Source: Candidatus Parcubacteria bacterium
GTDB taxonomy: Bacteria; Patescibacteriota; Minisyncoccia; JACPXH01
Reading direction: 5' to 3'
Assembly: GCA_016196625.1 (NCBI GenBank)
Contig: JACPXH010000006.1
Span: 32,660 to 96,659 of the forward strand
Length of the DNA stretch: 64,000 nt
Numbering within the stretch: position 1 is the first letter of the stretch; the number at the start of each line of letters is the position of its first letter. The position numbers were made by a program, and so were the translations under genes. This document shows positions 1-64,000 of this stretch, piece by piece. Below the pieces are notes generated by a model. The model did no database searches, was not told the DNA's origin, and was given only the letters and a program-made list of their open reading frames with translations.

Positions 1-654
1 CTCCGATGGTTCAGTCGTGGTTGACCTAGGTGGCTTGACCGTGGCCACATCTGGCTTCGGCGTCAGATCTGCGGGTTCGATGAGCTCATAGCGCTCATTC
101 CTCTTTTGCCCTCTAGTCGGCTTGAACCAGTCGGGGTAGGCCTTGAATATCCGCGAGACCGCGCGGCGATGATGCTCTCCTTCCCAGCTAAGAAGCCCGC
201 AGACCTCCATGTTGGTCAGCGGCTTCCTCGCCTCTCGCAGAACCCGCTTCATGGGTGGGATCCGGTCTTCGTCCCGGATGATCGTTTTTTTAAGTTCATC
301 CATCCCCATTCCCTCCTGCTGGCATTGCCAGCGCAACTGCTCGAGTTTACACCATGCCGCCACCTGTTCCGGCGTCGCTTCTTCGACTGGTGGCAGAGAA
401 GAGCGGTACTTCGGTTTGGGCCTGCGCCGTGGCGAAATCAGCGCCCTCCTGATTTCGGGAACGGCCAAACCCTGGCGCCGGGCCGTTCGCAGTGCTTGGG
501 CTTGATAGTTTCGGAAAGCCCGCGTGCCCGACAGGTTGTTCGGCACCCGGAGTATTTCTTGGCCGATCCGCCAGCACTCGTGTTTGGTGTCGCGTTCTGT
601 CTGAACGGCGCCAATTTTCTCAAGGAACTTTTTAAAGTCAGCTTTCTCGCTCAT
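1..654 (-). CDS. hypothetical protein (N-terminus at 654; C-terminus runs off window start)
   Basis: Hand reverse-complement translation gives an uninterrupted frame from ATG 652-654 to position 1 (MSEKADFKKFLEKIGAVQTERD...), with balanced amino-acid composition. The overlapping + strand ORF 106..717 is R/P/L-rich and looks like antisense. It is absent from the ORF track, probably because it is truncated by the window edge. Confidence 0.4.
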   Translation of the reverse strand, partial: MSEKADFKKFLEKIGAVQTERDTKHECWRIGQEILRVPNNLSGTRAFRNYQAQALRTARRQGLAVPEIRRALISPRRRPKPKYRSSLPPVEEATPEQVAAWCKLEQLRWQCQQEGMGMDELKKTIIRDEDRIPPMKRVLREARKPLTNMEVCGLLSWEGEHHRRAVSRIFKAYPDWFKPTRGQKRNERYELIEPADLTPKPDVATVKPPRSTTTEPSE

Positions 655-685
655 GTCCCGTCACCTCTTCGTAGATTGCCATTTG

Positions 686-1709
686 AATCCGGACACTTTG
701 GTATCGTGAGAACATGAGAAAAAAAGAACCGCAGCCACCTCTCGGCTGCGGAACGGGTAGAGATTGCGTATCTCCACGGGCGGGGATACTCGGGACGGGC
801 CGTCGCACGCGCTCTGGGTCGCGGGAAGTCATCCATTGCGGATGAGCTGGTACGGAACCGCGTGCGCGGGCGCTATGACTCCCGCAAGGCCCACCACAAA
901 GCGTATGTCAGGAGAAAATACGGCAAATATCAGGGGATGCGCATCGTGCACCACCCGTCTCTCCGGGACTTCGTGGAGCGGATGCTCATGGACGACCTTT
1001 CCCCGGAAGCCGTGGCAGGGCGGCTTCGCCATTGCCCCCCGCTTCCCCGCGTCTCCGCGCGCACCATCCGCCGCTTTCTCGCGAGCGTCTATGGAAGGAG
1101 GATTGCGGCGCACCGATGGCTCCGGCGGGCACGAAGGAGGCATCGGTACGGGAAGAAAACGCCTCTTCCGCCCCGCACCTTCATAGACCGGAGGCCTGCG
1201 TATATCAATCAACGTCGAAGGGTGGGCGATGGGGAGGCGGACTTCATTGTGTCAGGGAAGTCAGGGAGGGGTATGCTTCTTGTGGTGACGGACCGGAAAA
1301 CAAGAATGACGTTTCTGGAGCGCATCCTTCCCGTCTCCATTCCCCGCATGGAAGGGGCATTCCTTCACATCAAGAGGCGGTTCCCCGAACTCCGCACGCT
1401 CACCACGGACAATGACATTCTCTTCCGGCACCACGAACGGCTTGCCGCCCTCCTCCAGACACGCATCTTCTTCTGCCGTCCGTACCATGCGTGGGAGAAA
1501 GGAACAGTGGAGAATACGAACAAACGGGTGCGGCAAGACATTCCGAAGGGGAGCGACCTCTCCCGCGTTGTTCCCCGCCGCATCCGCGCGCTTGAAGCCA
1601 AGCTCAACCGGAGGCCGATGGCGTGCCTCCGCTACCGGACTCCGACGGAGATGCTCGCACGACATCGTACCCGCAAACAAAAAACGCCCCGATGAGGGGT
1701 GTCCGGATT
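686..1709. mobile_element. IS30-family insertion sequence (approximate ends)
   Basis: An 11 bp terminal inverted repeat, AATCCGGACAC at 686-696 and GTGTCCGGATT at 1699-1709, flanks the IS30 transposase ORF. The ~1.0 kb size is typical of IS30. The ends are approximate. Confidence 0.55.
714..1695 (+). CDS. IS30 family transposase, interrupted by a 1-nt frame change in an A7 tract (719-725)
   Basis: The 277 aa ORF 862..1695 carries the IS30 DDE signature (TTDNDILF ... YHAWEKGTVENTNKRVRQDIPKGSDLS). Its frame extends upstream to 718 without a start codon and encodes the HTH (LSAAERVEIAYLHGRGYSGRAVARALGRGKSSIADELVRNR). The ATG at 714 is in the other frame (MRKK...). Removing one A from the A7 run gives a continuous ~327 aa protein, MRKKNRSHLSAAERVEIAYLH... 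Confidence 0.8.
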
Positions 1710-1826
1710 GAGGAGTTTGGGTGTCGTTTTGGTTTGCCACTGGTTTTTATCATAGGAACTATTAGTTGTCAATGCTGGGCCAGTGGGGGTAATTCTGTGT
1801 CCAAGATATTTGGTATACTGTAAGCA

Positions 1827-2897
1827 ATGGACTTTTTCCCCATTGGTTTCATCTTAGTCCTTGTGATCCTTGCGGTCGGCTTCTTCATGTTGTTCCGGCG
1901 GCTTTCCCGATTCGAGCAGGGCAGGGCAGCCGACCCGATGCTGCAATTTATGAAAGACGCGCTTGACCGCATTGAGGCGACGCGCCGGGAAATGCAGGGC
2001 ACGTTGAACGAACGATTCGATCAGTCGGCTCGCCTCATGCAGACGCAGTTGGGCGAGAGTGCCAAGATCGTGCGGGACGTTACGGAAAAACTGGTCAAGC
2101 TCGACGAGACTAACCGTCAGGTGGTGAATTTCGCCGATCAGCTTAAAAACCTCCAAGACATTTTGAAAAACCCAAAGCAGCGTGGGGTCTTGGGCGAATA
2201 TTATCTCGAGACCGTGCTCAAGAACGTGCTCCCGCCGGATTCATTTCAGATGCAGTATGCGTTTCGCGACGGCACGATTGTGGATGCGGCCATTTTTGTG
2301 AAAGACAAGATTATTCCGGTTGATTCCAAGTTTTCGCTCGAGAACTATAACCGCATTCTGGAGGCGCGGGAGCCAGCAGAACGCGAGCGGTATGAGAAGG
2401 CATTCCGGCAGGATTTGAAAAACCGGATTGATGAAACCTCCAAGTACGTCAAGCCCTCGGAAGGCACCATGGATTTTGCCTTCATGTTCATTCCGGCCGA
2501 GGCGGTGTTCTACGATCTCTTGGTCAACAAGGTTGGCGTGGTGGAGGGGCAAGACCTCATTGAGTATGCGTTTCGGGAAAGACACGTGATCATTGTTTCG
2601 CCGACCTCGTTCCTTGCGTATCTGCAAACGGTTCTGCAAGGACTCCGGGCGCTCCAAATTGAGGAATCGGCCAAAGAGATTCGGCAACGCGTTGAAGATT
2701 TGGGTCGGCATCTCGCAAGCTACGAGACGTACATGAAGAAATTGGGCGCGCATCTTGGCACGACCGTGAATGCCTACAACGCGGCCTACAAGGAACTCGG
2801 TAAAGTGGATAAGGACGTGCTGCGCATCACGGGGGAAGCCGTCGGCACAGAGCCGATTTCGTTACCGCGGCCGACCGAACAGGAGGATGAATCCTAA
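1827..2897 (+). CDS. rmuC: DNA recombination protein RmuC
   Basis: N-terminal TM helix and coiled coil, then the conserved RmuC core (GVLGEYYLETVL..., DFAFMFIPAEAVFYD). Length 356 aa. Confidence 0.85.
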   Translation: MDFFPIGFILVLVILAVGFFMLFRRLSRFEQGRAADPMLQFMKDALDRIEATRREMQGTLNERFDQSARLMQTQLGESAKIVRDVTEKLVKLDETNRQVVNFADQLKNLQDILKNPKQRGVLGEYYLETVLKNVLPPDSFQMQYAFRDGTIVDAAIFVKDKIIPVDSKFSLENYNRILEAREPAERERYEKAFRQDLKNRIDETSKYVKPSEGTMDFAFMFIPAEAVFYDLLVNKVGVVEGQDLIEYAFRERHVIIVSPTSFLAYLQTVLQGLRALQIEESAKEIRQRVEDLGRHLASYETYMKKLGAHLGTTVNAYNAAYKELGKVDKDVLRITGEAVGTEPISLPRPTEQEDES

Positions 2898-2912
2898 TAG
2901 TGTCGGTGTCTT

Positions 2913-3305
2913 ATGGCTGCGACCGCCCGTCAAGGTTTTCTGGCGACTTTACACGGCTGGTTCGCTTCAAGCTTTTGGCGCCGCCCGGCAGTGCTCTTCG
3001 CGGTTGGCGCGGCGCTGTTCCTCAACCTTGGCACATGGGTTGCGCTCGCTGTGGCCCTGCCCCGGAGTCCGTTTCCGTTTACGCTCCACTACACCGCGGC
3101 TCTCGGTGCTGATTTTTTTGGCACCCGCAGCCAGCTATTCATTGTCCCGGGGATTGGATTCTTGCTTCTGGGGCTCAACATCCTCCTTGCCGCGTGGCTC
3201 TGGAATCGCGAGCGGGCGCTCGCTGCGTTTGTGTTGGGCCTTACGCCGTTTGTGCAGATAGGATTGGCCGCGGGTAGCGTGTTTTTGATACTGGCGAATG
3301 CTTGA
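2913..3305 (+). CDS. hypothetical membrane protein
   Basis: ATG start 16 nt after the rmuC stop. Four predicted hydrophobic helices. No recognisable family. Confidence 0.45.
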   Translation: MAATARQGFLATLHGWFASSFWRRPAVLFAVGAALFLNLGTWVALAVALPRSPFPFTLHYTAALGADFFGTRSQLFIVPGIGFLLLGLNILLAAWLWNRERALAAFVLGLTPFVQIGLAAGSVFLILANA

Positions 3306-3346
3306 TTTAGCCGCGGCTAAATTGATTGTGTAACTGGCGGGCAATC

Positions 3347-3646
3347 TCAACAAGTTGTCACAAGGGTTAGGGTTTTTGATACGTAGTAGAGCGGATTTTC
3401 GAACAATTCCGGTGAGGAAAATCTGAAGCAGAATCCCCTCACGTATTTTTCAAGGTTGATTGACCAATGGTGATGATACATCCTTCGGACAAAGGTGCGG
3501 TAGTTGCCGAAGATTCCTTCCACCTCAGAGGTGTGCCGGAACTCGAACCTGCGGTGAATATCACGGCTGTGCTCGACCGGCCAGATGCGATCAATGCGCT
3601 GGTAGATTCCTGCGCCATCAGTCCAGAGCCGAGAACCAGGTTCCAC
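3347..3646 (-). pseudogene. IS1595-family (ISXO2-like) transposase, C-terminal fragment only
   Basis: 'LWTDGAGIY ... HTSEVEGIFGNYRTFVRRMYHHHWSINLEKYVRGFCFRFS' matches the IS1595 C-terminal region (TDgwkgY ... HTNtIEgfWs.lKR ... YHhvS.khLqrYldEf.fRyN). The N-terminal ~200 aa and terminal repeats were not found, so this is a decayed remnant. Confidence 0.6.
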
Positions 3647-3770
3647 GAATTGGAAGAGAAATGACGCGGCATGCTCCCGCTTGACTTGACTTTTAACTCT
3701 ATAATGATATAACCTTTGTACACCGTATTGTTGGCATGTCTCCCTAAAACTCTAGCCGGAGGAGGGCGCG

Positions 3771-4307
3771 ATGCGAAGGTTACTGAGGTGGGTGGCGGTA
3801 GGGTGTTTCCTGGTAGTGGCAATTGGGGCAGGAGGAGCCCTGTACCTCGCTTACTGGACTCCTTATCCCGAACCGCTGCGCTTCACCCTGCCGGATTTCA
3901 GCGGCAGGGGTGAGACGCAGTATAGGTGGCTTGGGGGTGGGGACTTTCTCCCTAGCGACCTGATAAAGCATGTTAGCTTGGGGGAGTTCACCTCCGCCGC
4001 GGCTAACTGTGCCGGCAAGGTGGTTTTTCTTTACGCCTATCCCCACCACGCGGGGACTGGCGTCTACGTGGAGTACGCCACGGCAGGAGGAGATAAGGGT
4101 TTTGTCTCTGCCTACCAGTTTGTCCCCCATGCGTGGAAAGGCTACAAGGTGGGGGCCGAGATGGCGATGTCTCGGAAGATCAGCTGGGATGGAAGAACGG
4201 TAGTAACCGTTCTTCCGGTTGATGACAGAGTGCTTGTGATGGGGGTATCTGTGATTCCTTTCGCCGTAGGCGGCCTCAGTGCGTTGGTGGCGTATCGAAA
4301 AAAGTGA
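3771..4307 (+). CDS. hypothetical protein with N-terminal TM/signal anchor
   Basis: Strong SD (GGAGGAGGG) 7 nt before the ATG. -35/-10-like TTGACT/TATAAC elements at 3681-3713. Intrinsic terminator immediately downstream. Confidence 0.55.
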   Translation: MRRLLRWVAVGCFLVVAIGAGGALYLAYWTPYPEPLRFTLPDFSGRGETQYRWLGGGDFLPSDLIKHVSLGEFTSAAANCAGKVVFLYAYPHHAGTGVYVEYATAGGDKGFVSAYQFVPHAWKGYKVGAEMAMSRKISWDGRTVVTVLPVDDRVLVMGVSVIPFAVGGLSALVAYRKK

Positions 4308-4372
4308 AGCTCCACGGGCAGAGCCCGTGGCCCTCTGCGACGGTGGGTAGAGCTACCGAGCGCAATCCCACG

Positions 4373-4409
4373 CCCCTCGACCATGCGGTCGAGGGGCCCC
4401 TATTTTTTT
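4373..4409 (+). terminator. rho-independent terminator (CCCCTCGACC-loop-GGTCGAGGGG + T7)
   Basis: Perfect 10 bp GC-rich stem followed by TATTTTTTT. Confidence 0.7.
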
Positions 4410-4448
4410 GTTGACTCGCCTCTTCTTTTTGGCTACGCTGGGTGAGCT

Positions 4449-4766
4449 ATGTTGGCCATTATTCAAACCGGCGGTAAGCAATATCTGGTTGAGCCGGGCC
4501 AGAAATTGAAAATCGAAAAGCTCCCCGCCGAAGCGGACAAGGAGGTTGTGTTTGATGAAGTGCTGCTCGTGGCTGACGAAAAGAAGGTGTCGGTGGGGAC
4601 CCCGCACGTCAAAGGCGCCGAGGTTACAGCCAAGGTTGTGCAGCAGGGCCGCGCGAAGAAAGTGATTGTGTTCCATTACCGCGCCAAAACCCGCTACCAC
4701 AAAAAAGCCGGCCATCGGCAGCCGTTCACCGAGGTGGAGATTACGAAAATCAATTCCGGTACATAG
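4449..4766 (+). CDS. rplU: 50S ribosomal protein bL21
   Basis: MLAIIQTGGKQYLVEPGQKLKIEKL... is the canonical bL21 N-terminus. Length 105 aa. Confidence 0.9.
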   Translation: MLAIIQTGGKQYLVEPGQKLKIEKLPAEADKEVVFDEVLLVADEKKVSVGTPHVKGAEVTAKVVQQGRAKKVIVFHYRAKTRYHKKAGHRQPFTEVEITKINSGT

Positions 4767-4775
4767 ACGTACGCC

Positions 4776-4813
4776 CACCATTCTAATGTATTAATACATT
4801 AGAATGGTGGGCG
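4776..4813. repeat. AT-rich perfect palindrome, copy 1 (CCCACCATTCTAATGTATTAATACATTAGAATGGTGGG)
   Basis: The same 24-26 bp core TTCTAATGTATTAATACATTAGAA recurs at 15841-15874 and 40199-40232. All copies are intergenic. Confidence 0.8.
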
Positions 4814-4884
4814 GGGGGTTCTTTGCACTATGGGTCATCGCGGGTTTGGGGTGGACTGAACACGGAACAGAGGAGGTGGACACG

Positions 4885-5373
4885 ATGAGGCAGGAGAATT
4901 TCTTCGAGTGGGTTGGGTTCCGGGACCTCGCCGATCATTGCCTAGACGCGCTCGCGGAGTATGCGCGATCGGGCGAGCTCGCGCCGGAGTGGCGAGCTCC
5001 AATTGAGGAGGCGAGGGAGTTCTGCATTGCTGTGCTTCAGGGCAGGCGCATGCTGGAGACGATGCAGTTTCTGGGGTGGCGGCGAGGGGTTCTCGAGGCC
5101 TGGGAGTGGGCGCACGACGTGATCAAGGTGCTCCGAAAAGAGGAGCATGTCGTGGAGTTCATGGAGGCCGAAGTCAGCCGCTACCTGGCGCTGCTCGATC
5201 TGTTGCTTATCCTGGAGAAGCCCGTGTTCTCGCGTGAGGACAGCGAGGCGCTGACTGTTTTCTTCAAGGCTCTCCGGCAGGTGGCGATGGCAAGGCAGGA
5301 GCGAGAGCGGCAGGAGCGGAACGCCGAACGCGATCCGTTCGGGTCTTGCTATCGTGCCTGCGCGGTGGCGTAA
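4885..5373 (+). CDS. hypothetical protein
   Basis: ATG at 4885 preceded by GAGGAGGTG. The ORF-track start at 4804 overlaps the palindrome and is probably too far upstream. A hairpin terminator follows at 5391-5420. Confidence 0.45.
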   Translation: MRQENFFEWVGFRDLADHCLDALAEYARSGELAPEWRAPIEEAREFCIAVLQGRRMLETMQFLGWRRGVLEAWEWAHDVIKVLRKEEHVVEFMEAEVSRYLALLDLLLILEKPVFSREDSEALTVFFKALRQVAMARQERERQERNAERDPFGSCYRACAVA

Positions 5374-5534
5374 GTGGTGCCGGAGATCTATCAGGGCTGG
5401 AGAGCATGCTCTCCAGCCCTGAACTTTTCCGACAGCAAAGAAAAGGCGCTCCGTCTCGGTACGGGGCGCCTTCCATTTTTGCTGGTTGCTGGTGGTGTGC
5501 AGCCAGCTATTTACGCCCGGCCTGCCTAAGCCGT

Positions 5535-6131
5535 CTAGCGACGGCCGGCCAAGGCCGCCGACAACGTTTCTTCGTCGGCGTACTCTAGGTCCCCGCCCTT
5601 GGGGAGTCCTCGGCCCAGGCGCGTTACGGGAATGTGCAATGACCCAAGCTGACGCTCGAGATAGAGCGCAGTCAGGTCTCCCTCGGTGGTGGGGTTGAAC
5701 GCAAGGACGACCTCGCGAACGTCCTTACCCTTACGGATACGATCAAGAAGCTCGTTGATTCTCACGCGGCGGTTGGCCTCGCGATCTCCGGCTGCGAGCA
5801 GCCCGCCGAGCACGTGGTAGACACCTCTAAACTTTTTGGTTTTTTCAATGGCGATTGCATCAGTTTCTTTTTCGACTGCGGCGATGAGGCCCTGATCGCG
5901 CCTCGGATCATCGCAGACCGAACAGCCCTTGCCGGTCTCGTCCGATGGCAGGAAACATTTTGGGCAGCGGTAGACTTCTGCATCGAGTTTGGCGATTGCT
6001 TCGGCCAGGCTCGCGCGCAGCTCTGTTGGCTGGCGCAAAAGCCAGTACGAGAGCCGGGCCGCAGTGCGCGGGCCGATGGTGGGGAGCTTCATCAGTTCGC
6101 TGATGAGGATTCTGACTGGTTTGGGAAGCAT
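5535..6131 (-). CDS. recR: recombination protein RecR
   Basis: HhH (LISELMKLPTIGPRTAARL), C4 zinc finger (CPKCFLPSDETGKGCSVCDD) and Toprim domain. The start is set at MLPKPV. The 17-aa upstream extension in the ORF track (MLRFARNDE...) is a translation of the hairpin repeat. Confidence 0.9.
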   Translation of the reverse strand: MLPKPVRILISELMKLPTIGPRTAARLSYWLLRQPTELRASLAEAIAKLDAEVYRCPKCFLPSDETGKGCSVCDDPRRDQGLIAAVEKETDAIAIEKTKKFRGVYHVLGGLLAAGDREANRRVRINELLDRIRKGKDVREVVLAFNPTTEGDLTALYLERQLGSLHIPVTRLGRGLPKGGDLEYADEETLSAALAGRR

Positions 6132-6158
6132 GGACGGATTCTTCGAGGCAACAATTTC

Positions 6159-6498
6159 GTCATTGCGAGCGAAGCGAAGCAATCTCGAGGAGATCTTGGT
6201 ATGACGGATTTCTACTTTCGATCAGTGCAATCTTTTTCTGACGTGATCCAGCTTTTATTTTCTTTTCGGCAGATATAGCATCTTCCGCAGTAGGAAATGT
6301 TTCGGAATAGACAAGTTTTCCGATCCGATATTTTATCGTGAACCCGTCAGGGGAGCCATTTCGATGTTCGTGCATCCGTCTCATGATGTCATTCGTCACG
6401 CCAGTATAGAAAACAGTGTTCCGTTTATTCGTAGCGATGTATACGAAATACTCTTTCGGCATGAGATTGCTTCGTCGCTTCGGCTCCTCGCAATGACG
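6159..6498. mobile_element. MITE-like element: ~33 bp inverted repeats (GTCATTGCGAGCGAAGCGAAGCAATCTC / GAGATTGCTTCGTCGCTTCGGCTCCTCGCAATGAC) flanking a GIY-YIG gene
   Basis: The inverted repeats abut both ends of the gene exactly: the stop codon lies inside the left repeat (6160-6162) and the start codon ATG (6460-6462) immediately abuts the right repeat. The same repeat pair recurs without cargo at 12760-12848, 14494-14564, 19278-19355, and in degenerate form at 15924-15978. Confidence 0.65.
6160..6462 (-). CDS. small GIY-YIG nuclease family protein
   Basis: MPKEYFVYIATNKRNTVFYTGVTNDIMRRMHEHRNG is a GIY-YIG domain (100 aa). The C-terminal LEIASLRSQ is encoded by the flanking hairpin repeat. 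Confidence 0.75.
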   Translation of the reverse strand: MPKEYFVYIATNKRNTVFYTGVTNDIMRRMHEHRNGSPDGFTIKYRIGKLVYSETFPTAEDAISAEKKIKAGSRQKKIALIESRNPSYQDLLEIASLRSQ

Positions 6499-6505
6499 CG
6501 ACGGG

Positions 6506-7924
6506 CTATTCCGTCAGCGGCTCTCCCGCGAACTCTCCAATCTCTTCTTCTTTGGCTAAGTTTTTAAAGCTCGTCTGCTGCTCGTTGAAGTAAAGTTCAA
6601 TTCGGCCAATGGGGCCGTTGCGGTGTTTGGCTATGATGATTTCAGCGATGTTCTTTTTTTGCGAGGATTCTTTGTAGCGGTCCTCTCGGTATATGAACAT
6701 GACGACGTCCGCATCCTGTTCAATACTGCCGCTTTCTCTTAAATCCGAAAGTTTCGGCACCGGCGGGTGGCGTTGCTCAACCGCGCGCGAAAGCTGCGAG
6801 ATCGCAAGGATTGGCACATTGAGCTCGCGGGCCAGACCCTTGAGAGCTCGCGAAATTTCTGTAACCTGCTGCACCATGCTGTCGGCGGGCTTTAATGGTT
6901 GGATGAGCTGCAGATAGTCCACTATGAGAAGCCCCAAACTATGTTCAGCTTGGAGGCGCCGACCCATGGTCTTCATTTGGAGCACGTTGATCGAGGCGTT
7001 ATCGTCAACAAAAATAGACGCTTCCGCCAGCACGTCGAAGGCGATACGAATTCGGTCAAAATCAGAATCCGGTCCGTCATAGGACAGGCGGCCGGTGCGG
7101 AGCTTCCAGGTGTCCACGTGCGCTTCGGCCGCAATGAGGCGATCCACTAGGGATTCCCGGCTCATCTCAAGCGAGAAGATTCCGACTGTCACTTTTTCGT
7201 GAATGGCCGCATGTCGGGCTATGTCTAGGGCGAGCGACGTTTTGCCGAGGCTCGGGCGGGCAGCCAGCACAACCAGGTCTGATTTCTGAAGGCCGGCCAA
7301 GAGGTTGTCGAGATCGGTAAAGCCAGTGGGTGTGCCCCGCAGCGCGCCGTCGCCTTTGTGCAGGCGATCAATGCGCTCGAAGGCGTCAGCAAGCTGGCTG
7401 CGGATCGGGGTGAATTCTTGGGCGAGCGACTGCTGGGAAATCTTGAACACCCGCTGCTCAACGCTGTCGAGCATCTCGTCTATGTCTTCGGTTTCCTGAA
7501 AAGCCTTTTCGGCGATGTCGTAGGAGGTGGATATTAGTTCGCGCAGCGTATGCTTTTTGCGGACGATCTTGGCGTAGTGAACGATGTTGGCCGCGGTCCC
7601 GACGGAGTTGACCAGGGTCGCGAGGTAGCTTGCGCCGCCGATGTCTTCGAGCTTTCCTTTTTCGCGCAGCCGGTTGGTGGTCGCGAGCACGTCAGTGGGT
7701 TCATTTTTGGCGAATAACTCCAGCATGGCCGCGTAGATGGTCTGATGGCTGCCGCGGTAGAACATTCTGGGGTCGAGCAAGACGTCTGAAATCTTGTGAA
7801 TAGCGTCTCGATCTATCATCAAAGCGCCCAGCACCGACTGCTCGGCTTCGATGGCCTGCGGCGGCAGGCGGTCCGGCGCCTGCGAGGTGATGACCGCGCC
7901 GATCGGTTTGGGTGTTTCAGCCAT
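6506..7924 (-). CDS. dnaB: replicative DNA helicase DnaB
   Basis: DnaB N-terminal domain (QAIEAEQSVLGALM), Walker A (ARPSLGKTSLAL) and RecA-like core. Start set at MAETPKP (7924). The track's longer ORF to 8152 adds a non-homologous extension. Confidence 0.9.
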   Translation of the reverse strand: MAETPKPIGAVITSQAPDRLPPQAIEAEQSVLGALMIDRDAIHKISDVLLDPRMFYRGSHQTIYAAMLELFAKNEPTDVLATTNRLREKGKLEDIGGASYLATLVNSVGTAANIVHYAKIVRKKHTLRELISTSYDIAEKAFQETEDIDEMLDSVEQRVFKISQQSLAQEFTPIRSQLADAFERIDRLHKGDGALRGTPTGFTDLDNLLAGLQKSDLVVLAARPSLGKTSLALDIARHAAIHEKVTVGIFSLEMSRESLVDRLIAAEAHVDTWKLRTGRLSYDGPDSDFDRIRIAFDVLAEASIFVDDNASINVLQMKTMGRRLQAEHSLGLLIVDYLQLIQPLKPADSMVQQVTEISRALKGLARELNVPILAISQLSRAVEQRHPPVPKLSDLRESGSIEQDADVVMFIYREDRYKESSQKKNIAEIIIAKHRNGPIGRIELYFNEQQTSFKNLAKEEEIGEFAGEPLTE

Positions 7925-8075
7925 GTCGGAAATTATATATCGGTTATGGCACAGCCCGAAGGGCCGGGGAAGGGGATAAGTTGTGAGGAAGCTGGGACGG
8001 CGTTGACTAAATTTTGTGTTTGTGATACCGTAGCAAAAAGTAATCCAGGAAACGCTGGAAAGGACGATGTGGGCG

Positions 8076-8477
8076 ATGACGCTAGAGATGAAAAAGCGGT
8101 TGCGTAGTTTCGGGGTGTATGTGGTGAGGGGGATGGGCGTAGATCCGGCCACAGGAGCTTTGTTCAGTTACCCGTTCGTTGCTCTTTACCATGATACCGA
8201 AATGCCGACCGGGGAGGAGGTTGGGTTGCTTGAAGAAGCGGTGCGCATGCGTGCCAGGCGCTTCTTGCCCGGGGAGGTTCGTGGTTTCACCGCGAGGGAG
8301 CGAACACCGCAATCTTCCGGAAGATCGGCGGCGGACGGTGGACGTTCCGTAAACTCACGTGGACCGTGGGCCCCACGTGGTATTCGAAGCCGGGGGCACT
8401 CCGGGAGATCATCGCGGAGGCGATACGGTAGCGAGGCCTCGCGCGCCGAGGCAGGAGGGAAAAGATGGCGAACGTGA
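8076..8477 (+). CDS. hypothetical protein (C-terminal third R/S-rich, possibly mis-framed)
   Basis: ATG with an upstream GGA-rich spacer. The N-terminal 75 aa look protein-like. The remainder is low complexity. Confidence 0.3.
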   Translation: MTLEMKKRLRSFGVYVVRGMGVDPATGALFSYPFVALYHDTEMPTGEEVGLLEEAVRMRARRFLPGEVRGFTARERTPQSSGRSAADGGRSVNSRGPWAPRGIRSRGHSGRSSRRRYGSEASRAEAGGKRWRT

Positions 8478-9001
8478 TGGTGCTGCAATGGCGGGATTCC
8501 GAGAACGCATTTCTCGAACCGGAAAAGGGCCTCAAGGAGTTGCTCGCTGCGTGGCTGGACCGGACCCACGGCCAGAGCAAATTCAAGCCATTTTCCGCAT
8601 ACTTGGTCGAGCGGCTCGAGCCGATTGCCGAGATGATTGCAAGCGAGTTCGCGAAGGCGCACATGTCTGTTGAGGTCGTGGTGCTCTGGTGCGTGGTGCG
8701 CCAGAGCGGGCAGCCGTACCTCACGCTCGACTTATGCGTGAAAAGGGGGAGTGGAGACGCGCAGGGCTGTTACCAGATCTCTCGGCGCGATGTGATGCTC
8801 TCTTCGGAGGAGTCAACGTCAGCGACTCGCGAGCGAGTCGAGCGCTGGCTGGCAGACCTCGCGCAGGGGTTCACAAAGACCGATCCCGCGCTCCGGCTGG
8901 CCATTCGGGAGCTCGGGTGCGCGTTTTCCCGCAGGCGGACGATGCCGGAGGCATTGCAGACTGCTTTGTCCGTGGCAGGAAGCCGCAGGGCGGCGCGTTG
9001 A
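8465..9001 (+). CDS. hypothetical protein
   Basis: 178 aa ORF with balanced composition. No family recognised. Confidence 0.4.
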   Translation: MANVMVLQWRDSENAFLEPEKGLKELLAAWLDRTHGQSKFKPFSAYLVERLEPIAEMIASEFAKAHMSVEVVVLWCVVRQSGQPYLTLDLCVKRGSGDAQGCYQISRRDVMLSSEESTSATRERVERWLADLAQGFTKTDPALRLAIRELGCAFSRRRTMPEALQTALSVAGSRRAAR

Positions 9002-9026
9002 TGGGCGCAGTATAAGGAGGGAGAAG

Positions 9027-9458
9027 ATGGCGAAGCTGTTCTTTTCCAGCAAGGAAGACCTGCGAAGGATGGGGTACTCTGATTTGGTGTTCACTCACTG
9101 GCAAGACGGCGGCATCAGCCCCGCCGCCTTTCACCAAGAGGTCGGTCGGGCCTTCCTGCCTGCGGCGACTGCTCTTGTGAATGCGTTCGCCCTCGCGGGG
9201 ATGGAGGTTGATGCTACCGCAGTATGGAATGTCGAATCGTATGACAACGTGGGCGAGGTCCGTGTCTTCGCGGTCCATCTGGGCGTGCGAGTAGTCGGGA
9301 ACGGCGGGAACGGCTGGAGCTTCAAGGGGTTCGTAGTGGACACCCCCCTTGACTCAGATTGTTTGAAGGGGGGCGTCTTCGGAACGAGCTCTCGAGTTTC
9401 CTCACCGACGCCAATCAAAGGCTTGGGGGCATGTTTCTCGGCAAGGAGGAGAGATTAA
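9027..9458 (+). CDS. hypothetical protein, possibly continuing by frameshift into ORF 9359..9577
   Basis: SD GGAGGGAG before the ATG. C6 (9352-9357) and G6 (9368-9373) runs sit where the protein-like sequence switches frame. Confidence 0.35.
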   Translation: MAKLFFSSKEDLRRMGYSDLVFTHWQDGGISPAAFHQEVGRAFLPAATALVNAFALAGMEVDATAVWNVESYDNVGEVRVFAVHLGVRVVGNGGNGWSFKGFVVDTPLDSDCLKGGVFGTSSRVSSPTPIKGLGACFSARRRD

Positions 9459-9671
9459 GGCCCCAAGTCGACGACTTCGTCGCGCAGGTCAAGCAGTACG
9501 GTTACCTCGGGGACGATAAGGACGGCGTGGCGGGCAGGCACGATGGTTACGCCGTGTTCGAGTTGCCCGTGCGTTAGGCAATCGTGGGAGGGGTTCGCCA
9601 ACGCGCCCCGGGGGCTTACCCTCGGGGCGCTTCTAGTTTCTGCATTCGGTTTTTTCGTACCGTTCGCCTGC

Positions 9672-9701
9672 CACATTATACTACGATCGTATTATAATAT
9701 G
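9672..9701. repeat. near-palindrome CATTATACTACGATCGTATTATAATATG (family 2, copy 1)
   Basis: Related to 9759-9790 and 34804-34837. Built around TACGATCGTA. Confidence 0.7.
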
Positions 9702-9758
9702 TAAAAAGCCCGACAGATTATAGATTACGTGTTAGGCGCATCGGTATTAATGCCGCGT

Positions 9759-9790
9759 GCCGCATTATCCTACGATCGTAGGATAATGCG
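9759..9790. repeat. perfect palindrome GCCGCATTATCCTACGATCGTAGGATAATGCG (family 2, copy 2)
   Basis: Core ATTATCCTACGATCGTAGGATAAT is self-complementary over 24 bp. Copy 3 lies upstream of aspS. Confidence 0.8.
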
Positions 9791-9812
9791 TAAAACAGGG
9801 GTTAAGGTTTCG

Positions 9813-11291
9813 CTAAAGTTTTACCGTTAGCCGCGGACCGACCGGCGTATCTTCCACCATAAACCCAGCAGTTTCGATCTCCGCGCGTTTGGCATCGGCA
9901 GTTTGCCAATTTTTATCCGAACGGGCTTGCTCCCGTTCGGCCAGGGATTCCAGTACTTCTTTCGGTACTGGTTTTGACCAGAGGAAATTGAGCCCGAGGG
10001 CTTCGTCAACAAAGCGGTAGAAGTCGGTGAGCGTGCGGGTGCCTGCACGGGTAAGCTCGCCGCGTTCTTGCAGGTTTAAAAACCGCTCGGTTGTGGTCTG
10101 CAGCGTGGCGATAGCTTTGGGTGTGTCGAGGTCGTCGTTGAGCGCATCCGTAACGGTTCGTTTTACCGCCGCGGCCTGAGACCCGATCAAATCTTTCTCT
10201 GCCTTCGGCCCGCCGCTGTCGGCGGCGAGACTCTTCGTAGCCGGCAATTGCTGCCAGAGCTCCAGTCCGCGAATCTGCTGGGTGAGTGTCCGCCGACTCG
10301 CTTGGGCTGCGGCGAGCGCCTCCAACGTAAAGTTGAGCTTGGAGCGATAATGGGCCATGAGCACGAGGAAGCGATAGTCGAGCGGATCAAAACCTTTTTG
10401 GACGAGGTCAGCAACCGTGTAAAGGTTGCCGAGAGATTTTGACATTTTCTCGCCGTCCACCGTGAGAAATTCGTTATGCAGCCAAAAACGCGCGAGCGGT
10501 TTGCCGTACGCCGCTTCAGACTGGGCGATTTCGTTGGTGTGATGCACCGGAATGTGGTCAATCCCGCCCGTGTGGATGTCAAAAGGCTGGCCCAAATATT
10601 TAACCGACATGGCCGAGCACTCAATGTGCCAGCCCGGGAAACCTTTGCCCCACGGCGATTCCCACTCCATCTGGCGATGTGATTCGGGCGGAGAGAACTT
10701 CCAGAGCGCAAAATCAGTCGGATGCTTTTTCTCGCCCATTTGAACGCGCGCGCCGGCTTCTTGGCCTTCGACGTTAAGGCGGGCGAGCTTGCCATAATCA
10801 GAGAGTTTGGAGGTATCGAAATATATGCCGTCCGAAGTGCGGTACGTAAAACCTTTTGTTTCAAGTGTTTCAACAAGCGCGATCTGTTCGGCAATGTGAT
10901 CAGTGGCCTTAGGCATAACGTCAGGCAGTTTGACGTTGAGCATTTTCAAATCCTTGATGAACTGTTCCGTGTAGAATGCAGCGATTTCCCACGCGGTTTT
11001 GCCCTCGCGTTTCGCGCTCACTTCCATCCGGTCTTCGCCTTCGTCCGCATTTGAAAGCAGGTGCCCTACGTCCGTAATGTTCATTACGTGTTTTACCTCG
11101 TAGCCGTTGAGCTCCAAGACGCGCCGGAGAATGTCCACGAAGATGTACGCGCGCAGATTCCCGATGTGCGCAAAGTCATAGACCGTGGGGCCGCAGGCGT
11201 ACAGGCCCACGCGTTTATCTACGAGCGGGGTAAATAGTTCTTTGGAGCGGGTGAGAGTATTGAATAGCTTCATGAGCTTCTGGAGCTCCAC
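9813..11291 (-). CDS. cysS: cysteine--tRNA ligase
   Basis: Class I HIGH-type motif (HIGN) and KMSKS. The N-terminus ([14 protein letters not shown]) and the zinc-binding region are those of CysRS. Length 492 aa. Confidence 0.9.
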
Positions 11292-11299
11292 TAGCTTCG

Positions 11300-11674
11300 C
11301 TAGCTTTTTGTGGCGCGAGGGTTGAGGGTTTTGATCATAGCGTGAAGCATCTTCATCACTTCAGTAAGAAGTGCCGTTGTCCTTGCGTAATCCAGACGTT
11401 TTGTTTTCGGGAGGCGCTGCGCGATTTCGAGTTGCGTTTCCAGCTCGGCGCCAGAGCTGTACGCGATTCGGAGAAACTGGAGGAAGTCTTGTTTCGTGCC
11501 GCGATGGCGACCCTCTGCAATGTTTGAAGCAATCGTTACCGCTGACCGACGCATCTGGGCGATGAGTCCGTAGATCTCTTCTCGCGGGAATTGTTCAGTC
11601 AGTTCATAAATAGCAACCACCAGTTGGATGGCGCGCTGCCACACAATGAGGTTTCGGTATGAGTGTATCGTCAA
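11300..11674 (-). CDS. four-helix-bundle protein (23S rRNA intervening-sequence protein family)
   Basis: [50 protein letters not shown] matches the TIGR02436-type signature. Confidence 0.8.
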
Positions 11675-11682
11675 AGTCGCAG

Positions 11683-11760
11683 GACTCGAAAGCTCATAAA
11701 GCTGCAGAAGTTCGTGAAGCTAATGAAGCTGATGAAGCTAGCGAAGCTAGTGAAGCTCGC
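11683..11760. repeat. tandem 9-mer array (GAAGCTNNN)x8
   Basis: gaaagctca taaagctgc agaagttcg tgaagctaa tgaagctga tgaagctag cgaagctag tgaagctcg. Related arrays at 56503-56610. Confidence 0.7.
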
Positions 11761-12704
11761 TACAGCCATCGCTTCCACCGAAACACTGCCAGCATAATAA
11801 GTCCCAGCGTGCCGATTGAGCCCAGCATGATCCAGAAAGCTTCGGGTTCGTCCTTCAAGGGGATATGGGTGAGCGAAACCCCGAAGATGCCGACGACGAG
11901 CGACATGGGCAGCAGTATCGCCGCAAAGATCGTGAGCACCTTCATGACTTCGTTGAGCTTGACCGAAAAGAGCGAGGCGTTGGTGGTTTCCAGTGCATTT
12001 ATCATGTCGTGGTTGTTTTCAAGGTGATCCCAGACGCGGAGATAATCCCCGAGGAGATCGCGAAAGTAGGGCCGGGTGCCTGCACCGTAGAGCGCCGGGC
12101 CAAGGTCGACCAATGACTCGAGGAGCGAGCGCTGCGGTTTGATTGCGCGCCTGAATGAAAGTATGTCTCGCTTGACGATTGAAATTTCGCTGATCATTTC
12201 GCGCTCGCGACCCCGGAAGATTTCCGCTTCAATCACGTCAATTTTTTCGGCAATGTGATCCACCTTGGGGGGGAGTGCTGCAATGAGTGTTTCGATGAGG
12301 TGGTAGAGGAGAATGCCCGCGCCCCGGCCCATGAGCGCGTTTCGCGCGGACTCATAGAGCGTGGCCTTATCAAACATGGCTTTGAGTGGCAGGATGGTTT
12401 TGGCATGAACCGTGATGACGGTGTCTGCCGTAGCCAGGATGTCGAGTTCGTGCGCGTGCGTTTCGCGGGTTTTCTTGTCGTAGACCGGAAAGTGCAAGAC
12501 AAGATAGAGATAGTGGTCGTAGCGCTCCACCTTGGCGCGCAGCGACGGCGTAAGCAGTTCGTTCAAAATGAACGGATCGAACCGGTACGCGTGCGCCAGA
12601 GAGTTGATTGAAGTCTGTAGCGGCGGCTGAATGTCAATCCAAGTTACCTCTGACGCAAGTCCAGATGTTTTGGAGGCGGTAAGTTGGTGGACGATACGTT
12701 TCAT
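11760..12704 (-). CDS. CorA-family divalent cation transporter (GMN motif replaced by GVS)
   Basis: CorA cytoplasmic domain followed by two C-terminal TM helices. The loop motif reads LPMSLVVGIFGVSLTHIP where CorA has YGMNF. Confidence 0.75.
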   Translation of the reverse strand: MKRIVHQLTASKTSGLASEVTWIDIQPPLQTSINSLAHAYRFDPFILNELLTPSLRAKVERYDHYLYLVLHFPVYDKKTRETHAHELDILATADTVITVHAKTILPLKAMFDKATLYESARNALMGRGAGILLYHLIETLIAALPPKVDHIAEKIDVIEAEIFRGREREMISEISIVKRDILSFRRAIKPQRSLLESLVDLGPALYGAGTRPYFRDLLGDYLRVWDHLENNHDMINALETTNASLFSVKLNEVMKVLTIFAAILLPMSLVVGIFGVSLTHIPLKDEPEAFWIMLGSIGTLGLIMLAVFRWKRWL

Positions 12705-12759
12705 GTTCGTTGCACAGTTGCGTTGGTTCTGGAACTCATTTTAAAGCCTCCGTCGCTTC

Positions 12760-12848
12760 GTCATTGCGAGCCCCGAAGGGGCGTGGCAATCTCATGAATA
12801 AGCCACTGATGAGAGATTGCTTCGTCGCTTCGCTCCTCGCAATGACGG
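12760..12848. repeat. cargo-less copy of the GIY-YIG-associated hairpin inverted-repeat pair
   Basis: GTCATTGCGAG...CAATCTC + 20 bp spacer + AGATTGCTTCGTCGCTTCGCTCCTCGCAATGAC. Confidence 0.7.
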
Positions 12849-13039
12849 TTTTGAAACGGATTTTAGGTTGAGCGTCACTGGCGCAGTTTCGTTGTATGGG
12901 GGTCGTGCACTTTGGGGGTGGCGGTTTTGGAGTTGACGGTTCAGGGAGAATTTTCTAACATCATACCACAAGAAAAGCCCGAAGGGCGAAAAATGGCTTG
13001 CTGGCGGCGATTTCTTACGGGGTTTCGATAGCCCTTGAC

Positions 13040-13460
13040 ACGGTTTATACTTGGTAGTATATTGGTAGTATAATGGATACATAATTCGTAGCTCCTTTTG
13101 TCGTCTAGAGCCGTCCAGAGCGTCGCCTTCGTGCGACGAGGCCGTTCCCAGTACCGCCGCGCAATCTGCCTCCGCATGGTAGTAGCGGGAATGCGTTTGC
13201 GGGCGGTGTGGTCCTGGTGGCCTCGGTTTCGGCGCTTTGGTCGGTCTTGCCGTCTATGGTGGGGGCGCGATCTGCTCGTTTGCGATTGCGCAAGCCATGA
13301 CGGCGTTGCCTCGGCACAGCAAGCGACAGATCTGGGGAGGTGGACGTTTAAGCCACAGCCTGATCGCGGTGCCGCCGGGGTGGGGCCGGTAGGGTAATCG
13401 GTAAGCCAAGAGTGAGTCGTCACTCTGGCAAGCCGAACCTCTACCGGCCCCTTCTTTTTT
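13040..13460 (+). ncRNA. candidate non-coding RNA (~380 nt) of unknown class
   Basis: TTGACA-17-TATATT/TATAAT promoter-like elements at 13033-13074. Several internal helices, a stable terminal hairpin and a CTTCTTTTTT tail (13448-13460). No credible ORF on either strand. No RNase P, tmRNA or SRP signature recognised. Confidence 0.25.
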
Positions 13461-13465
13461 GGCAC

Positions 13466-13495
13466 TTGACATCTAGTTACTTATCGTAGTATAAT
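13466..13495 (+). promoter_or_regulatory. sigma70-type promoter TTGACA-18-TATAAT
   Basis: Near-consensus hexamers at 13466-13471 and 13490-13495. Confidence 0.6.
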
Positions 13496-13501
13496 GCTAT
13501 T

Positions 13502-13735
13502 TGTTGATTTGAGATCCAGCTTGAATTGTTGTTAGTTCTTGAAAACACCGCATTCCTCCACAAATCCGTGGGTTTCCGTGATTACCCTCCTACTCGCGGT
13601 CCGTCCTGAGAGCAATCAAGGGACGGGGGGTCCTTCTGGACTTTTAAACCCTCGGATTTGTGGAGGAATCGAATAGCGCGAAATGGGGGCGGAGCGGCTG
13701 CTAGGCAGCCGCTCCGCCCCAGAGTTCCGTTGACT
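13502..13735 (+). ncRNA. candidate structured RNA / cis-regulatory leader upstream of ORF 13756
   Basis: A 23 bp long-range helix (13549-13573 with 13647-13671) encloses a ~73 nt multi-hairpin insert. A perfect 16 bp hairpin follows at 13686-13720, then SD GAGGGAGGA and the ATG at 13756. Confidence 0.3.
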
Positions 13736-13755
13736 TAAACCCTTAGCGAGGGAGG

Positions 13756-14199
13756 ATGGTCATGAACGGTAATGGACAGGCGGCATGGGCCGAGGCGGGG
13801 ACCCGGGTAACGGCGTTCCTCGCCGGCCGCGTGGATTATCCGCAGGCGACCGGGCTGGCCGCGGACGTCGCGGCGCTCCGGGCGTACGGCCTGGATCGCC
13901 AGCGGGACTGGCGGTCGCGGGTTTTGAGCGCCGAGCAGGCGCTCTCAGCGATGCGGCGGGTTGAGGCCGAGGCCGCAGCCGCGGCCGAGCGGGTCAGGCA
14001 GGCCGCCGTGTTCAAGACGGCGTACCGGCCCGCGCCGGCGATCGAGCGCCTCACCGGCCGCGGTATCAACGCCGGAATCCGGTGCGGCCGGTCGAACACG
14101 GCCGAGCGGGCGCGGCGCGAGGTGAACCGGGCCGCGCGGGCAGCGGACAACAGCGCCGCGGCCGAGGGGTTCGGCTGCGGAACCAAGAAAGGAGGATAG
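13756..14199 (+). CDS. hypothetical protein (very high GC, Ala/Arg-rich)
   Basis: Strong SD. 147 aa ORF with GC well above the window's average. Confidence 0.4.
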   Translation: MVMNGNGQAAWAEAGTRVTAFLAGRVDYPQATGLAADVAALRAYGLDRQRDWRSRVLSAEQALSAMRRVEAEAAAAAERVRQAAVFKTAYRPAPAIERLTGRGINAGIRCGRSNTAERARREVNRAARAADNSAAAEGFGCGTKKGG

Positions 14200-14493
14200 C
14201 CATTAGTACCTAGTGCGATAAGAAGATAAGGGCGGCCAACACCAGAGCTTATGCATTGCGGGGTGGCAGAGAGCCCGAAATCTCTGCGAACCGGGGAATG
14301 CTTCGCGGTGCGGCCCGCGATTGCGGTCGCAACGATGTTCTTCTGCTACTGCGGGGCAGGCGCGAGTGCTTACACGAGCGCCTGCCCCGTTCCTCCGAGA
14401 TTTGTATGGAATGAATGGTTCGGCAAGATCGCCGCAAAGGACTCATCCATAAAAGCTTCAGAGGAATTGCCGTGCGCGTGGCGTACCCATCGT

Positions 14494-14564
14494 CGTCATT
14501 CTGAGCGAAACGAAGAATCTAGTCCGAACGAGATTCTTCAGTCGCTTCGCTCCCTCAGAATGAC
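14494..14564. repeat. variant cargo-less hairpin-repeat pair (GTCATTCTGAGCGAAACGAAGAATCT / AGATTCTTCAGTCGCTTCGCTCCCTCAGAATGAC)
   Basis: Same architecture as 12760-12848, with CATTCTGAG in place of CATTGCGAG. 10 bp spacer. Confidence 0.7.
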
Positions 14565-14899
14565 ATAAGGTGAGATTAACAACCTGCGAGAGCGTATACC
14601 GTCGGATTGTGGGAAAAGAAACTCCAGGCATTGATTATTGTTCAGTTTGTCTTTTCGATTCGACATTGTACTAAATCGCAAAGTTCCTCGAACTTTGCGA
14701 TCGTACGAATATCGCCGCGCGATGTTCCAGTATGCGTTCTCGCAGGCGGTTAAAGCCCTCCGGCCCCCCGGCAAACTGTGAGCTCAAAAACATTTGCCGG
14801 GCCCCGATGTGCTGAGCATTCAACGTTCTTCCGCCATCCGGCGGAATGGACAAACCCTGCTTCGCGTGAAGCGACGCAGGGTCAGGATAAGGAGGGGCC

Positions 14900-15226
14900 A
14901 TGTTCTCGAAAAACACAACAAGTACCCAAGCCATCGCGGATACGCTTGGGCTGGTGGAGCGTGAAGTGCTCGCGCTCTGTCGGGACAAATGCGACCCGCG
15001 CCGGCAAGCCGCGCTCAACCTTCTGTTGATGGTTGGCGACTTGATGAAAGATGCCGACTATCAGAAGGCCGAGTTTGCGGATCGTTTCCGCGGCGTAGCC
15101 AGCACTCTGGGCTACGAGGTGCGATCGAGCTGCGGCGTAACGGGCAGCGGATCGTCCCTCGGCGTACTCAAGGGGATGCTGGGCGCGATGATCGCGGTCG
15201 GGGAGGTGATCCATGATGCGCTTTAG
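14900..15226 (+). CDS. hypothetical protein
   Basis: ATG preceded by hairpin CCCTGCTTCGCGTGAAGCGACGCAGGG plus AAGGAGGGG. A near-identical leader precedes ORF 16209. Confidence 0.45.
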   Translation: MFSKNTTSTQAIADTLGLVEREVLALCRDKCDPRRQAALNLLLMVGDLMKDADYQKAEFADRFRGVASTLGYEVRSSCGVTGSGSSLGVLKGMLGAMIAVGEVIHDAL

Positions 15227-15422
15227 TTGGGGGATCATCTGCCAGGTCGCGATTGGGTTTGCGGGTATCGTGCTTACCGTATTGATCCTCGGCGCTGTCT
15301 GGCGGCATGGGACTTCCCTGCTGCAAGAGGTGTTGGGAGAATGGTTGCATCAACGGCCCGCATTCGGGCCGATTCAGCTGCTGCCGCGTTTGACGTGGTT
15401 GCGACTGGGGAGGGTGCGATGA
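15213..15422 (+). CDS. small hydrophobic protein
   Basis: SD GGGGAGGTGA. One TM helix. Overlaps the preceding ORF's stop. Confidence 0.35.
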   Translation: MMRFSWGIICQVAIGFAGIVLTVLILGAVWRHGTSLLQEVLGEWLHQRPAFGPIQLLPRLTWLRLGRVR

Positions 15423-15528
15423 GTTCTTAGGAATTTGTGCTGCTCACCGTGGTGGCTGCCGTTGCGGCTTGGTTCATCGTTAGGACTCTCGACCGGAGTT
15501 GATGCCGGTTGAGAGAAAGGAGGACGGC

Positions 15529-15693
15529 ATGATCGCCTTGGCCGTGCTCGTTCTCGCGCAGGCGTGCGCCGTTGGCTTCGCCTGCCTGCTTTTCACGGGC
15601 GGCGAGCCGTGGCAAGAACACGCGCTCGAGCCGATGCCCTCTCGGGTACGGCTCGTCCGCTGGCCGCTGCCAGCGAAACCAAGTCTCAACTGA
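15529..15693 (+). CDS. small hydrophobic protein
   Basis: AAAGGAGGACGGC-ATG. 55 aa with a single TM segment. Confidence 0.3.
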   Translation: MIALAVLVLAQACAVGFACLLFTGGEPWQEHALEPMPSRVRLVRWPLPAKPSLN

Positions 15694-15840
15694 TTTTTTG
15701 ATCTTTCTTTAGCCGCTTCGCGGTTGGCACCGCGGGGCGTTCATGAGTGACCTTCGGTTCCTCGTTCTCGCAGGCGTTTTCGGGGGAAGTCGCCTGTGAG
15801 TTTCAATCATTAAAACTTCTCCCTCCATCCGAGCTCGTCT

Positions 15841-15874
15841 CATTTTCTAATGTATTAATACATTAGAAAATGAT
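15841..15874. repeat. AT-rich palindrome, copy 2 (TTTCTAATGTATTAATACATTAGAAA)
   Basis: See 4776-4813. Confidence 0.8.
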
Positions 15875-16208
15875 GTGAGGCGGGTTGTGATGGAGTCATG
15901 ATGCTCGATCCGAGTTCAGAACGGGATTGCTTCGCCCCGTAGAATCCCGCTAGGATTTGTACGTGGCTCGCAATGACGACCGTTCAGGCTTCTGATGGAG
16001 CTCCGGGCTACATCGCAACATTCGCAAGAATTTTGTGATCGCCCGACCATCGCAGGGCGATGGTTTAGGACTCCGTGTTCTATTCATCTTATGCGAAAAC
16101 CCCGCCTTGCGCGGGGTTTTCGCTTGGTGGTAGGTTGGGCAAACACAAACCGCCGTTTTCGGGCAAGCCCTGCTTCGTGCAAAGCGATGCAGGGCAAGGA
16201 GGGGATAA

Positions 16209-16483
16209 TGGCCAAACGGTGTTGGATTCGAGTCGGCAGTAAGGCGTTTCAAGTTGAGCTGGGAGACAAGACGTGGCATCCGGCCGGAAGCTCGCCGTGC
16301 GCAAAGTGCGGTAGAAACGACGACCGGACCGCCAGCCTTCTCGTCACCGGCGTGATAGACCCAAAAGGGTTTTACGTGCCGATGACGTCTCAACTTTGGG
16401 ACATTGCCGCCAATGCTTTCCGACGCAGCGGCAATGTGCTGGCTGGGACGCTGTGCGCGAGTTGTTTGAGTCCGCTGGTTTGA
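16209..16483 (+). CDS. hypothetical Cys-rich (zinc-ribbon-like) protein
   Basis: Start MAKRCWIRVG after the hairpin+AAGGAGGGG leader. CxxC (CAKCG) and CASC pairs. Confidence 0.45.
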
Positions 16484-16499
16484 GGAAGGAGGAGGTGAG

Positions 16500-16826
16500 G
16501 TGATGAACGAACGATGGATTGAGGTGGATGGGCGGCGGTTTCGGGTGGTGCTGAGGGCGCCTCTGCGGTATCGGGGTGAACTCGTTCCGTGCCGCGGCTG
16601 CAGACAGCTCGGTAAGGCGATGACCGTCCGGCACGTCGAGCGGGTGTTTGGCGCCGACGGTGGAGAGCTCCTACGGGACTCGCCCGATGGGAGCCTCGCG
16701 GCCAACACCTTCAGCCGCGAGCACCTGTTGGCCGGACCGTTGTGCAGGGGATGCAGGTTTATCCGGACGATATGGAGTTTTCTTCGCCTTCCGTTGCGCC
16801 CCGTGCCCGTTGGCCCGAGCCGATAG
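16500..16826 (+). CDS. hypothetical Cys-rich protein
   Basis: SD GAAGGAGGAGGTGAGGTG. CRGCRQ...CRGCRF motifs. Confidence 0.4.
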   Translation: MMNERWIEVDGRRFRVVLRAPLRYRGELVPCRGCRQLGKAMTVRHVERVFGADGGELLRDSPDGSLAANTFSREHLLAGPLCRGCRFIRTIWSFLRLPLRPVPVGPSR

Positions 16827-16917
16827 TTACTCCGCAGTAACGTTCTTGCTGTACCTTTCGCCGCGCCCCGTGCCAGTTTGGCCCGGGGCGTCCTGTTTTC
16901 TTGGCTTAGCGGCGTAA

Positions 16918-16942
16918 TAGCACTCTCGTATGGAGAGTGCTA
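16918..16942 (+). promoter_or_regulatory. CIRCE operator (TAGCACTC-N9-GAGTGCTA)
   Basis: Matches the CIRCE consensus TTAGCACTC-N9-GAGTGCTAA at 8/9 + 8/9 positions. Lies 35 nt upstream of hrcA and abuts a TTGACA hexamer. Confidence 0.8.
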
Positions 16943-16977
16943 TTGACACGACATTGCCCCTTGTTTAAGATGGGGGC

Positions 16978-17748
16978 ATGGACGGGCGAACCCAAGGCAT
17001 TCTTTCAACCGTCGTGCGCGAATACATCCGCCGGGCCGAGCCCATTGGTTCGGAGTGGCTGGCCGAGAGTTTTAATTTTGGCATCGCGGCGGCCACCATG
17101 CGTCAAGAGTTGGCGCGTCTGGACGAGTCCGGCTACCTCATGCAGCCGCACACCTCGGCTGGCCGGGTCCCAACCGACAAGGGCTATCGGTTCTTTGTCA
17201 ACCTTCTGTTGGTCGAAGAGCGCCGCGGCCACGAGCGTTTGCTCCAAGCGATGCTCCGACAAGCAGAAGCGTTCGAGCGAGAGCGCCAAGACATCATGCG
17301 GGCTGCCGCCCAGTGGCTCGGCGAGCACTCGCGGAATCTTGGCATGGTGGGCTTATCTGGTGGCGAGGATGGGGTCCTTCGACGCGGCTCAGGACAAATG
17401 CTCTATGCATTTGGTTTCAAGCAACTACTCCGGCAGCCTGAATTAGGCGATGTGCAATACCTTGCCCAAGCGTTCTCGCTTTTTGAGAGCATAGAAGAGC
17501 GGATTGCCGATCTGGTAGACCGTGTGCCGACTGACGCAACCAGTGTTTTCATTGGTCGCGAGAACCCGCTGCGTGAAGCTCGGCAGTGGAGCATGGTGGT
17601 GGGGCAGTTTGAGCGGGCGGGCGGGCCGGGGATGGTGGCGATCGCGGGACCTACTCGGATGGACTACGACCGGAACATTGCGCTCGTGGAAGCGATGCGG
17701 CAGTTTTTGACGGCGAATCAGGAATTAAGAATTAGGAACGATGAATGA
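16978..17748 (+). CDS. hrcA: heat-inducible transcription repressor HrcA
   Basis: Winged-helix N-terminus plus HrcA C-terminal domain. First gene of the hrcA-grpE-dnaK-dnaJ arrangement. CIRCE lies upstream. Confidence 0.9.
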   Translation: MDGRTQGILSTVVREYIRRAEPIGSEWLAESFNFGIAAATMRQELARLDESGYLMQPHTSAGRVPTDKGYRFFVNLLLVEERRGHERLLQAMLRQAEAFERERQDIMRAAAQWLGEHSRNLGMVGLSGGEDGVLRRGSGQMLYAFGFKQLLRQPELGDVQYLAQAFSLFESIEERIADLVDRVPTDATSVFIGRENPLREARQWSMVVGQFERAGGPGMVAIAGPTRMDYDRNIALVEAMRQFLTANQELRIRNDE

Positions 17749-17789
17749 CAGTTTATTGCGTCCCATCCCTTATTCATAATTCCTGATGC

Positions 17790-18326
17790 ATGGTTCAAGA
17801 AGATTCCACGGCGGCTGCAGACGAAGCAAAAACATCCGACGTTACTCCGGCCACCGGAGATGAGTTGGAACAGGTGCGCCGCGAGCGCGACGAATACCTG
17901 GCCGGCTGGCAGCGGGCCAAGGCCGACTTCATCAACTTTAAGCGCGATGCGGAAAAGCTTGCCGGTGAGGTGCAGAAGTTCGCGCGCGAGGAGTTCGTCT
18001 ACCAGCTGCTGCCGGTGCTTGACCACTTCGAGCTGGCCGAAGCGCACCTGCCTCAAGAGCGGAAGAACGATGACTGGGTGAAGGGGATTTTCCAGATTAA
18101 AGTCGAACTGGAGGAGATTTTGAAGCGCGAAGGAGTTGAGGTTATGGCAGCGATGGGCAAACCCTTCGATCCCGAGTTCCACGAGTCGCTGGGCGCGCTT
18201 GAGACCGACGGGCCGGAGAACGTGGTGGTTGATGAGGTGCAGCGCGGCTATGTGTTGAACGGTCGGGTGCTGCGGCCGGCAAAGGTGAAGATATCGGTGA
18301 AACGAATCATGGATCAGGAGTCATGA
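17790..18326 (+). CDS. grpE: nucleotide exchange factor GrpE
   Basis: GrpE coiled-coil (LAGWQRAKADFINFKRDAEK) and C-terminal beta domain (GKPFDPEFHESL). Confidence 0.9.
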   Translation: MVQEDSTAAADEAKTSDVTPATGDELEQVRRERDEYLAGWQRAKADFINFKRDAEKLAGEVQKFAREEFVYQLLPVLDHFELAEAHLPQERKNDDWVKGIFQIKVELEEILKREGVEVMAAMGKPFDPEFHESLGALETDGPENVVVDEVQRGYVLNGRVLRPAKVKISVKRIMDQES

Positions 18327-18421
18327 ATCAGGAGATCGGGCACCGCCGTGATTCCTTATCCCAATTCCTGATTCTCAGCAAAAGGTCGTCATATTAGCAA
18401 GTAATTATTCCGGCGAAACAT

Positions 18422-18835
18422 ATGGCAATCATGCGTTGGCAGCCGTTCCGCGACTTCGATCGCTTCTTTGATGAGGACTTTGTGCCGATGATTCCGTTCG
18501 GTCGCATGCACGGCCCGGCCGTGGACGTGTCGGAAACCGAAACCGAGGTAGCGGTGGAGATGGCGGTGCCCGGGACGGAACGCGAGAAAATGGATATTAC
18601 GGTTGAGAACAACGTGCTCACGGTCTCAGCCAAGCACGAAGAGGAGAAAGAAGAGCACGGTAAGCAGTTCTATCGGAAAGAAATTCGGCGGGGTGCCTTC
18701 GAGCGTTCGGTGGCGCTTCCGGCAGAGGTGAAAGGCGAAGAGGCGAAGGCCACGGTGGACAAGGGCATTTTGAAAGTGGTTTTGCCGAAGTCAGAGCGGG
18801 CAAAGCCGAAGAAAGTGCAGATTGAAGTGAAATAA
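18422..18835 (+). CDS. Hsp20/alpha-crystallin family small heat-shock protein
   Basis: Alpha-crystallin domain (VDVSETETEVAVEMAVPGTEREKMDITVENNVLTVSAKHE...GILKVVLPK). A GC-rich hairpin terminator follows at 18838-18878. Confidence 0.9.
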   Translation: MAIMRWQPFRDFDRFFDEDFVPMIPFGRMHGPAVDVSETETEVAVEMAVPGTEREKMDITVENNVLTVSAKHEEEKEEHGKQFYRKEIRRGAFERSVALPAEVKGEEAKATVDKGILKVVLPKSERAKPKKVQIEVK

Positions 18836-18880
18836 GCAAAACCCCGAGGCGGCCTCCCGTCGCCTCGGGGTCGGGTCGGT

Positions 18881-19156
18881 TCACCACCCGGTGTAGTAAA
18901 GGGACATCTCCCCGGTTCCCACGACCTCAAGCTCGAATTTGCACCTTATCGGTGGTTCGAGGCCGTCCCGCTCCTTTCTGATCGTATCGGTAACAGCGTC
19001 GAGAATCTCGTCTTCATTGGCGATCGCCCGCATTGCGTCTGAATCAAGCTCAACAGGGACTCTCTTGCCAATCCAGCCGTTGGTTTTGGTCCTCAGTTGG
19101 TTGAGGACCAGCTGGACGAGATTCTGGCGTATCTCCCCAAGCACCAAGGTTGTCAT
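18881..19156 (-). CDS. hypothetical protein
   Basis: 91 aa ORF convergent with hsp20. Plausible composition. No family recognised. Confidence 0.35.
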   Translation of the reverse strand: MTTLVLGEIRQNLVQLVLNQLRTKTNGWIGKRVPVELDSDAMRAIANEDEILDAVTDTIRKERDGLEPPIRCKFELEVVGTGEMSLYYTGW

Positions 19157-19277
19157 GGCATCTCACCTCCTTTCTCGTTGTGCCATGGCTAATTTCCATA
19201 CAGTAATATAAAATATAAGTAACCAATAAGTCAAGACTTCAAAGTTTATGGTTCAAGCGAACGACTGTCCGAAAAAT

Positions 19278-19355
19278 GTCATTGCGAGGAGCGAAGTGAC
19301 GAAGCAACCTTGTATGTAGGCCACAAAGAGATTGCTTCGTTTCGCTCGCAATGAC
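19278..19355. repeat. cargo-less hairpin-repeat pair (GTCATTGCGAGGAGCGAAGTGACGAAGCAACC / GAGATTGCTTCGTTTCGCTCGCAATGAC)
   Basis: Same family as 6159-6498. 19 bp spacer. Sits ~90 nt upstream of dnaK. Confidence 0.7.
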
Positions 19356-19441
19356 AAAGGGGTATTCTCGGACAGTCTGGAAGTCGAGAACAGAAAACTT
19401 CTCGACGCCGCTCGAAGCATAAACAAGAGGAGATATCGCAT

Positions 19442-21370
19442 ATGCCAAAAATTCTCGGAATCGATCTTGGAACCACCAATTCGGCGATGGCTATCGTCGA
19501 AGGCGGCGAGCCGAAGATTATCGAAAATAAAGAAGGCAATCGCACGACGCCTTCAATGGTGGCAATCGGCAAATCCGGCGAGCGGCTCACGGGGCTCTTG
19601 GCCAAGCGCCAAGCCGTAACCAATCCGACCAATACGATTTTTTCGGTGAAGCGGCTCATCGGCCGGCGGTTTACTGATTCAGAAGTTGAACGCGACAAAA
19701 AGTGGCTGGCGTACGAAATCCGCGCCGCACAGAACAGCGGGGTGGAGGTTAAAATGGCGGACAAGTGGGCCACGCCTCAAGAAATCTCGGCCATGATTCT
19801 TCAGAAGTTAAAGCATGACGCCGAAGATAAACTCGGAGAAAAAATCACCGAAGCGGTCATCACCGTGCCCGCTTACTTCGACGAATCACAGCGCCGGGCC
19901 ACCAAAGAAGCAGGTGAGATTGCCGGGTTTAACGTGCGCCGCGTCTTGCCCGAACCCACCGCTGCCGCGCTTGCCTACGGCCTCGACAAAAAGAAAGAAG
20001 AAAAAATTCTCGTCTACGATTTCGGCGGAGGCACCTTTGATATTTCGGTCTTAGAGGTGAGCGCCGACACCGTGGAAGCGAAAGCCATCGGCGGAGATAC
20101 GCATTTGGGCGGAGACGATATTGATCAGCGCATTATCCAGCACCTGGTTGAGGAGTTCCGGAAAGACCAGGGCATTGATCTTTCCAAGGACGTGTTGGCA
20201 CTCCAGCGCTTGAAGGAAGCGGCCGAGAAAGCAAAGCACGAGCTTTCAACCACCCTTGAATCCGAGATTAACGTTCCCTTCATTACGTCTGATGCGAACG
20301 GCCCCAAGCATTTCGTGTATAAATTCACGCGCGCAAAACTAGAGAGTTTGGTGCAGGATTTGATTGACCGATCTCTTGAGCTGGTGCGGGGCGTACTCGC
20401 GGATGCAAAGCTCGACGTAAAAGACATCAATGAAGTCGTGTTGGTGGGCGGGCAGACTCGGATGCCGGCGATTCAGGAGGCCGTCAAGAAACTCTTTGGC
20501 AAAGAGCCGCACAAGGGCATCAACCCGGATGAAGTGGTGGCGATTGGTGCGGCGGTACAGGCGGGGATTTTACAGGGCGATGTGCGCGACGTTTTGCTGC
20601 TTGATGTTACGCCGCTGTCTTTGGGTATTGAGACGTTGGGCAGCGTCCTGACAAAACTCATTGATAAGAATACCACCATTCCCACCGCGAAGACCCAGCC
20701 GTTTTCGACTGCGTCCGACAATCAAACCTCAGTTGAAGTGCACGTGCTCCAGGGCGAGCGCGAAATGGCTTCGGACAATAAGACCTTGGGGCGATTCATC
20801 TTGGACGGCATTCCGCCGGCGCCCCGCGGCGTGCCGCAGGTGGAAGTAACCTTCGACGTGGATGCGAACGGCATTCTGACCGTCAAAGCCAAAGACAAGG
20901 CTACTCAAAAAGAGCAGTCCATCCGCATCGAAGGCTCAACCGGCCTTTCCAAAGAAGAGGTGGCGCGCATGAAAAAAGATGCCGAGCTTCATGCCGATGA
21001 AGATCGTAAGCGCCGGGAACTGGTCGAGGCGCGCAACGCCGCCGATACTCTCGTGTATACCTCTGAGAAAGTCCTCACCGACGCCGGCGAGAAAGTGCCG
21101 GCTGCGGATAAGTCGGCGGTCGAAGAGAAAGTTGCGGCGCTCAAGAAGGTTAAAGACGGCGAAGATAATGACGCGATCCGCCGCGCCACTGAAGAACTCT
21201 CGCAAGCAATCTCCAAGATCGGCCAGCTCCTCTATCAGCAGGCCGCTGGTAACGCTCAGGCGAACCCGGGCGCCCCGGCAGCCAAAGAGGGCGAGGAACC
21301 CATTGAGGGACAATACGAAGAAATAAAGAAAGAGGACGATTCATCCGCCGGCGAGCCACAAAAGACTTGA
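19442..21370 (+). CDS. dnaK: molecular chaperone DnaK (Hsp70)
   Basis: [18 protein letters not shown] and the rest of the Hsp70 ATPase and substrate-binding domains. Length 642 aa. Confidence 0.95.
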
Positions 21371-21437
21371 AGGGTCTGTTATTGCCTCACTTGACTGCAG
21401 CATGCGTGTCTGTTAGAGCATGGTATTTTTTTGAAGT

Positions 21438-22400
21438 GTGCGGTACAATGGATGGAGAATGACGGGATACTTTAAAGCCGGAGCCCTCATTTTTCTTACC
21501 ACTGCGCTCTTCGGAGTTACGTGGTACCTGACCGAGCGCATGCTTGCGAGCGCACGCTGGCAGCTGGCAGAGTGGGGCTGGCTTTTGGGGTTTGCAGCAG
21601 CTTATCTGCTCGGAGCGGTGTTGCTGTGCGTGTTGGTGAGGCCCGTGGGGCTGCAAGCAGGAGCTGCGCTACTCACGGCGTTCGTGGCCGTGGGGATTAC
21701 CTTTTGGGTGCACCGGCAGGCATTGAGCCTAGTCGCTGTGGGCGCAGCAGCCTTTTTCCTTTGTGTCTGGTATGCGGGAGCAAAAACTCTGCGGCTGGCT
21801 GATGAACTTGTGATTGCGCGCCCGCGCCAGCTCGCAGCACCGTCTGTACCAGTGTTGGTTACGGGTTTCGCGATTCTGGTCGGCGCTGCTTCCGTGACGA
21901 GTCCAGCCTTATCTGGTTTCAGCGAATCGGTGATTCCCCGGCCCATCTTCGACCGCGTTGTGGCGGCGTTGCCCGTGCAGGAAATCTTCCCGGGGTTCGC
22001 GCCCACCATGACGGTGGATGATTTTGTGGCCGCGAGTTTAGGTCGCGAGGGCGCAAAAGTATTAACGAAGCTTTCTGTCGCCGAACGGAAGGCGTTCGTC
22101 AAGCGCGGGCGAGAGGACCTCTCGCGTCAGTATGGTGTGGAGCTCAAGGGGTCAGAGCGGCTTGGCGATGTGCTCTATCAAGTATTGAGCGCGCGTTTGC
22201 TTACGGTGGTGGCGCCGTGGCGAAACTACATGCCGTATCTCGTCGCGCTCTCATTCTTTTTCTTCGTGAAGCTCATCGGTGGCGCGATGGGGTGGGCAGT
22301 TCGTTTGGCCGCGCCGGCGGCGATGGGCGCACTCATCAGCCTCAAGGTCGTGCGCCAGGAGTTTATTGATGTGAAAAAAGAAGTACTGCGGCTCAAGTAG
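21438..22400 (+). CDS. hypothetical polytopic membrane protein
   Basis: Several hydrophobic helices. Inserted between dnaK and dnaJ. The start is ambiguous (21438 or 21459). Confidence 0.5.
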   Translation: MRYNGWRMTGYFKAGALIFLTTALFGVTWYLTERMLASARWQLAEWGWLLGFAAAYLLGAVLLCVLVRPVGLQAGAALLTAFVAVGITFWVHRQALSLVAVGAAAFFLCVWYAGAKTLRLADELVIARPRQLAAPSVPVLVTGFAILVGAASVTSPALSGFSESVIPRPIFDRVVAALPVQEIFPGFAPTMTVDDFVAASLGREGAKVLTKLSVAERKAFVKRGREDLSRQYGVELKGSERLGDVLYQVLSARLLTVVAPWRNYMPYLVALSFFFFVKLIGGAMGWAVRLAAPAAMGALISLKVVRQEFIDVKKEVLRLK

Positions 22401-22404
22401 TATC

Positions 22405-23481
22405 ATGGCGAAAGACTATTATCACATTCTCGGCGTCGGGCAGAACGCCTCCAAAGACGAGATCAAGAAGGCTTTCCGTCGGCTGGCCCACGAATACCAC
22501 CCTGATCGCGGCGGTAATGCCGAGCGTTTCAAAGAGATTAACGCGGCCTACCAGGTGTTATCGGACGACTTGAAGCGCAGCCAGTACGATCGATTCGGTA
22601 CGACCTTCGAGGGCAGCGCCGGCTCTCAAGCCGGCGCTGGAACCGGTTTCGGTTTTGACTCCACGCCGGGGTTTGATTTCGAGGGATTGGATCTGGGAGA
22701 TATTTTCGGCGAGTTTTTCGGCGCGCGACCGCGGCAAACGCGCGCGCGGCCCAGACGCGGCCACGATTTGACGGTTGAACTGACCATTGATTTTGAGGAG
22801 GCCTTCTTTGGCACCGATAAGGAAGTAGCGCTGCGCAAGCACGCAGTCTGCAGCCGCTGTGAGGGCACGGGCCGCGAGCCGGGGACAGGCGAGACTACCT
22901 GTACGACTTGCCGCGGCGAAGGCGAGGTGCGGCAGACCTCGCGCAGCTTCTTCGGTACGTTCACGCAGGTCGCCATGTGCTCCATCTGTCATGGTCGGGG
23001 CAAGGTGGCTGAAACGCCGTGCCGGCAGTGCCGCGGGGCAGGCCGGGAGCTTGCCTCGAAGCGTCTGCGCGTTCACATTCCGGCTGGCATTGACGACGGC
23101 GGCACGATCAAACTTGCGCATGAAGGCGAGGCGGGTGAGTACGGCCAGCCCTCCGGGGATCTTTACGTTGCCGTGCATGTCCGGTCAAGCCCTCTGTTTC
23201 GCCGCGACGGCAACGATCTGCACACCACCACCGCCGTGTCTTTGACGCAAGCGGCACTGGGCGCAAGCATGCCGGTGCTCCTGCCCGACGGAACGATCCG
23301 TCTGGATGTGCCGGCCGGAGTCCAGAGCGGTGCGGTCATCCGTATTCGTGCCAAAGGCATGCCGCAGATCGGCGGCCGTGGCCGGGGAGATTTGTATGTC
23401 CATATTGAGGTGAAGACCCCGGAGCGATTGAGCCGCAAGGCAAAGAAATTGCTGGAGGAATTGCGGGAAGAAGGAGTATAA
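22405..23481 (+). CDS. dnaJ: molecular chaperone DnaJ
   Basis: J-domain with HPD, G/F-rich linker, four CxxCxGxG zinc-finger repeats and the C-terminal domain. Confidence 0.9.
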   Translation: MAKDYYHILGVGQNASKDEIKKAFRRLAHEYHPDRGGNAERFKEINAAYQVLSDDLKRSQYDRFGTTFEGSAGSQAGAGTGFGFDSTPGFDFEGLDLGDIFGEFFGARPRQTRARPRRGHDLTVELTIDFEEAFFGTDKEVALRKHAVCSRCEGTGREPGTGETTCTTCRGEGEVRQTSRSFFGTFTQVAMCSICHGRGKVAETPCRQCRGAGRELASKRLRVHIPAGIDDGGTIKLAHEGEAGEYGQPSGDLYVAVHVRSSPLFRRDGNDLHTTTAVSLTQAALGASMPVLLPDGTIRLDVPAGVQSGAVIRIRAKGMPQIGGRGRGDLYVHIEVKTPERLSRKAKKLLEELREEGV

Positions 23482-23527
23482 GCGAAATGACAAGTGCCAA
23501 AGCTCAAACAGTATTTGTGAATAATTC

Positions 23528-24142
23528 ATGAATCAAGACAAGATCAAAAAGTTTCTTGAAACTTTTATTACCAAGCGCGAGCGAACTATTGTCGTTGTTG
23601 ATTTTGGTAACGTAGAAAAATGGAAACATGGGCTTGGTTGGCAGATAGGTATACGAGAACTTGCGTCACTAGTAAAACATTTTACCTATGGCAAGCGTTT
23701 TCTTCGCCGGTTTTACTATGGCGCGGACTACGGCCAAAGCGAAAAATCAACCGAGCTGACTGACTGGTCAAAATATATGCTCCGCACCGCCGATCTGAAC
23801 GGTTTTAAGGTTATAGAGAAGCGCGTGAAATACATACACAGCCCCGACAATGCGCATGGTTTTGAGAAAAAGTGCGATTTGGACATTGAGATGGCAATTG
23901 ATCTTATACGAGAACGGGATAACTACGACAATATTATGCTGTTTTCCGGAGATGGTGATTTGGTTACAGCGCTCAAATATCTCAATGAAGAATATAATAA
24001 GAAGGCGACGATTATGAGCGCCCGGGGTCATATCGGCAGGGAAATTATTGATGCAAAGCGGGACAGAATAATTGAGGAGATTCTTTATGCGGATGATTTT
24101 GAGTATCGGTTAAATATGGATAGATTTCGCAAAAAGAGATGA
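23528..24142 (+). CDS. NYN-domain (LabA-like) protein
   Basis: VVDFGNVEKW ... IMLFSGDGDL matches the NYN/LabA fold signature. The gene and its surroundings are markedly AT-rich compared with flanking DNA. Confidence 0.6.
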   Translation: MNQDKIKKFLETFITKRERTIVVVDFGNVEKWKHGLGWQIGIRELASLVKHFTYGKRFLRRFYYGADYGQSEKSTELTDWSKYMLRTADLNGFKVIEKRVKYIHSPDNAHGFEKKCDLDIEMAIDLIRERDNYDNIMLFSGDGDLVTALKYLNEEYNKKATIMSARGHIGREIIDAKRDRIIEEILYADDFEYRLNMDRFRKKR

Positions 24143-24149
24143 AAAATCA

Positions 24150-24176
24150 GAAGCCCCGCCTTGCGGCAGGGCTTCG
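24150..24176 (+). terminator. hairpin terminator GAAGCCCCGCC-TTGC-GGCAGGGCTTC
   Basis: 11 bp stem directly after the NYN gene stop. No strong T-run. Confidence 0.45.
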
Positions 24177-24360
24177 ATCAAAATCCGTGCAAGCCAATGC
24201 TTACAAATACATAATAGCAAAACCATAGATAAAGTCAACATTTATCCACACCCCACAAAATGACCCAAAACATTCAACAATTAAGAGAGGAGTTTAATGG
24301 CAAAGTCGCGTGGCTCAACAACTATAGGATGACGTCAAGCGTCACTTTAGCATTTGGATT

Positions 24361-24903
24361 TTGGCGTTAAGTTTTTCGCTTGTGGATTTTCAGAAACTTC
24401 TTGCTACCGCAGGTATCCCAGCGAGTCTGGACGTGGTGCTCGCGCTCTTTGCGTTTCTAGCCGCGATTTTCTTCGGGTTTGCCGTCGGGCGTAAGCGCCT
24501 CATCGTCGCGATCCTCTCGGTGTATCTCGCGCGCGTAATCCTGGAAGCGAGTCCAAGCATGTTGGGTTTGCAGCGGATTTCGGGCTTGAAAAATGAGACG
24601 GTGTTCAGTATCGTTATGTTCGGTCTCGTCGCAGCGGCGCTATTCCTGCTGATGGGCCGTTCCATGACCGGCACGCCACTCCGCTTTTTCCGGCGTGACG
24701 GCTCAACCGTGCACACCGTTATTTTTAGCCTGCTTCTCGCGGGGCTACTCGTTAATACGGTCGTGCGGCTTGCAACGCCCGATGCGCTTGTGGCGCTCAC
24801 GCCGCAGGTGCGCCAGTGGTTTTTGGCAGAGCCTGTCCATCTCGCGTGGACAGTATTGCCGATTGCCGCCATTGCCTTTTTGCGACGTAAGCATAGCGAC
24901 TGA
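24361..24903 (+). CDS. hypothetical membrane protein (TTG start)
   Basis: 180 aa ORF with 5-6 hydrophobic helices. Non-ATG start as given in the ORF track. Confidence 0.4.
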   Translation: MALSFSLVDFQKLLATAGIPASLDVVLALFAFLAAIFFGFAVGRKRLIVAILSVYLARVILEASPSMLGLQRISGLKNETVFSIVMFGLVAAALFLLMGRSMTGTPLRFFRRDGSTVHTVIFSLLLAGLLVNTVVRLATPDALVALTPQVRQWFLAEPVHLAWTVLPIAAIAFLRRKHSD

Positions 24904-25033
24904 AAAAGTGTGGGGCAGTTGGATGCGGTTTGATAAAGGAACACCCTCGCTATCGTCCGCCGCTTCGCGGCATGCCGATAGCGCGCTCGCGGGCACGCAA
25001 CCAAATAAATTTGGTTGCTCTCAAGGCCCGCTC

Positions 25034-25107
25034 GCGCCCGTAGCTCAGTCCGGTAGAGCAGCTGGCTTTTAACCAGATGGTCGGAGGTTCGAATCCTCCC
25101 GGGCGCA
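25034..25107 (+). tRNA. tRNA-Lys (anticodon UUU)
   Basis: Cloverleaf: acceptor GCGCCCG/CGGGCGC, D-arm GCTC-AGTCCGGTA-GAGC, anticodon loop CTTTTAA (U33, UUU, A37), T-arm GGAGG-TTCGAAT-CCTCC, discriminator A. CCA is not encoded. Confidence 0.85.
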
Positions 25108-25109
25108 CT

Positions 25110-26018
25110 GTGAAAGCGAATGGTTTCCGAGAGGCCTGCCGACGTTTGAGGACGGACGGCGCCACGCTCGGCGAAATCGTGGCTGCAACGAGACGACCGA
25201 AAAGTTCGGTCTACTTTCACATCCAAGACATTAAACTCTCGGAAGAGTTCCGAGAGGCCCAATACGAGCGAGCCACCAAACGGATTATCGAGTTTAACGA
25301 GAGTCGGAGGGGAAAGAGTGCAGCTGGGCGTCATCCGGTTCCGTTCACTGTTTGGACCGTACCATTCGTTGAGCTAGTCAGTCATTTGTTGTTCGACGGA
25401 GAAATAAGTCGCAACGCGTGCGTGTACACCAACCGGAACCGGATGCTGATTCAGCGCGTGGCGCGGTTGATGCGACGAGTATACGATCATCAACCTCGAG
25501 AACTTGAGTCAACGCCGGGGGTGTATCGGATTTCTTATTATAACGTGGAGCTGGCCGCATACTTGCAGGGGAAAGCGGACGAACTTTTGCAGCGGATTTC
25601 AATCGCTCCACAGGAATTGAAGCTAACATTTCTCCGTTCATTTTTCGACGATGAAGGATCGGTTTATTTCATCCGCAGGAAACGACTGGTTCGGGGCTAT
25701 CAGCACAATGACAGCATTCTTAAACTCGTTCAGCAGCTATTGAAAGACTTTAGCATCAAAAGTAAGACTGACAAGAAATACCACGAGATCGTTATTAGTG
25801 GTCGAGAGCATCTGGAGCGTTTCTCGGCCGAGATCAACTTTTCGCCGTCCGTGGCGGTTAACCCGGATCGAAAAAACAGCATTTGGAGGCGGCCGCTCGA
25901 AAAACGCGAGATACTCCGAGTAGCTCTTGCTTCCTACCGCCGCGACGTTGTGGCCACCCGCTGTCCGTCGAGGCCGATAAGCGTAGACGACGTTACTATG
26001 GGCGCACCAAATGTATAA
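25110..26018 (+). CDS. LAGLIDADG-family homing endonuclease (two-motif, free-standing), GTG start
   Basis: Two LAGLIDADG-like motifs ~100 aa apart (VSHLLFDGEIS and TFLRSFFDDEGSV). Basic N-terminal region. The ORF begins 3 nt after the tRNA-Lys 3' end. The upstream part of the track ORF overlaps the tRNA. Confidence 0.5.
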   Translation: MKANGFREACRRLRTDGATLGEIVAATRRPKSSVYFHIQDIKLSEEFREAQYERATKRIIEFNESRRGKSAAGRHPVPFTVWTVPFVELVSHLLFDGEISRNACVYTNRNRMLIQRVARLMRRVYDHQPRELESTPGVYRISYYNVELAAYLQGKADELLQRISIAPQELKLTFLRSFFDDEGSVYFIRRKRLVRGYQHNDSILKLVQQLLKDFSIKSKTDKKYHEIVISGREHLERFSAEINFSPSVAVNPDRKNSIWRRPLEKREILRVALASYRRDVVATRCPSRPISVDDVTMGAPNV

Positions 26019-26511
26019 CCATCGTCCCGAGAATTATCATTGCCCGCTCTGCCAACTGGCATCGGGAGTTGACCTCGACCAGGACCACTCGCTCCAAAGT
26101 GATCTGGTCTATAAGGACGAGTTAATAATGGCATTTATCGCGAGGGACAAATGGCCCAATAATCCCGGACACGTTCTGATAGCTCCCGTTGGTCATTACG
26201 AAAATATTTATGACCTCCCGGACACGCTTATTCCGAAAATTCATTCGTTAGAAAAACTGATAGCGCTTGGTATCAAGCAGGAGTACCGTTCAGACGGCGT
26301 AAGCTCTCGCCAGCATAACGAGCCGGACGGCGGGCAAGATGTGTGGCACTATCATTTGGCAGTTTTTCCTCGGTATAAAAATGATGAACTCTATCTGAAT
26401 ATATACAAAAGACAAAGAAGTGAGCCGAAAGAACGAGCACAGTACGCGGAGAAACTAAGAAGATACCTTAGCGATAAAGCTGGCCCTCACATCTCCAGTC
26501 TGCACCGATAA
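26011..26511 (+). CDS. HIT-family (histidine triad) hydrolase
   Basis: CPLC N-terminal zinc-binding motif ... VWHYHLAVFP is an HxHxHxx-type triad. AT-rich. Confidence 0.55.
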   Translation: MYNHRPENYHCPLCQLASGVDLDQDHSLQSDLVYKDELIMAFIARDKWPNNPGHVLIAPVGHYENIYDLPDTLIPKIHSLEKLIALGIKQEYRSDGVSSRQHNEPDGGQDVWHYHLAVFPRYKNDELYLNIYKRQRSEPKERAQYAEKLRRYLSDKAGPHISSLHR

Positions 26512-26615
26512 AAACTGCAAAACTTGTCAGCCGAAGCCTTGGCGAAAGAGGGAAACTTGTTTTAACTTGGGAGGAACTTGTTCTTCACCGTCGTATCCGG
26601 TAGTATATAAGTGGT

Positions 26616-27107
26616 ATGTCCCTACACCGGAAAAAGTACCAAAATGCGGTTCTGTACTTGTGCCGGAAGCTAAAAGGCGAAGTACGCGGCAAGAAAAAGC
26701 TAGCGAAACTACTCTATTTCGCAGATTTTGATTTGTACGAGAAAAGTCAGAAATTAATAACTGGTGATGTTTATTATGCGTTTCCAATGGGGCCAGTGCC
26801 ATCTGCGTTGGAAGCAATTACTGCGGAAATGGCAAAAAAGAAAATGCTCGGTGTTGAGCACGTGGAAGAACGAGAAGGGTACAACCTGACGGAAGTATAT
26901 AAGTGTCTTACTGAACCAGACCTTTCTGTATTTGACGATGAAGAAAAGAAAATGCTTGACCGTATTATCGTAAAATATGGTCATCTAACAGGCAAGCAGC
27001 TAGAAGAGTTATCCCACGCCGAAGCACCATATATCGGTACGGAATTGCGAAAACGAATTCCCTACGAACTTGCCTTCTACCGTGGTACAGATTTTAGTGG
27101 TTCATGA
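26616..27107 (+). CDS. Panacea-domain (DUF4065, SocA-like) putative antitoxin
   Basis: KKLAKLLYFADFDLYEKSQKLITGDVYYAFPMGPVPSAL is the Panacea/DUF4065 core. Overlaps the next ORF by 4 nt (ATGA). Confidence 0.6.
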   Translation: MSLHRKKYQNAVLYLCRKLKGEVRGKKKLAKLLYFADFDLYEKSQKLITGDVYYAFPMGPVPSALEAITAEMAKKKMLGVEHVEEREGYNLTEVYKCLTEPDLSVFDDEEKKMLDRIIVKYGHLTGKQLEELSHAEAPYIGTELRKRIPYELAFYRGTDFSGS

Positions 27108-27472
27108 TTCAGTTTCTGTACCACGACAGCTTTCAGAAAGAAATCGCCGCCCTAGAGCGGCGCTTTCATACTATACGCGATGGTCTTTCTGCGTTTGAGA
27201 AATTGTGTGAAGTACAATTCAATCCAGCAAGTCCGCGACAGGTGATTGCGCCCGCAAAATTGCATCGTGTCACGCAAAACGATATTTGGACGCTCTGGAA
27301 AGTTGAGCTTGTTGTACCGAATTCCGGCTTGCGTCCGAACCAGTGGCCACGAATGTGGTTTGTAGTGAGGGGCGCGATTATTGCGTTTTTGTGCGTCTCG
27401 TCTCATATTGGTAACTACAACGATGAGAGTATGAATCGCCTTGCTTTGTCGAGGGCGTCCGACTTCTTTTGA
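27104..27472 (+). CDS. putative toxin partner, RelE/ParE-like C-terminus
   Basis: N-terminus MIQFLYHDSFQKEIAALERR and C-terminus RMWFVVRGAIIAFLCVSSHIGNY resemble RelE/HigB (R..Y.v....iIl.v.hH..Y). Translationally coupled to the Panacea gene. Confidence 0.4.
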   Translation: MIQFLYHDSFQKEIAALERRFHTIRDGLSAFEKLCEVQFNPASPRQVIAPAKLHRVTQNDIWTLWKVELVVPNSGLRPNQWPRMWFVVRGAIIAFLCVSSHIGNYNDESMNRLALSRASDFF

Positions 27473-27516
27473 TGCTAGCTGCAGCTTTTTTTTGTTGAGA
27501 GATTTCGGAAGCGAGG

Positions 27517-27560
27517 GCGGTCAGTCAATATCAACAGGCGGCCGGAACGGCCGCCTGTTG
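27517..27560 (+). terminator. rho-independent terminator (AATATCAACAGGCGGCC-GGAA-CGGCCGCCTGTTGATATT + TTTAG)
   Basis: Perfect 17 bp stem, then ATATTTTA. Confidence 0.7.
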
Positions 27561-27842
27561 ATATTTTAGAGGTCTTGCGTCTGTCGCGGTTTTCAGCTAT
27601 CTATAGGGAGGGTGTCCTTTTGCAACGAATCGAAGTAGATGATCTCGCTGGAGGACTTTGCCTCGCCCTCCTTGTTATCACGGCCCTTGTAGTTTTTGCC
27701 GCACCACTCGCACCTGATATTCCCGCCTGTTCCGCCTCCGCTCTCCCCAAACAGCCCCTACGTCTCCTCAAACCGCGCCATGGCGAACCTCCTCTCTCGG
27801 GTTCGGGAAGCTGCAGGTTTGCGATTGCTGCTTCGAGGAGAT

Positions 27843-27866
27843 CGTGCGTGCGTGCGTGCGTGCGTG
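27843..27866. repeat. tetranucleotide microsatellite (CGTG)x6
   Basis: Perfect six-unit repeat. Lies inside overlapping + and - ORFs of uncertain reality. Confidence 0.9.
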
Positions 27867-28018
27867 CGGTGCTTTCGCTCATGCCGCGGATCATCCCATG
27901 GTTCATCCGGATACTTCAGAGTAGGCGTCAGCGGCTCGAGGGCCAGGAAGCGATGATTGTCCAGCTTCGCCGGGCTCTCAAGCAGTGATCGTGGGCAGTG
28001 TGAATAGGAGGCAACGTT

Positions 28019-28594
28019 ATGCGACTCATCGGACAGTGTCCGGCTTGCGGCAAGGACGATCAGTGTTTTCGGGTGGAGCCGCCGCGGGGCGGCATCGTCG
28101 GCGTCGGATGTCGTTCCTGCGGGCAGATGTGGTCTTCGGTGCCCGGCGCGGTGGCCGAGGCGATCCGTAACGGACGGCGGCTCGTTCCAGTTTCTATCGA
28201 GCGCGATCCGCACCTCGTCATTGTCACGCAGCCCCTCAAGGCTGACATTCCGGGCGCTCACCTCCTGATTCGCGCGTTCAATGAAGCACTGCGGGCTGTC
28301 TTCGGTTTGGGGAAGTGCCATGCGATCGAGGAAGGCATCGAGGGTGTGTACGACGGAGAGCCGATTGAGTTGCGCAATTTTACCGATGCGTGGATCGGCC
28401 TCGAAGACGCCCACCGCTTCGCAGACGCTTCGGGCGATCCCGGCGCCAGCGAGCGCTGCCAAGAGATTCTCGGACAGTACGAGCTTCTCTTGCGGATGCT
28501 GTCGGTGAGGAGGGGCTGCGCGTCGGCCGCGAGTGGACCCGGGGCGCCATCCTCAAGCTGCATATCCGCGATTCGTGCCGCGAGGAGAAGGTGA
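28019..28594 (+). CDS. hypothetical zinc-ribbon protein (C-terminal part may be mis-framed and continue in ORF 28390..28776)
   Basis: CPACGK...CRSCG at the N-terminus. Protein-like for ~150 aa, then R/S-rich. ORF 28390..28776 in another frame has a protein-like C-terminus. Confidence 0.3.
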   Translation: MRLIGQCPACGKDDQCFRVEPPRGGIVGVGCRSCGQMWSSVPGAVAEAIRNGRRLVPVSIERDPHLVIVTQPLKADIPGAHLLIRAFNEALRAVFGLGKCHAIEEGIEGVYDGEPIELRNFTDAWIGLEDAHRFADASGDPGASERCQEILGQYELLLRMLSVRRGCASAASGPGAPSSSCISAIRAARRR

Positions 28595-28794
28595 AGTTGC
28601 TTCTCTGGTGCACGATTCAGCGGTGCTTGGGAGGTCAGGTCGTCGAGCAAGTGTTCCGGCGGCTTGATTGGGCGGTGAGTCGCGCTGCGCTCGCAGTCTA
28701 CGCATCAAGCATGAGCGAGGCGGAGATCGCGGAACAGTTCTGGTTGCGAGAATCGGTGGCACAAAACAGCTCGTAGGAGGAAACAACAAGAGGC

Positions 28795-28835
28795 GCCCCG
28801 TCCCGATGTATCGGGACGGGGCGCGATTCGTTTTT
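28795..28835 (+). terminator. rho-independent terminator (GCCCCGTCCCGAT-GTAT-CGGGACGGGGC + GATTCGTTTTT)
   Basis: 12 bp GC stem plus T-run. Confidence 0.65.
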
Positions 28836-29006
28836 CGCGGTCTGGGGCCATATGGAGTTGACCCCGTACCACAACGCGCCGCAGATACTTACTCTTAATT
28901 CGCCGTCCAACTAGTTATGGACGCACCGACCCGGCAATTTCGCTCCGCCGTTGTGGTACGGGGTTGACGGCGCATCCGTTGCCGCTATACTTGAAGCATC
29001 CATACC

Positions 29007-29408
29007 ATGGCGAAAGCGCACAAAACCGCAGCGAATGGCCCGGTGAATATTCGAGCTGAATTCAGAAAGCTTGGTATTTTGGTCGAGCATGGAAACGATC
29101 AATTTCGAGCGGTTCGGGAGCAATACGGGAGTATTCAGAGGACGCTCGATAGCCACACACAGGCCCTCGCCACCCATACGCGTATTCTCGACTACCATTC
29201 GAGACTTCTTGAGCATCATTCCGAACTTCTCGAAGCGCACTCGGAGACATTGAAGTCGCATACCGAGATGATTGCTAGTTTATCGGTAGATATGGCGATT
29301 GTGAAACAGGATATTGCGCTCATCAAAAGCGCTTTTAAGCAGAAGGTTGATCGAGATGAGTTCGCTGCTTTAGAGCGGCGAGTGGCGCTTCTCGAGAGGA
29401 AGAGGTAG
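29007..29408 (+). CDS. hypothetical coiled-coil protein with H-x3-L heptad repeats
   Basis: TTGACG-16-TATACT promoter at 28964-28991. Repeats of the form LDSHTQALATHTRILDYHSRLLEHHSELLEAHSETLKSHTEM. Confidence 0.5.
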   Translation: MAKAHKTAANGPVNIRAEFRKLGILVEHGNDQFRAVREQYGSIQRTLDSHTQALATHTRILDYHSRLLEHHSELLEAHSETLKSHTEMIASLSVDMAIVKQDIALIKSAFKQKVDRDEFAALERRVALLERKR

Positions 29409-29433
29409 GAAGCGGTTTTTATTACGCTTCAAG

Positions 29434-29468
29434 CCAAAATCCGGCCCCAGGGGCCGGATTTTGGCTTC
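29434..29468. terminator. bidirectional hairpin terminator (GCCAAAATCCGGCCCC-AGG-GGCCGGATTTTGGC)
   Basis: Perfect 15 bp stem flanked by A/T runs on both sides. Confidence 0.65.
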
Positions 29469-29536
29469 ATGGGCTTGCGTGGATTTTTAACAATGGCTCT
29501 ATAGAGCCGTTTCCGCGTTTTATTTGTTTGAACGCA

Positions 29537-29565
29537 TTGACAACTAACTTTCAAGGTGCTATAAT
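29537..29565 (+). promoter_or_regulatory. consensus sigma70 promoter TTGACA-17-TATAAT
   Basis: Perfect hexamers with a 17 bp spacer. Drives transcription into direct-repeat copy 1. Confidence 0.65.
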
Positions 29566-29576
29566 GTAAGAGTAAA

Positions 29577-29661
29577 ATAGAAGTTTCAGATGGAGTTCCT
29601 TGAGACAAAACCAGAATGGCGCCGCCGGCCTCCGCCAGATGGCGGGAACGGGCGAGAAGGA
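29577..29661 (+). repeat. ~85 bp direct repeat, copy 1 (flanks vapBC)
   Basis: ATAGAAGTTTCAGATGGAGTTCCTTGAGACAAAACCAGAATGGCGCCGCCGGCCTCCGCCAGATGGCGGGAACGGGCGAGAAGGA. About 93% identical to 30387-30472. Confidence 0.85.
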
Positions 29662-29691
29662 AGAGAGGAAGAAGGAGTTCTTCAAAAAATA

Positions 29692-30066
29692 TCACAAGGT
29701 AAGAATGTTGAGTTCGGCTATCTTTTTGAAATCCCGAACGTTGCGCGTGACCAGAGATGAGTTTGTCAGGAGAGCAGTTGCGGCGATGATGCTATCTCCG
29801 AGCTGAAGCCCGTAGCGTCGGCGAACGAGCGCGGCAATATCGGCCATCTGGGCATCAACCGGAACAAGTACGAATTGTTCAAGCAGACGATAGATTTTTT
29901 TCTCTTCATTCTCGCGGAGAATCGGCGCGGCGAAAAGTTCAAGACGAGTAATTGCGGAAACGAAAAGCCGCTCGCCATCGAGTAGCCATTGCTCGAGCGT
30001 TTTGCTGACTTGTTGGTCACGCTCGAGGTGATAGATGAGGATGTTCGTGTCAATTGTCAAGGGCAC
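29692..30066 (-). CDS. vapC: PIN-domain toxin VapC (GTG start)
   Basis: PLTIDTNILIYHL ... LVTRNVRDF is the PIN domain with its conserved acidic residues. Confidence 0.85.
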   Translation of the reverse strand: MPLTIDTNILIYHLERDQQVSKTLEQWLLDGERLFVSAITRLELFAAPILRENEEKKIYRLLEQFVLVPVDAQMADIAALVRRRYGLQLGDSIIAATALLTNSSLVTRNVRDFKKIAELNILTL

Positions 30067-30078
30067 AGGTGCATGGAA

Positions 30079-30255
30079 TCAGCGGCGGACTGTGGCGTAG
30101 AGTTTGCGCATGGCGCGCTGGTACTTGATGGGGTCAAGCTTGCGGTTGCGCCACAAACCAGCGGTCTCACGGATGACCTTTTTAATCTCCGTTGGATCCC
30201 GGCGCAGTAGGGCCATAGCGCCAATCGTTGTTTTCTCCCGTGTTTTCGTGATCAT
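30079..30255 (-). CDS. vapB: putative VapB antitoxin (58 aa, not in ORF track)
   Basis: Hand translation: MITKTREKTTIGAMALLRRDPTEIKKVIRETAGLWRNRKLDPIKYQRAMRKLYATVRR. Stop lies 12 nt before the vapC GTG. Size and position fit an antitoxin. Confidence 0.5.
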   Translation of the reverse strand: MITKTREKTTIGAMALLRRDPTEIKKVIRETAGLWRNRKLDPIKYQRAMRKLYATVRR

Positions 30256-30386
30256 ACGCGTTCAGTATTACGAATCCAATTGCAATAGTCAAGGAATGTT
30301 GCAGGTCGAGAGAGGTTGGGAATTTAAGTTCTCGTTCTCTCTCGGTTCAAAGATGGGTCGATGTTTCTTCTTCGCAATTGCTGATG

Positions 30387-30472
30387 ATAGAAGTTTCAGA
30401 TGGAGTTCCTTGAGACAAAAACCAGAATGGCGTCGCCGGCCTCTGCCAGATGGCGGAAACGGGCGAGAGGGA
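30387..30472 (+). repeat. ~85 bp direct repeat, copy 2
   Basis: See 29577-29661. Followed by SD GAGGGAGGTGAGTGAG and an ATG at 30483. Confidence 0.85.
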
Positions 30473-30482
30473 GGTGAGTGAG

Positions 30483-31021
30483 ATGAAGTGCGATGAGGCA
30501 TTGGCAGCGGCCAAGCCGTTGTCGGGCGTAAAGATGGCGCAGTATCAATCGCCCGAGACGGGCGAGCGGTACCGCGCCGGGCTCGAATCCGAATCCAACG
30601 GTCGGTTTTGGATGTGGAAGATCGTTGGGGGGGGTGGGAGGTTGGTCGGGCCCGACGGATTCCCGGCTTCCTCCTCAAGGATCTCCGTGAGCGGGACGGT
30701 TGGATACCGGATCCGCCGACGGGAGACGGAGAGGGGCGTCGGGCAGCGCGTGAGGCCTCGGCGGCCCGCACGCGAGCTCTCGAAGAGGCTCGCCAGCGGG
30801 TGTCAGAGGCCGAGGCGCGCCGCGCAGCCGAGGCCCCGCTGGTTGCGTCTCGGGAGGCAGCCGCGGCCAAGGAGGCCCAGCGGCAGGCGCTCCTAAAAAA
30901 GAAAGAGCTCCTCGAGCGCAAGCTCAAAGAGTTCGAGGGGACTGGTCGCGAGGAGCAGGTTTTGGAATGGCTCCTCAAGGCGGAGGAAGAGCTGGCCGCC
31001 ATTGAAAAAGGAGGTGAGTGA
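30483..31021 (+). CDS. hypothetical protein interrupted by a -1 frame change at a G8 tract (30627-30634)
   Basis: The N-terminal frame (MKCDEALAAAKPLSG...) and the C-terminal frame (coiled-coil EARQRVSEAEARRAAEA...EELAAIEKGGE) join at GTTGGGGGGGGTGGG. Confidence 0.35.
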
Positions 31022-31022
31022 G

Positions 31023-31226
31023 ATGGCCGGTAAGCGCGTGACCGCCGTCTGCCCGGCGTGCAGCTGGGTGTGGCGGGTCTCGCAGGGCGCCGCGACGCGG
31101 TGCCCGTGCGGAACGAGGACCGCCCCCGACCGGTGGGGGCAGAAATACTCGGTCAGCCGCCGTCGCGGCCGAGTGGTGATCGTCTTCGCGGCGAAAACCG
31201 TGAAGAAGGTCGTGAAAGTGTACTAG
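31023..31226 (+). CDS. small zinc-ribbon protein
   Basis: AAAGGAGGTGAGTGAG-ATG. CPACS...CPCG motif. 67 aa. Confidence 0.4.
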   Translation: MAGKRVTAVCPACSWVWRVSQGAATRCPCGTRTAPDRWGQKYSVSRRRGRVVIVFAAKTVKKVVKVY

Positions 31227-32228
31227 GCGGCGAAAAGCAGCCGCACTAAGCTGTCGAACCGGCCACTACGCTCAACCGCTCAAACGGGCAACCGTGAGAG
31301 CAGACGGGAGCGCACGCCGGGGAAAATAACCGACCGAGTGCGGGGCGAGCTGGCGGAATTGGGGTTTTCGTCAGTTCAGCAAGGTCGGCGCGACGTGTTG
31401 AGTCAAACCGGAGGCTAACGCACGGCGTAAGGAAGATAAATCCGGAAGACAGCGCGCGGGACCAGTCGTGGTGGCGTTGTCGGGGCAGGCGAGATGCCTG
31501 ATCAACCCTCGCATCCATCCCCGGAGGGAAGGTCGAAATTTCGTGCAGTTCTTTAGCGGGCAAGAAAGCGTCTTGTCCCATCATCCGAGTCCATCAGCAG
31601 TTTGCTGGCGGATTGCGATGGGGAGGAGAGATAACCACAGACAACCTGACCGAACGTTCCGCGGCATGCCGCAGATCAAGCGCGCGGCGAACTGCGAATG
31701 ACGGTGGTTGAGCGCTGTGGGCCCGATGGGCAAGCCAGAGAGCGGAAATGCTCAGGCGACTCTACTCCTTCTCTCTTCTGAATTCCGAAATAGTTTGGGG
31801 TTCAGACGAGGGAATTGGAAAGTTCGTTGGCAAAACCGCGGATCCATTCCGCACCGCGCCCGACGGGGATCGGGCTTTGTGCCGAGTCGCGTTGAGCGAT
31901 GGGGCAGTGAGGTACCTTGGCAGAAACAGCGGGTTGAACCCGCACGCACGCCCCAGTCGAGTTCGCTTCGTGCGGACCGAATGAGGGGCGAGGAGAGAGC
32001 TATGTTCGTTGTGTTTGGGGTGAAAGTTGGTACTGAGCACGTTTTTGGCCGCTTTCCAAATTTGGAAGAGGCCAAGGATGAGGGCGAAAAGGTTGGATCG
32101 CCCCACCGGGAATTCCCAGGTCTCTGGGGGACCAGGGGTCGGGCAATTGGCATTGGGCCCAAGTGGCGTGGGCGAGCGGGGATGCGGCGGAGGATGCCGT
32201 CGCAGAGAAGTTGAGCAGGTTGGCGATT

Positions 32229-32522
32229 ATGGCGGATTTCCGAAACACGCTGCTCGATCTGGTCAGCGTGTTCGGCTGGCAGCTCGAACACCTCTCGCCT
32301 GCGGCGAGAGCGAGGATCCGCAGGGATGCTTTCGGCGGGTTACCGCCCGCCGAAAGCTCGCAGCCTAAATTTCTGGGGGCGTGGGAGGCGGTTTCCTTTT
32401 CGTCTTCGTCGAACCGCTGCATCGTTTGTGCGGCGAAGCAGGAGACAGTGGGTGCCTACGCCATCTGCCCGCGGTGCGGCACTTCTTGTGTCGTTGCCGC
32501 GATGCTCCTTGGCGTGAAGTAG
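32229..32522 (+). CDS. hypothetical protein with C-terminal zinc ribbon (CIVC...CPRCG)
   Basis: Protein-like ORF. A hairpin terminator follows at 32528-32560. Confidence 0.4.
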   Translation: MADFRNTLLDLVSVFGWQLEHLSPAARARIRRDAFGGLPPAESSQPKFLGAWEAVSFSSSSNRCIVCAAKQETVGAYAICPRCGTSCVVAAMLLGVK

Positions 32523-32671
32523 TCAAATGCGGGAGGACGTCTTGAGGCGACGTCCTCCCTTCCACCGAATCCATCAGCGTTGTTGGTGGGTTCAGTGGAG
32601 CGGGAGTTCCTTGCCGGGAACCGTTGGAGTTTCAGCTCGCCAACCGGCGGGTCTGAAGCAAGGAGGGAGCG

Positions 32672-32839
32672 ATGGAGCGAACGGCGCAGGAGATCGCGAA
32701 GTACGAGGCCGGGATTGATCGCATTTTCGCCGAGACCACGGCGGGGATGTTTGCTCCCGGTCTGATGGGAACGCTCTTCGCGATTCCCGTTGTGGCCGGC
32801 GGGATCGCGCTCATCGTAGTCAAATTCTTCCCGCCCTAA
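32672..32839 (+). CDS. small membrane protein (55 aa, below ORF-track cutoff)
   Basis: AAGGAGGGAGCG-ATG. Hand translation MERTAQEIAKYEAGIDRIFAETTAGMFAPGLMGTLFAIPVVAGGIALIVVKFFPP. Confidence 0.3.
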   Translation: MERTAQEIAKYEAGIDRIFAETTAGMFAPGLMGTLFAIPVVAGGIALIVVKFFPP

Positions 32840-32858
32840 GGAAAGGAGGAGGGATGCA

Positions 32859-33053
32859 ATGATGTTCATGGCGAGGTATCTATTTCCTATCTGGGGCGTT
32901 GTTTTGCTCGCAGGGGCCGGTTCGATGGCGTGGGACTTCTACGGCGTACCGGTGGTGCTTCCACCGCACGTCGCCCGGGCCATCGGCGGCATGGCTCTCA
33001 CCGGGGCGGCTGCGTTCGTTTGCAGCGCCCTGGCGTGGTCGGAGAGGAGGTGA
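32859..33053 (+). CDS. small membrane protein
   Basis: AAGGAAAGGAGGAGGG-ATG. Two hydrophobic helices. 64 aa. Confidence 0.35.
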   Translation: MMFMARYLFPIWGVVLLAGAGSMAWDFYGVPVVLPPHVARAIGGMALTGAAAFVCSALAWSERR

Positions 33054-33263
33054 GCAGAGTGATCTGGCGCGCGTGGCGTTTTTATTGGATTGTGAACGGA
33101 ATCGTCTGCTGGTCATGGGCCGAAGTGCGCGAAGCCCGGGCCAAGTAGACAGACCGCACCACAAGGAGGTGATGCGGACGGGCAGGCCGAGTAATCCAGC
33201 CTGCCCCTTCCACCGAGCTAATCTCGTGTGAGGTTGGTTCAGGGGAGGTGTGGCCTTGAAAAG

Positions 33264-33476
33264 TTATCGGAATTTCTCCTTGGGCAGTTTGGACTGCTTC
33301 ACGATGGCGAGAAAGGTGCCAATGTGGATTGGTCGGGACCTTCCATGAAGGGGAACCGGCACCATGGTGCCGGTTCGAGAATTCTTGAAAATCACGTGGC
33401 TTCCTTTCTGTCGTGCCAAGACGAATCCGTTCTCTTTGAGGATTTGGATGACGCGTTTTGCGGGCAGTGAGCGCAT
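33264..33476 (-). CDS. hicA: HicA-family mRNA interferase toxin
   Basis: VIQILKENGFVLARQKGSHVIFKNSRTGTMVPVPLHG matches the HicA/YcfA signature (GSH...P.H). Confidence 0.8.
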   Translation of the reverse strand: MRSLPAKRVIQILKENGFVLARQKGSHVIFKNSRTGTMVPVPLHGRSRPIHIGTFLAIVKQSKLPKEKFR

Positions 33477-33480
33477 GCCG

Positions 33481-33741
33481 TTATCGTTTCGCTGGCACCT
33501 TTACGGGGATTTCGTCAACAATGAGATGGCGTGAATATGTAGGGATTGTTTCGTTGGATTCTCGAAATTCCTCCAGCCACAGTTCCAAGACTTCCTGCGC
33601 CATTCGTTGCGCTTGTTCGAAGTTCCGGCCAAATGTGACACAGCCGGGGAATGAGGGGAATGAGACGTTATAGCCACCCTCTTGAGCAGGTTCGAAGACT
33701 GCGTAGTAGTGGAGGATTTTTGTCCGCGTTGTTCGTGTCAT
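33481..33741 (-). CDS. hicB: HicB-family antitoxin
   Basis: YYAVFEPAQEGGYNVSFPSFPGCVTFGRNFEQAQRMAQEVLELWLE is the UPF0150/HicB fold signature. Sits directly upstream of hicA. Confidence 0.8.
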   Translation of the reverse strand: MTRTTRTKILHYYAVFEPAQEGGYNVSFPSFPGCVTFGRNFEQAQRMAQEVLELWLEEFRESNETIPTYSRHLIVDEIPVKVPAKR

Positions 33742-33998
33742 GTGTTTAGCCGAAGAGTTTTGTTGGTTGCATTATATGAATTATAGTCGGTTGCCGCAAG
33801 GTATCGGGGATTGCCGCTTCAGATCTCCGTGAAAACGCGCTTGCCCCGTACAAATCGCTGCGCGATTCTACGGGGCTTGCTCTCTCGAGCACGTTTTTCC
33901 GGAGGTTTGTGGCGGGGATTGCCACAAGGCGCTGTTCTTTTCAGGGCGGTGGCTAAAAGCCACCCAAATCTCCTCGGAAAGAGGAGCAGGAAGGGAGG

Positions 33999-34679
33999 AT
34001 GGAGATGAAGGCAATGCTTCACTGGTTGGTTCGAAGTTCTCCGGTCATCGTATGCCTGCTGGTTTTGGCTGGGTTGGTTGCCGGGGCGGCCGACGTGGTC
34101 CCGAAGCAGTACCGTGAGGTGTTCGGTTACTACCTCATGGTGCTTATCGTCGGTATCATCGCCGGGACTGGCGTCACGGGTTTCTTCGAGTGGCTTTTCC
34201 CCGACGAGAACTCGGAAGAGTCGCAAGGCCTTGCCTTTGCCCTAGGCGTCGTTGTCCTTGCCATCTTCGCGACTGTGAACCTCACCGGCGCGAGGCTTGG
34301 ACGAGAACTGGCGCCGACTAGGATCGTCTACCAAGATGGGAACGTGTATGCGTTCACCACCTGGTGGGAGGCCGATCTGGGCCGCTGGGTGGCCTACCAG
34401 CGCAACGAGACTACCGGCGAGGAGACCCTTGGCCTCATGCCCAAGACGATCCTCGCGATCTACGCCGAGGCCAACGAGGTTTCGTTCGACCCCCGCACTG
34501 GTCAATCCTGTGGTGCGGTGAAGTCGAAAGACAGGGGAAAACTACAGCGGTGTGTGGAGGGCGCGTGGTGGCTGTACGTGTCTCGTCCCCGGTCGGACGA
34601 CGAGTTCTTCTTCCCGCTCGGGTCGCGCACGATGCGCGCGAAGGGAGTGGAGAGGTTCGCATCGGCCAGCCGCCTGTAG
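33999..34679 (+). CDS. hypothetical membrane protein
   Basis: SD AAGGGAGG. Three N-terminal TM helices plus a soluble domain. Confidence 0.5.
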   Translation: MEMKAMLHWLVRSSPVIVCLLVLAGLVAGAADVVPKQYREVFGYYLMVLIVGIIAGTGVTGFFEWLFPDENSEESQGLAFALGVVVLAIFATVNLTGARLGRELAPTRIVYQDGNVYAFTTWWEADLGRWVAYQRNETTGEETLGLMPKTILAIYAEANEVSFDPRTGQSCGAVKSKDRGKLQRCVEGAWWLYVSRPRSDDEFFFPLGSRTMRAKGVERFASASRL

Positions 34680-34803
34680 TTAAACGGATGACGAGTCCGC
34701 CCGGTGGTCGTTCTTGCAAGAGCTGTATCGGCGGTGGTGTCTCTAAGCGTCGCTCGCGAATGCGAGCGGCGCTTTACGCTTATCGGTCCGCTGGCGCCTC
34801 GGT

Positions 34804-34837
34804 TGCCGCATTATAATACGATCGTAGGATAATGCAG
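34804..34837. repeat. palindrome GCCGCATTATAATACGATCGTAGGATAATGCAGC (family 2, copy 3)
   Basis: Same element as 9759-9790. Sits ~60 nt upstream of the aspS start. Confidence 0.8.
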
Positions 34838-34897
34838 CAGGGGGCGAGACATCGCAAGGCAGCGCGCGGGGTGCTGTGGTATAATGACGTTCTTATG

Positions 34898-36349
34898 GCG
34901 AGGTTGTGGACAAGTGAAACGCCTAAACACGTCGGCAAGACTGTGGAGCTTGTCGGTTGGGTGGCCAACCGTCGCGATCACGGCAAACTGATTTTTTTGG
35001 ATTTTCGTGATCGCAGCGGCGTGGTACAGGCGGTCGTCTCGCCCGAAAACGCCGAGGTGCATGCCGCGGCAGACAAGCTTCGGTCAGAGTGGGTGATTGC
35101 GCTTGAGGGTGAAGTGCGCGCGCGCCCTGAAAAAATGGTGAACCCCGCCATCTCGACCGGTTCGATTGAGGTCGCTGCGACTGCGATTCGCGTGCTCTCC
35201 GAATCCTCAACCCCGCCGTTTCCGCTTGATACCGTCGGCTATGACATTGGCGAGGATAACCGGATGAAGTATCGGTATCTTGATTTGCGCCGCGAGCGGA
35301 TGAAACGCAACCTGCTTTTGCGCCACGAGGTTACGCTCTTTATGCGTAACTGGCTCGCGAAGCGCGGGTTTGTTGAGGTGGAAACGCCGATTCTTACCAA
35401 ATCCACGCCCGAAGGTGCTCGGGATTACGTGGTGCCGTCTCGTCTGCAGGCGGGCAAGTTTTATGCCTTGCCGCAGTCGCCCCAACAATATAAGCAACTC
35501 CTCATGGTGGCGGGGCTTGAGCGGTATTTTCAAATTGCGCGGTGCTTTCGCGACGAAGACACAAGAGGCGACCGGCAGCCGGAATTCACCCAGCTCGATA
35601 TTGAAATGAGCTTTGTAACGCAGGAGGAGATTTTACAGCTGGTTGAAGAGCTGTACGTTGAATTGGTCAAGGTCGTGACCCCGCAGCATCATATCGCGCA
35701 GATACCGTTTCCGCGGCTTTCGTACGAAGAGGCAATGGCTAAATATCAAAGCGAAAAGCCGGATTTGCGCACGGACAAAACCGATAAGAATGAGCTGGCT
35801 TTTGCGTTTATCGTGGATTTTCCGATGTTCGAGTGGAAAGAGACGGAAGAGCGCTGGGATGCGGTGCACCACCCGTTCACGAAAGTTCAAAGTTCAAAGT
35901 TCAAAGTTCAAAGTTCGCAAGAAGAATTTATCGAATATATAAAGCAGAGTCCTGGTGAGTTGATCGCCCAGCAGTACGATTTCGTGTTGAACGGTTTTGA
36001 GATCGGTGGCGGGTCTATCCGCGAGCACAGCCCGAAGATTCTGGAGGCGGTGTTCGAGGTCCTCGGGCATACTCGGGAGGAAATCCATGCGAAGTTTGGA
36101 CATCTGCTCGAGGCTTTTTCTTACGGCGTTCCGCCCCACGGCGGCATCGCGCCCGGCATTGACCGACTGGTGATGGTGCTGGCGGGCGAGGAGAATATCC
36201 GCGAGGTGATTGCATTCCCCAAAACCGGCGACGGAAGAGACCTCATGATGAACGCACCGGCTGAAATTTCAGCCGAGCAGTTGCACGAACTCCACTTAGA
36301 AGTTCTGGGTGAGGGCAGGAAATCCGGTGAGCTCAAAAAATCCAAATAA
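34898..36349 (+). CDS. aspS: aspartate--tRNA ligase
   Basis: OB-fold anticodon-binding domain, class II motifs (QSPQQYKQLLMVAGLERYFQIARCFRDEDTRGDRQPEFTQLDIEMSF and the GGSIREH/GIDRLVM motif 3 region). The insertion domain is shorter than in E. coli AspRS. Start set at MARLW (34898). Confidence 0.9.
   Translation, partial: ARLWTSETPKHVGKTVELVGWVANRRDHGKLIFLDFRDRSGVVQAVVSPENAEVHAAADKLRSEWVIALEGEVRARPEKMVNPAISTGSIEVAATAIRVLSESSTPPFPLDTVGYDIGEDNRMKYRYLDLRRERMKRNLLLRHEVTLFMRNWLAKRGFVEVETPILTKSTPEGARDYVVPSRLQAGKFYALPQSPQQYKQLLMVAGLERYFQIARCFRDEDTRGDRQPEFTQLDIEMSFVTQEEILQLVEELYVELVKVVTPQHHIAQIPFPRLSYEEAMAKYQSEKPDLRTDKTDKNELAFAFIVDFPMFEWKETEERWDAVHHPFTKVQSSKFKVQSSQEEFIEYIKQSPGELIAQQYDFVLNGFEIGGGSIREHSPKILEAVFEVLGHTREEIHAKFGHLLEAFSYGVPPHGGIAPGIDRLVMVLAGEENIREVIAFPKTGDGRDLMMNAPAEISAEQLHELHLEVLGEGRKSGELKKSK
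35882..35916 (+). repeat. in-frame heptanucleotide tandem repeat (AAAGTTC)x5 inside aspS
   Basis: Encodes KVQSSKFKVQSS. A 7 nt unit is not a multiple of 3. Confidence 0.9.
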
Positions 36350-36428
36350 CAAAGCTCAAATGACAAATCGAATCCAAAATCCAAAGCCCAAAACCGTCTT
36401 TTGGCATTTGGGTTTCGGCATTTGACAT
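36338..36428. repeat. degenerate heptamer arrays in inverted orientation (…AAATCCA AAGCCCA AAACCG / TTTTGGC ATTTGGG TTTCGGC ATTTGAC)
   Basis: A 7 bp period of NNNCAAA units is followed by its inverted complement. Spans the aspS stop to the dacA promoter region. Confidence 0.7.
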
Positions 36429-36435
36429 TCCCGTT

Positions 36436-37431
36436 ATGTGGTCTCGTCTAGCCCTCGCGGGCGCCATCTTCCTCGTTTTTGCGGCTAGTCTGTTTGTGGA
36501 CGTGAGAGCGCCCAGACGCCGCGCTTCTCCGGGCGGGCAATTGGCGTCGGTCGGGCAATTGCCGGTAGCTGAAGGTGGAGGGGACATCTTTTTGGAAGCT
36601 GCCACCGCTCTTGATCTTGCGCCGCGGCGGAACTGGCAGACGGCAAACTTTGAAACTTTAAGCCGTGCAGCGGTCGCCGTGCTGCTGGCACGGGGCGAGC
36701 GCAAGAACGATCGGATTCTGCTCCAGAAAAACTTGCTCGAGCGGGTGCCCATTGCCAGTATCACCAAGCTCATGACGGCGATAGTGGCGCTGGATTACGA
36801 TGAGGCTCTACCGTTTGCCGAGCCGGCAGTGATCTCGCGGCAAGCCGCGACCACTGAAGGGCAAAGCGCCGGGCTTATGATGGGCGAGCGTCTGGCGGCT
36901 CAAGACTTGTTGGGGTTGATGCTGGTCGCCTCGGCCAACGATGCGGCCGTGGCGTTGGCGGAGCATGTCGGGCAGGTGGTTGCGCGACCCGGAGAAGATT
37001 CGGTGGCAGCATTCGTGCGGTTGATGAATGATCATAGCCGCATGCTCGGTCTTACCGACACCAGCTTTGCCAACCCGGCGGGGCTGGACGATCCCAATAA
37101 CTATTCGACCGCGGCCGATCTGGTGGAGTTGGTGAAGATATCGCGGCAGTATCCGGCTATTTGGGCGGAGTTGGCGAAATCCTCTCTTGACATAGCGTCG
37201 CTCGAGGGACGCAAGCACCACGTGCAGAGCACAGACGATCTGCTGGGTGTGTTGCCAGGGTTCGAGGGCGGCAAGACTGGCTTTACCTCGGAGGCCGGGG
37301 GAAGCATGGTGGCGGTAACGCGGATTGGTCCCCACGGAGAGGAAGTGGTTACGGTGGTGCTGGGCAGTGCTGACCGCTTTGGTGAGACGAGGCGGCTCAT
37401 CGAGTGGCTGGGACAGGCGTACCTGTGGTGA
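36436..37431 (+). CDS. D-alanyl-D-alanine carboxypeptidase (PBP5/6-type serine peptidase)
   Basis: SITKLMT (SxxK), SANDAA (SxN) and KTGFT (KTG) motifs. N-terminal signal/anchor. Confidence 0.85.
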   Translation: MWSRLALAGAIFLVFAASLFVDVRAPRRRASPGGQLASVGQLPVAEGGGDIFLEAATALDLAPRRNWQTANFETLSRAAVAVLLARGERKNDRILLQKNLLERVPIASITKLMTAIVALDYDEALPFAEPAVISRQAATTEGQSAGLMMGERLAAQDLLGLMLVASANDAAVALAEHVGQVVARPGEDSVAAFVRLMNDHSRMLGLTDTSFANPAGLDDPNNYSTAADLVELVKISRQYPAIWAELAKSSLDIASLEGRKHHVQSTDDLLGVLPGFEGGKTGFTSEAGGSMVAVTRIGPHGEEVVTVVLGSADRFGETRRLIEWLGQAYLW

Positions 37432-37507
37432 GTTTAGTCCCGGTGTTCCCGGGGCCTTTTGTTGGCAGCGATTGTCATTTCTCGGCTTTGGCGCTATAAT
37501 TCCAGTC

Positions 37508-38551
37508 ATGATGGCAGCCAGCGAAGTTGTCCGCATTCTCGCACTCACGACGATCTCGTTCGTCGTGGCCATGCTGGGGACCCCGATCCTCACGCACTTC
37601 CTCTACCGCTACCGTTTGGGCAAGCAAATCCGACAGGATCCCGCCACGCCGATTTATTCAAGCCTGCACAAGGCCAAAGAGGGTACACCCACCATGGGCG
37701 GCATTTTAGTTTGGGGGGTCGCATTTCTTTTGGTTGTGGTTTTCGGTCTTGCGGATCTCGCGTGGCCCGGGAGCGTTTTCGCGAAACTCAATTTCTTGTC
37801 TCGTTCGCAGACATTGCTGCCATTGGGTGCGTTGGTGTTGAGTGCCTTAATCGGCTTGGGTGACGATCTCTTAGGTATTTTCCGAATCGGCCCCAAAGGA
37901 GGAGGGCTCAACATGAAGCACCGGCTCGTGTTATACACCATCGTTGCCGCAATCGTGGCCTGGTGGTTTTACGCCAAGCTTGGCCGGCATGTGCTGCATG
38001 TGCCTTTTGCGGGCAATTTTGACTTGGACGGTTGGTTTATCGCTTTTGCCGCTTTTATTATCGTCGCCACGGCATTTTCAACCAACGAGGCTGACGGGCT
38101 TGACGGTCTTGCCGGAGGGGTCATGCTCATTGCCTACGCGGCGCTGGGCGCAATTGCCTTTCGCGCCGGGCTCTACGATCTGGCTGCGTTTTCCGGAGTG
38201 CTCATCGGTGGCCTACTCGCGTTCCTGTGGTTCAATATCCATCCGGCCCGGTTTTTCCTGGGCGATACGGGTGCCATGTCTCTTGGGGTTACGCTGGGCG
38301 TTATGGCCCTGTTGACGAATACGGCGCTCCTCTTGCCGCTTATCTTTTTCATTCCGTTTTTGGAGTCGGCTTCGGTGATTGCACAGGTGATTTCCAAAAA
38401 GTTTTTCGGCCGGAAGATTTTCCTCTCCACACCCATCCACCACCACTTTGAAGCCTTAGGTTGGCCGGAGTCCAAGGTAACCATGCGGTTTTGGATTGTG
38501 GCAGGCGTGATGGCAGTGGGTGGGGTGATTGCGGTGTTGGTGGGGCGGTGA
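37508..38551 (+). CDS. mraY: phospho-N-acetylmuramoyl-pentapeptide transferase MraY
   Basis: Ten TM helices. Conserved NEADGLDGLAGG and histidine-rich motifs. ATGATG start at 37508. Confidence 0.9.
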   Translation: MMAASEVVRILALTTISFVVAMLGTPILTHFLYRYRLGKQIRQDPATPIYSSLHKAKEGTPTMGGILVWGVAFLLVVVFGLADLAWPGSVFAKLNFLSRSQTLLPLGALVLSALIGLGDDLLGIFRIGPKGGGLNMKHRLVLYTIVAAIVAWWFYAKLGRHVLHVPFAGNFDLDGWFIAFAAFIIVATAFSTNEADGLDGLAGGVMLIAYAALGAIAFRAGLYDLAAFSGVLIGGLLAFLWFNIHPARFFLGDTGAMSLGVTLGVMALLTNTALLLPLIFFIPFLESASVIAQVISKKFFGRKIFLSTPIHHHFEALGWPESKVTMRFWIVAGVMAVGGVIAVLVGR

Positions 38552-38717
38552 GTGGTGTAGCGTTTATCCGAAAACATCTCTAAGCGATCGCGTGAGAATG
38601 TTTTCCGGAAAACTGGAGCGGGGTTTGGAGTTGAACGCTATAGATGTTGGCGGAGAAAAGAGAAGCGACAGGCCCGATCTCGGGCCTGTCGCAGACGTTC
38701 GCGCGGGGCTATCCGTG

Positions 38718-39935
38718 TTACGCGCGCGATTCTAACAGGAAAGAATTGTGGAGTTTGAGGTTCGCCGCACCCCCGTTCACAAACAACTCCACCGAGACGT
38801 CGTAGTGCGTCTCGCGCCACTTTTCGATGTGGTGGCGGGCCCGGCCGAAAATGTCTCGGCCAAGTTCTTCGGCGCAGTCTGCGGGCAGCTCAACCGTGAG
38901 CTCAACCCAGCGGCTCGACCCGAACTCAACCGTCGCAATCTGCTTTGCCTTGCTCACCCTGAATTCGAGTCGAATTTCTCCCAGCACGTAATCCGATTCG
39001 CCGATGCGCTCCACGTTGGAAGCGAGGTTGCCGTCTTCGGGCTGCATTGCTTTGAGCAACGAGGTGAGCCAGACATCGAGCAGAGCGATGCTGTCCGCCT
39101 GCTCTTTGATCCACTGAAGCGTCTCCGGCCGGCACGACCGTTTGTTCGTTTGCTCGAGCCGGTCAAGCGCGGCGAGCGCCTCGGCGTTTCGGATGTCGCG
39201 CTTGGCAAGCTCCGGGCCGCCGCGGCGCGCCCGAGCCATGACGAGCACCCGCTGGATCTCGTCAGGCATAAGGGGCTGCTCGAGCCAGAGTTCGATGGTG
39301 GTATCGGTGGTGATAGGAGGAACGCCGACGTGATCTCGGATGAGACGGAGGATGCGATCCTGTTCGGTCTCAGAGACGAACCGCCCATGCGCTTTCCACT
39401 CGGCGAAGGACTCTCCTTTGCGCAGGTCGTTGCCAGCCGGTCCGGGCCGGTAGGCAGCGATCATGAACCGGAACGCCACGACGCTCTCCTCAGTCGGCCT
39501 CGATGTCCAGTCCTGAATTATGCTGCCGAGCATGGCCAGTTTCGTCTCAAGGAGCGTGCCGTGTCGTGTCGTTCCGGATCCTTTAGTGTCCGGCCAGTGG
39601 CCGTCCTTCACAAGCCGTGCGTCCGGCAGCTGCCAATAGAGTTCCCGCAGGTGTTGGCGGAACTGTTTGTCCGCCTTCGCGAACGCGGCCCGAGCTTGGC
39701 CTCGCGGCTCGTCATGGCACAGGCCAAGCTCGGTTAGTTCGTAGGAGCGGCCGAGCAGCATAACCAGCTCTTCGGCGACTCCGTCGTTATGCGCTTTGGC
39801 TGCGGCCAATAGTGCTCTGGTGAGCACCCGACTGTGCTGTGCTGGCGTTATTTCTTCGCTCGCGTTGAGTAGGTGGGCGGCCAGGAACTGATGGAGATTC
39901 GCTTTCTCTGGATCTACTTCGATCAGATTCTTCAT
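38718..39935 (-). CDS. hypothetical protein (405 aa), high GC
   Basis: Start MKNLIEVDPEK after GGAGGGAAAC. No family recognised. The long + strand ORF opposite is R-rich antisense. Confidence 0.5.
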   Translation of the reverse strand: MKNLIEVDPEKANLHQFLAAHLLNASEEITPAQHSRVLTRALLAAAKAHNDGVAEELVMLLGRSYELTELGLCHDEPRGQARAAFAKADKQFRQHLRELYWQLPDARLVKDGHWPDTKGSGTTRHGTLLETKLAMLGSIIQDWTSRPTEESVVAFRFMIAAYRPGPAGNDLRKGESFAEWKAHGRFVSETEQDRILRLIRDHVGVPPITTDTTIELWLEQPLMPDEIQRVLVMARARRGGPELAKRDIRNAEALAALDRLEQTNKRSCRPETLQWIKEQADSIALLDVWLTSLLKAMQPEDGNLASNVERIGESDYVLGEIRLEFRVSKAKQIATVEFGSSRWVELTVELPADCAEELGRDIFGRARHHIEKWRETHYDVSVELFVNGGAANLKLHNSFLLESRA

Positions 39936-40198
39936 GTTTCCTCCCTGCGGCCGTAGCCGCTCCGCCTCTTGGCGGCTGCCTTCCTGCCCGTAGGCCGGAA
40001 GCCGCGACTGAAAGCCCGTAGGCTCCAGATCGCGGATGTGGTAGTGAAAAGAACCCATCCGCCCTCATGCGGATTGACTCTACGGTATCGTCGTATCTTT
40101 GGGGGTGTCAAGCTAGTGTAGAGTACACATCAATGGGTGACGATTCGCCATGCGAGGGGTGACTAACGCGCAATGCCGCGACCTCAAAAGCTGCGAGT

Positions 40199-40232
40199 CC
40201 ATTCTAATGTATTAATACATTAGAATGATGGT
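40199..40232. repeat. AT-rich palindrome, copy 3 (CCATTCTAATGTATTAATACATTAGAATGATGG)
   Basis: Lies in the divergent intergenic region between 39935 and 40445. Confidence 0.8.
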
Positions 40233-40444
40233 GTTTGCTTGCGAAAAGCTGATTGCGTTGTTCATGTGGTCTAGGGCGGGCGTCGAGTCCGCTGCCGCGC
40301 CAACAATTCTAATAGAATTTGAGTGGGGGGCAGTTACAAGAAGCTTGTAGAAAGCTTGCAGAACGCAGCGCGCTCGGGTTACTGTGGATGCGTCCGCAAA
40401 CCGCTGCCCGGAACAGGGCGGCCAGAAAAGGGAGGAGGGAGGCG

Positions 40445-41227
40445 ATGTTCAATTCGGCATGGGAGGTTGATCGGGGTCGGGTCTTTGAAAACATCGGAAC
40501 GTGGGGGGAGTTTTTGCTCGATTGGGGTCGGAACCGAACCCAGCTGGGAGCGGTCGGGCTTCTCTACGGCGGAACCGAAGTGCCTATCTCGGCCACCACC
40601 CTCGAAGAACGGGCAAGGGAAATTGCCCGGCGTCTGGACTTTTATCTGAAGTGGGCCCTCCAAGAGGAGTGGGCGGCGGAACCGAACACTGCCGTTGCCG
40701 TAACTAGCCAGCAGCTCATCGTCAAGCACTGGCTCAAGGTGTTGATGCGCGCCGCGGATGATTGTTTCTGTGGCAGCCACCAACTCCTGCTCGCCTTTCT
40801 CCACACGCGGTGGCCGTCGCTCCTGGCGCCGCCGTATCCCCGCTTCGTCGCCGAGTACCTCTCTGAGATTTGCCATGTGTGGCAGTTCGGCGATCCTGCG
40901 CGTAGGGATATCAGGTTGCCCATTCAGAACCTTACGGACTTCGTTGTCCCAGCCCTGTGCGTCTGGGGACTCGGCTACAGGTTGGCGGAAGATCATGCCC
41001 GGCCAGATGCCGCCGACATGATCTCGGTTTGGCTTAGGTACAGATCGTACGACCTCTCTTCCGCGATGCAGCACATCTCTGGTTGCGGTCGGCCGTGGGT
41101 TGACCTCCGCCTTGATGTTGACGAAGTCGATGAAGAGGCGAATATCCGGGCAACGCTCGCACTGTTCAAGCTTCGGCATCAAGCCGGCAAGGATGTCCTG
41201 ACCGGATCTCCGAAAGCTCCGTTCTAG
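40445..41227 (+). CDS. hypothetical protein (260 aa), high GC
   Basis: SD AAAGGGAGGAGGGAGG before the ATG. No family recognised. Terminator at 41231-41270. Confidence 0.5.
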   Translation: MFNSAWEVDRGRVFENIGTWGEFLLDWGRNRTQLGAVGLLYGGTEVPISATTLEERAREIARRLDFYLKWALQEEWAAEPNTAVAVTSQQLIVKHWLKVLMRAADDCFCGSHQLLLAFLHTRWPSLLAPPYPRFVAEYLSEICHVWQFGDPARRDIRLPIQNLTDFVVPALCVWGLGYRLAEDHARPDAADMISVWLRYRSYDLSSAMQHISGCGRPWVDLRLDVDEVDEEANIRATLALFKLRHQAGKDVLTGSPKAPF

Positions 41228-41285
41228 CACGGCAGCCCCAGCGAAGATGCTTCGCTGGGGCTGCTTCTCTTTGTGTGGTATAATC

Positions 41286-41320
41286 AAGCTGGTGCAGTCG
41301 TTTTCGTTTTGACATTTGAG
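41286..41320 (+). repeat. heptamer tandem array (TCGTTTT CGTTTTG ACATTTG AGCTTTG AGTTTTG AGTTTCA)
   Basis: Lies between an extended -10 (TGTGGTATAAT, 41271-41281) and the D-aminoacylase start codon. Confidence 0.7.
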
Positions 41321-41343
41321 CTTTGAGTTTTGAGTTTCAGAAC

Positions 41344-42927
41344 ATGCCCGCTTACGACCTTCTCATCAAAAACGGCACGGTGATTGACGGCACGGGCCGC
41401 AAGCGTTTTCAGGCTGACGTTGCCATTTACGAGGACAAAATTGCGAAAGTGGCCGTAATCCCCGATACGGCGGCCCGGACGGTGATTGACGCTTCCGGAA
41501 AGTTCGTCTCTCCCGGCTTCATTGACATCCTGAATCACTCGGACACGTATTTGACGCTGCTTACCATGCCGGTACAGGAATCGCTGCTCTATCAAGGAAT
41601 TACCACAGCCATCGGCGGCAACTGCGGTTCATCTCTGGCGCCCTTGGTGAGTGGGGCCGTCATCAAAACGATCCAGAAGTGGACTTCGGTGCAGGCCGTC
41701 AATGTCAACTGGCAGACTTTCTCCGAGTACCTTGAAACGCTGGAGAAAAGCCGTCTGGGAGTGAATTTCGGATCGCTCGTGGGGCATGCCACTTTGCGCC
41801 GGGGGCTGCTTAAAGAGGAGTTCCGGCCGCTCCGGCAAAGCGAATTTGACGATATGTCATTCTTACTCGAAGCCGCGATGGATGAAGGGGCGTTTGGACT
41901 TTCCACTGGTCTTTCGTACAGCCATGCGAAAATCGCGCCGACCGAAGAAATCACCGATCTGGCCGCGATCGTGGCGCGACACGGGGGCGTATACGCCACG
42001 CACGTACGGGCCGAGTCGGATGAGCTTCTGGACGCCATCACCGAGACTGTGAAGATCGCGCACGACTCGGGCGTGTCCTTGGAGGTTTCGCATTTGAAGG
42101 CCATGGGTCGCAAGTACTGGGGCAACTTTGAGGGTGCGATCGCGCTCTTGGAAGACGCGCGCGATGCGGGGATTGATCTTAATTTCGACGTGCATCCGTA
42201 TACCGTTACGGGTTCGGTGTTGTATATTCTTTTGCCCGACTGGGTGGTGGAAGGCGGGAGACGGCGCATGCTCGAGCGTTTGAAAAATCCCGAAACCGCA
42301 GCCAAGGCGAAAGAAGACCTTGACGCGCTCGGCTTTGATTACGATCACATCATGATCGGCTCCACCCACGCGGACCGAACCTTCGTGGGTAAGACCATGG
42401 TCGAGATCGCGACGCGCCAAGGCGTAAGCGTAACCGAAGCCATTATTAGGCTCCTTATCGCAACCGAGGGCCACGTGATTACGCTTTCAGACGTGCTCTC
42501 GGAAGACAACGTGAAGCTCGGCGTCACGCATCCGGCGTCCTTCGTTGTGTCGGACGGCCAAGGGTACACGCTCATGCATCGCCAGTCCGGGGAGCTCGTG
42601 CACCCGCGCTGTTTCGGCGCGTTCCCGCGGCTCATGGCCGAATACGTCAGGCGCCAGCATCTCCTGGACTGGGAGGAAGCGATCTGGAAAATTACCGGGG
42701 GCCCGGCCGAAAAGTATCATCTCGCGGGGCGCGGCACGCTTGAGCGGGGCGCGTGGGCAGATGTGGTTGTGTTTGATCCCCAGACTATCGCCGAGCGCGC
42801 GACCTTCACCAACCCGTACCAGTATGCCCAAGGGGTTGAGCACCTTTTGATAAACGGGGTTTCAGTGATTGCGCAAGGGGAACACACCGGCGCGCGGGCC
42901 GGAAGAGTGTTGCGACGGAATGAGTAG
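41344..42927 (+). CDS. N-acyl-D-amino-acid deacylase (D-aminoacylase) family amidohydrolase
   Basis: MPAYDLLIKNGTVIDGTG ... SPGFIDILNHSD and the metal-dependent amidohydrolase core. ~528 aa. Confidence 0.8.
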   Translation: MPAYDLLIKNGTVIDGTGRKRFQADVAIYEDKIAKVAVIPDTAARTVIDASGKFVSPGFIDILNHSDTYLTLLTMPVQESLLYQGITTAIGGNCGSSLAPLVSGAVIKTIQKWTSVQAVNVNWQTFSEYLETLEKSRLGVNFGSLVGHATLRRGLLKEEFRPLRQSEFDDMSFLLEAAMDEGAFGLSTGLSYSHAKIAPTEEITDLAAIVARHGGVYATHVRAESDELLDAITETVKIAHDSGVSLEVSHLKAMGRKYWGNFEGAIALLEDARDAGIDLNFDVHPYTVTGSVLYILLPDWVVEGGRRRMLERLKNPETAAKAKEDLDALGFDYDHIMIGSTHADRTFVGKTMVEIATRQGVSVTEAIIRLLIATEGHVITLSDVLSEDNVKLGVTHPASFVVSDGQGYTLMHRQSGELVHPRCFGAFPRLMAEYVRRQHLLDWEEAIWKITGGPAEKYHLAGRGTLERGAWADVVVFDPQTIAERATFTNPYQYAQGVEHLLINGVSVIAQGEHTGARAGRVLRRNE

Positions 42928-42953
42928 CGGAGAGTTCAGACGATTCTCATACG

Positions 42954-44255
42954 ATGGGCAGATTTGCGGAGTTCAAAAACAAACGGGTGCTTATCATGGG
43001 CTTGGGGCTCCATGGCGGCGGGGTGGGGGCAGCGCGTTTTTTTGCTCAAGCCGGCGCGCAGGTTACCGCCACTGATTTGCGTTCGGCGTCAGAACTTGCG
43101 CCCTCGCTCAAGGCTCTGGAAGGGTTACCCGTCCGGTACGTTCTCGGCCGGCACCGCGAAGAAGATGTTCTGCACACCGATCTGGTGATTCAAAATCCAG
43201 GCGTGCCGGCAAACTCGCCCTACTTGCGGGTGGCGCGTCGGGCCGGGATCGCCATTGATACGGACGTCGGGGTATTCGCGCGTCTCTGCCCGGCGCCCAC
43301 GATCGGTATCACCGGCACCAAAGGTAAATCCACCACCGCCACCCTCATCGCGCAGTGCCTCAAGCGGCATTTCAAGAGCGTGGTACTCGCGGGCAACATC
43401 AGAACGTCCGTGCTCTCGGTGCTGGGGGCCATCAGTCCCGCAACCAAAGTGGTTTTAGAGCTTTCCTCATGGCAGTTGGAGGGGCTGGCCAAGATTCGTT
43501 TCTCGCCCCACATGGCAGTGATTACCAATATTTTCCCCGAGCATCTCAACCGCTACCGCAGCTTCGACGCCTATGCGCGGGCCAAGGGGCTCATCGCTAA
43601 GCACCAGACCCGGCAGGATCATCTGTTTATCCCTCACGGGAACCCACTCATCCGGAAGGTTACTGCCGGCACCAAAGCGCGCGTGCATGTGTGGAGCCGG
43701 CGCGATGCGCTGCCGGATGATCTCCGTGTCCGGGGCGAACACAATTACGAGAACATGCGAGCCGCACAGGCAGTGGCCCGATTCATCGGTGTCTCGAAGG
43801 CAGATGTTGGTCGAGTGTTCAAGTCGTTCCGTGGACTCGAGGGTCGCTGTGAGGTGGTGCGACGACTCGGCGGCATCACCTACATCAACGATACCACTGC
43901 CACCATGCCCGAAGCAGCCATTGCGGCGATCGAAGCAATGCCGCGTCCGCCCATTGTGATTGCGGGTGGCGCCGATAAAAATCTAGATTATTCGGGTTTG
44001 GCTAGAGCGATTGAGCGACGCGCTAAAGCCGTCGTGCTGATCAGGGGATCGGCAACGGATAAGCTCAAGCCGGAGCTAGGCGGCAGGCCGCCGGAAGTCG
44101 GTTCTATGGCCCAGGCGGTACGCCTTGCCCGAAAGCAGGCTCGGCCCGGGGATACTGTTTTGCTCTCGCCGGGTGCAGCCAGCTTTGGGTTGTTTTTGCA
44201 CGAATTCGATCGGGGCCAGAAATTTGTCGAGGCAGTAAGCAAGCTTAAGCGGTAA
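42954..44255 (+). CDS. murD: UDP-N-acetylmuramoylalanine--D-glutamate ligase MurD
   Basis: Rossmann N-terminus (VLIMGLGLHGGG) and Mur ligase P-loop (GITGTKGKSTT). Confidence 0.9.
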   Translation: MGRFAEFKNKRVLIMGLGLHGGGVGAARFFAQAGAQVTATDLRSASELAPSLKALEGLPVRYVLGRHREEDVLHTDLVIQNPGVPANSPYLRVARRAGIAIDTDVGVFARLCPAPTIGITGTKGKSTTATLIAQCLKRHFKSVVLAGNIRTSVLSVLGAISPATKVVLELSSWQLEGLAKIRFSPHMAVITNIFPEHLNRYRSFDAYARAKGLIAKHQTRQDHLFIPHGNPLIRKVTAGTKARVHVWSRRDALPDDLRVRGEHNYENMRAAQAVARFIGVSKADVGRVFKSFRGLEGRCEVVRRLGGITYINDTTATMPEAAIAAIEAMPRPPIVIAGGADKNLDYSGLARAIERRAKAVVLIRGSATDKLKPELGGRPPEVGSMAQAVRLARKQARPGDTVLLSPGAASFGLFLHEFDRGQKFVEAVSKLKR

Positions 44256-44262
44256 CTGCCAT

Positions 44263-45363
44263 ATGCTTGGGCGAACTCGGCGCGCAGATTACGTGCTCAT
44301 CGGGATCGTGGTCGCGCTTGTTGGCTACGGTCTTTTGGTGCTGTCGAGCGCTTCGGTGGTGCTGGCTGAAGGCCGTTTCGGCAGCCCGTACTTTTTCCTG
44401 CGCCGGCAGCTCGTGAGTCTGGGGATCGGCCTTGTGATTTTCTTTATGGCCCAGCGCATTCCCTATACCGTTTGGAAGCGGTTTGCGCCGTTCTTTCTCA
44501 TTCTTTCGGTGCTTTTGCTCGTGTTGGTTTTTGTGCCAAACTTCGGTTTCACCCACCTCGGGGCGCGCCGATGGTTTCGAATAGGAACATTCTCCATCCA
44601 GCCGGCCGAGATCGTAAAGCTTACGTTCATTTTATATCTGGCCGCGTGGCTCGAAGCGAAGCGCGAAGAGATACGGGAAGTCTGGCAGGGGGTGGTGCCG
44701 TTTGTGCTGGTGCTCGGCGTGATCGCCACGCTCATTTTGCTTGAGCCGGACTTGGGCACGCTTATGGTCGTTGCGGGCGCGGGAGTGTTCATGTACGCAA
44801 CCTCCGGCGCGCGCTTGCGGCACCTGGGCGTGCTCGCCTTGCTTGGACTCCTTGCTTTTTTGCTCGCGGTGCGCCTTGCGCCCTACCGGACTGAACGACT
44901 CCTGGCGTTTTTCAACCCGGGCGCCGATCCGCAGGGCATCGGCTATCACATCAATCAGTCGCTCATTGCCATCGGTTCGGGCGGCGTGTGGGGCAGGGGA
45001 CTCGGACACTCCATTCAAAAGTTCAACTACCTGCCGGAACCCATCGGAGATTCCATCGCTGCCATTTTAGGCGAGGAGCTTGGGTTTGTGGGGTTGGCCG
45101 TTCTTATTGCGCTTTTTTTGGCATTTATCCTTCGGGGTTTGGTGGTTGCCCGACGCGCGCCTGATCGGTTCGGCCGGTTTGTCGCGGTGGGAATCGTTTC
45201 GTGGCTGGGGCTACAAGCATTTGTCAACATTGGGGCGGTGAGCGGACTCGTGCCCTTTACCGGAATTCCGCTCCCCTTCGTGAGCTACGGCGGGAGCGCC
45301 CTGGTTGTTGCCTTGGCGGCCGTCGGTATTTTGGTTAATATTTCGAAGCATGCCCACCTTTAG
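44263..45363 (+). CDS. ftsW: SEDS-family peptidoglycan glycosyltransferase FtsW
   Basis: Ten-TM FtsW/RodA signature. Positioned between murD and murG. Confidence 0.85.
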   Translation: MLGRTRRADYVLIGIVVALVGYGLLVLSSASVVLAEGRFGSPYFFLRRQLVSLGIGLVIFFMAQRIPYTVWKRFAPFFLILSVLLLVLVFVPNFGFTHLGARRWFRIGTFSIQPAEIVKLTFILYLAAWLEAKREEIREVWQGVVPFVLVLGVIATLILLEPDLGTLMVVAGAGVFMYATSGARLRHLGVLALLGLLAFLLAVRLAPYRTERLLAFFNPGADPQGIGYHINQSLIAIGSGGVWGRGLGHSIQKFNYLPEPIGDSIAAILGEELGFVGLAVLIALFLAFILRGLVVARRAPDRFGRFVAVGIVSWLGLQAFVNIGAVSGLVPFTGIPLPFVSYGGSALVVALAAVGILVNISKHAHL

Positions 45364-46495
45364 TCTTAAACCCGATGTAACGGCGCGCATCGTGCTTTCC
45401 GGCGGTGGCACCGGCGGACATTTATTTCCCTTAGTTGCGGTCGCGCGCCAGCTTGCGATGAAAGCGGCGGCTCAAGGCCGACCGCTTGAACTTCACTATG
45501 TGGGGCCAAAACCACAGGCTGCCTCCACGTTGACGAACGAAGGAGTTGTCACTCACTTTATTTTTGCCGGCAAACTGCCACGCTACTACGCGTGGCGGCT
45601 GCCGTGGGAGCTCGTCAAACTGCCGATAAGTTTCGTACAGACGTTAGTGGTGCTTTTGAAGCTCATGCCTGATGCGGTGTTCGCCAAGGGTGGGTACGGC
45701 AGCGTGCCGGTCGCGCTGGTGGCGTGGCTGTACCGAATTCCGGTGTTTGTGCACGAATCTGACACGATCCCCGGTTTGGCCAACAGGATCATAGCTCATG
45801 TGGCGAGGCGCATTGCCGTGGCCTTTCCTGATGCGGCGCGCTTCTTTCGCGAATCGAAGGTGACTGTGACTGGCAATCCGCTCCGTCGTCCTCTCCTTGA
45901 AGGTTCAGCCGCGCGCGCGCGAGAGATATTTGCGATTAGAACGGACAAACCCATATTGCTTATTTTGGGCGGGTCGCAAGGTGCGGAGGCCATCAATGAT
46001 TTGGTCGTCGCATCGCTTCGGGATTTGCTCATCCGCTACGAGGTTATCCACCAGGTTGGCGAGGCTACCTTTGAGCGGGTGAGCGAGGAGGCGAAGGTTG
46101 AAATTGGCACAGGTTTGGAGACTGGTTACCACGCGCGGCCATTTCTGAGCGAAGCAGAGCTCGCCGACGCCTATGCGGCGGCCAGCCTCATCATTTCCCG
46201 GGCGGGCTCCGGTTTGTTCGAGATTGCCGCTTTGGGCAAGCCGGCGATTTTAATTCCGTTGCCGTCAGCCGCTCAGGACCACCAGCGCGAGAACGCTTAT
46301 GCGTATGCGCACACCGGCGCGGCGCTCATTTTGGAACAGGGGAACCTGACGCCGCATCTTTTTGCCGAGCGCATTTCTTCACTGCTTGAGCATCCCGAGA
46401 CCACGGCGCAGATGGACGAGCGCGCGAAGGCTTTTGCGAAGATTGACGCGGATGAAAAGGTGGCGGAGGAGGTGTGGAGGTTGGCGGTCGGTTAA
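45350..46495 (+). CDS. murG: undecaprenyldiphospho-muramoylpentapeptide beta-N-acetylglucosaminyltransferase MurG
   Basis: IVLSGGGTGGHLFPLVAVARQL G-loop and GT28 C-terminal domain. Start at MPTFSLKP (45350). Overlaps the ftsW stop. Confidence 0.9.
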   Translation: MPTFSLKPDVTARIVLSGGGTGGHLFPLVAVARQLAMKAAAQGRPLELHYVGPKPQAASTLTNEGVVTHFIFAGKLPRYYAWRLPWELVKLPISFVQTLVVLLKLMPDAVFAKGGYGSVPVALVAWLYRIPVFVHESDTIPGLANRIIAHVARRIAVAFPDAARFFRESKVTVTGNPLRRPLLEGSAARAREIFAIRTDKPILLILGGSQGAEAINDLVVASLRDLLIRYEVIHQVGEATFERVSEEAKVEIGTGLETGYHARPFLSEAELADAYAAASLIISRAGSGLFEIAALGKPAILIPLPSAAQDHQRENAYAYAHTGAALILEQGNLTPHLFAERISSLLEHPETTAQMDERAKAFAKIDADEKVAEEVWRLAVG

Positions 46496-46546
46496 CTGCG
46501 TCAAACATGTTTCGGTGATCGCAGTGAAATGTTACGCGGGCGATGG

Positions 46547-46583
46547 CTACTGCCATCGCCCGCTGTCTTTTCGGGTCAAGTAG
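46547..46583 (+). terminator. rho-independent terminator (GCGGGCGATGGC-TACT-GCCATCGCCCGC + TGTCTTTT)
   Basis: 12 bp stem plus T-run after murG. Confidence 0.65.
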
Positions 46584-46735
46584 GTAAAAGAGAAGCGGCC
46601 CGACGGCGAGTGCCGTCGGCCGCTGGTTAGAAGAGCCAGATGACGATGAGGAGCGTAAGGAGGAGGCACGCCCATGCGGCCACACAAGCGACCCTGGCTG
46701 CCTCACGCCTTCTCTCTATTTCCTCCTCAATGCTC

Positions 46736-46858
46736 TTTCGCCGTCATTGGCGCAAAATTGATTTCACCTTCCGATGGGTTCAGCCCAATACCGTACCCGA
46801 AAAGAAAGGCACTGAGTCCAACACCGACGACCAAGACGATGGTGATCATCCGTTCCTC
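46736..46858 (-). CDS. very small membrane protein (40 aa, below ORF-track cutoff)
   Basis: Hand translation MITIVLVVGVGLSAFLFGYGIGLNPSEGEINFAPMTAKEH. Preceded by AAGGAGGAACGG and the hairpin GCCGCCAACGGCGGC. Confidence 0.3.
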
Positions 46859-46905
46859 CTTGCCGCCGTTGGCGGCTGTTTAGGGGGACATCGTGCGAGC
46901 GGTTG

Positions 46906-47331
46906 TCAGACCGGCATCGTGATCGGGTTTTTCTTGAGCTCGGTAAGGATTTGCGCTCCCCACCGCGCTGGCACCCGTACGGGGTGGTGCTCGAAGAAGC
47001 GGTTGAGACCAACCTCGCGAAGTTCCCCACTGCACCAGCAGTCCTCGTACGCGGTGTCGAAATACCGCGTGTCGAGGACCCGAAGCTCAAAATCCTCCGG
47101 GTCCTTGCATGGGGTTCTCTGATAGTGGAAGACCCGGGCCTCCTTTCCCCGAATTTTCATTGGTGCGCTTCCAAACTCGAGGAAGCGAAGCAAGACGAAG
47201 AACGGCGGCAGGCCCGCTATTCGGGCGATGTCGCCTAACTCCATCCACCCCCAGCTGTCCTCTGCGGTCCGGCGGTCCTCTTCGGGGACTTCGTATATCA
47301 CCGGTTTCGCAACCCGCATGCGTTTTGGCAT
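46906..47331 (-). CDS. hypothetical protein
   Basis: 141 aa ORF with balanced composition. Its leader repeats the hairpin+SD of the neighbouring small gene (GCCGCCTATGGCGGCAAGGAGG). Confidence 0.45.
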   Translation of the reverse strand: MPKRMRVAKPVIYEVPEEDRRTAEDSWGWMELGDIARIAGLPPFFVLLRFLEFGSAPMKIRGKEARVFHYQRTPCKDPEDFELRVLDTRYFDTAYEDCWCSGELREVGLNRFFEHHPVRVPARWGAQILTELKKNPITMPV

Positions 47332-47520
47332 GGGCTACCTCCTTGCCGCCATAGGCGGCTGGTTAGGGGTTAAGGTGGATTGGGAATGAGCACAAAAGAT
47401 ACGGTAGCACGTGCCTATACTCTGTGTCAAGTATTGAGCAACGAAACGCTCTGCACCATTAAGTTTTAGAAGTTTCAGGCAGTTGGCATTTTGGCTTCAT
47501 TTCGTGCTAAAATAGAGTTA

Positions 47521-49086
47521 ATGCCTGAACAAAAGCAGGTTCGGGTTCGGTTTGCGCCGAGCCCCACTGGCTCGTTCCACATCGGGAATGCGCGCACGGC
47601 GCTGTTTAATTATTTGTTTGCCCGCCATGAGGACGGAACGTTTGTGCTGCGGATTGAAGATACGGACGCGGAGCGTTCGAGCGGGGAATTCGAAGCGGAG
47701 ATTCTGGCGGGGCTCACGTGGCTTGGCCTTCACTGGGACGAAGGGCCGGATAGTGGCGGTCCCTACGCTCCGTACCGGCAAAGCGAGCGGCGAACGTCGT
47801 ACGAGGAATATGCGAGGCGGCTTTTGGCAAAGGGGCAAGCATATTTTTGCTACTGCACCGAAGAGGAGTTGGAAGCGCAGAAGCAAGACCTCGCGAGCCG
47901 GGGTGAGTCGCCAAGGTACTCGGGGCGATGCCGCAATTTGACGGAGGCAGAGCGAGCCAAGTTCCAGAGAGAAGGCAGGTCGGCGGTGCTGCGTTTTCAG
48001 GTACCCGAGCGCGAGGTGAGTTTCAAGGATCTCATCCGCGGCAAGATATCGTTTGATATGGCGCTGGTGGGCGACTTCTCGATTGCGAAAGTGGCCCTAA
48101 ACCGCCCGACTGCTCTGCAGTCGGGCGGTCAGGCGACTCGAGCGACGGAGTCGCTCGAGTTTAGCCCCCTCTACAACTTTTCCGTGGTCGTTGACGATTT
48201 CGAGATGCGAATTTCACACGTGATCCGCGGGGAAGACCATATCTCCAACACTCCCAAGCAGCTGCTCTTGCAAGAAGCGCTCGGCTTCTCGTGCCCGGAG
48301 TATGCGCATTTGCCTTTGATTTTGGGGCCAGATCGGTCGAAGCTTTCCTCACGGCACGGCGCAACGTCGCTCAAAGCGTATCGAGAAGATGGCTTTTTAG
48401 CAGGAGCAATGTTGAACATTCTTGCGTTCCTTGGCTGGAACCCGGGCGGCACGCGCGAGATGTTATCGCTCGAGGAACTCATCAAGGAGTTTTCTCTCGC
48501 GAGGGTGCACAAGGCCGGCGCAGTATTTAACGCAAACCGCCTCGAGTGGCTCAACGCGCAGTACCTTCGAGCCCTCGCGCCCGAAGCGCTGCTTGAGTGC
48601 GCGGTGCCATTTTTGGTTTCCGCCGGATTACTTCAACCAGCCGACGGGGGATACCGAATAGTAAAAACCGGTGAACAGATGTCAGACTCGTACCTGCAGG
48701 CAGTGCTGAGGCTTGAACAAGGCCGCATGAAGAAGCTTTCCGAGATTGCGGCACTCACCGAGTTTTTCTTTGTGGACGTGCCTGACTACGACGCAAACCT
48801 TCTGCCGTGGAAAGGACGCGGTAAAGAAGATACCCGCGAGGCGCTGGAGGCCGTAGGCGCGGTTATCGAGGCTGTCCCCGCCGAGGACTTCACCGTGGGT
48901 CGGCTCTCCGAGGGTCTGCTGGCCGTTGCGGCCGAGCGGGGAGATCGGGGCATCGTCCTATGGCCGTTAAGGGTGGCGCTCACCGGCAGAGAAGCGTCGC
49001 CGGATCCGATCGAGATTGCGGCGATATTGGGGAAAGATAAGACGGCGAAACGCCTGCAAGCAGCGATTACTAAACTTCGGGACTGA
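47521..49086 (+). CDS. gltX: glutamate--tRNA ligase
   Basis: VRVRFAPSPTGSFHIGNARTALFNY (HIGH-type), KLSSRHG (KMSKS-type) and the anticodon-binding C-terminus. Confidence 0.9.
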   Translation: MPEQKQVRVRFAPSPTGSFHIGNARTALFNYLFARHEDGTFVLRIEDTDAERSSGEFEAEILAGLTWLGLHWDEGPDSGGPYAPYRQSERRTSYEEYARRLLAKGQAYFCYCTEEELEAQKQDLASRGESPRYSGRCRNLTEAERAKFQREGRSAVLRFQVPEREVSFKDLIRGKISFDMALVGDFSIAKVALNRPTALQSGGQATRATESLEFSPLYNFSVVVDDFEMRISHVIRGEDHISNTPKQLLLQEALGFSCPEYAHLPLILGPDRSKLSSRHGATSLKAYREDGFLAGAMLNILAFLGWNPGGTREMLSLEELIKEFSLARVHKAGAVFNANRLEWLNAQYLRALAPEALLECAVPFLVSAGLLQPADGGYRIVKTGEQMSDSYLQAVLRLEQGRMKKLSEIAALTEFFFVDVPDYDANLLPWKGRGKEDTREALEAVGAVIEAVPAEDFTVGRLSEGLLAVAAERGDRGIVLWPLRVALTGREASPDPIEIAAILGKDKTAKRLQAAITKLRD

Positions 49087-49194
49087 AGAAATCCCAATGT
49101 CAACCCCGTCAGAAAATAAGGTTTTGCCCTATCGAAAGTGGAAGCTTTCTCTTTTAGGTGATGGGTCGAAGAAAGTAAGGCCAACGAGTTTTCT

Positions 49195-49292
49195 AACGGG
49201 GTCAAAATCCAAATACCAAATCAAGCTCAAGGCCAAAAGCTCAAAACAGTTTTGTCATTGGGATTTTGGATTTGATTTGACATTTGAGCTTT
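49195..49292. repeat. inverted heptamer arrays (…CAAAATC CAAATAC CAAATCA AGCTCAA … / TTTTGTC ATTGGGA TTTTGGA TTTGATT TGACATT TGAGCTT TGGCATT TG)
   Basis: Same repeat style as 36338-36428. Located between gltX and the M23 peptidase gene. Confidence 0.7.
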
Positions 49293-50536
49293 GGCATTTG
49301 TCATTTATTTCTCTCCGGGCAGCTATTTTGGCAATCATCCTCGCATTCACGGCGCTGTTGTGGCCGGCATTGGTGCAGGGGGCTCCGATTGACGACCTCC
49401 GACAGCAAATCGAGGCGAAATCCAAAGAGATCCAGAGTCTCGAGGAGGAAGCGCGCAAGTATCAAGCGGAAATCAAGGCGAAACAGAAAGAACAGAACAC
49501 CCTCGCGAATCAAATCATCCAAATTGCAAGCCGCATCGCAAAACTCTCGCTCGACATTCGGCTCACCGAAGCGAAGATTGCCAAGACCGAGTTTCAAATT
49601 GAGCAGATTGCCCTTGAGATCGACCGGCGCAACGAAGAGATTGAAGGCGAGAAGCGAACGTTGGCGCAGGCGATTCGGGTGCTCTCAGCCTACGACGGGG
49701 AAGCGATGCTTGCGGTCGTGCTCAAGAATCCGACCTTCTCCAAGTTCCTCGATCAGGTGCAGTACGTATCCAACCTGCAGGGAGAAATTCAGCGCAAGCT
49801 CGAGAGCGTCAAGTTGCTCAAGGCAAGTCTCGAGGAGGAAAAAAGCGATCTGGAAACAAAACGCGACGAGCTGGACGATCTACGAGGACAGCTCGACGCC
49901 CAGCGGCAGCTCGCCCGCGACCAGCGGAGCGAACGAGAAAGTTTGCTCAAGCAGACACGCAACCAAGAAGCGCGCTACCAGTCGTTGCTGAAAGATATCC
50001 GCAGCCGCCAGCTCGAAATCCAACAGGAAATCGTTGATCTGGAAGAAAAGCTGCGCCGCGCCATTGATCCTTCCGGCGTGCCCGGCGCGCGTCCGGGCGT
50101 GCTCACTTGGCCTCTGGAGGGAGTGTTGAGTCAGGGGTATGGCCCCACTAGTGCTACTGGGTTTACCAATGACGGCTATAAATTTCACAACGGCGTGGAC
50201 ATTGCAGCTGCCTTCGGTAGCCCCGTGCGCGCCGCGCGCGACGGCAAGGTCGTGGGAGTAGGGGACTTGGGCCGGTGGGCCTACGGCCGGTGGGTGGCGG
50301 TCGAACACGGCAACGGACTGAACACGCTCTACGCGCATCTCTCGTTGGCTGCGGCTCGTCCCGGTCAGACGGTTCGACGCGGTGAGATTGTTGGTTATGA
50401 AGGCTCAACCGGCTTTTCCACCGGCCCGCATTTGCACTTTACGGTTTACGCTTCAAGCACTTTTCGTTTCGAGGAGCGGCCATACGGCACGCTGCCGGTG
50501 GGCGGGTCAATCAATCCGCTCGACTATTTGCCGTGA
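49288..50536 (+). CDS. M23-family peptidase with N-terminal signal peptide and long coiled coil (EnvC-like)
   Basis: LytM/M23 catalytic domain (HNGVDIAAAFGSPVRAARDGKV...YAHLS...TGPHLHF). TTG start proposed at 49288. The track's ORF from 49016 crosses the repeat region. Confidence 0.75.
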
Positions 50537-50697
50537 GAATTTTTCCGGAGGGTTGACGTAGTTCTACTGTGGCCTATATAACTATGGTACGGAGGAAGAA
50601 ATCATTGTAAGTCTGTTTTTGGGAGGTAGCAGTCGCGGTTTTATGTGTCGGTATGCCCCGCGCCGGAGATATCGGCGCGTGGGGGGAGGGAGGAAGC

Positions 50698-51207
50698 GTG
50701 GACTTGAAAAGCGAGCTCGACGGAGAAATCGAGCGGCTACGTAGTTGGCTTAAAGAGCTGGCAGCGCAACGTTTGCCGGCTTTTCAGCGGTGGAAGGCGG
50801 CCCAGCAGAGTTTGCGCGCAGCTGAGTGGGCAGTCCGCTTGCTGCTCGTGCGTGCCGACGGTTCGCTGTTATACGAGAGGTTTTGCGAGCTGCAAGCGGA
50901 GTATCTGGGCAAACTGGCCGAGCTTGAAGAGGAGGAGGCGTGGGGAGTGGACGCTTATCCGTTGTTCCGGCATGTGCTGGAAGGGCAAGTACAGTTGGTG
51001 AAGGAGGCGGCGGCAGTAGCCGGAGCGCATGGGCAAACCGTCCCCGAGTGGATTGGGGCCGCGCTTTCGCTCGCCATCGCGACGTTGGTCAACGGAGCCG
51101 AGCAGGCCGGGATGTTCGACCGCGCCGAGGGGATAGCGGTGCGCACCGGCTATGCCGAGCGAATCGCAGCGGTACTCAATGCATCATCAAAGGAGGGAGG
51201 GTTATGA
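50698..51207 (+). CDS. hypothetical protein (GTG start)
   Basis: GGGAGGGAGGAAGC-GTG. 169 aa. Confidence 0.4.
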   Translation: MDLKSELDGEIERLRSWLKELAAQRLPAFQRWKAAQQSLRAAEWAVRLLLVRADGSLLYERFCELQAEYLGKLAELEEEEAWGVDAYPLFRHVLEGQVQLVKEAAAVAGAHGQTVPEWIGAALSLAIATLVNGAEQAGMFDRAEGIAVRTGYAERIAAVLNASSKEGGL

Positions 51208-51692
51208 TTAGTGGATTCGTTCTGGCGGCGCTGATGGTTTTTGTTTGGTTGGTAGGATGGTGTCTGGGCGTGCGCAGTCGACGTCAGCACGAGAAGCTGC
51301 AACGCCACCAGCACCGTCTCCTCAAGGTGCATAGTGCGCTCATGGGTTGTGCCCACGAGGGCAAGATCAGCTGGGACGACGCGACATTCAAGTTCTTCCG
51401 GCAGGAGCTCAACAAGCTTATCTTCGGCCTGACACCGTCGCTCAAGGCGATCGTGTCGTTCCTGCAGGCAAGCGCGTTGATGGAACTTGCACAGGATGTC
51501 GAACGGCGCGCGGCAGTGATCCGCCCGCTCAACCCCGATGTTCAAGAGGTGGTTTCGTTGCTCTACCACGAGATCGCGAGCGTTCTGTGGAGCTTTAGTT
51601 GGTTTGTTCGTTTTTTCAGGACCGTGGATGTGATCGAGGATCTGCTGCGAATGCGGCGCATCTTGTCTGAGCCGCAACCATACGCGGCTTGA
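51204..51692 (+). CDS. hypothetical membrane protein
   Basis: AAGGAGGGAGGGTT-ATG overlapping the previous stop. One N-terminal TM helix. Terminator at 51697-51735. Confidence 0.45.
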   Translation: MISGFVLAALMVFVWLVGWCLGVRSRRQHEKLQRHQHRLLKVHSALMGCAHEGKISWDDATFKFFRQELNKLIFGLTPSLKAIVSFLQASALMELAQDVERRAAVIRPLNPDVQEVVSLLYHEIASVLWSFSWFVRFFRTVDVIEDLLRMRRILSEPQPYAA

Positions 51693-51988
51693 GTTGCACT
51701 GACCCCGCGCCACTTGGCGCGGGGTCTGATACTTCTTGGCAGCAGGGGAGTGAGGAGCGGTGGCTCGCGGCCGTGCGTGCACGCCTTACGGCACGCGCGG
51801 AAACTTTTGTGAGATATTTTTCATTGCGCACGGTATGCTGCCGCTGTGTTCATAGCCGACGTTTGTGAACATCGGTGGGCGGTTAGAATTTCCCAGCTTT
51901 TTGGTTTAGGTGGGTGTGGATAACTGATTCGGCTGCTTTGTGGTCTAGTAATATAATTGGGTATAATAACCCTTACATGTAGTTAAGC

Positions 51989-52966
51989 ATGATTCATTCT
52001 GCTGCTTCTCCCCAGTCTCATGAGATCGGAACTTCCCTACCAGAGCTCGACGATTTTCTCCTCTCTTTGGAGACGAATGGTTTTTCGCCAGAGACCGTCT
52101 ATAACTACGAGCGCGACTTGAATGCGTTCGCCTACTTCTTGCAGCACGACGTTCGCCTCGATTTTTCTCAGGTCACGAAAATTACCGTTGATCGGTTCAA
52201 GGCCTACTTGAGTTCGTTAGATCGCAAAACGTCGCAGGGGCAGCAGGCGCATGAACGCCTTTCGGCGAATTCGATGAACCGGATGCTTTCCAGTCTGCGT
52301 CGCTATCTTACGTACCTTATCGATCGTGACCTCCCGGTGCCCCTTACGCCGGCGAGCGTCAAATTAGTTAAGACGCCCCGTCGTCATCCGCGCGTTGCGG
52401 AGCTTGAATTGTTGGTAAAACTGATTGAATCGCCGGCGCAGTTTGAACATGTTAACGCCGTGGCGTTGCGCAACCGTGCGATGCTTGAAGTACTGTTTGC
52501 AACCGGCATGCGGATCTCCGAGCTTATTTCGCTCAATCGCAACCAGGTCGATGCTTCCGGCCGCATTTTCATCCGTGGCAAGGGCAAGAAGGAACGGTTC
52601 GTATACTTGACCTCGCGTGCAAAAAGACACATAGATAAGTACTTGTCAATACGTGCTGACAGCCACCCGGCTCTTTTTATCCCCTACCGCGGCCAGAACG
52701 TCGCAAGTACGCGCACCCGCATCTCGTCCAATTACCTCCAGATGAAAATCAAACAGTACCGCGAGCGTCTGGGCATCAACGTGCCCACCTCGGCCCATTC
52801 GCTCCGGCACGGCTTTGCGACGTATCTGGCCGAAGCTGGAGCAAGCCCGGCCGCGATTCAAATTCTACTCGGGCACGAGTCGCTCGATACGACGACCCGG
52901 TATGTCCACGCCTCGGATCGGTACGCCGAAGAGACGCATCGGAAGTTTCACCCTTTGAAAAAGTAG
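51989..52966 (+). CDS. tyrosine site-specific recombinase (XerC/XerD-like)
   Basis: N-terminal SAM-like domain and C-terminal catalytic domain with R...HxxR...Y (GMRISEL, HSLRHGFATYL, TTTRYVHAS). Confidence 0.85.
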   Translation: MIHSAASPQSHEIGTSLPELDDFLLSLETNGFSPETVYNYERDLNAFAYFLQHDVRLDFSQVTKITVDRFKAYLSSLDRKTSQGQQAHERLSANSMNRMLSSLRRYLTYLIDRDLPVPLTPASVKLVKTPRRHPRVAELELLVKLIESPAQFEHVNAVALRNRAMLEVLFATGMRISELISLNRNQVDASGRIFIRGKGKKERFVYLTSRAKRHIDKYLSIRADSHPALFIPYRGQNVASTRTRISSNYLQMKIKQYRERLGINVPTSAHSLRHGFATYLAEAGASPAAIQILLGHESLDTTTRYVHASDRYAEETHRKFHPLKK

Positions 52967-52983
52967 CTGTCGAGCCACAAAAG

Positions 52984-53012
52984 GTTCGCCCACCTGGCAT
53001 ACTCCCAGGTGG
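52984..53012. terminator. bidirectional hairpin (GCCCACCTGG-CATACTC-CCAGGTGGGC)
   Basis: Perfect 10 bp stem between convergent genes. Confidence 0.55.
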
Positions 53013-53047
53013 GCGCGTGTTCGCGGCGGCCGTCATGATGCGACCTC

Positions 53048-53362
53048 CTACGCGTTCCGGCCGGTGGGCGGACGTATCGGCAGCACGATCGTAGACGTGA
53101 GTTTGGCGATGGGCGTAATGCGGACGCCCTTAGCGGTCTCGCCATTCTTGCGCGTGCCGCGTTTTGGTCTGACGCGGACCACGCAGCAGAGTTCAGGCGC
53201 GCCGTTCAAGTCAACCATCTGAAGACCGACGATGATAACTTCCGTACCCGTCTTGAACTTTGTTCCCCCGCCGTCGCCGTTCCAGAACGTACCCTGGACC
53301 GGTTGCCCCCCGACCGTAAACCGGAAAGGTCCGGGCGCTCGCGCGCCGCGAATTCGCTTCGG
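53048..53362 (-). CDS. hypothetical protein (105 aa)
   Basis: AAGGAGGGGG before the start at MPKRIRG. The longer track ORF (to 53554) adds an unlikely N-terminal extension. Confidence 0.4.
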   Translation of the reverse strand, partial: PKRIRGARAPGPFRFTVGGQPVQGTFWNGDGGGTKFKTGTEVIIVGLQMVDLNGAPELCCVVRVRPKRGTRKNGETAKGVRITPIAKLTSTIVLPIRPPTGRNA

Positions 53363-53460
53363 CATCGCACCCCCTCCTTTCGGGCGATGGTGTGTTGATG
53401 AAGTGCCGCGCTTCAGTCTCACTTTACAGCGTCTCGTCCAACCTGCAAGATGTGGATAAT

Positions 53461-54660
53461 ATGAAGATCTCTTACTCGGCTCTCGACACCTTCCAGAGCT
53501 GCCCGCAAAAATACAAATTTCAGGAGATTGATCGCATTCGCGTCCCCAAGTCAAAAGAGGCGGTGTTTGGGACGCTGGTGCATCAGACGCTCAAGTTCCT
53601 CTATTCGCAAGAGCCGGCAGTGCCCACGCTCGAAGAGGCGCTTCAATACTTTCGTGACCACTGGCCCATCGACGCGGCTCGGGGCAGGCCCCTTGACGGC
53701 AGTGCCGCCCAGACGCTCTGGGCAAGCGAAGCGGAGGAAGCGGCGTACAAAGCCGAAGGAGAACGGATGGTGGCTGAGTACTACCGAGAAGCATTCCCCC
53801 ACTCTAGCCGCACCGTGGCGGTTGAGACGTCTTTTGAGGCGCCGATCGAGGATCCGGCGTCAGGCGAAATGCATCTGCTCAAAGGCAAGATTGACCGCAT
53901 TGACAAGCACCCTGACGGCACCTTTGAGATCGTGGATTACAAAACTGCGCGCCGCATGCCCGCACAGTCCTCGGTTGATGACGACTTGCAGCTGTCGTTG
54001 TATCAATTGGGGCTGGCCGAGCGGTGGCCCAATTTGAAAATTCCGAAAGTGAAGTTGACACTCTATTTTCTCCGGCATGGGCTCGCGGTTTCAACGAGCC
54101 GCACCGCAGTAAACATTCAGGAGACCAAGGCCGAAGTGGTGCGGCTCATCAACGAAATTAAGACAAGCGATTTTCGTCCCATGCCCGGGCCACTCTGCGA
54201 CTGGTGCGGATACCGGCCCATCTGTCCCATGTGGCGGCACTTGTACGAGAAAGACAAAGTTGAGATGGATCCGGAAATGGTGCGCGCAAAGCTCCGAGAG
54301 TTTTTCGAGCTTAAAAAAACCGCGGCTGATTCAGATGCGCGCCTCGTGGGATTACGAAAAGAAATCGGATCGTATCTCGACGCGAAAGGGTTGGATCGGG
54401 TCTTCGGTGACGAGGGTCACATCACGCGACTCAAGGTGGCGCGCTCGACCTACGACTTGAGCAAGCTCAAAGAGATTCTCGAGCCGCTCGGCAAATGGGA
54501 AGCCGTGCTCGCCGTGGACTCGGCGAAATTGAAGCAGCTTTTATCCGAACTCCCCTCCCCGATTCGCAAAAAGATTGAATCAGCGAAGGTGGTCAAATCC
54601 GAAGGCACCTCGATTCAGGCCACCCGGGCGAAGGTCAAGGCGCCTGCGCGTGCATATTGA
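53461..54660 (+). CDS. PD-(D/E)XK nuclease family protein, Cas4/RecB-like with Cys cluster
   Basis: N-terminal CPQKY and C-terminal CDWCGYRPICPMW cysteines (Cas4/AddB-type Fe-S arrangement). D...IVDYKT nuclease motif (DRIDKHPDGTFEIVDYKT). Confidence 0.65.
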   Translation: MKISYSALDTFQSCPQKYKFQEIDRIRVPKSKEAVFGTLVHQTLKFLYSQEPAVPTLEEALQYFRDHWPIDAARGRPLDGSAAQTLWASEAEEAAYKAEGERMVAEYYREAFPHSSRTVAVETSFEAPIEDPASGEMHLLKGKIDRIDKHPDGTFEIVDYKTARRMPAQSSVDDDLQLSLYQLGLAERWPNLKIPKVKLTLYFLRHGLAVSTSRTAVNIQETKAEVVRLINEIKTSDFRPMPGPLCDWCGYRPICPMWRHLYEKDKVEMDPEMVRAKLREFFELKKTAADSDARLVGLRKEIGSYLDAKGLDRVFGDEGHITRLKVARSTYDLSKLKEILEPLGKWEAVLAVDSAKLKQLLSELPSPIRKKIESAKVVKSEGTSIQATRAKVKAPARAY

Positions 54661-54825
54661 CAGAAAAACAGCTTGGTGATTGTGTGTGCTTGGCGGCGTT
54701 GGGGTCGTCACAATCTGCTGGAAGATGAAGAAGCCGGATAACCTTCGTTGTCAGTCCGACGTAACTGCGGCGGGGTGACCAGAATGAAGAGGGCTCGGCC
54801 AAGGCCGAACCCCCCACCTTTTATT

Positions 54826-55218
54826 TTATGGACAGTTCGCCGCTTTCGTGTATCCGGCTTGCTCTGCCTCCGCGATCGTCGCAAACCAAATGCGGTTTTC
54901 TGGTTTGATGCGGTTGGCAGACGCGCAATCCTTCGGGTAGTAGCGTTTGCCGTTGCGGCTCGCAAGGAAATTCCCTTGCGCTTGGGTTTTTAACTGTTGA
55001 CTTGCGGTTTGGCTGCTAGCAGTGCTCCCCTCTTCCCGGACAAATAGTTTTTGCAGGTCCACTTCGTGGAGCGTAACCGGCGGTTTCGGATGCGGCGTAG
55101 TGAGCCGCCCGAGGCCGAAACTTCCGAGCGCCACAAGACCAACTGCAAGACCCACGAGAATGTCGCGCTGCCAGTCGGCCCAGAGGACCTTGATTTTCTC
55201 GAGGAAGTCAGCTAACAT
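54826..55218 (-). CDS. membrane-anchored protein with C-terminal Ada-like metal-binding ('YxxxC...RpC') domain
   Basis: N-terminal TM helix. C-terminus KRYYPKDCASANRIKPENRIWFATIAEAEQAGYTKAANC resembles the Ada N-terminal zinc-binding / 'sunset' domain family. Confidence 0.4.
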   Translation of the reverse strand: MLADFLEKIKVLWADWQRDILVGLAVGLVALGSFGLGRLTTPHPKPPVTLHEVDLQKLFVREEGSTASSQTASQQLKTQAQGNFLASRNGKRYYPKDCASANRIKPENRIWFATIAEAEQAGYTKAANCP

Positions 55219-55222
55219 TATT

Positions 55223-55317
55223 AAGCTTTTAGCTTCTAGCTTTTAGCTTTTAGGACGAGACGATTGGTCGCATCACATTCGGAAGCTAAAAGCTATAAGC
55301 TAACAGCTAAAAGCTAA
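55223..55317. repeat. inverted heptamer arrays (AAGCTTTT AGCTTCT AGCTTTT AGCTTTT AG / ~30 bp loop / AAGCTAAA AGCTATA AGCTAAC AGCTAAA AGCTAAG)
   Basis: Near-perfect long imperfect hairpin that fills the divergent region between the 54826..55218 gene and rpmA. Confidence 0.75.
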
Positions 55318-55320
55318 GAA

Positions 55321-55599
55321 ATGGCCAAACAAAAAGCAACTGGTTCTACACGGCTCGGCCGCGACTCTCAGTCCAAGCGCCTCGGGGTCAAGCTCTACGA
55401 CGGGCAGCTTGTCCGACCTGGCAACGTGCTCGTGCGCCAGCGCGGCACCAAGATTTTCCCCGGCATCAACGTCCGGCGCGGGAGCGACGACACGCTCTAC
55501 GCCGCCACAGCCGGCAAGGTGAAATTTGTCGGCAAAACTAAGGTCCGCTTTGACGGTCGCCGCCGGAAGGTGAAAGTGGTAAACGTGCTGCCGGGTTAA
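55321..55599 (+). CDS. rpmA: 50S ribosomal protein bL27
   Basis: [24 protein letters not shown]... is the canonical bL27 sequence. Confidence 0.9.
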
Positions 55600-55656
55600 A
55601 CTTTGGTTGACAAAGCGTGCTTTCGACAGAGCGAGCGCAAGTATTCTTGTTAAATA

Positions 55657-55685
55657 AGGCCGCGCGCCCATGGGCGCGCGGCCTT
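55657..55685. terminator. bidirectional hairpin (GGCCGCGCGCCC-ATG-GGCGCGCGGCC)
   Basis: Perfect 12 bp GC stem between the convergent rpmA and rplI. Confidence 0.6.
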
Positions 55686-55688
55686 AGA

Positions 55689-56141
55689 TCAATCCACTGC
55701 CGCTGCTTCCGCAATCACCTTTATCCGCGCTTCCAGTCCGTGCTCAAGGTTGAGCACCACATCATACTCACCCGGCTCTTTAATGGGCTCTTCCAGCGTG
55801 ATTTGCTCTTTGGTTAAGTCAAAGCCGTTTGCCTTTAGCTCTGTTGCGAGCATGGCTGCGGTAATCGCACCGAAGAATATTGCGGCTTCATTTACTTTCT
55901 CGGTAATGCGCAGCTCATAGCCGTCGAGTTTTCCAGTGAGTTCTTCGGCGCGCTTGAGCGCCGCTTCGGCCTCAGCCTCCAGTCTTTTTTTGAGCTGTTC
56001 GAGCTCTTTGAGTGCTGAGGGCGTGGCAACTTTTGCCAGCTTTTGCGGCAATAGAAAATTGCGGGCGTGGCCGTCGGCCACGTCTTTAACGTCGTACTTG
56101 CTGCCGAGGTTTTCGATGTCTTGGAGGAGGATGACTTTCAC
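55689..56141 (-). CDS. rplI: 50S ribosomal protein bL9
   Basis: MKVILLQDIENLGSKYDVKDVADGHARNFLLP is the bL9 N-domain. 150 aa. Confidence 0.9.
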   Translation of the reverse strand: MKVILLQDIENLGSKYDVKDVADGHARNFLLPQKLAKVATPSALKELEQLKKRLEAEAEAALKRAEELTGKLDGYELRITEKVNEAAIFFGAITAAMLATELKANGFDLTKEQITLEEPIKEPGEYDVVLNLEHGLEARIKVIAEAAAVD

Positions 56142-56229
56142 GGCGGTAGTTCGGGATTAGTAGCTAGGGGTTAGGGCGGTCGTCAATCGTCGTCCTAGCT
56201 ACGAACTACTAATCCTTAGATTCTGGTCT

Positions 56230-56499
56230 TTACTTAATTTCGAATTCGCTGAATTTTCCTGTCGCTTCACTCCATTCGAATTCCACTTTCTCCACTCGTG
56301 CCCAGCGCGGCCCAGTATAGCACCATTCCAAAAATGCTTTCAAGTTTTCCTCGGCGCCCTCCGCTACGATCGAGACGTTACCGCCCGAATCGTTGCAGGC
56401 CCAACCAGTAAGACTCAGTTCAGCCGCCCGCTCCTGCGCCGAGGTTCGGAAGAATACGCCCTGGACTAACCCGTGGACGGTAATGTGGAGACGCTTCAC
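56230..56499 (-). CDS. acyP: acylphosphatase
   Basis: VHGLVQGVFFRTSAQ ... GWACNDSGGNVSIVAEG is the acylphosphatase signature. The track ORF extends to 56553 through the 9-mer repeat array, so the start is probably a GTG near 56499. Confidence 0.7.
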   Translation of the reverse strand: MKRLHITVHGLVQGVFFRTSAQERAAELSLTGWACNDSGGNVSIVAEGAEENLKAFLEWCYTGPRWARVEKVEFEWSEATGKFSEFEIK

Positions 56500-56502
56500 C
56501 GT

Positions 56503-56610
56503 AGCTTCATTAGCTTCGAGAGCTTCACTAGCTTCACGAGCTTTGCGCCACACGTTTTTGGAAAGCTAACGAAGCCAAAGAAGCTAGCGAAGCTTCTGAA
56601 GCTACAACCC
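56503..56610. repeat. inverted 9-mer arrays (TAGCTTCAT TAGCTTCGA GAGCTTCAC TAGCTTCAC GAGCTTTGC / spacer / AGCTAACGA AGCCAAAGA AGCTAGCGA AGCTTCTGA AGCTACAAC)
   Basis: Same GAAGCT-based 9-mer unit as 11683-11760, present here as an inverted pair. Confidence 0.7.
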
Positions 56611-57825
56611 CTTCACCACCTCCACCGCCTTATCCAGTTGCGGATCCCGGTTCGCCTCGATATCCTTGGGGGTGCGCTCAATTACGATGTCCGGTTCAAG
56701 ACCGGATTTGTTGAGGTTTTGACCCTTCGGCGTAAGCCATTTGGCCACGGTGATTTTGATGCTCGAGCCGTCCCGGAGCTGCTCGAGCTGTTGAACCGAT
56801 CCCTTGCCGAAGGTTTTGGCGCCAATGAGCTTGGCGCCGCGGTTATCGCGCAGCGCTCCGGCCAGAATTTCTGAAGCCGAGGCCGAGCCTTCGTTGACCA
56901 AGATCACGACGGGTAGCCCCTTGAGTTTGTCCGGGCCTTGGGCGCGGTAGGAGTTCTGCTTGCCGTCTCCGAAATCTTCCGTCACGACCAGTGCCCCTCG
57001 CTCCAGGAACCAGCCGGCAATGGACTGCGCCACCTCGAGAAACCCACCGGGGTTGGAGCGCAGGTCCAGAATTATGCGCTTGGCGTCTGCCTTCAGCAGT
57101 TCGTTTGCGATCTTCCTGAAGTCTGTGCCTGCTTGTTCGGTAAAGTGAAACAGCTGCACGTAGGCGATCTCCGGTTCAACCGTGCGCCACGCAAGATTAG
57201 GCACCACAATCTGTTCGCGCACCACGGCAATCTCCCGGGGTTCTGGTTCGCCTTCACGGCCGATGGTGAGTTTAACCGCTGTGTCCTTGGGGCCGCGAAT
57301 TTTTCGGACTGCCTCATCCAGGCTTATGTCCACCGTGGCGGCCCCGTCGATTTTCAAAATGGCATCGCCCGGCAAGAGCCCGGCCCGTTTTGCCGGCGAG
57401 CCTTCCAGCGGGGAGATGACTTTGAGGACGCCATCGCGGATGCCGATTTCTGCTCCAATTCCTTCAAAGCTTCCTTTCACCTCGTCCGAGAACTGCTTGG
57501 CCTCGGGCGGATCGAAGAATACCGTATAGGGGTCACCGAGGCTTTTCACGAGGCCTCGTACGGCCCCGTAGAGGAGTTTCTGGCGGTCAATGTCCTCGCG
57601 ATCGGCATACCGCGCCTCCACGAGCCGCCACGCATCCCAGAGTATGCTCGCGTCCACCTCGGCCGGCTTTAGTTCGGCGTTGCGCACTCCCACTGGCGGC
57701 AGGGAGGGGAGGTTGGCGATGCGGTAGTTTGTGCCTACAAAAACTCCCAAGCCAAAAGCAGTTACCAACCCGATGAGCAGGACTGGGACGAGCTTCTGTA
57801 ACAAACTTTTGGCAGAGGGATTCAT
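56602..57825 (-). CDS. ctpA: carboxyl-terminal processing protease (S41, with PDZ domain)
   Basis: PDZ (GSPAKRAGLLPGDAILKIDG) and S41 catalytic region (RSNPGGFLEVAQ ... S/K dyad). N-terminal anchor. Confidence 0.85.
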   Translation of the reverse strand: MNPSAKSLLQKLVPVLLIGLVTAFGLGVFVGTNYRIANLPSLPPVGVRNAELKPAEVDASILWDAWRLVEARYADREDIDRQKLLYGAVRGLVKSLGDPYTVFFDPPEAKQFSDEVKGSFEGIGAEIGIRDGVLKVISPLEGSPAKRAGLLPGDAILKIDGAATVDISLDEAVRKIRGPKDTAVKLTIGREGEPEPREIAVVREQIVVPNLAWRTVEPEIAYVQLFHFTEQAGTDFRKIANELLKADAKRIILDLRSNPGGFLEVAQSIAGWFLERGALVVTEDFGDGKQNSYRAQGPDKLKGLPVVILVNEGSASASEILAGALRDNRGAKLIGAKTFGKGSVQQLEQLRDGSSIKITVAKWLTPKGQNLNKSGLEPDIVIERTPKDIEANRDPQLDKAVEVVKGL

Positions 57826-57830
57826 ACGTT

Positions 57831-58889
57831 TCAGTCGAAGAGTTGTTCCATGGCGGAGCGGATGTTGTCGTAGGTGCCGCCTTTCGGCACAAGCACGAAG
57901 GCGCCCTCAACGGAGGTTTCTTCCAGCAATCCTTCGGGCGCAGTGTCGAAAACCTTGCGCTTGGCGGGCATGGCTCCGAGCCGCGCAGCAACCCCCAAGA
58001 GCGCTTGGACTTCCTCGGTGCTTGCATCGGTCAATACATGGCTCGCAATGCTGTCGAGGATTTTGTTGAGCGTGACAGGGTTTGCCAAGATTCCGAGCGT
58101 GAGCACCTTGTCTTTGAGCGCCAGCAGCACTTGTTGTTGTCGGCGGGCGCGGTCGAAATCGCTCGTGGCGAACCGTGAACGGACGTAAAAGAGGGCTTGT
58201 TCGCCATTCAGGCGGTTTGGGCCGGCTTCAACCACGAAAGCGCCGTTGTGGGCGGCGAAGGCCGGATAGCCAGTCCACTGGGTTGGCTCTACGAAGGGTT
58301 CTTTGAGCGTTACGTCAACTCCTCCGACCGCATCCACGATTTCCCGGAAGGCTTCAAAATCAACGCTCAGCGCGTGATCAATCTTGTAGCCGGTAATTTC
58401 GCTCACCACGCGCTTAGCATACGCGAGTCCGCCGCCGCGGGGGTGGCGCTCCTCACCGCGCGCGTAAGCCGCGTTGATCCGCTCGCGCGCCCCGTGGTTG
58501 GGGATGCGGACAAAAAGATCCCGGGGGATGGAGACGAGCGCGACCTGATTGCGTTTGGTGTTGATGACGGCCATGAGCAGCGTGTCCGTGAGCAGTCCCC
58601 CATCGGGATCTCCGCGACCCCGCAAGCCCAGGAGCAAAATGTTGATGCGGTCGGGGTCTTCCTTCGCCACGAAATCGGCCTGAGGAAGGATTTTCGCCTC
58701 GTCGATTGCGCCCGCCACACTGATGTGATTTATGGTGTAGCCGGTTTTGCCGAACAGAGCCGAAAGCGCCACCACGATCACCAGCATCATCCCCCACAGC
58801 CACCAGCGCCTCCGTCTGTGTCGGGGGCGCGGTTCGATGGCGGGGCCGGTTTTGGGCGGGATCGAGTCGGGCATGGCTACTGGAACCAC
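57831..58889 (-). CDS. LytR-CpsA-Psr (LCP) family protein
   Basis: N-terminal TM helix. LCP core (NILLLGLRGRGDPDGGLLTDTLLMAVINTKRNQVALVSIPRDLFV). Confidence 0.85.
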   Translation of the reverse strand: MVPVAMPDSIPPKTGPAIEPRPRHRRRRWWLWGMMLVIVVALSALFGKTGYTINHISVAGAIDEAKILPQADFVAKEDPDRINILLLGLRGRGDPDGGLLTDTLLMAVINTKRNQVALVSIPRDLFVRIPNHGARERINAAYARGEERHPRGGGLAYAKRVVSEITGYKIDHALSVDFEAFREIVDAVGGVDVTLKEPFVEPTQWTGYPAFAAHNGAFVVEAGPNRLNGEQALFYVRSRFATSDFDRARRQQQVLLALKDKVLTLGILANPVTLNKILDSIASHVLTDASTEEVQALLGVAARLGAMPAKRKVFDTAPEGLLEETSVEGAFVLVPKGGTYDNIRSAMEQLFD

Positions 58890-59905
58890 TGATGCATATC
58901 GCGGCTGGACACCCGGCGCTTGGCCATAATGAGGCGCCGTTTCAAGAGTGCTCTCGGGAGCAGTCTGAGTGTTTCCCCAAGCGCGCGTAAGGTCGTCGGT
59001 TCAGCGAAGAGGACGTACAGCCACGAGGCGACTTCCTTGGCCAACCACCACGGCAGGTCAGCGAGGGCGTTGAGGGCTAGGTCGTTTTTAACGACGAGGA
59101 GGCGGGCGTTTTTCCACGAGTGGTACTTGGCGAGTGCATTGATGGCGCTGCGTTCTCTCACGATCTCAAGAGGGTTGCGTGCGGCACTCCGGCCCGAGCC
59201 GCGCTGGTGCCAGGCGAGACAAGCGGGGTCGTAGACGATCTTCCAGCCGGCAAGCCTCGCCCGCCACGAGAGATCTACATCGTCTTTGTACATGAAAAAG
59301 TCTTCGTCGAGGTATTCGCAGCGATCTTGCAGGCAGAGCCTAATGTCTTCGAGCGCCTCCCGGCGCCAGAAGGAAACGGCGCCGTTCACGCCGAACACCT
59401 CGCCCGGCGCATTGTATTGGCCGTGATCCGTCTCGCCTTGGCCGCGGTCGATGATGCGCCGAGACTTCAGCATGATGAGACCAGTGGTATCGATAATATT
59501 AAGCGCGCGTTCGTCTTCGTCGGCCGAAAAGTCGTAGCGGTGCACCTTGCCTTGCACCGCAGCGATTTGAGAATCGCGGGCGAAGACGGCGAGGGCAAGT
59601 TCTAGGTACCGTGCGTCGAGCACGGCGTCGTGGTTGAGGAGCAACACCGTCTCGCCACGGCTCGCCACAATACCTTGGTTGACCGCGGCGCAAAATCCGA
59701 TGTTCGTCGGATTTTCGATGATGCGTATTCGTTCGTCCTCGTGCCCCCATTGCCGGACGATCTCAAGGCCGCCGTCATTAGAGGCTTGATCAATGATGAT
59801 CGTCTCCCAGTTCTTGCCGGTCTGTTCTTTAATGGAAGCGAGTACCGGCCCGAGGAAGCGGGCTGAGTTGAACGTAATGAGAATAATGCTGAAACGCGGC
59901 GGCAC
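58877..59905 (-). CDS. family 2 glycosyltransferase
   Basis: FSIILITFNSARFL ... DQASNDG ... LLLNHDAVL is the GT2 (GT-A) signature with DxD. Confidence 0.85.
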   Translation of the reverse strand: MPPRFSIILITFNSARFLGPVLASIKEQTGKNWETIIIDQASNDGGLEIVRQWGHEDERIRIIENPTNIGFCAAVNQGIVASRGETVLLLNHDAVLDARYLELALAVFARDSQIAAVQGKVHRYDFSADEDERALNIIDTTGLIMLKSRRIIDRGQGETDHGQYNAPGEVFGVNGAVSFWRREALEDIRLCLQDRCEYLDEDFFMYKDDVDLSWRARLAGWKIVYDPACLAWHQRGSGRSAARNPLEIVRERSAINALAKYHSWKNARLLVVKNDLALNALADLPWWLAKEVASWLYVLFAEPTTLRALGETLRLLPRALLKRRLIMAKRRVSSRDMHQWFQ

Positions 59906-59934
59906 GAACTGGTTTTACTTTACTTAGTCTTGTT

Positions 59935-61464
59935 TTACTGATGTTCCGTTGCAGGCTGGAGCTCGTGTTTTCCGGAAGGCCAAAGGGCGAGCATAATTAC
60001 CGTGAGCGCCAAAAGCCACACACGGCTTTGCAGTAGTACCACATCAAACATGCTATACCCTGCCGCCCAAAATAGGAACGCGCCCACAAAACTTGCGAGC
60101 GGCGGCTGCAGCATGGTCGCACCCAGGCGCAGACTCTCGCGTAGTGTCGTCCAGCCGAGCCACAGGAAGACACCCAGCCCCGCAATGCCCAGTTCTGCGG
60201 TCAGCTGCAGATAGAGGTTGTGAGCCGAAGATCCTTTTTTGCTCTCCCGCGGGCTTTGCTCCAAAATTAGTGGGTAGTTCCCCAGGCCTACGCCGAGCAG
60301 CGGCCGGTGGACAATTGCAGCCAAGGTCGTTTTCCAGATGCGTAACCGCCCCTGATTAGAAATTTCAGAGATGTCCGTAATCGTAAGCGCGCGTTCGTAG
60401 ATGATTTCCGAACTGGTGCGTTGGTTGGAGGCAAGTTTGAGCAGCAGCGAAGCTGCCGGGAAGAGGGCAAAAAAAAGAACGATGGTTGCCGCTACGATGC
60501 CCGCATGAAGGCGGGAAATGTATTGGCTTAAGGTCGGCCACCAACGGCGCAACGTTTGAGGCAGGAAGACGAGCGCTGCTGCCAGCACCGGCAGGGCCGA
60601 AATCCACGTGCCGCGCGAGCCAGACAGGATGATGCCAAGCAGAACCGCGATAACCAGGGCCCACCACCGCCAGCGTTGGCGGGCCCGTGCGGCGGTGCTC
60701 GTGGCTCCCAAAAGGACAAGCGGGATGCTCAAAATGAGCCACATGGCAAAGGAGTGCGAATCCGGGAACACTGAGAATATGCGTAGTGTTGGGGGGGTCG
60801 CGGGCAGGAAGTTGAACCACGAGTTGGAAACCAGCAGCACCTGACTTAATGCTTCGCCAAAGAGCATGGGGATAACGGACAGCGCCCAGAAACTCCAAAA
60901 CGTATTCAGGCCCAATGCCTTGACCAAGACGAGCTGCAAGAAACCTATTAGAACGACGATGACGATACCAGTGCAGAGCGCCCGGGTCAACACCTCGCGC
61001 TTTCCCCCTCGGCCGATGTGAGTCCCCACGATGGCCGCCAGCAGCAACGTGAGTACGAGAAACAGGAGTCTTTCCAGCGCAAAGGTTCGATCGGTGGCAA
61101 TTAGCACCGAGAGCGCAGCGACTCCTAGCAGCAGGTGGGCGCCGATCACAAGATGCTTGGTTGCCGGAGTGTCCGGGGACATTCGGTTCGAGGGGCGTGC
61201 CGGCCGCTCGAGCCACGCGCGTAGCCCCAAGACGGGAATAAGGAATATCCAGGCGTTCAAGTTGTCGCTTGGGCCGAGCGTGAGTGCGGGCAGAATCGGC
61301 ATTGAGGCCAGAAAGAGTGCCAAGCCCTCTTCGAGGGGCGAACACGCTACGAAAAACAGAGCAAGCCCGGTCCAGATAAGGAGTGCTTCGCGCGGGAGCA
61401 CGCCGAGTGCCACGATCGCACTGGTGATGACGAGCAGCGTCAAGAGGACCGTGCGTGAGCTCAT
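59935..61464 (-). CDS. O-antigen ligase / Wzy-like polytopic membrane protein
   Basis: More than 10 TM helices. A periplasmic loop with RGxWISAL-like motif and NLYLQLTAELGIAG is typical of the O-antigen ligase/polymerase (Wzy_C) family. Confidence 0.5.
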   Translation of the reverse strand: MSSRTVLLTLLVITSAIVALGVLPREALLIWTGLALFFVACSPLEEGLALFLASMPILPALTLGPSDNLNAWIFLIPVLGLRAWLERPARPSNRMSPDTPATKHLVIGAHLLLGVAALSVLIATDRTFALERLLFLVLTLLLAAIVGTHIGRGGKREVLTRALCTGIVIVVLIGFLQLVLVKALGLNTFWSFWALSVIPMLFGEALSQVLLVSNSWFNFLPATPPTLRIFSVFPDSHSFAMWLILSIPLVLLGATSTAARARQRWRWWALVIAVLLGIILSGSRGTWISALPVLAAALVFLPQTLRRWWPTLSQYISRLHAGIVAATIVLFFALFPAASLLLKLASNQRTSSEIIYERALTITDISEISNQGRLRIWKTTLAAIVHRPLLGVGLGNYPLILEQSPRESKKGSSAHNLYLQLTAELGIAGLGVFLWLGWTTLRESLRLGATMLQPPLASFVGAFLFWAAGYSMFDVVLLQSRVWLLALTVIMLALWPSGKHELQPATEHQ

Positions 61465-62621
61465 GCCGCAGTGGTAAGTTGATGGAAGACGTCGGTGATG
61501 ATGCGGGCGGTTTTCTCCCAGCGGAAATTTGCGCTGTGCGCGCGTCCCAGTTCCACCCGGAGCGTCCGAAGCCGCTCGTTGGTCAGCACGTTGTGGATGG
61601 CGACCGCAATTTGTTCCGCGTCAGCGGGGTTGCCGACATACCAAGCGGCTTCCCCGCCTGCTTCTGTGAGCGCGTGTGCGCGGTTCGTGAGCACCGGCGT
61701 GCCACAGGCGAGCGATTCAATGACCGGCAGCCCGAACCCTTCGTAGTCAGACAGGTATACCGTGAGGGCGGCCGTGCGGTAGAGCGCCGCAAGGTCTGCC
61801 TCCGGCACGTGATGCTTCCAGATTACCACGGGACGTCCTGCGTTCGCATTTAGGTGCGCGATGCGTCGTGCCACGTCAAAGGGTGGTCGGGTCTCATTGC
61901 GGCCGATGAGCACGTACTGCAGGTCGCCAAATTCGTTCGCGAGCGCCTCAACCGCATATAGCACTTGGGGGATGTGCCGGCGGGTGAAAATTGTGCCCGG
62001 AGTCAACAGAAAACGTCCGCCCAGATTATAGTCCTTTTTCACCCGCTCGGCTTCCCCGGCTGGCAGAGGCTTGGAGAAAACCGGATCGGCAGCGAGGGGG
62101 GCCACCGTGATGCGTTTTTCCGGCAGCCGATAGAAGCGCATGATCTCGCTTTTGGTGAACGCAGACGGTACGACGATCGCTGCGGCCCGTTCGGCCGACC
62201 AGCTGGCCATGGTGCGGAACACCCACCGCGTCTTGAGGGTCAGCCACTCGGGGTGCGCTTCGTAGGAAATGTCTTGGATCATGGGTACGGCCTTGCCGCG
62301 AAACAGCGGGCTCACCAGATACATGGGGCTAAACAGCACGTCCACATGATCTCGGCGCGCCGCCCGGGCCAGGCCGAAATACCGAAACACGTTGGTTGAA
62401 CCGCCGAGGATTCGTGGCGTCCCCCACGTGAGCGCCTGAATGTCGTCAGAAACAGCCTTCCGGAAATACAAGTTTGCAGCGAACGGTTTGGTCTTCGCCC
62501 ACTCGTGAAGCAAGTTCTTAAGCACCCGGCCCACGCCGGTGCGTTCTCCTTCCAGTTGATGGCAATCAATGCCGATGAGCATGATTTGACTTGCAGGATA
62601 CTTCTTGCGGCTATGCATTCT
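61461..62621 (-). CDS. family 4 (GT-B) glycosyltransferase
   Basis: EGFGLPVIESLACGTPVL (EX7E motif) and the Rossmann pair. Start probably MHSRKK (62621). Confidence 0.85.
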   Translation of the reverse strand, partial: RMHSRKKYPASQIMLIGIDCHQLEGERTGVGRVLKNLLHEWAKTKPFAANLYFRKAVSDDIQALTWGTPRILGGSTNVFRYFGLARAARRDHVDVLFSPMYLVSPLFRGKAVPMIQDISYEAHPEWLTLKTRWVFRTMASWSAERAAAIVVPSAFTKSEIMRFYRLPEKRITVAPLAADPVFSKPLPAGEAERVKKDYNLGGRFLLTPGTIFTRRHIPQVLYAVEALANEFGDLQYVLIGRNETRPPFDVARRIAHLNANAGRPVVIWKHHVPEADLAALYRTAALTVYLSDYEGFGLPVIESLACGTPVLTNRAHALTEAGGEAAWYVGNPADAEQIAVAIHNVLTNERLRTLRVELGRAHSANFRWEKTARIITDVFHQLTTAA

Positions 62622-62622
62622 C

Positions 62623-62823
62623 TCACTCTGCTGTTGAGACATCTGCTTGGCGTACTATTTCGGCAATAAGGTGTTTGGAAATGTCGCCGCGGTGCGGATT
62701 GGGAATACGCAGCTTTAACGTTCCTCTCGCCATGAACAAATGGCGGCCGCCAGAATAGGGGCCGTCAAATCCCAAGCGCCGGAATTTCTGAACCAATTTC
62801 CTCCAAGAAATGCTTTCAGGCAT
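62623..62823 (-). CDS. HicA-like (YcfA family) putative toxin
   Basis: RKLVQKFRRLGFDGPYSGGRHLFMARGTLKLRIPNPHRGDISKHLIAEIVRQADVS follows the HicA pattern (G.H...., PH..DI....I..I..QAG). Confidence 0.5.
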   Translation of the reverse strand: MPESISWRKLVQKFRRLGFDGPYSGGRHLFMARGTLKLRIPNPHRGDISKHLIAEIVRQADVSTAE

Positions 62824-63061
62824 GCTTCGCGAACTCGCGCCGGCCGATCTTGATCCCAAAGCCCGGAATCTCCTCTCGATCCCTCACCTTCAACAGGAGC
62901 CAATCTTCCAAAACCTCCCGAAGTTCACCTCGGCAATCCTCGAGATTCTTCGCGTTCGCCCAAACACCTCTCAGTTCGGGAATTTCGCCGAAATAACCCC
63001 CGTCTTTCAGTAATTTATAGCGGGCGTTTTTTAGCTTTTTCTCAATGTATTGACTAAGCAT
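62816..63061 (-). CDS. HicB-family antitoxin
   Basis: YKLLKDGGYFGEIPELRGVWANAKNLEDCRGELREVLEDWL is the UPF0150/HicB signature. Sits directly upstream of the HicA-like gene and overlaps it. Confidence 0.65.
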   Translation of the reverse strand: MLSQYIEKKLKNARYKLLKDGGYFGEIPELRGVWANAKNLEDCRGELREVLEDWLLLKVRDREEIPGFGIKIGRREFAKHA

Positions 63062-63076
63062 GGGTATACCGTACTA

Positions 63077-63187
63077 CACCCTTAATTCTGCCACAAGAGC
63101 ATGATCAGCTGGCCATGCCCACTCGCGCAGCAAATTTCCAAGCATCCAGCCTTCCAGCTGATGGCAACCAATGCCGATGAGCATGGG
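63077..63187 (-). pseudogene. 5' fragment of a GT4 glycosyltransferase paralogue
   Basis: 63146-63185 matches the 5' end of the GT4 gene at 62548-62590 at 34/36 nt. Translated, it gives MLIGIGCHQLEGWMLGNLLREWA, against MLIGIDCHQLEG...NLLHEWA in the intact gene. Confidence 0.35.
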
Positions 63188-63194
63188 TCAGGGG

Positions 63195-64000
63195 CTAAAG
63201 CCGGATTTCTTTTTCCAGCCATTCGATTTTCTCATGTTTTCGTCTCCAGAAGATATCTTCCCAGATATAGTGAACCGCGAGCATGGAGTACTTTCCATAT
63301 CTTTTTATGATGTCGTTGCGGATTTTCTCCACTGGCACCATGCTCTTGCCGTAAAACAATCGGGAGTATATCTTTTGCTGCCACGGCGCAATGTGATCGA
63401 ACACGTCGTCGTGATGGTACGCCTCAAAGAGGAGAATGCGCGCGGTTTCAGGACCAACGCCATAGAGCTTGATGAGTTCGCGTTTCGCGCTATCTTTGTC
63501 GAATGTTCGCAGCTTCATTTCGTCAATTGTCCCATTGGCGAAGTCTTGGGACAAGCGCTTGACGAATTTTGCCCGATAGCCAATTTTCAAATCTCGCAGC
63601 GTTTGCTCGGGGACATTTGCGATCTCCTGCGGGAGCCAGATCGCCCACAGCTCATGGCTGTCAAACGTAGCACGCGTTCCGAACGCTCCGAGCAGCGCGT
63701 CGAGCATCTGCTGGCTTCGGCGAACCGTGGCGTTTTGCAGCATAATCGCAATGTTCAGCAACTCATACAATGTGTTTGGACTCTGGCTTCTCATCCCCAA
63801 CCACTTTTTGAAGACAGGATAAAATCGTTTGTCCTTCTGTGCGAGCCGCGTGAACTCCCGGAGGTCTTTGTTTAGCGCAAACCGCCAGATGATCTCTTTT
63901 CGTATTTCCTTCCGTGCTTCAGTGGTCAGCGGCTTCGATCCGTACACCGTGATCTTAAGCTGCGGTTTACTCGTCGTGTCCCGGTTTTCAATTTTCAGGC
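63195..64000 (-). CDS. HhH-GPD superfamily DNA glycosylase (AlkA/Ogg-like), N-terminus beyond window end
   Basis: LIKLYGVGPETARILL is the helix-hairpin-helix GPD motif, with the catalytic Asp region downstream. The ORF is open at the window edge. Confidence 0.55.
   Translation of the reverse strand, partial: LKIENRDTTSKPQLKITVYGSKPLTTEARKEIRKEIIWRFALNKDLREFTRLAQKDKRFYPVFKKWLGMRSQSPNTLYELLNIAIMLQNATVRRSQQMLDALLGAFGTRATFDSHELWAIWLPQEIANVPEQTLRDLKIGYRAKFVKRLSQDFANGTIDEMKLRTFDKDSAKRELIKLYGVGPETARILLFEAYHHDDVFDHIAPWQQKIYSRLFYGKSMVPVEKIRNDIIKRYGKYSMLAVHYIWEDIFWRRKHEKIEWLEKEIRL

What the first reader, a model, noticed from the sequence alone, without database searches (positions are those of the whole stretch)
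23500..27560. AT-rich island at tRNA-Lys(UUU): NYN protein, LAGLIDADG endonuclease abutting the tRNA, HIT protein and a Panacea-antitoxin/RelE-like pair
GC drops sharply across ~23.5-27.5 kb relative to dnaJ upstream and the high-GC block downstream.

The segment encodes a NYN/LabA-like protein, a membrane protein and tRNA-Lys. Starting 3 nt after the tRNA 3' end there is a two-motif LAGLIDADG homing-endonuclease-like ORF (VSHLLFDGEIS ... FLRSFFDDEGSV). Then come a HIT hydrolase and a translationally coupled pair: a Panacea/DUF4065 antitoxin and a RelE/ParE-like toxin candidate.

No integrase is present. A free-standing LAGLIDADG gene at a tRNA is unusual in bacteria, and it may be what mobilises the island or targets the tRNA locus.
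Basis: partly seen in the sequence, partly recalled or inferred. Interest (0 to 1): 0.55.

Follow-up and report, generated by a model that had tools for sequence, protein, structure and literature searches.

The report
Homing endonuclease gene parked on tRNA-Lys
A selfish gene for a DNA-cutting enzyme sits flush against the end of the lysine tRNA gene in this ultra-small (CPR/Parcubacteria) bacterium and in about 80 related species. It comes and goes between close relatives and probably rides on the tRNA's transcript, while the surrounding "island" is a patchwork of separate accessory-gene insertions.

Summary
All six genes and the tRNA are present, and every domain call holds except that the toxin is RelE/ParE-like by predicted fold only. 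The segment is not one AT-rich island. The membrane gene and tRNA have native GC. Against the nearest relative (L093, DnaJ 88%), the NYN gene (23509-24351) and the LAGLIDADG gene (25109-25998) are two separate window-only segments, and HIT is shared at 92%.

The LAGLIDADG ORF belongs to a conserved ~276-aa family. In 77 of 80 species found by the protein alone, it lies directly 3' of tRNA-Lys(UUU). In 46 of 79 loci only one base separates the discriminator from the start codon (A|C|ATG; window A|CT|GTG).

Evidence that it is a mobile homing endonuclease gene:
- Invariant catalytic D96 and E182, and an I-DmoI-like fold.
- Absent, intact or frameshifted among genomes whose neighbouring holA is at least 77% identical.
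- A 99.6%-identical tRNA+gene tract in two genomes whose flanks are 72-90% identical.
- Displaced tRNA 3' halves directly after its stop codon in eight loci. In the window this is TGGGCGCACCA at 25999-26009.

Expression by co-transcription with the tRNA and a near-leaderless mRNA is inferred. I found no description of this family in the literature searched.

The parts
25034..25107 (+). tRNA-Lys(UUU). No CCA is encoded. Discriminator A25107 is followed by CT and then the GTG start of the endonuclease gene.
   Evidence: ARAGORN. Rfam RF00005, 73.4 bits. It is 93% identical to the tRNA-Lys beside the closest endonuclease homologue (L106), but only 81% identical to the functional tRNA-Lys of the closest genomic relative (L093).
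25110..26018 (+). Free-standing, two-motif (monomeric) LAGLIDADG homing endonuclease gene of 302 aa. The N-terminus is a three-helix HTH (residues about 4-38). Catalytic D96 is at 25395-25397 and E182 at 25653-25655. The last ~25 aa are a disordered read-through tail.
   Evidence: PF14528, 1.5e-10. Matches to the intein endonuclease parts of archaeal RFC, IF-2 and RNAP A'' models. Alignment A1 fixes the start and shows the invariant residues. AlphaFold pLDDT 87.7, with residues 283-299 below 50. Foldseek: TliVMA intein endonuclease 1.2e-7, I-DmoI 4e-7.
25999..26009 (+). Displaced remnant of the former tRNA-Lys 3' end, TGGGCGCACCA (acceptor strand, discriminator and CCA). It lies inside the tail of the endonuclease ORF, one base before the HIT start codon. 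With 25101-25108 it forms an 8-nt direct repeat (GGGCGCAC) that brackets the endonuclease gene.
   Evidence: It is homologous to the longer remnant GGTTCGATTCCTAGTGGGCGCACCA in L093, which directly precedes the HIT start codon there. It is the only exact GGGCGCACC in the 64-kb window. Equivalent tRNA 3' halves follow the endonuclease stop codon in L069, L047, L020, L012, L055, L056 and L048.
23509..24351 (+). Window-only 843-bp insertion carrying the NYN/LabA-like gene (23528-24142, GC 0.415) and its terminator hairpin (24150-24175).
   Evidence: PF01936, 2.5e-15. PADLOC NYN 1.7e-7. The segment is absent between dnaJ and the membrane gene in L093 and L094.
24361..24903 (+). Conserved backbone membrane protein of 180 aa, with native GC (0.567). 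It is not part of any insertion.
   Evidence: No family match. Orthologues lie between dnaJ and tRNA-Lys in L093 (85% aa), L094 (81%) and L097/L098 (27%).
26011..26511 (+). HIT-family hydrolase gene (GC 0.469). It overlaps the endonuclease stop codon by 8 nt. The nearest relative has it at the same position.
   Evidence: PF01230, 1.8e-13. 92% nt and 94% aa identity to L093, where it directly follows the tRNA remnant.
26616..27107 (+). Panacea (SocA-like, DUF4065) antitoxin-type protein.
   Evidence: PF13274, 2e-21, 77.5 bits against a cut-off of 25.7. NCBIfam SocA_antitoxin 4e-6, below its cut-off.
27104..27472 (+). Toxin candidate of 122 aa with a RelE/ParE-superfamily fold. It is translationally coupled to the Panacea gene (ATGA overlap).
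   Evidence: No profile-library match. The family is small: 73 representatives at 50% identity among 1.84 billion proteins. AlphaFold pLDDT 96.3, topology beta-alpha-alpha-beta4-alpha. Top Foldseek matches are HP0892, YafQ, HigB1, YoeB and RelE, with probability 0.97-0.99 and TM 0.5-0.6.
27527..27565 (.). Perfect 18-bp inverted repeat closing the low-GC block. It is probably a terminator.
   Evidence: Repeat I2.

Best explanation
The ORF at 25110-26018 is an intact member of a family of free-standing, monomeric (two-motif) LAGLIDADG homing endonuclease genes. Their niche is the 3' end of the tRNA-Lys(UUU) gene in Parcubacteria/Paceibacteria.

**Shown**
- The protein has the LAGLIDADG fold, with both catalytic acidic residues invariant across the family, plus an N-terminal HTH.
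- The gene is found almost only directly after tRNA-Lys(UUU), on the same strand. Usually one base separates the discriminator from the ATG.
- It is present, absent or broken among very close relatives.
- It can be nearly identical between genomes whose flanks have diverged.
- Its arrival often leaves the displaced 3' part of the resident tRNA behind it, as in the window.

**Inferred**
- The enzyme cuts tRNA-Lys loci that lack the gene, in or next to the 3' half of the tRNA gene.
- Repair copies the donor's tRNA 3' part plus the endonuclease gene. When the flanks are homologous, the insertion is clean. When only the tRNA provides homology, the old tRNA 3' half remains as a scar.
- There is no room for a promoter or ribosome-binding site. 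The gene must therefore be transcribed from the tRNA promoter.
- Processing of the CCA-less tRNA 3' end (an RNase Z-type cut after the discriminator) would release an mRNA with a 1-2 nt leader. That mRNA would be translated in leaderless mode, a bacterial version of mitochondrial "tRNA punctuation".

**The rest of the segment**
It is unrelated cargo at a recombination-prone tRNA flank. It consists of an independent NYN-gene insertion, and an older low-GC block holding the HIT gene and a Panacea/RelE-like toxin-antitoxin pair.
For: **Identity of the protein**
- PF14528 scores above its cut-off.
- D96/G97 and D181/E182/G183 are invariant in 27 sequences.
- The predicted fold matches the TliVMA intein endonuclease and I-DmoI.

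**Site specificity**
- Of 80 loci recovered by protein similarity alone, 77 have tRNA-Lys(UUU) immediately upstream on the same strand.
- These fall into at least three unrelated neighbourhoods, and the unit occurs in both orientations relative to the same flanking blocks.
- The spacer from discriminator to start codon is 1 nt in 46 of 79 loci and at most 4 nt in 59 of 79.
- As a control, none of 53 other tRNAs in the same loci has an ORF start within 5 nt of its 3' end.

**Mobility**
- The nearest relative, L093, lacks exactly window 25109-25998.
- Among genomes whose holA is at least 77% identical to that of L030, L101, L103 and L105 are empty, L102 is intact, and L104 is frameshifted.
- L080 carries an internal stop codon.
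- L076 and L078 differ at 5 of 1135 positions across the upstream region, tRNA and endonuclease gene. Identity then falls to 72-90% starting at the stop codon.
- tRNA 3' halves follow the stop codon in eight loci.
- The same database holds 199 clusters of this family against 1543 clusters of the adjacent holA.
- The window's tRNA is 93% identical to the tRNA beside the closest endonuclease homologue, but only 81% identical to the tRNA of the closest genome.

**Selection**
- dN/dS is 0.04-0.075, which implies a working protein.

**Not an intron**
- Rfam finds only the tRNA.
Against: - No cleavage activity or target site has been demonstrated.
- The tRNA 3' ends vary between lineages (GGGCGGA, GGGCGCA, GGGGGCA). 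It is unclear what the conserved recognition sequence is, or how alleles that carry the gene escape self-cleavage.
- Intact copies are as conserved as PolA (mean identity 0.53 against 0.57). Their divergence correlates with that of neighbouring genes (Pearson r 0.56-0.73). Clades of the endonuclease largely follow gene context. Spread therefore looks mostly vertical or within a lineage, which also fits a host-beneficial gene.
- The L076/L078 tract starts at a contig end, so a strain-chimeric assembly cannot be fully excluded.
- The frameshift in L104 and the stop codon in L080 could be MAG sequencing errors.
- The sample for presence or absence is small (five informative loci, plus L093 and L097; in L098 the contig ends ~60 nt past the tRNA).
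- The window uses GTG, a poor start codon for leaderless translation in E. coli.
- A sub-clade (L002-L009) has a 27-35 nt spacer (888 nt in L009) containing a TAYAAT box, so processing of the tRNA transcript is not the only route to expression.
Confidence: 0.8

Rival explanations
1. The protein is a domesticated LAGLIDADG protein, like WhiA: a host DNA-binding regulator or a factor for tRNA-Lys expression or maturation. It would be kept next to the tRNA because it works on that tRNA or with it, not because it is mobile.
For: - dN/dS is 0.04-0.075, and sequence conservation equals that of PolA and the Mur ligase.
- It has an N-terminal HTH.
- Its divergence correlates with that of neighbouring genes, and its clades track gene context.
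- WhiA structures appear among the fold matches.
Against: - Both catalytic acidic residues are invariant. From established knowledge, WhiA has lost them.
- The gene is absent from the nearest relatives of the window and of L030, and is frameshifted or carries a stop codon in others.
- A conversion tract ends at the gene's stop codon.
- tRNA remnants mark insertion scars.
- The family has only 199 clusters, against 1543 for the adjacent holA.
Confidence: 0.1
2. One reading: 23.5-27.5 kb is a single integrase-less genomic island inserted at tRNA-Lys. The LAGLIDADG enzyme mobilises the whole block.
For: - The accessory-type genes (NYN, HIT, toxin-antitoxin pair) have low GC (0.415-0.48) against 0.567 for the window.
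- The tRNA-Lys 3' flank is variable: L097 and L098 share an identical DnaJ protein but diverge right after the tRNA.
Against: - The NYN gene lies upstream of the tRNA, separated from it by a native-GC backbone gene.
- The NYN and LAGLIDADG genes are separate indels relative to L093, while HIT is shared at 92%.
- No tRNA-derived repeat lies near 27.5 kb.
- In 80 other loci the endonuclease travels without NYN, HIT or the toxin-antitoxin pair.
Confidence: 0.04
3. The gene is a decaying remnant of an intron- or intein-encoded endonuclease, or the adjacency to the tRNA is a chance or annotation artefact.
For: CPR genomes are rich in LAGLIDADG genes inside rRNA introns (PMC11270868).
Against: - No intron RNA was detected.
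- No host ORF frames the gene as an intein would require.
- The adjacency recurs in 77 of 80 independent species.
- The ORF is intact and under purifying selection.
Confidence: 0.02

Closest known systems
Monomeric double-motif LAGLIDADG homing endonucleases (I-DmoI; intein-associated enzymes such as the TliVMA intein endonuclease and PI-PfuI)
   Same: It has two LAGLIDADG alpha-beta-beta-alpha-beta-beta-alpha domains in one chain, with an acidic residue at the end of each motif helix. These are the best structural matches and the best profile matches.
   Different: It is not inside an intron or an intein. It carries an extra N-terminal HTH of about 80 aa. Sequence identity to solved enzymes is only 12-18%. 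Its target is the flank of a tRNA gene, not an rRNA or protein-coding site.
LAGLIDADG genes in rRNA insertion sequences and group I introns of CPR bacteria (Tsurumaki et al. 2024, PMC11270868)
   Same: Same host phylum and same enzyme superfamily. That paper notes LAGLIDADG_3 proteins with an N-terminal non-domain region. In both cases the target is a highly conserved RNA gene.
   Different: Most of those are single-domain LAGLIDADG_1 or _2 proteins encoded inside rRNA genes, and LAGLIDADG_3 was reported only in 16S insertions. This family is free-standing, has two motifs, and lies outside the tRNA it abuts. tRNA is not mentioned in that paper.
Free-standing phage homing endonucleases that act by intronless homing, especially T4 SegB in the tRNA gene cluster (PMC2330249)
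   Same: The endonuclease gene stands alone next to tRNA genes. Its inheritance drags the neighbouring tRNA sequence along by co-conversion.
   Different: SegB is a GIY-YIG enzyme in a phage and has its own expression signals. Here a LAGLIDADG enzyme sits in a cellular chromosome, with its start codon fused to the tRNA 3' end.
Mitochondrial free-standing LAGLIDADG and GIY-YIG ORFs, and the mitochondrial tRNA punctuation model (established knowledge; fungal survey PMC7487136)
   Same: In both, endonuclease ORFs insert at the 3' ends of conserved genes and can displace or duplicate the original 3' end. In mitochondria, excision of a flanking tRNA produces leaderless mRNAs.
   Different: Those cases are organellar. 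I did not find this arrangement described for a bacterial chromosome in the literature searched.
Integrase-mediated genomic islands at tRNA genes
   Same: The 3' end of a tRNA gene is the insertion point, and a duplicated tRNA 3' fragment is left downstream.
   Different: There is no integrase. The unit is a single 0.9-kb ORF. The repeat brackets only that ORF. The likely mechanism is repair of a double-strand break, not site-specific recombination.
PanA-PanT (Panacea-domain) toxin-antitoxin pairs (Kurata et al. 2022, PMC8832971)
   Same: A Panacea/DUF4065 protein is translationally coupled to a small toxin-like protein.
   Different: The partner matches no named toxin family by sequence and is RelE/ParE-like by predicted fold only. 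Toxicity and neutralisation are untested.

Membership tests
LAGLIDADG homing endonuclease (monomeric, two-motif) | Profile match to a LAGLIDADG family above the curated threshold | tested here: met
   PF14528 LAGLIDADG_3 scores 41.6 bits against a cut-off of 22.5. This covers the second domain. NCBIfam intein-containing models align across residues 63-252.
LAGLIDADG homing endonuclease (monomeric, two-motif) | Two LAGLIDADG motifs, each ending in a catalytic Asp or Glu | tested here: met
   HLLFDG (D96) and FFDDEG (E182) are invariant in 27 sequences that are 43-60% identical to the window protein.
LAGLIDADG homing endonuclease (monomeric, two-motif) | Pseudo-dimeric alpha-beta-beta-alpha-beta-beta-alpha fold | tested here: met
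   The AlphaFold model has pLDDT 87.7. Foldseek gives probability 1.00 to the TliVMA intein endonuclease, I-DmoI, I-Tsp061I and PI-PfuI over about 182 aligned columns.
LAGLIDADG homing endonuclease (monomeric, two-motif) | Site-specific double-strand cleavage of alleles that lack the gene | not testable with these tools
   This needs a biochemical assay. The target site is only inferred, from empty and occupied sites and from the remnants.
LAGLIDADG homing endonuclease (monomeric, two-motif) | Mobility: presence/absence polymorphism at one site, degenerate copies, conversion tracts | tested here: met
   - Empty sites: L093, L101, L103, L105.
- Intact copies: L102, L030.
- Broken copies: L104, L080.
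- L076 and L078 share a 99.6%-identical tract that ends at the gene's stop codon.
Intron- or intein-encoded endonuclease | The ORF is embedded in a self-splicing intron or framed in a host protein | tested here: not met
   Rfam finds only the tRNA. The ORF starts 2 nt after the tRNA and ends inside the HIT start region. No intron-sized non-coding sequence is present.
WhiA-type domesticated LAGLIDADG regulator | Catalytic residues lost, and near-universal vertical inheritance in the clade | tested here: not met
   The catalytic D and E are invariant. The gene is absent from close relatives. The loss of catalytic residues in WhiA is taken from established knowledge and was not tested here.
tRNA-integrated genomic island | An integrase/recombinase gene, and direct repeats of the tRNA 3' end bounding the whole island | tested here: not met
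   No integrase domain was found in the ORFs scanned. The only tRNA-derived repeat is at 26000-26007, and none lies near 27.5 kb.
tRNA-integrated genomic island | The block is absent as a single unit from relatives, and its composition is uniformly foreign | tested here: not met
   Relative to L093 there are two separate indels, and HIT is shared. The membrane gene and tRNA have native GC.
Panacea (PanA) antitoxin with a cognate toxin | A Panacea/DUF4065 domain, and an adjacent co-directional toxin gene | tested here: met
   PF13274 scores 77.5 bits against a cut-off of 25.7. It overlaps the downstream ORF by 4 nt.
Panacea (PanA) antitoxin with a cognate toxin | The toxin arrests growth and the Panacea protein neutralises it | not testable with these tools
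   This requires expression assays.
RelE/ParE toxin superfamily | A sequence-profile match to a RelE, ParE, HigB, YafQ or YoeB family | tested here: not met
   There is no match in Pfam, NCBIfam or PADLOC for the protein or for 37 homologues. There is no PDB sequence match.
RelE/ParE toxin superfamily | The RelE-like microbial RNase fold | tested here: met
   The model has pLDDT 96.3 and topology beta-alpha-alpha-beta4-alpha. The top matches are HP0892, YafQ, HigB1, YoeB and RelE, with probability 0.97-0.99, TM 0.5-0.6 and E about 1e-2. K66, R83, H101 and Y105 are conserved.

The most novel reading that the evidence does not exclude
This family may be the first bacterial chromosomal case of a homing endonuclease gene fused to the 3' end of an essential tRNA gene.

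- It would be expressed by "tRNA punctuation". Processing of the tRNA 3' end would create a leaderless mRNA whose AUG begins 1-2 nt after the discriminator.
- Its homing would drag the tRNA-Lys(UUU) allele along. The element would then drive replacement, pseudogenisation and inversion of an essential tRNA gene across Paceibacteria.
- Possible traces of this are the displaced tRNA halves, the split pseudo-tRNA in L093, the opposite tRNA orientations in near-identical neighbourhoods, and the C1:G72 versus G1:C72 acceptor variants.
Probability: 0.4. Interest if true: 0.75.

Novelty: new variant of a known kind. Interest (0 to 1): 0.62.

Why it matters
Homing endonucleases are usually studied inside introns and inteins, or as free-standing phage genes. 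Here a free-standing LAGLIDADG lineage has colonised one exact spot, the last base of tRNA-Lys(UUU), across a large uncultured bacterial radiation.

This offers three things:
- A natural system in which a protein-coding gene has no promoter and no ribosome-binding site of its own. It must depend on the tRNA's transcription and processing, so leaderless translation in CPR bacteria becomes directly testable.
- A new set of compact, monomeric, HTH-extended LAGLIDADG scaffolds. Their targets can be inferred from paired empty and occupied sites, which could be useful for engineering.
- A mechanism for turnover, scarring and inversion of an essential tRNA gene that involves no integrase.

It also corrects the annotation. 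The NCBI start codon lies inside the tRNA, and most family members are labelled "hypothetical protein".

Tried and rejected
- **Metagenome scan with a tRNA-Lys pattern.** My variable gap was one base too short. I replaced it with an unbiased sample taken through homologues of the neighbouring holA gene.
- **Exact look-up of the window's DnaJ.** It found nothing. I used a homology search instead.
- **A core, domesticated gene.** This was my working idea, given near-universal tRNA linkage, PolA-like conservation and correlated divergence. I rejected it as the main explanation once empty and broken sites in close relatives, and the L076/L078 tract, were seen.
- **A group I intron or other structured RNA around the ORF.** Rfam finds none.
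- **Homology between the window's endonuclease tail (25851-25998) and the 113-nt spacer of L093.** It is no better than shuffled sequence. The shared remnant is only 25999-26009.
- **A promoter and terminator scan of 23.4-27.7 kb.** It found nothing convincing on the + strand near the endonuclease gene, and counts were close to shuffle expectation.
- **L068 against L074.** The endonuclease gene is somewhat more diverged than its flanks (about 72% against about 82%). This suggests allele replacement but is not decisive.
- **Sequence searches of the toxin candidate against the PDB and of the endonuclease profile against the PDB.** They gave nothing useful beyond an HTH match to 2lvs.

Full report
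**What is in the window**

The window comes from a Candidatus Parcubacteria MAG. The endonuclease protein is identical to NCBI HYZ80_01595, on a 97-kb contig.

- ARAGORN and Rfam place a single tRNA-Lys(UUU) at 25034-25107.
- Pfam confirms four domains: NYN (23528-24142), LAGLIDADG_3 (ORF ending at 26018), HIT (26011-26511) and Panacea/SocA (26616-27107).
- The membrane protein (24361-24903) and the 122-aa ORF at 27104-27472 match no family in Pfam, NCBIfam or PADLOC.

**Composition**

GC does not fall across the whole segment.

| Feature | GC |
|---|---|
| dnaJ | 0.615 |
| NYN | 0.415 |
| membrane gene | 0.567 |
| LAGLIDADG | 0.518 |
| HIT | 0.469 |
| Panacea | 0.427 |
| toxin candidate | 0.482 |
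| whole window | 0.567 |

The sliding profile shows two low-GC patches separated by native-GC DNA that includes the tRNA. Similar patches occur elsewhere in the window.

**The LAGLIDADG gene and its start**

A database search found 199 clusters of a well-conserved family of about 276 aa, all from Parcubacteria-type sources.

- In an alignment of 27 members, the N-termini coincide with GTG 25110, not with the ATG at 25077 inside the tRNA.
- D96/G97 and D181/E182/G183 are invariant.
- The window protein alone carries a 25-aa C-terminal extension.
- The AlphaFold model has mean pLDDT 87.7. It shows an N-terminal three-helix bundle, a long helix and two alpha-beta-beta-alpha-beta-beta-alpha domains. 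The extension is disordered.
- Foldseek places the model with the TliVMA intein endonuclease and I-DmoI.

**The key comparative result**

A scan of one genome per GTDB species, using protein patterns only, confirmed relatives in 126 stretches. I kept 80 loci.

- In 77 of the 80, a tRNA-Lys(UUU) lies immediately upstream on the same strand.
- The three exceptions are a contig edge (L045), an ARAGORN anticodon mis-call (L067), and one Omnitrophota locus without the tRNA (L075).
- I refined each tRNA end by acceptor-stem pairing. The spacer from discriminator to start codon is then 1 nt in 46 of 79 loci (43 read A|C|ATG), at most 4 nt in 59, and at most 8 nt in 66. The start codon is ATG in 72.
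- The window reads A|CT|GTG.
- None of 53 other tRNAs in these loci has an ORF starting within 5 nt of its end.
- A sub-clade (L002-L009) instead has a 27-35 nt spacer (888 nt in L009) with a TAYAAT box about 9 nt before the start codon.

**Neighbourhoods**

The tRNA-plus-endonuclease unit sits among housekeeping genes.

- Most often it lies between TsaE-PolA-holA and DoxX-SpoU-LTD protein-Mur ligase-RuvA-S20, in either orientation relative to those blocks.
- It also lies after grpE-dnaK-dnaJ, as in the window.
- A third context is unrelated to both.

The linkage is therefore to the tRNA, not to a chromosomal region.

**Selfish or domesticated?**

Intact copies look like good citizens.
- Mean pairwise identity is 0.53. 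That compares with 0.57 for PolA, 0.53 for the Mur ligase, 0.36 for holA and 0.47 for RuvA.
- Divergence correlates with that of neighbouring genes (Pearson r 0.56-0.73).
- dN/dS is 0.04-0.075.
- Clades largely follow gene context.

The distribution, however, is that of a mobile element.
- *The window's own lineage.* The closest relative (L093, DnaJ 88%) is colinear through dnaJ (86.6%), the membrane gene plus tRNA (74.8%) and HIT (92%). It lacks window 23509-24351 (NYN) and 25109-25998 (LAGLIDADG). L094 also lacks NYN. L097 lacks the endonuclease; in L098 the contig ends ~60 nt after the tRNA.
- *An unbiased sample.* I took genomes whose holA is at least 77% identical to that of the carrier L030. 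Three sites were empty (L101, L103, L105), one was intact (L102), one was frameshifted (L104), and one contig end was uninformative. L080 has an internal stop codon.
- *Family size.* The same database holds 1543 holA clusters against 199 for the endonuclease.
- *A conversion tract.* L076 and L078 differ at only 5 of 1135 positions across the upstream 191 nt, the tRNA and the endonuclease gene. From the stop codon onward, identity falls through 0.97, 0.92 and 0.86 to 72-90%. Correspondingly, dS is 0.0 for the endonuclease but 0.40-0.65 for holA and PolA.

**Insertion anatomy**

Where both flanks are homologous, the insertion is ORF-only.
- Empty L105 reads ...TGGGCGCA CC CCTTTAGAT, followed by the stop codon of the convergent LTD-protein gene.
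- Occupied L030 and L102 read ...GGGCGCA C(AT) ATG...TAG. The endonuclease stop codon overlaps or abuts that same convergent stop codon.

Elsewhere a displaced tRNA 3' half follows the endonuclease stop codon. This is seen in L047 (whole T-arm plus CCA), L020, L012, L055, L069, L048 and L056.

The window shows the same thing. TGGGCGCACCA at 25999-26009 is the only exact GGGCGCACC in the 64 kb. It is homologous to L093's GGTTCGATTCCTAGTGGGCGCACCA, which lies directly before the HIT start codon. It makes an 8-nt direct repeat with the live tRNA's end (25101-25108). This explains the disordered C-terminal tail: the ORF reads through the scar into the HIT start.

It brackets only the 0.9-kb endonuclease gene, and nothing comparable lies near 27.5 kb.

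The window's tRNA is 93% identical to the tRNA beside the closest endonuclease homologue (L106, 59% protein identity, unrelated context). It is 81% identical to L093's functional tRNA. This hints that the tRNA and the endonuclease gene arrived together.

**Mechanism**

What is shown is the enzyme class, the site specificity, the polymorphism, the conversion tract and the scars.

What is inferred:
- The enzyme cleaves empty tRNA-Lys loci in or near the tRNA 3' half.
- Repair from a carrier allele copies the tRNA 3' part together with the gene.
- If only the tRNA offers homology, the old 3' half is left behind.
- With 1-2 nt between the tRNA and the start codon, there is no space for a promoter or a Shine-Dalgarno sequence. 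No convincing promoter was found either.
- The gene must therefore be co-transcribed with the tRNA. 3' processing of this CCA-less tRNA would leave a near-leaderless mRNA.
- GUG-initiated leaderless mRNAs are known outside E. coli (PMC3848588).
- The TAYAAT sub-clade reaches a similarly short leader by a different route.

**The rest of the segment**

- NYN is an independent 843-bp, low-GC insertion with its own terminator hairpin.
- HIT is shared with L093 and is older.
- The Panacea gene and the next ORF overlap by 4 nt.
- That next ORF has a small family of 73 representatives and a very confident model. Its best structural matches are all RelE/ParE-superfamily toxins: HP0892, YafQ, HigB1, YoeB and RelE. 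The pairing fits the PanA-PanT concept (PMC8832971).

**Literature**

Searches of the held library found no description of a tRNA-Lys-linked LAGLIDADG family.
- The CPR rRNA-insertion study does not mention tRNA (PMC11270868).
- The Patescibacteria tRNA-intron study reports only HNH endonucleases, in tRNA-Asn introns (PMC13011429).
- The nearest functional analogy is T4 SegB in the phage tRNA cluster (PMC2330249).

**Verdict**

The "island" reading is wrong. The suggestion that the LAGLIDADG gene targets the tRNA locus is right, and it generalises to a previously undescribed, widespread and apparently active family.

Noticed in passing
L093:1608-1842: In the closest relative, the resident tRNA-Lys is a split pseudogene. 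Its 5' fragment is GCGCCCATAGCTCAATTGG and its 3' part is ...CTAGG[38-nt hairpin]TTCGATTCCTAGTGGGCGCACCA. Between them lies an insert that carries a complete, different tRNA-Lys(UUU). Both inserts are bounded by CCCCGCA...TGCGGGG inverted repeats, which suggests a small hairpin-ended element. HIT starts 1 nt after the pseudo-tRNA's CCA.
   Followed up: partly
L101:4819-4892, L103:5163-5236 versus L105:4789-4863, L102:4263-4337: Among genomes with holA at least 77% identical, the tRNA-Lys gene lies in opposite orientations between the same holA and LTD-protein genes, together with about 85 nt of its upstream region. This happens with or without the endonuclease. The whole tRNA-plus-endonuclease unit likewise occurs in both orientations across the 80 loci.
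   Followed up: partly
L097:11830-11903 versus L098:10191-10266: Two genomes share an identical DnaJ protein and identical sequence through the tRNA-Lys. They diverge completely right after ...GGGCGCAC. The tRNA-Lys 3' end is therefore a recombination or insertion hotspot even where there is no endonuclease.
   Followed up: no
L001-L080 tRNA-Lys genes (alignment): About half of these Paceibacteria tRNA-Lys(UUU) genes begin with C1 paired to G72 (CCGCCCA...TGGGCGG) instead of the usual G1:C72. Nearly all lack an encoded CCA and have C after the discriminator.
   Followed up: no
L009:5104-5991: An 888-nt insertion holding an unannotated ORF (5335-5808) separates the tRNA from the endonuclease gene. 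The gene then has a TATAAT box about 8 nt before its GTG start.
   Followed up: no
window:29692-30066 (-): A VapC/PIN toxin gene (PF01850, 2.4e-22) lies in another low-GC patch (29-30.2 kb). Accessory toxin-antitoxin genes in low-GC patches recur in this window.
   Followed up: no
window:21438-22400 (+): A 320-aa predicted membrane protein with no family match is wedged between dnaK and dnaJ. It is conserved at about 39-43% identity in L094-L096.
   Followed up: no
window:24390-25334 (-): A 314-aa antisense ORF spans the membrane gene, the tRNA and the start of the endonuclease gene. It is a spurious high-GC ORF that can mislead gene callers. It displaced the real gene in my first greedy ORF selection.
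   Followed up: yes
L076:2998-3197 versus L078: A second block of 98-100% identity, about 200 nt long, lies inside the otherwise ~83%-identical holA region of this genome pair. It may be another short conversion tract.
   Followed up: no
window:26011-26018: The endonuclease stop codon (TAA 26016-26018) overlaps the HIT start codon (ATG 26011) in the sequence ATGTATAA. HIT may therefore be translationally coupled to the inserted gene. In L093 the same ATG follows the tRNA remnant directly.
   Followed up: no

Follow-up and report, generated by a model that had tools for sequence, protein, structure and literature searches.

What kind of region is the run of small genes at about 27.6–33.3 kb of the window (the 64,000-nt stretch of a Candidatus Parcubacteria contig analysed here), which the original prediction took for a degraded prophage or phage-derived island? 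We favour, with a probability of roughly 0.6, a lineage-specific accessory region of this Parcubacteria/Patescibacteria (candidate phyla radiation) chromosome, one that is not a prophage and that combines decaying genes with a conserved structured RNA. DnaJ relatives, none above 49% identity, come mostly from Patescibacteria, in keeping with this source. The block (Table 1) belongs to a variable, toxin–antitoxin-rich stretch bounded by tRNA-Lys/HIT on one side and an aaRS gene on the other.

Table 1. Features of the block and its borders (window positions)
Feature	Position	Strand	Details
SocA/Panacea toxin–antitoxin pair	26616-27472		SocA_Panacea domain match
Perfect 18-bp inverted repeat	27527..27565	.	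Left block edge, after SocA/Panacea pair
(CGTG)6.5 microsatellite	27843..27868	.	Expanded by 16 nt against relative, where the repeat is lacking
Frameshifted gene, uncharacterised ~250-aa family	28019..28776	+	1-nt gap near 28501, not in homopolymer
14-bp GC-rich hairpin, terminator-like	28793..28824	.	After 28019 gene; T-rich tails on both strands
133-aa heptad-repeat (H-x3-L) coiled-coil protein	29007..29408	+	21-nt period
Consensus sigma-70-type promoter (predicted)	29537..29565	+	TTGACA-17-TATAAT, extended TG; 12/12 consensus matches; directly 5' of leader copy A
Leader copy A	29577..29678	+	One arm of ~105-nt direct repeat; contains GGAGTTCCTTG
vapBC-type toxin–antitoxin cassette	29692..30255	-	Between leader copies; PIN domain E 2.4e-22
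Leader copy B	30387..30489	+	Runs into ORF A Shine-Dalgarno site and start codon
ORF A	30483..31021	+	N-terminal beta-rich domain, then coiled coil; 1-nt deletion in G tract 30627-30634
67-aa zinc-ribbon protein	31023..31226	+	Basic C-terminus
Structured non-coding RNA candidate	31237..31815	+	Conservation, folding, compensatory changes
RNA candidate, 5' multi-helix domain	31237-31550	+	
RNA candidate, two-hairpin module	31553-31632	+	Box copy 1
RNA candidate, 3' extension	to ~31815	+	
ORF C, ~173 aa	32002..32522	+	C-terminal zinc ribbon; 1-nt deletion beside G5 run 32126-32130
Conserved intergenic leader of membrane-peptide genes	32523..32671	+	Module copy 2 at 32527-32606 (exact box); GGAGTTCCTTG at 32603
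Three tiny hydrophobic ORFs	32672..33148	+	Strong Shine-Dalgarno sites
Members of the three	32672-32839; 32859-33053; 33059-33148	+	55 aa; 64 aa; 29 aa
Two-hairpin module copy 3	33176..33255	+	Right edge of conserved block
hicAB toxin–antitoxin cassette	33264..33741	-	HicA E 1.3e-16, HicB E 8.8e-11; missing at same position in relative

Composition, synteny and the prophage question

The block had been described as GC-rich, which holds only marginally. Its GC content is 0.587 and that of the window 0.567; 7.5% of equal-sized windows reach 0.587, and sub-blocks span 0.50 to 0.66. By this measure the block is not clearly deviant and stays inside the window's range; the impression of high GC arises mainly because the flank at 25.1–27.6 kb is AT-richer (GC 0.484). 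Several gene-level descriptions proved accurate. Shine-Dalgarno-like sites precede the ORFs at 28019, 30483, 31023, 32002, 32672, 32859 and 33059, and CxxC...CxxC zinc ribbons occur in ORFs 28019, 31023 and 32163/32002. In the 28019 product the ribbon is N-terminal and is followed by a KA1-like alpha/beta domain and a helical C-terminus. The expected coiled-coil heptad protein is encoded at 29007; its gene has a promoter-like site at 28964-28991, is nearly leaderless, with no Shine-Dalgarno-like site found upstream of the start, and is followed on its 3' side by a perfect 18-bp hairpin (29431-29467).

For comparison we used GCA_964522735.1 (contigs L086 and L082), the single close relative available, in which the counterpart of the coiled-coil protein is shorter and diverged. 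Synteny with these contigs covers window positions 25999-36029, with differing cassettes: apart from these, the HIT–aaRS interval has kept its gene order on the relative's chromosome and is bordered there by the same genes. The two genomes share a conserved core order: leader, ORF A, the 67-aa zinc-ribbon protein, the structured RNA, ORF C, the conserved leader and three tiny membrane peptides. They differ by swapped cassettes, mostly toxin–antitoxin pairs, inserted at different points: vapBC and hicAB in the window versus a PIN toxin–antitoxin pair and other genes in the relative. In the slot occupied here by vapBC (PIN toxin 29692-30066; putative 58-aa antitoxin 30079-30255), the relative has two unrelated plus-strand genes. 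Core-genome conservation, which had been set against the island idea, was thus found for the order of the HIT–aaRS stretch but not for its gene content: the gene families of the block are limited to two or three genomes, and we therefore regard the region as lineage-specific rather than core.

With SocA/Panacea, VapBC and HicAB inside 7 kb, cassette content that varies among close relatives, orphan small genes and a tRNA-Lys gene 2.5 kb upstream, the block resembles chromosomal variable regions rich in toxin–antitoxin pairs and tRNA-adjacent accessory islands. It differs from these in having neither an integrase among the ORFs scanned nor a tRNA-derived direct repeat, and in its backbone between the cassettes, which is syntenic in the relative and carries conserved non-toxin–antitoxin genes and the RNA.

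A degraded prophage or phage island, with small genes left over from an early or lysis region and holin-like small membrane proteins, would share some of these traits, namely the numerous tiny orphan ORFs with strong Shine-Dalgarno sites, the small membrane proteins, the toxin–antitoxin cassettes close by and the site downstream of tRNA-Lys; in addition, dS values under that of a housekeeping gene suggest lateral exchange of the 31.0–33.2 kb segment. However, the comparison of the small proteins with phage databases, proposed as a check, gave no support: PHROGs yielded no family at a meaningful E-value, blastn against 50,697 INPHARED phage records gave no match, and relatives of ORF A, ORF C and the RNA were not found in IMG/VR. 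A viral fold library held no match for the one well-modelled protein, and PADLOC returned none. Among the window ORFs scanned with Pfam there was no integrase, terminase, capsid, endolysin or recombinase domain, and a search for att sites found the 3' end of tRNA-Lys nowhere repeated. Since composition is also unexceptional and the relative's chromosome keeps the order between identical flanking genes, we rejected a phage origin as very improbable indeed. What finds support in the original reading is the degradation, seen in three genes with 1-nt deletions.

A plus-strand structured RNA candidate is the most conserved element of the block

The most conserved element of the block is a plus-strand structured RNA candidate of about 400–580 bases. 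Over 31350-31750 it is 97–98% identical to the relative's contig L082, and a distant homolog with 77% identity is present in a third lineage (JGI contigs L084/L085). Only the closest relative shares the 3' extension, and in the distant homolog conservation is lost in the 3' half. The 5' domain comprises ~310 nt and 14 helices. Of 80 predicted pairs, 96% were paired and 11 compensatory, compared with 0–3 in slid controls, for a structure derived from the same sequences used to test it. The covariation set consisted of two independent lineages with the full 5' domain and one 33-125-nt fragment, and the statistics are thin because only those two lineages carry the full domain. Folding z-scores were −3.95 for the plus strand and −1.62 for the minus strand. 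Substitutions within the element lacked the 3-periodicity of a codon signal (32/27/36), indels were of 4, 3, 1 and 1 nt, and none of 4227 Rfam covariance models matched even at E < 10. The original prediction had passed over these ~580 nt, which lack a coding signal and exceed the rest of the block in conservation.

The identity between the two genomes must be read against the divergence of neighbouring genes. dS is 0.85 for the aaRS gene and 0.13–0.39 for the genes adjoining the RNA, which indicates that the ancestry of this segment is shared more recently between the two genomes than that of housekeeping genes. Part of the 98% identity of the RNA therefore reflects recency and not constraint. 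The 67-aa zinc-ribbon protein, represented by only two sequences among 5.8 billion searched, is 82% identical to its counterpart in the relative (dN 0.11, dS 0.39). The tiny hydrophobic ORFs have dN/dS of ~0.3–0.4 (dS 0.13–0.22). Two of them had been predicted as single-pass membrane proteins of 55–64 aa; both are hydrophobic and conserved, with 83% (55 aa) and 94% (64 aa) amino-acid identity to the relative, but the 64-aa product looks two-pass from its sequence.

OLE, GOLLD, ROOL, HEARO/omega RNA and raiA are large structured bacterial non-coding RNAs whose functions are unknown or recently emerging. The candidate is like them in its length of several hundred nucleotides, its multi-helix junctions (here predicted), its nucleotide conservation above that of neighbouring genes and its narrow phylogenetic range, and, like OLE, it is located beside small membrane-protein genes. 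Unlike HEARO, it has no IscB/TnpB gene nearby, and unlike the known large RNAs it has been found in only three or four CPR-type contigs so far. In each of the three lineages the RNA is followed downstream by small membrane-protein genes, and our working guess is therefore that it may be linked to these proteins, as a ribonucleoprotein or as a regulatory RNA.

Two-hairpin modules and repeated leaders

Intrinsic-terminator hairpins followed by a conserved box had been reported at three sites. We found that each is a two-hairpin RNA module in which the box forms the 5' arm of the second hairpin. The 20-nt box occurs at 32559 with no mismatch and at 31579 with three, whereas the third copy has only CCTTCCACCGA and a downstream GGTTCAG..GGAG in common; the first copy falls within the conserved non-coding element. 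The hairpins are real but lack a trailing T run, and so do not qualify as classical intrinsic terminators. They are like Rho-independent terminators in that GC-rich hairpins stand right behind one stop codon (hairpin at 32527) and 27 nt behind another (hairpin at 33176), and a further one is found at the end of the 5' domain of the RNA. Apart from the missing U tract, the differences are a second, imperfect hairpin that always comes next, with a conserved 5' arm and a 3' arm carrying the GGTTCAG..GGAG motif, and the conservation of module sequences among paralogous copies and across genomes. Base pairs fill 92% of cells in the module alignment, and compensatory changes were seen at 9 of 19 pairs. 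Copy 3 of the relative has compensatory changes in the first hairpin with the box unchanged, and helix 2 contains recurrent G-U pairs, two pairs being U-G in all six copies. The modules would work at the RNA level, as U-tract-less elements for 3'-end formation, processing or stabilization, and would mark the ends of the RNA and of the ORF C and membrane-peptide messages. In the first case the module would free a stable ~400-nt RNA from the 3' side of the upstream gene.

Each genome contains two copies of the ~105-nt leader, and the slot that they bracket differs in content; the same leader precedes different, unrelated genes in L086 and L083. This direct repeat around vapBC is a further feature absent from the original prediction, as are the frame breaks at ~28501 and ~32130. 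A plus-strand transcript covering the leader and core genes would start from the predicted promoter at 29537, and the repeated leaders would serve as homology arms in cassette exchange. The leader of the membrane-peptide genes is ~93–95% identical to that of the relative (judged by eye from the alignment), exceeding the coding sequence upstream of it.

It is conceivable that the conservation at 31.3–31.8 kb and the repeated hairpins and leaders mark DNA-level recombination or insertion sites, integron-like or MITE-like, instead of an RNA gene. The cassette differences between the genomes exactly adjoin leaders and modules, the dS of the segment is low, and the three occurrences of GGAGTTCCTTG are confined to the block. 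Moreover, L082 has two 98%-identical copies of an 84-nt repeat that terminates in GGAGTTC(G/C)TTGG, one shortly upstream of its PIN cassette and the other directly behind module copy 3. Nevertheless, we consider such sites unlikely: the scanned ORFs of the window lack a recombinase domain, the G-U pairs of helix 2 and the far better folding of the plus strand both favour structure at the RNA level, and the 5' domain, which shows compensatory changes in the distant lineage, is of a size far beyond that of any recombination site.

Frame breaks and probable gene decay

Three genes (28019-28776, 30483-31021 and 32002-32522) carry single-base deletions relative to intact orthologs. The frame change proposed at the G8 tract of ORF A is a genuine break: the ortholog P0002 is a single continuous 168-aa ORF across the site, where it reads GPGGW and has no G tract. 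The intact ortholog of ORF C lies at 3784-4284 of L082. The housekeeping genes of the window are intact, and fifteen long ORFs elsewhere in it have Pfam domains that are mostly of full-model length. Together with the three broken genes, the intact housekeeping genes point to gene decay. The frameshifts would result from relaxed selection, as pseudogenization of accessory protein genes in this genome, with the RNA and membrane peptides remaining constrained.

Sequencing or assembly errors would leave these genes intact and make the G8 a G9, which would restore the frame of ORF A. This explanation is doubtful, but it carries real weight. The sequence is a consensus from a metagenome-assembled genome, all three breaks are 1-nt deletions, the G8 run is the longest G run of the window and a second break adjoins a G5 run; furthermore, dN/dS of the broken genes against their orthologs is still below 1 (in ORF A, N-terminal part ~0.14, C-terminal part 0.51). 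On the other hand, an independent Logan assembly, from the single run SRR12113416, which may contain the same reads, agrees at 100% identity from 30877 to 32871 and so reproduces the ORF C break, the one break that it covers. The break near 28501 lies outside any homopolymer, and the mostly full-length domains of the long ORFs argue against genome-wide errors. Real decay also fits the absence from this block of one zinc-ribbon gene of the relative and the expansion of the (CGTG)n microsatellite, which is present as originally described.

A phase-variation switch, in which slipped-strand changes in the length of the G8 tract toggle ORF A, seems very unlikely. As in homopolymer contingency loci and programmed frameshift sites, the run lies inside an ORF, and one added G restores a 179-aa frame. 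However, the ortholog has GGC CCC GGC GGC codons in place of the tract, which is therefore not a conserved feature. Moreover, no slippery heptamer or stimulatory structure is conserved, and two more genes of the block are broken where there is no repeat or only a short one, again pointing to general decay. Outside the block, the hairpin leader said to be shared by two genes at 13756-16830 is present as 40-nt copies at 14848 and 16161.

Nature and origin of the small-gene block

The block at ~27.6-33.3 kb is an accessory region where cassettes are swapped and some genes are probably in decay, on a chromosome of the Parcubacteria (candidate phyla radiation). On sequence comparison its most notable content appears to be a candidate structured RNA of no known class, together with a reused two-hairpin RNA module, and both have few homologs. 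The observations behind the original prediction were largely right, but its phage interpretation was not supported. The G8 run is present and is the longest G run of the window, the CGTG microsatellite was found as (CGTG)6.5, and zinc-ribbon cysteine pairs, tiny hydrophobic ORFs and a heptad-repeat protein were all seen in the translations. The near-perfect Shine-Dalgarno sites hold for seven starts, which are preceded by good ones, but not before 29007. The block had also been called GC-rich, which is true only weakly (0.587 vs 0.567 for the window, with 7.5% of equal-sized windows as high); GC within sub-blocks ranges from 0.50 to 0.66. Its tetranucleotide distance lies in the top 7.7% only. 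The composition outlier proper is the AT-richer 22-29 kb, with the neighbourhood minimum (GC 0.484) at 25.1-27.6 kb.

A degraded prophage or phage-derived island gained no support from phage families, phage genomes, folds, an integrase or att sites. Searches of the small proteins against PHROGs returned weak zinc-ribbon noise only, and no match at a meaningful E-value was obtained in PHROGs, Pfam, NCBIfam or PADLOC. At the DNA level, blastn against INPHARED (50,697 phage records) gave no match, and IMG/VR held no relatives of the frame-changed genes ORF A and ORF C or of the RNA. A BFVD fold search with the 250-aa family, the sole well-modelled one, gave no viral match with E <= 0.001. The 3' end of tRNA-Lys (22 nt, <=3 mismatches) was found only once in the search, which yields no att repeat, and integrase or recombinase domains were absent from the window ORFs scanned. 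An integron cassette array was rejected on this absence of a recombinase domain and because the two-hairpin modules carry no GTTRRRY/RYYYAAC cores in the window sequence. We also rejected a horizontally acquired genomic island, as composition is not clearly deviant and the block is syntenic in GCA_964522735.1, a close relative.

Coordinates of features in the window
Feature	Position	Remark
ORFs of second small-gene block	14900-15226; ~16206-16483; 16500-16826	
Hairpin + AAGGAGG leader	14848-14887; 16161-16200	40 nt, 80% identity
Direct repeat before hrcA	16787-16816; 16854-16883	30 nt, 80% identical, spacing 67 nt
dnaJ	22405	
tRNA-Lys	25034-25108	
LAGLIDADG-like ORF	25077-26018	313 aa, E 1.5e-10
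SocA/Panacea-domain antitoxin, then overlapping 122-aa ORF	26616-27472	antitoxin E 2e-21
Segment inverted vs relative	27629-27797	contig L086 1977-2188
(CGTG)6.5	27843-27868	
Near-identical segment	27869-27988	
28019 ORF	28019	break near 28501
Frame with its lost C-terminus	28390-28776	
Leader repeat, two copies	29577-29678; 30387-30489	105 nt
GGAGGTGAGTGAGATG	30470-30485; 31010-31025	before ORF A; before 67-aa gene
ORF A	30483-31021	G8 at 30627-30634
Candidate RNA	31237-31815 (+)	
Called 112-aa protein	31246-31584 (-)	
Called 78-aa protein	31748-31984 (+)	
Called 70-aa protein	32002-32214 (+)	
ORF C	32002-32522	G5 at 32126-32130
Two-hairpin module, copies 1-3	31553-31632; 32527-32606; 33176-33255	
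GGAGGTGAGCAGAGTG	33046-33061	before 29-aa ORF
Class II aminoacyl-tRNA synthetase gene	34832	

Cassette turnover and probable gene decay

In this metagenome-assembled genome the order of genes is dnaK, dnaJ, an NYN-domain gene, tRNA-Lys, a LAGLIDADG-like ORF, a HIT-family gene and a SocA/Panacea toxin-antitoxin pair, followed by the block, hicAB, a membrane protein gene and a class II aminoacyl-tRNA synthetase (aaRS) gene. The relatives of DnaJ, at <=49% identity, are Patescibacteria for the most part. The LAGLIDADG-like ORF starts inside or right after tRNA-Lys and may be a homing-endonuclease-type gene. Using a repaired ORF A as query, we recovered its full-length ortholog, P0002, from contig L082 of GCA_964522735.1; L086, another contig of that assembly, carries the ortholog of the gene at 28019, and its end overlaps the start of L082. 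Joined, the two contigs cover the window between 25999 (HIT) and 36029 (aaRS gene) with the order kept. Conservation of the block in relatives, which had been proposed as a refutation of the phage reading, is thus partly borne out by this genome, but the region is lineage-restricted rather than core: among 5.8 billion proteins, only two or three relatives are known for ORF A and for the 67-aa zinc-ribbon protein.

The two genomes differ in their cassettes, so the block is best described as conserved but lineage-restricted, with local turnover. SocA/Panacea, vapBC and hicAB are found on the window side; the relative has a PIN toxin-antitoxin pair elsewhere, after the RNA. It also has one more gene ahead of its 28019 ortholog, for a 135-aa zinc-ribbon protein, and other genes past the block. 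The vapBC assignment is based on a PIN domain (E 2.4e-22) and an adjoining 58-aa ORF without family match, that of hicAB on HicA (1.3e-16) and HicB (8.8e-11). The 122-aa ORF, which has no family match, presumably encodes the toxin partner in a Panacea-type pair; in the relative the pair was not observed, and a 195-aa gene takes its position. Some lateral exchange is likely, since dS in the 31.0-33.2 kb segment is below that of the aaRS gene. Upstream of the 28019 gene, one segment is inverted relative to the relative's sequence; the adjoining segment, nearly identical in nucleotides, could encode a conserved 40-aa plus-strand peptide or part of a 92-aa minus-strand ORF, which the 16-nt microsatellite expansion would disrupt.

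Three protein genes of the block are broken. As predicted, the frame of ORF A changes at the G8 tract, and G9 would mend the window gene. P0002 is a single 168-aa ORF that runs continuously through the site (...FWVHKIVGPGGWEG...) without a G tract, and on this ground a programmed ribosomal frameshift was rejected; by the yardstick of phase variation, the tract is missing in the ortholog, one ortholog having been compared. ORF C changes frame at a 1-nt gap beside a G5 run, vs the intact gene of L082. The 28019 ORF matches residues 1-161 of 53 homologs of ~250 aa, and its lost C-terminus is encoded in another frame beyond a 1-nt gap outside homopolymers. Sequencing or assembly error would explain frame changes such as those at and beside G runs, but seems the less likely source of the breaks. 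A Logan assembly of SRR12113416 is 100% identical across 30877-32871, so more than one assembler yields the ORF C break; moreover, the breaks are concentrated in the block, given that in 15 long ORFs elsewhere in the window the Pfam domains are for the most part covered over the whole model length. Compared with the relative, the block also has a missing gene and the microsatellite expansion. We read the breaks and these changes, on sequence evidence, as probable decay of accessory genes. On that reading the region offers a small worked example of single-base deletions eroding protein genes while the RNA and tiny membrane peptides are retained.

A candidate structured RNA

Over 31350-31750 the window is 97-98% identical to L082, in contrast to ORF A, which falls to ~55% nucleotide identity, and to the aaRS gene at 83% (dS 0.85, dN 0.07). 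The genes adjoining the RNA have dS of 0.13-0.39, which makes this segment younger than the average of the genome; the 2% divergence of the RNA is nevertheless far under the synonymous divergence of its neighbours. On L083, a third contig, the conserved stretch begins at the equivalent of ~31237, right after an unrelated upstream gene. A metagenome scan identified a homolog, 77% identical over 31286-31538, on two JGI contigs (L084 and L085) from one further lineage.

Six-frame coding scores are low and stops occur in all frames. Substitutions lack 3-periodicity (32/27/36) and the indels are of 4, 3, 1 and 1 nt. RNAalifold on three sequences gave 14 helices with 80 pairs, in which 96% of pair cells are paired and 11 pairs show compensatory changes, against 0-3 when partners were slid. 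Relative to shuffled sequence, folding of the plus strand is much the stronger (z = -3.95, vs -1.62 for the minus strand). With two independent full-length lineages, the element would by generic criteria qualify as a structured non-coding RNA. Gene callers place a 112-aa and a 78-aa 'protein' on this region of the Logan contig, both likely spurious and without coding signal, and a 70-aa protein that corresponds to the N-terminal piece of ORF C, one of the frameshifted genes. For annotation, the string of 'hypothetical small ORFs' across 31.2-32.0 kb is likely to be spurious.

At gathering thresholds Rfam 15 returned tRNA-Lys only, and at E <= 5-10 nothing credible over 31237-31815, searched within a 700-nt stretch, or over the L085 homolog. 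No covariance-model match was obtained to RNase P, tmRNA, SRP, 6S, group I/II introns or riboswitches, nor to OLE, GOLLD, ROOL, HEARO or self-cleaving ribozymes. Three contigs show the upstream gene; in each it is on the plus strand and the RNA starts <=~15 nt after it. In L082 and L085 a toxin-antitoxin pair follows next after the RNA. The close upstream gene, and the lack of a cis-regulated downstream gene in L082 and L085, make the element look stand-alone or 3'-UTR-derived and not like a riboswitch-type leader.

The most far-reaching interpretation, to which we assign roughly even odds (about 0.5), is that 31237-31815 founds a new class of large structured RNAs within the Parcubacteria (candidate phyla radiation). 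Such RNAs would have a ~310-nt 5' domain built around a multi-way junction and a closing two-hairpin module reused at neighbouring message ends; they would lie in variable regions rich in toxin-antitoxin genes, with small membrane-protein genes downstream, and would work with the latter as a regulatory RNA or ribonucleoprotein. Genomes in the candidate phyla radiation are tiny and leave scant room for non-coding DNA. Given this, and 400-580 nt at 98% identity where the aaRS gene stands at 83%, it is likely that the RNA is important in the lineage. To our knowledge, large structured RNAs without an assigned job are rare. In the distant lineage (L084 1-3500 / L085 880-1350) the RNA lies among toxin-antitoxin genes, judged from translations as two HicB/HicA-like pairs and one RelE/ParE-like pair, and upstream of small multi-TM ORFs; the chromosomal contig also carries fpg and tldD/pmbA.

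Two-hairpin modules and repeated leaders

Three hairpins had been described as intrinsic terminators followed by a conserved box. No T run follows any of them, and a terminator scan picked out 28793-28824 while passing over all three hairpin and box sites. The box itself, 20 nt long, has a perfect match at 32559 and one with three mismatches at 31579, but only its first half matches at ~33206. We aligned the three window copies with the three L082 orthologs and the analogous L085 site. Each box site is a two-hairpin module, in which hairpin 1 is GC-rich and variable in sequence, and hairpin 2 is longer and imperfect, with the box as its 5' arm and GGTTCAG..GGAG within its 3' arm. Some 92% of cells are paired and nine of the 19 pairs are compensatory. 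Recurrent G-U pairs in helix 2, two of them U-G in 6/6 copies, point to a plus-strand RNA structure. The modules stand at the end of the RNA 5' domain, right after the ORF C stop, and 27 nt past the last membrane-peptide ORF; they are predicted to form 3' ends, to direct processing or to stabilise the RNA, in a way that would need no U tract.

A direct repeat flanks the reverse-oriented vapBC cassette, and its first copy lies directly downstream of a predicted, perfect TTGACA-17-TATAAT promoter. The relative also has two leader copies, around two unrelated plus-strand genes, and on L083 the leader is upstream of yet another gene. Three exact occurrences of the 11-mer GGAGTTCCTTG were counted across the window, one in each leader copy and one in the conserved leader ahead of the membrane-peptide genes. 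The repeated leaders may act as homology arms in cassette exchange as well as being 5' UTRs, making the region a worked example of accessory turnover in which toxin-antitoxin and other cassettes would be exchanged between repeated leaders. Of the two copies of an 84-nt direct repeat in L082 (2067-2150 and 5034-5117, 98% identical), one lies just upstream of the PIN cassette and the other shortly past module copy 3. The repeat finishes with GGAGTTC(G/C)TTGG, a motif common to the leaders, and may mark cassette boundaries. The ribosome-binding region GGAGGTGAGTGAGATG is exact before two genes and recurs as the variant GGAGGTGAGCAGAGTG before a third, an unusually fixed Shine-Dalgarno-plus-spacer unit common to block genes and L083.

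A similar orphan small-gene block with a shared hairpin leader had been noted near 13756-16830 and is indeed present, the leader preceding two small genes. The ORFs at ~16206 and 16500 appear to encode small zinc-ribbon paralogs (W-I-x-V..CxxC...LLAGxLCxxC), and downstream of this second block a 30-nt direct repeat lies just upstream of hrcA.

Follow-up and report, generated by a model that had tools for sequence, protein, structure and literature searches.

Two direct copies of a conserved gene leader bracket a vapBC operon in a hypervariable island of a groundwater Parcubacteria genome

Analysis of a hypervariable island that runs from tRNA-Lys to lysS in a small group of groundwater Parcubacteria revealed an intact vapBC operon on the minus strand, bracketed by two direct copies of a plus-strand leader, with a single leader and no vapBC at the same site in relatives. 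The sequence is from Candidatus Parcubacteria bacterium (GCA_016196625.1), and the window, by which we mean the whole stretch of 64,000 nt that was analysed, comprises positions 32,660–96,659 of the forward strand of JACPXH010000006.1, a 97-kb contig of a metagenome-assembled genome (MAG). Every comparator is likewise a metagenomic contig (L001, L002, L024, L028, L038, L039 and others), those of the relatives being incomplete. Positions below are those of the window.

The direct repeats were recovered by repeat search, MAFFT and self-BLAST (E = 4e-31) as 29577–29678 against 30387–30489, in agreement with a preliminary description of this DNA, which had reported two ~85-bp repeats at 29577–29661 and 30387–30472 with ~93% identity and one 1-nt indel. 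The repeat core of 85/86 nt contains four substitutions (about 94% identity), and the copies are identical at 34 of 34 positions at their 5′ end, after which the 1-nt indel (A4 versus A5) is found. Identity drops across the purine-rich Shine-Dalgarno (SD) region, giving 89–90% over 96–103 nt, with the SD/start part only ~70% and the sequence upstream of the copies ~50% identical. Self-BLAST revealed no other direct repeat longer than 42 nt within the 64-kb window, and the 24-nt core of the unit has two matches in the window with up to three mismatches allowed, both in these copies.

The repeat unit spans the start of the leader to about +7 of the gene at 30483. Leader copy 1 (29577–29661, + strand) consists of a 5′ module, ATAGAAGTTTCAGATGGAGTTCCTTGAGAC, an A-rich linker and a GC hairpin, and is followed by a decayed SD/start stub at 29662–29678 (+ strand), which reads AGGAAGAGAGGAAGAAGGAGT where copy 2 has GGGAGGTGAGTGAGATGAAGT in the alignment and has neither an ATG nor an ORF. 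Leader copy 2 (30387–30482, + strand) ends with the SD GGAGG and is followed directly by the ATG at 30483. The sub-repeats CAGATGGAG/CAGATGGCG and the GC hairpin inside the repeat are present as first described, as are the SD and ATG after copy 2, the gene itself being frameshifted. The repeat does adjoin the operon on the vapC side, where 14–30 nt separate the end of copy 1 from the vapC stop codon, but the description of copy 2 as immediately 5′ of vapB was loose: the distance from its first nucleotide to the vapB start codon is 131 nt, and a vapB promoter-like site lies between them.

The gene served by the leader (30483–31021, + strand) is an ORFan coiled-coil gene with a frameshift at a G8 run (30627–30634); the orthologue in L024 has G6 here and is in frame, and the frame-corrected product is 55% identical to P0002 over 100% of its length. 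It is followed by a small Cys-rich gene (CxxC...CxC; 31023–31226, + strand) that is kept in L001 and L038 and is translationally coupled via a GGAGGTGAGTGAGATG junction, the same as that between leader and gene, with 16 identical nucleotides at 30470 and 31010. A candidate new structured RNA lies nearby, at 31226–31812.

The toxin gene vapC (29692–30066, − strand) encodes a PIN-domain protein of 124 amino acids that matches PF01850 with E = 2.4e-22 and 80 bits against a cut-off of 23.6 (Pfam), its matches to the NCBIfam VapC models being below the model cut-offs. It aligns to solved VapC ribonucleases, including PDB 7by2_B, with which Asp6, Glu43, Asp91 and the TRNxxDF motif are identical, so that the conserved acidic residues of the PIN active site are kept. 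Its 103 homologues are chiefly from CPR or metagenomic sequences, and relatives are scattered over many genomic contexts. The antitoxin-type gene vapB (30079–30255, − strand; 58 amino acids) ends 12 nt before vapC in the same operon. It has no match in Pfam or NCBIfam and was recognised by its likeness to small genes that precede those of VapC relatives in L027, L028 and L039 (40–53% identity), with which it forms a family with the conserved motif RETAGLWRxRKxxPxxYQRAMR. A vapBC promoter-like site, TTGACT-17-AATACT, is located at 30264–30292 (− strand), as a consensus match only, at 9/12 positions. With a PIN toxin, its acidic residues and an upstream antitoxin gene all present, the pair is assigned by sequence to the type II VapBC modules. 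Exact-protein look-ups of the VapC of the window and of the upstream gene returned no record.

Domain scans and a repeat search found no transposase, integrase, terminal inverted repeats or attC-like site with the cassette. No inverted repeats flank 29679–30386, and there was no recombinase domain among the scanned island ORFs of the window, L001 and L038 (the contigs of the relatives being incomplete). As judged by these scans, the vapBC cassette encodes no mobility function.

In all three syntenic contigs (L001, L024 and L038) a single leader is found directly before the orthologous gene and vapBC is missing, as the preliminary description had predicted for related genomes, with synteny to L001 continuing at about 80% nucleotide identity through to lysS. 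Consequently, vapBC and the second leader appear to be derived, which supports an insertion or recombination in the lineage of the window. Synteny with the three contigs starts at the leader, the flanks further upstream being unrelated in every genome, and the 5′ edge of the leader thus behaves as a recombination breakpoint in every comparison. Copy 2 keeps 23 nt of native upstream context, a palindrome remnant at 30364–30386 (+ strand; TTTCTTCTTCGCAATTGCTGATG) that comprises the loop and the inner half of the 5′ arm and was identified by BLAST and alignment with relatives: L038 13–142 corresponds to 30364–30485 of the window and L024 524–785 to 30370–30651. The homology of L001, L024 and L038 to copy 1 begins exactly at 29577, with ATAGAAG. 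As the native remnant adjoins copy 2 alone, copy 2 is most readily taken as the orthologous copy, and copy 1 and its promoter as extra. The earlier suggestion that vapBC was inserted into the leader and duplicated it therefore stands as regards the empty sites, but not as a simple split of promoter from gene, the native context being with copy 2. Likewise, of the proposed footprint of TA mobility or recombination site, the breakpoint at the leader edge was found, but none of the mobility features above.

The two copies differ at variant positions, copy 1 having C/C as in L001 and copy 2 T/T as in L002b. This is weakly consistent with a donor and a recipient of different lineages, although the variants could be recurrent mutations, since the hairpin site tolerates changes from C-G to U-G. 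The left junction can be neither dated nor polarised, because the upstream flank is conserved in no relative.

Between copy 2 and L001, identity is 93.9% in the leader, 60% over the initial 144 nt of the coding sequence and 47% in the sequence upstream. The leader is a lineage-specific, strongly conserved non-coding element of an ORFan gene family and is not specific to TA loci. Its first ~30 nt recur in settings that have no TA genes, three times in L038 (+ strand) and once in L002, with degenerate copies in L001 and at 31802 of the window. Copy 1 apart, the leader in its full 85 nt, GC hairpin and SD region included, precedes only members of the gene-30483 family. The possibility that the repeat is a dispersed multi-copy element unrelated to TA loci, raised at the outset as an objection to a mobility footprint, therefore holds in part.

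The first ~20 nt of the leader form the 3′ arm of a long hairpin, further copies of which lie at gene boundaries in the island. In the relatives this is an imperfect hairpin of ~24 bp in multiple intergenic copies, with co-varying arms and loops of varying length, and its folds have z-scores of −2.3 to −4.3; the palindrome remnant upstream of copy 2 has lost the fold (z = +0.39). The motif has three copies in the 64-kb window, all within the island and all on the + strand. A best-complement score for the arms had too high a background, 11% of random positions scoring at least 10/11. That the leader itself may be a structured RNA was not demonstrated: its fold is no more stable than that of shuffled sequence (z = −0.3 and −0.6), five sequences with 27 predicted pairs revealed no compensatory changes, and L024 has a deletion of the inner GC hairpin. 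The leader does contain an invariant UUCCUU complementary to the SD region. Rfam at the gathering score found only tRNA in the whole window, and a permissive scan of 29400–30600 gave no match to the leader and low-scoring, chance-level matches elsewhere in the region.

Several other readings of the leader and hairpin were rejected. A leader peptide is contradicted by the relatives: L001 and L038 have ACG in place of the ATG within CAGATGGAG, and indels interrupt the frame. Neither a K-turn nor an attC site agrees with the hairpin sequences, and no RYYYAAC/GTTRRRY pair was found on either strand of the repeat or hairpin (nearest, GTCTGAAAC / GTTTCAG). A prophage was dismissed, as the PHROG matches are lysS and a D-Ala-D-Ala carboxypeptidase and there is no second tRNA-Lys 3′ end as an att repeat. 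So was a diversity-generating retroelement: A positions of copy 1 account for some of the repeat differences, but others misfit, the repeats are not at the 3′ end of a gene and no reverse transcriptase is present. Phage and plasmid collections (blastn, distant mode) had no match to 29400–30700. Four leader patterns found nothing in IMG/VR, or chance matches within AT-rich phage coding sequence, and a 22-mer from the 3′ module gave a single chance match, in Sphingobium, among GTDB species genomes. Of the 23 matches to a 19-mer of the 5′ module in a scan of metagenomes, L024 alone is real.

A perfect sigma-70-type consensus promoter, TTGACA-17-TATAAT, precedes copy 1 at 29537–29565 (+ strand), as first described; it matches at 12/12 positions and also has the TG of an extended −10 element. 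The predicted start is ~29572, about 5 nt before the leader, and perfect sites number two in the window against none in 100 shuffles. None of eight other PIN/vapBC loci has a convergent strong promoter, and the promoter was therefore rejected as a part of the cassette. A fixed-spacing promoter made from an upstream box and ATAGAAG was also rejected, the spacer varying by ~25 nt. No terminator that would define a small RNA from copy 1 was found, terminator-like sites being as numerous as expected by chance. To the left, a perfect hairpin at 29431–29467 (+ strand), with 18-bp arms that are 100% complementary and 1 nt apart, lies 3′ of the gene at 29007–29408 and is likely both its terminator and the left limit of the repeat-flanked unit.

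The same anatomy was observed elsewhere. In L028/L029 vapBC and one other gene lie between copies of a 155-nt repeat (97% identical) that covers a whole intergenic region and 37 nt at the start of dnaX, the far copy carrying a dead dnaX stub; in L039 repeats of 35 and 61 nt from the pilM upstream region bracket vapBC. By sequence, L028 and L039 are independent loci with the same VapC subfamily and the same repeat-bracketed arrangement. At three loci the duplication measures 90–155 nt and stops between a few and 37 nt into the adjacent gene. Of nine PIN/vapBC loci examined, four have no bracketing repeat and one is ambiguous; a 129-nt repeat that brackets a T2SSE gene in L033 is a long 5′-region duplication with no TA genes. 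A literature search on repeat-flanked vapBC insertions found nothing relevant.

The explanation that we favour, and to which we give about an even chance, is a homology-driven (Campbell-type) insertion at the leader, with the TA pair stabilising the repeat-flanked insert. A segment of ~0.8 kb with a self-contained, oppositely oriented vapBC would have joined the locus by recombination within the leader, most likely through single-crossover integration of a circularised donor fragment that brought a leader copy of its own together with ~7 nt from the start of the gene; the same outcome could have come from unequal exchange between variants of the island. Either way, two direct leader copies would flank the insert, the downstream copy retaining the native upstream remnant, SD, ATG and gene, and the upstream copy retaining the consensus promoter of the recipient while losing its SD and ATG. 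Copy 1 would then be transcribed into a non-coding RNA that runs antisense into vapC. As Campbell-type integration predicts, the direct repeats equal the shared homology around the insert and the empty site is single-copy. An insert between direct repeats would be inherently excisable and, we propose, such inserts are seen with vapBC inside because the TA pair would penalise their loss. Against this model, the contigs compared show neither a recipient allele with promoter and single leader nor a circular or excised form, and homology of 85–155 bp is short for RecA-dependent recombination. A precedent exists in self-promoted TA cassettes that stabilise repeat-bounded cassette arrays (PMC13108822).

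The copies might instead be independent paralogous modules in an island made up of small gene units in an array, with hairpin and leader at the head of each, the duplication being separate from the vapBC insertion and copy 1's own gene later deleted or replaced by vapBC. This would fit L038, where three + strand module copies within 4 kb stand before different genes and the third dead-ends against a minus-strand gene like copy 1, as well as L002, which has two modules before successive genes and joins the 3′ half of the leader to a different N-terminal gene; the variants that distinguish the window copies also agree with it. However, different units have only the first ~30 nt in common, the full leader being otherwise confined to one gene family, and copy 1 is full-length, with a stub resembling the SD/start of gene 30483 and no coding remnant after it. 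Moreover, the repeats of L028 and L039 are 5′ regions of housekeeping genes and not array modules, and we regard this origin as possible but doubtful. A long target-site duplication, in which vapBC was inserted at about +7 between widely staggered cuts and ~100 nt were filled in, could explain why the duplications at the three loci end just inside a gene. It appears very improbable: the native remnant adjoins copy 2 and not the left of copy 1, the opposite of its prediction, the lengths differ among loci, and the search for a transposase, an integrase, terminal inverted repeats or conserved cassette ends found none. Known prokaryotic transposable elements typically duplicate only a few to ~14 bp of their target. 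That the duplication is an artefact of metagenome assembly, a chimeric join or collapsed strain variant, is hardly credible. The source is a MAG contig and the L038 and L002 contigs end at these modules, but the two copies, which lie inside a 97-kb contig, are told apart by an indel and several substitutions, a complete operon with tight junctions makes up the insert, and equivalent structures are found in independent assemblies (L028 from ENA, L029 from NCBI).

Compatible with any of these origins, copy 1 may have been kept for a function, as the source of an abundant non-coding RNA through which vapBC could be silenced, by convergent or antisense transcription, or a factor acting on the gene-30483 leader titrated. 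The high identity of the leader proper, set against the low identity of SD/start and upstream sequence, suggests selection or gene conversion on the leader; a 12/12 extended −10 promoter is very unlikely by chance, and the predicted transcript would run antisense through both vapC and vapB. A recent duplication with sharp boundaries would nevertheless yield the same identity profile, the small-RNA terminator was not found, and no other vapBC locus has such a promoter, so that we consider a retained function unlikely. A broader and improbable idea is that hairpin and leader modules are the joints of an undescribed integron-like cassette-exchange platform in CPR, working without attC or IntI and swapping ORFan and self-promoted vapBC units, with copy 1 doubling as an antisense or decoy RNA on the TA pair.

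TA modules move between genomes, and the entry of small chromosomal cassettes is rarely visible outside plasmids, transposons and integrons. Here a filled site can be compared base by base with three empty ones, and its signature, a 90–155-nt duplication of the 5′ region of a neighbouring gene with a dead stub on the far side, is seen also at two independent loci. If general, this signature would be a simple marker for recent TA insertions in MAGs and would support the view that CPR bacteria, whose genomes are small and recombination-poor, capture such cassettes by homology and then retain them by addiction. It would also draw attention to a conserved family of leaders and hairpins, and to the candidate structured RNA close by, in a lineage from which, to our knowledge, almost no regulatory RNA has been described.

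Among known systems, transposon and IS cassettes differ from this locus in having a transposase and flanking inverted repeats, neither of which was found here, and in a short duplication where this one measures 85–103 nt. The ~24-bp imperfect intergenic hairpin, multi-copy in the relatives, resembles REP/BIME, ERIC and Correia-type repeats but is confined to one island and to the + strand, the rest of the 64-kb window having no copies; no target duplication or RAYT-type transposase was seen with it, and the 5′ arms in the window are lost. Like cis-regulatory 5′ leaders of the riboswitch or SD-sequestering type, the leader lies between promoter and SD, is better conserved than the coding sequence and has the invariant UUCCUU complementary to the SD region, although it has no Rfam match or compensatory support, folds like shuffled sequence and has an inner hairpin that is dispensable in L024. 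The operon resembles type II VapBC modules in its PIN toxin with acidic residues, small upstream antitoxin gene and own promoter-like site, while its predicted antitoxin falls outside every Pfam and NCBIfam family. Unlike Campbell-type integrative elements that restore a gene or tRNA 3′ end, such as prophages, this locus revealed no integrase or att core, has a leader with first codons as its shared segment and carries an insert of only 0.8 kb, consisting of vapBC alone; as in those elements, the repeats equal the shared homology around the insert, one copy restores the gene and its 5′ region, the other is a dead stub and the empty site is single-copy. Integrons differ in their R″/R′ RYYYAAC/GTTRRRY boxes and integron integrase, which are absent from the repeats and the scanned island ORFs, respectively, and in having 3′ recombination sites where the repeats here are the 5′ leader of the next gene, including its SD. 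With sedentary chromosomal integrons, however, the island shares a hypervariable array of small, mostly ORFan genes, and with the TA cassettes of integrons such as the Vibrio cholerae superintegron it shares a self-promoted TA unit between similar direct repeats of ~100 nt and a proposed role in penalising the loss of repeat-bounded DNA (PMC13108822).

The vapBC unit is housed in an island of ~9 kb, comprised of ORFan and accessory genes, on a chromosomal contig of a Candidatus Parcubacteria MAG with the gene order dnaK, dnaJ, NYN-domain gene, tRNA-Lys (25034-25108), island, lysS, D-Ala-D-Ala carboxypeptidase, mraY and murD. Repeat search and alignment placed two + strand copies of a leader around vapBC, at 29577-29678 (copy 1) and 30387-30489 (copy 2), in agreement with the direct repeats reported in the preliminary description. 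The copies have an identical 5' segment of 34 nt followed by a 1-nt indel, with four substitutions within the 85/86-nt core (94% identity), and 3' of the core their likeness fades over a purine-rich, SD-like stretch. The pair was recovered with E = 4e-31 in a self-BLAST of the 64-kb window, where no other direct repeat exceeds 42 nt. The perfect promoter and the translation start described at the same time were also confirmed: a TTGACA-17-TATAAT promoter whose -10 is extended by TG (29537-29565, + strand) matches 12/12 consensus positions and has its predicted start site ~5 nt before copy 1, and GGAGGTGAGTGAG at the end of copy 2 precedes the ATG at 30483. Perfect promoter sites number two in the window versus none in 100 shuffles, and terminator-like sites are as many as chance predicts. 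The second perfect promoter (TTGACA-18-TATAAT, 13466-13495) leads into a ~260-nt leader with a ~20-bp perfect palindrome (ATTCCTCCACAAATCCG ... CGGATTTGTGGAGGAAT, 13540-13675), 3' of which a 147-aa ORF starts at 13756.

Between the two copies, the minus strand carries vapC (29692-30066; PIN domain, E = 2.4e-22), with the acidic residues kept in an alignment to solved VapC ribonucleases, and a vapB-type antitoxin gene of 58 aa (30079-30255). The antitoxin has no match among curated families but shares 40-53% identity with small genes upstream of VapC relatives on other contigs. These relatives, 58-67% identical to the VapC of the window, are scattered over many unrelated CPR contexts, and their loci are without leader homology.

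A G8 run (30627-30634) throws the ORF that begins at 30483 out of frame. Because the frame-corrected product is 55% identical to a homologous protein (P0002) across its entire length, and a Hainich groundwater contig found by DNA scan (L024) has G6 at the matching position with the frame intact, 30483 represents one coiled-coil ORFan, interrupted by a frameshift in the present assembly; the shift may stem from an error in assembly, mark a pseudogene or reflect a phase-variable tract. Relatives of this gene are present on four contigs (L001, L024, L038, and L002), and aligning orthologous loci, as the preliminary description had advised, revealed single-leader sites without vapBC. L001 (GCA_964522735.1), syntenic with the window at ~80% nucleotide identity (571-1960 corresponding to 30386-31812, 3680-5028 to 31906-33255, and 8128-9263 to lysS), has a single leader directly 5' of the orthologue and lacks vapBC there. 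One leader and the orthologous gene are likewise found in L024, and in L038 (GCA_964373035.1), where synteny reaches lysS, one full leader heads a family member. In L002 the 3' half of the leader is joined to a gene with a differing N-terminus and the shared C-terminal coiled coil. The leader/gene junction GGAGGTGAGTGAGATG recurs in identical form where the coiled-coil gene, ending ...KGGE and stop, meets the next gene (window 30470-30485 and 31010-31025; L001 657 and 1156; L002 504 and 1255), and this intercistronic occurrence, together with the L002 arrangement, points to an exchange of units at the junction. Relative to the window, L001 has an insertion at 1960-3680, containing a minus-strand gene of 93 aa alongside a different PIN pair (2603-3165); the window counterpart of the insertion is a single hairpin element (31801-31930). 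An 84-nt direct repeat of L001 (98% identical, 2067-2150 and 5034-5117) encloses 2.9 kb that include this PIN pair.

Homology between the relatives and copy 2 reaches 17-23 nt upstream of ATAGAAG, crossing the 5' edge of the copy (L038 13-142 corresponding to 30364-30485; L024 524-785 to 30370-30651), and homology to copy 1 starts precisely at ATAGAAG. Copy 1 is also without the SD/ATG, with GGGAGGTGAGTGAGATG replaced by AGGAAGAGAGGAAGAAG, and abuts the 3' end of vapC. Upstream homology and SD/ATG loss thus identify copy 2 as the orthologous copy and the promoter with copy 1 as the extra unit. Two polymorphic sites, C/C in copy 1 and L001 and T/T in copy 2 and L002b, lend weak support to a different origin of the two copies.

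The leader of copy 2 is 93.9% identical to that of L001, compared with 60% for the first 144 nt of coding sequence and 47% for the 100 nt upstream, and consequently forms a sharp-edged island of conservation. It matched no Rfam family, and searches of phage, plasmid and IMG/VR collections did not recover it; GTDB species genomes (searched with a 22-mer of the 3' module) and JGI metagenomes (19-mer of the 5' module) gave one true match in total. The structured leader RNA also raised in the preliminary description stays putative: the fold stability of each copy is at the level of shuffled sequence (z = -0.3 and -0.6), RNAalifold on five sequences found no compensatory pairs, and in L024 a deletion removes the inner GC hairpin. 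An ATG inside the leader is not kept among relatives. The one hint to recur, seen in the same five-sequence model, is a possible pairing of the invariant UUCCUU with the SD region.

At the 5' edge of the leader, CTCCATCCGAGATTTCTAT and ATAGAAGTTTCAGAYGGRG are the 5' and 3' arms of a ~24-bp imperfect hairpin in L001, L024 and L038 (three places), with a tetraloop or an inserted mini-hairpin as its loop and fold z-scores of -2.3 to -4.3. Diverged hairpins with co-varying arms (for example CCTCTGA/TCAGAGG instead of CATCCGA/TCAGATG) lie ahead of other + strand genes in L001, L038, and the window (31771/31802). The family has the form CCYYCnTCYGA ... TCAGAnGRRGG with variable loops and is located on the + strand at island gene boundaries (L038 1-70, 2357-2430, 3773-3865, and 5653-5693; L001 153-199, 3638-3683, and 5749-5798; window 31771-31812); the 3'-arm motif occurs three times in the 64-kb window, always on the + strand and within the island. 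These hairpins may serve in processing, stabilisation or termination, or act as recombination joints. Upstream of copy 2 (30364-30386) only the loop and inner half of the 5' arm remain and the fold is gone (z = +0.39), and at copy 1 the consensus promoter stands in place of the 5' arm.

The hairpin/leader module does not fit an attC site, no recombinase was found among the scanned island ORFs, and a search for a second, att-like copy of the tRNA-Lys 3' end found none. Directly 3' of tRNA-Lys (25077-27472) comes an ORF with a LAGLIDADG_3 domain, which in its longest reading reaches into the tRNA 3' end. It is accompanied by a HIT-family gene, a gene resembling the SocA/Panacea antitoxin and a 122-aa ORFan, and the group looks like an accessory or defence-type cluster without an integrase.

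A ~590-nt region without a convincing ORF (31226-31812, + strand; L001 1376-1960, L038 1084-1480, L002 1533-1651) lies 3' of a small Cys-rich gene. Window and L001 are 97.8% identical here (270 alignment columns), compared with ~60-80% in adjacent coding sequence. RNAalifold on three sequences predicted 130 pairs, 13 with compensatory double changes, and one predicted helix is nearly wholly re-paired in L038. Rfam has no match to it at gathering score or E ≤ 1. The region qualifies as a candidate for a new, large structured RNA in Parcubacteria.

Two independent loci of VapC relatives are also flanked by a duplicated 5' region of the neighbouring gene. In another CPR genome (L028), the interval between greA and dnaX holds vapB, vapC and an ORFan of 196 aa, enclosed by a 155-nt direct repeat (4601-4755 and 6087-6240, 97% identical). 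The repeat unit covers the complete divergent intergenic region and reaches 37 nt into dnaX, and its left, far copy carries a dead dnaX stub; the repeat has a counterpart in a separate assembly (L029 1963-2050 and 3449-3535). At L039, vapBC is flanked on both sides by duplicated pilM upstream sequence (1617-1759 and 2412-2656), with repeats 35 and 61 nt long (82-94% identical) located 5' of vapB and 5' of pilM; the vapC is truncated (99 aa). A bracketing repeat is absent at L027, L033, L040 and L042 and ambiguous at L031, and in L033 a non-TA gene is enclosed by a 129-nt duplication of a leader. The pattern therefore recurs but is neither universal nor TA-exclusive. At eight other PIN/vapBC loci no strong promoter in convergent orientation was seen, indicating that the consensus promoter is not a cassette feature.

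We infer that a donor fragment containing both vapBC genes, the palindrome remnant and the leader, and extending ~7 nt into the gene, would have circularised and recombined with a recipient consensus promoter-leader-gene inside the ~100-nt leader homology. Such an event would leave the promoter followed by copy 1 and the dead stub, then vapC and vapB, and finally the native-type remnant with copy 2 and the gene, which is the order observed. These proposed steps account for every junction, and the scheme also reproduces the L028 arrangement; unequal exchange between island variants would be an alternative route to an identical product. Recombination between the direct repeats could then remove the insert, and the TA pair would kill segregants. 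Such a stabilising effect has been shown for TA cassettes of a chromosomal integron (PMC13108822) and would be one reason why surviving repeat-flanked inserts hold vapBC.

The 5' module is multi-copy in L038 and L002, as expected if the copies were independent paralogous modules and vapBC had taken the place of a lost gene, but this explanation is weakened because copy 1 has the full-length leader and the SD/start stub of gene 30483. The native remnant adjoining copy 2 contradicts a long target-site duplication, as does the lack of both transposition machinery and conserved cassette ends. Divergence of the copies, the length of the contig and equivalent structures in independent assemblies make an assembly artefact unlikely.

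Taken together, these data, drawn from a handful of metagenomic contigs, confirm the observation and indicate a derived arrangement generated by recombination at a conserved leader. The interpretation given in the preliminary description is partly supported: the leader belongs to the host or island and is not specific to TA loci, and the cassette shows no mobility functions of its own. Transcription from the 29537 promoter should run through leader copy 1 and then antisense through vapC and vapB, and may silence vapBC, feed gene 30483 or yield a small RNA. TA cassettes between direct repeats in variable arrays are a known theme, of which the present locus is a variant, with a duplicated 5' region bearing a dead stub as the newly added, specific and recurrent signature.
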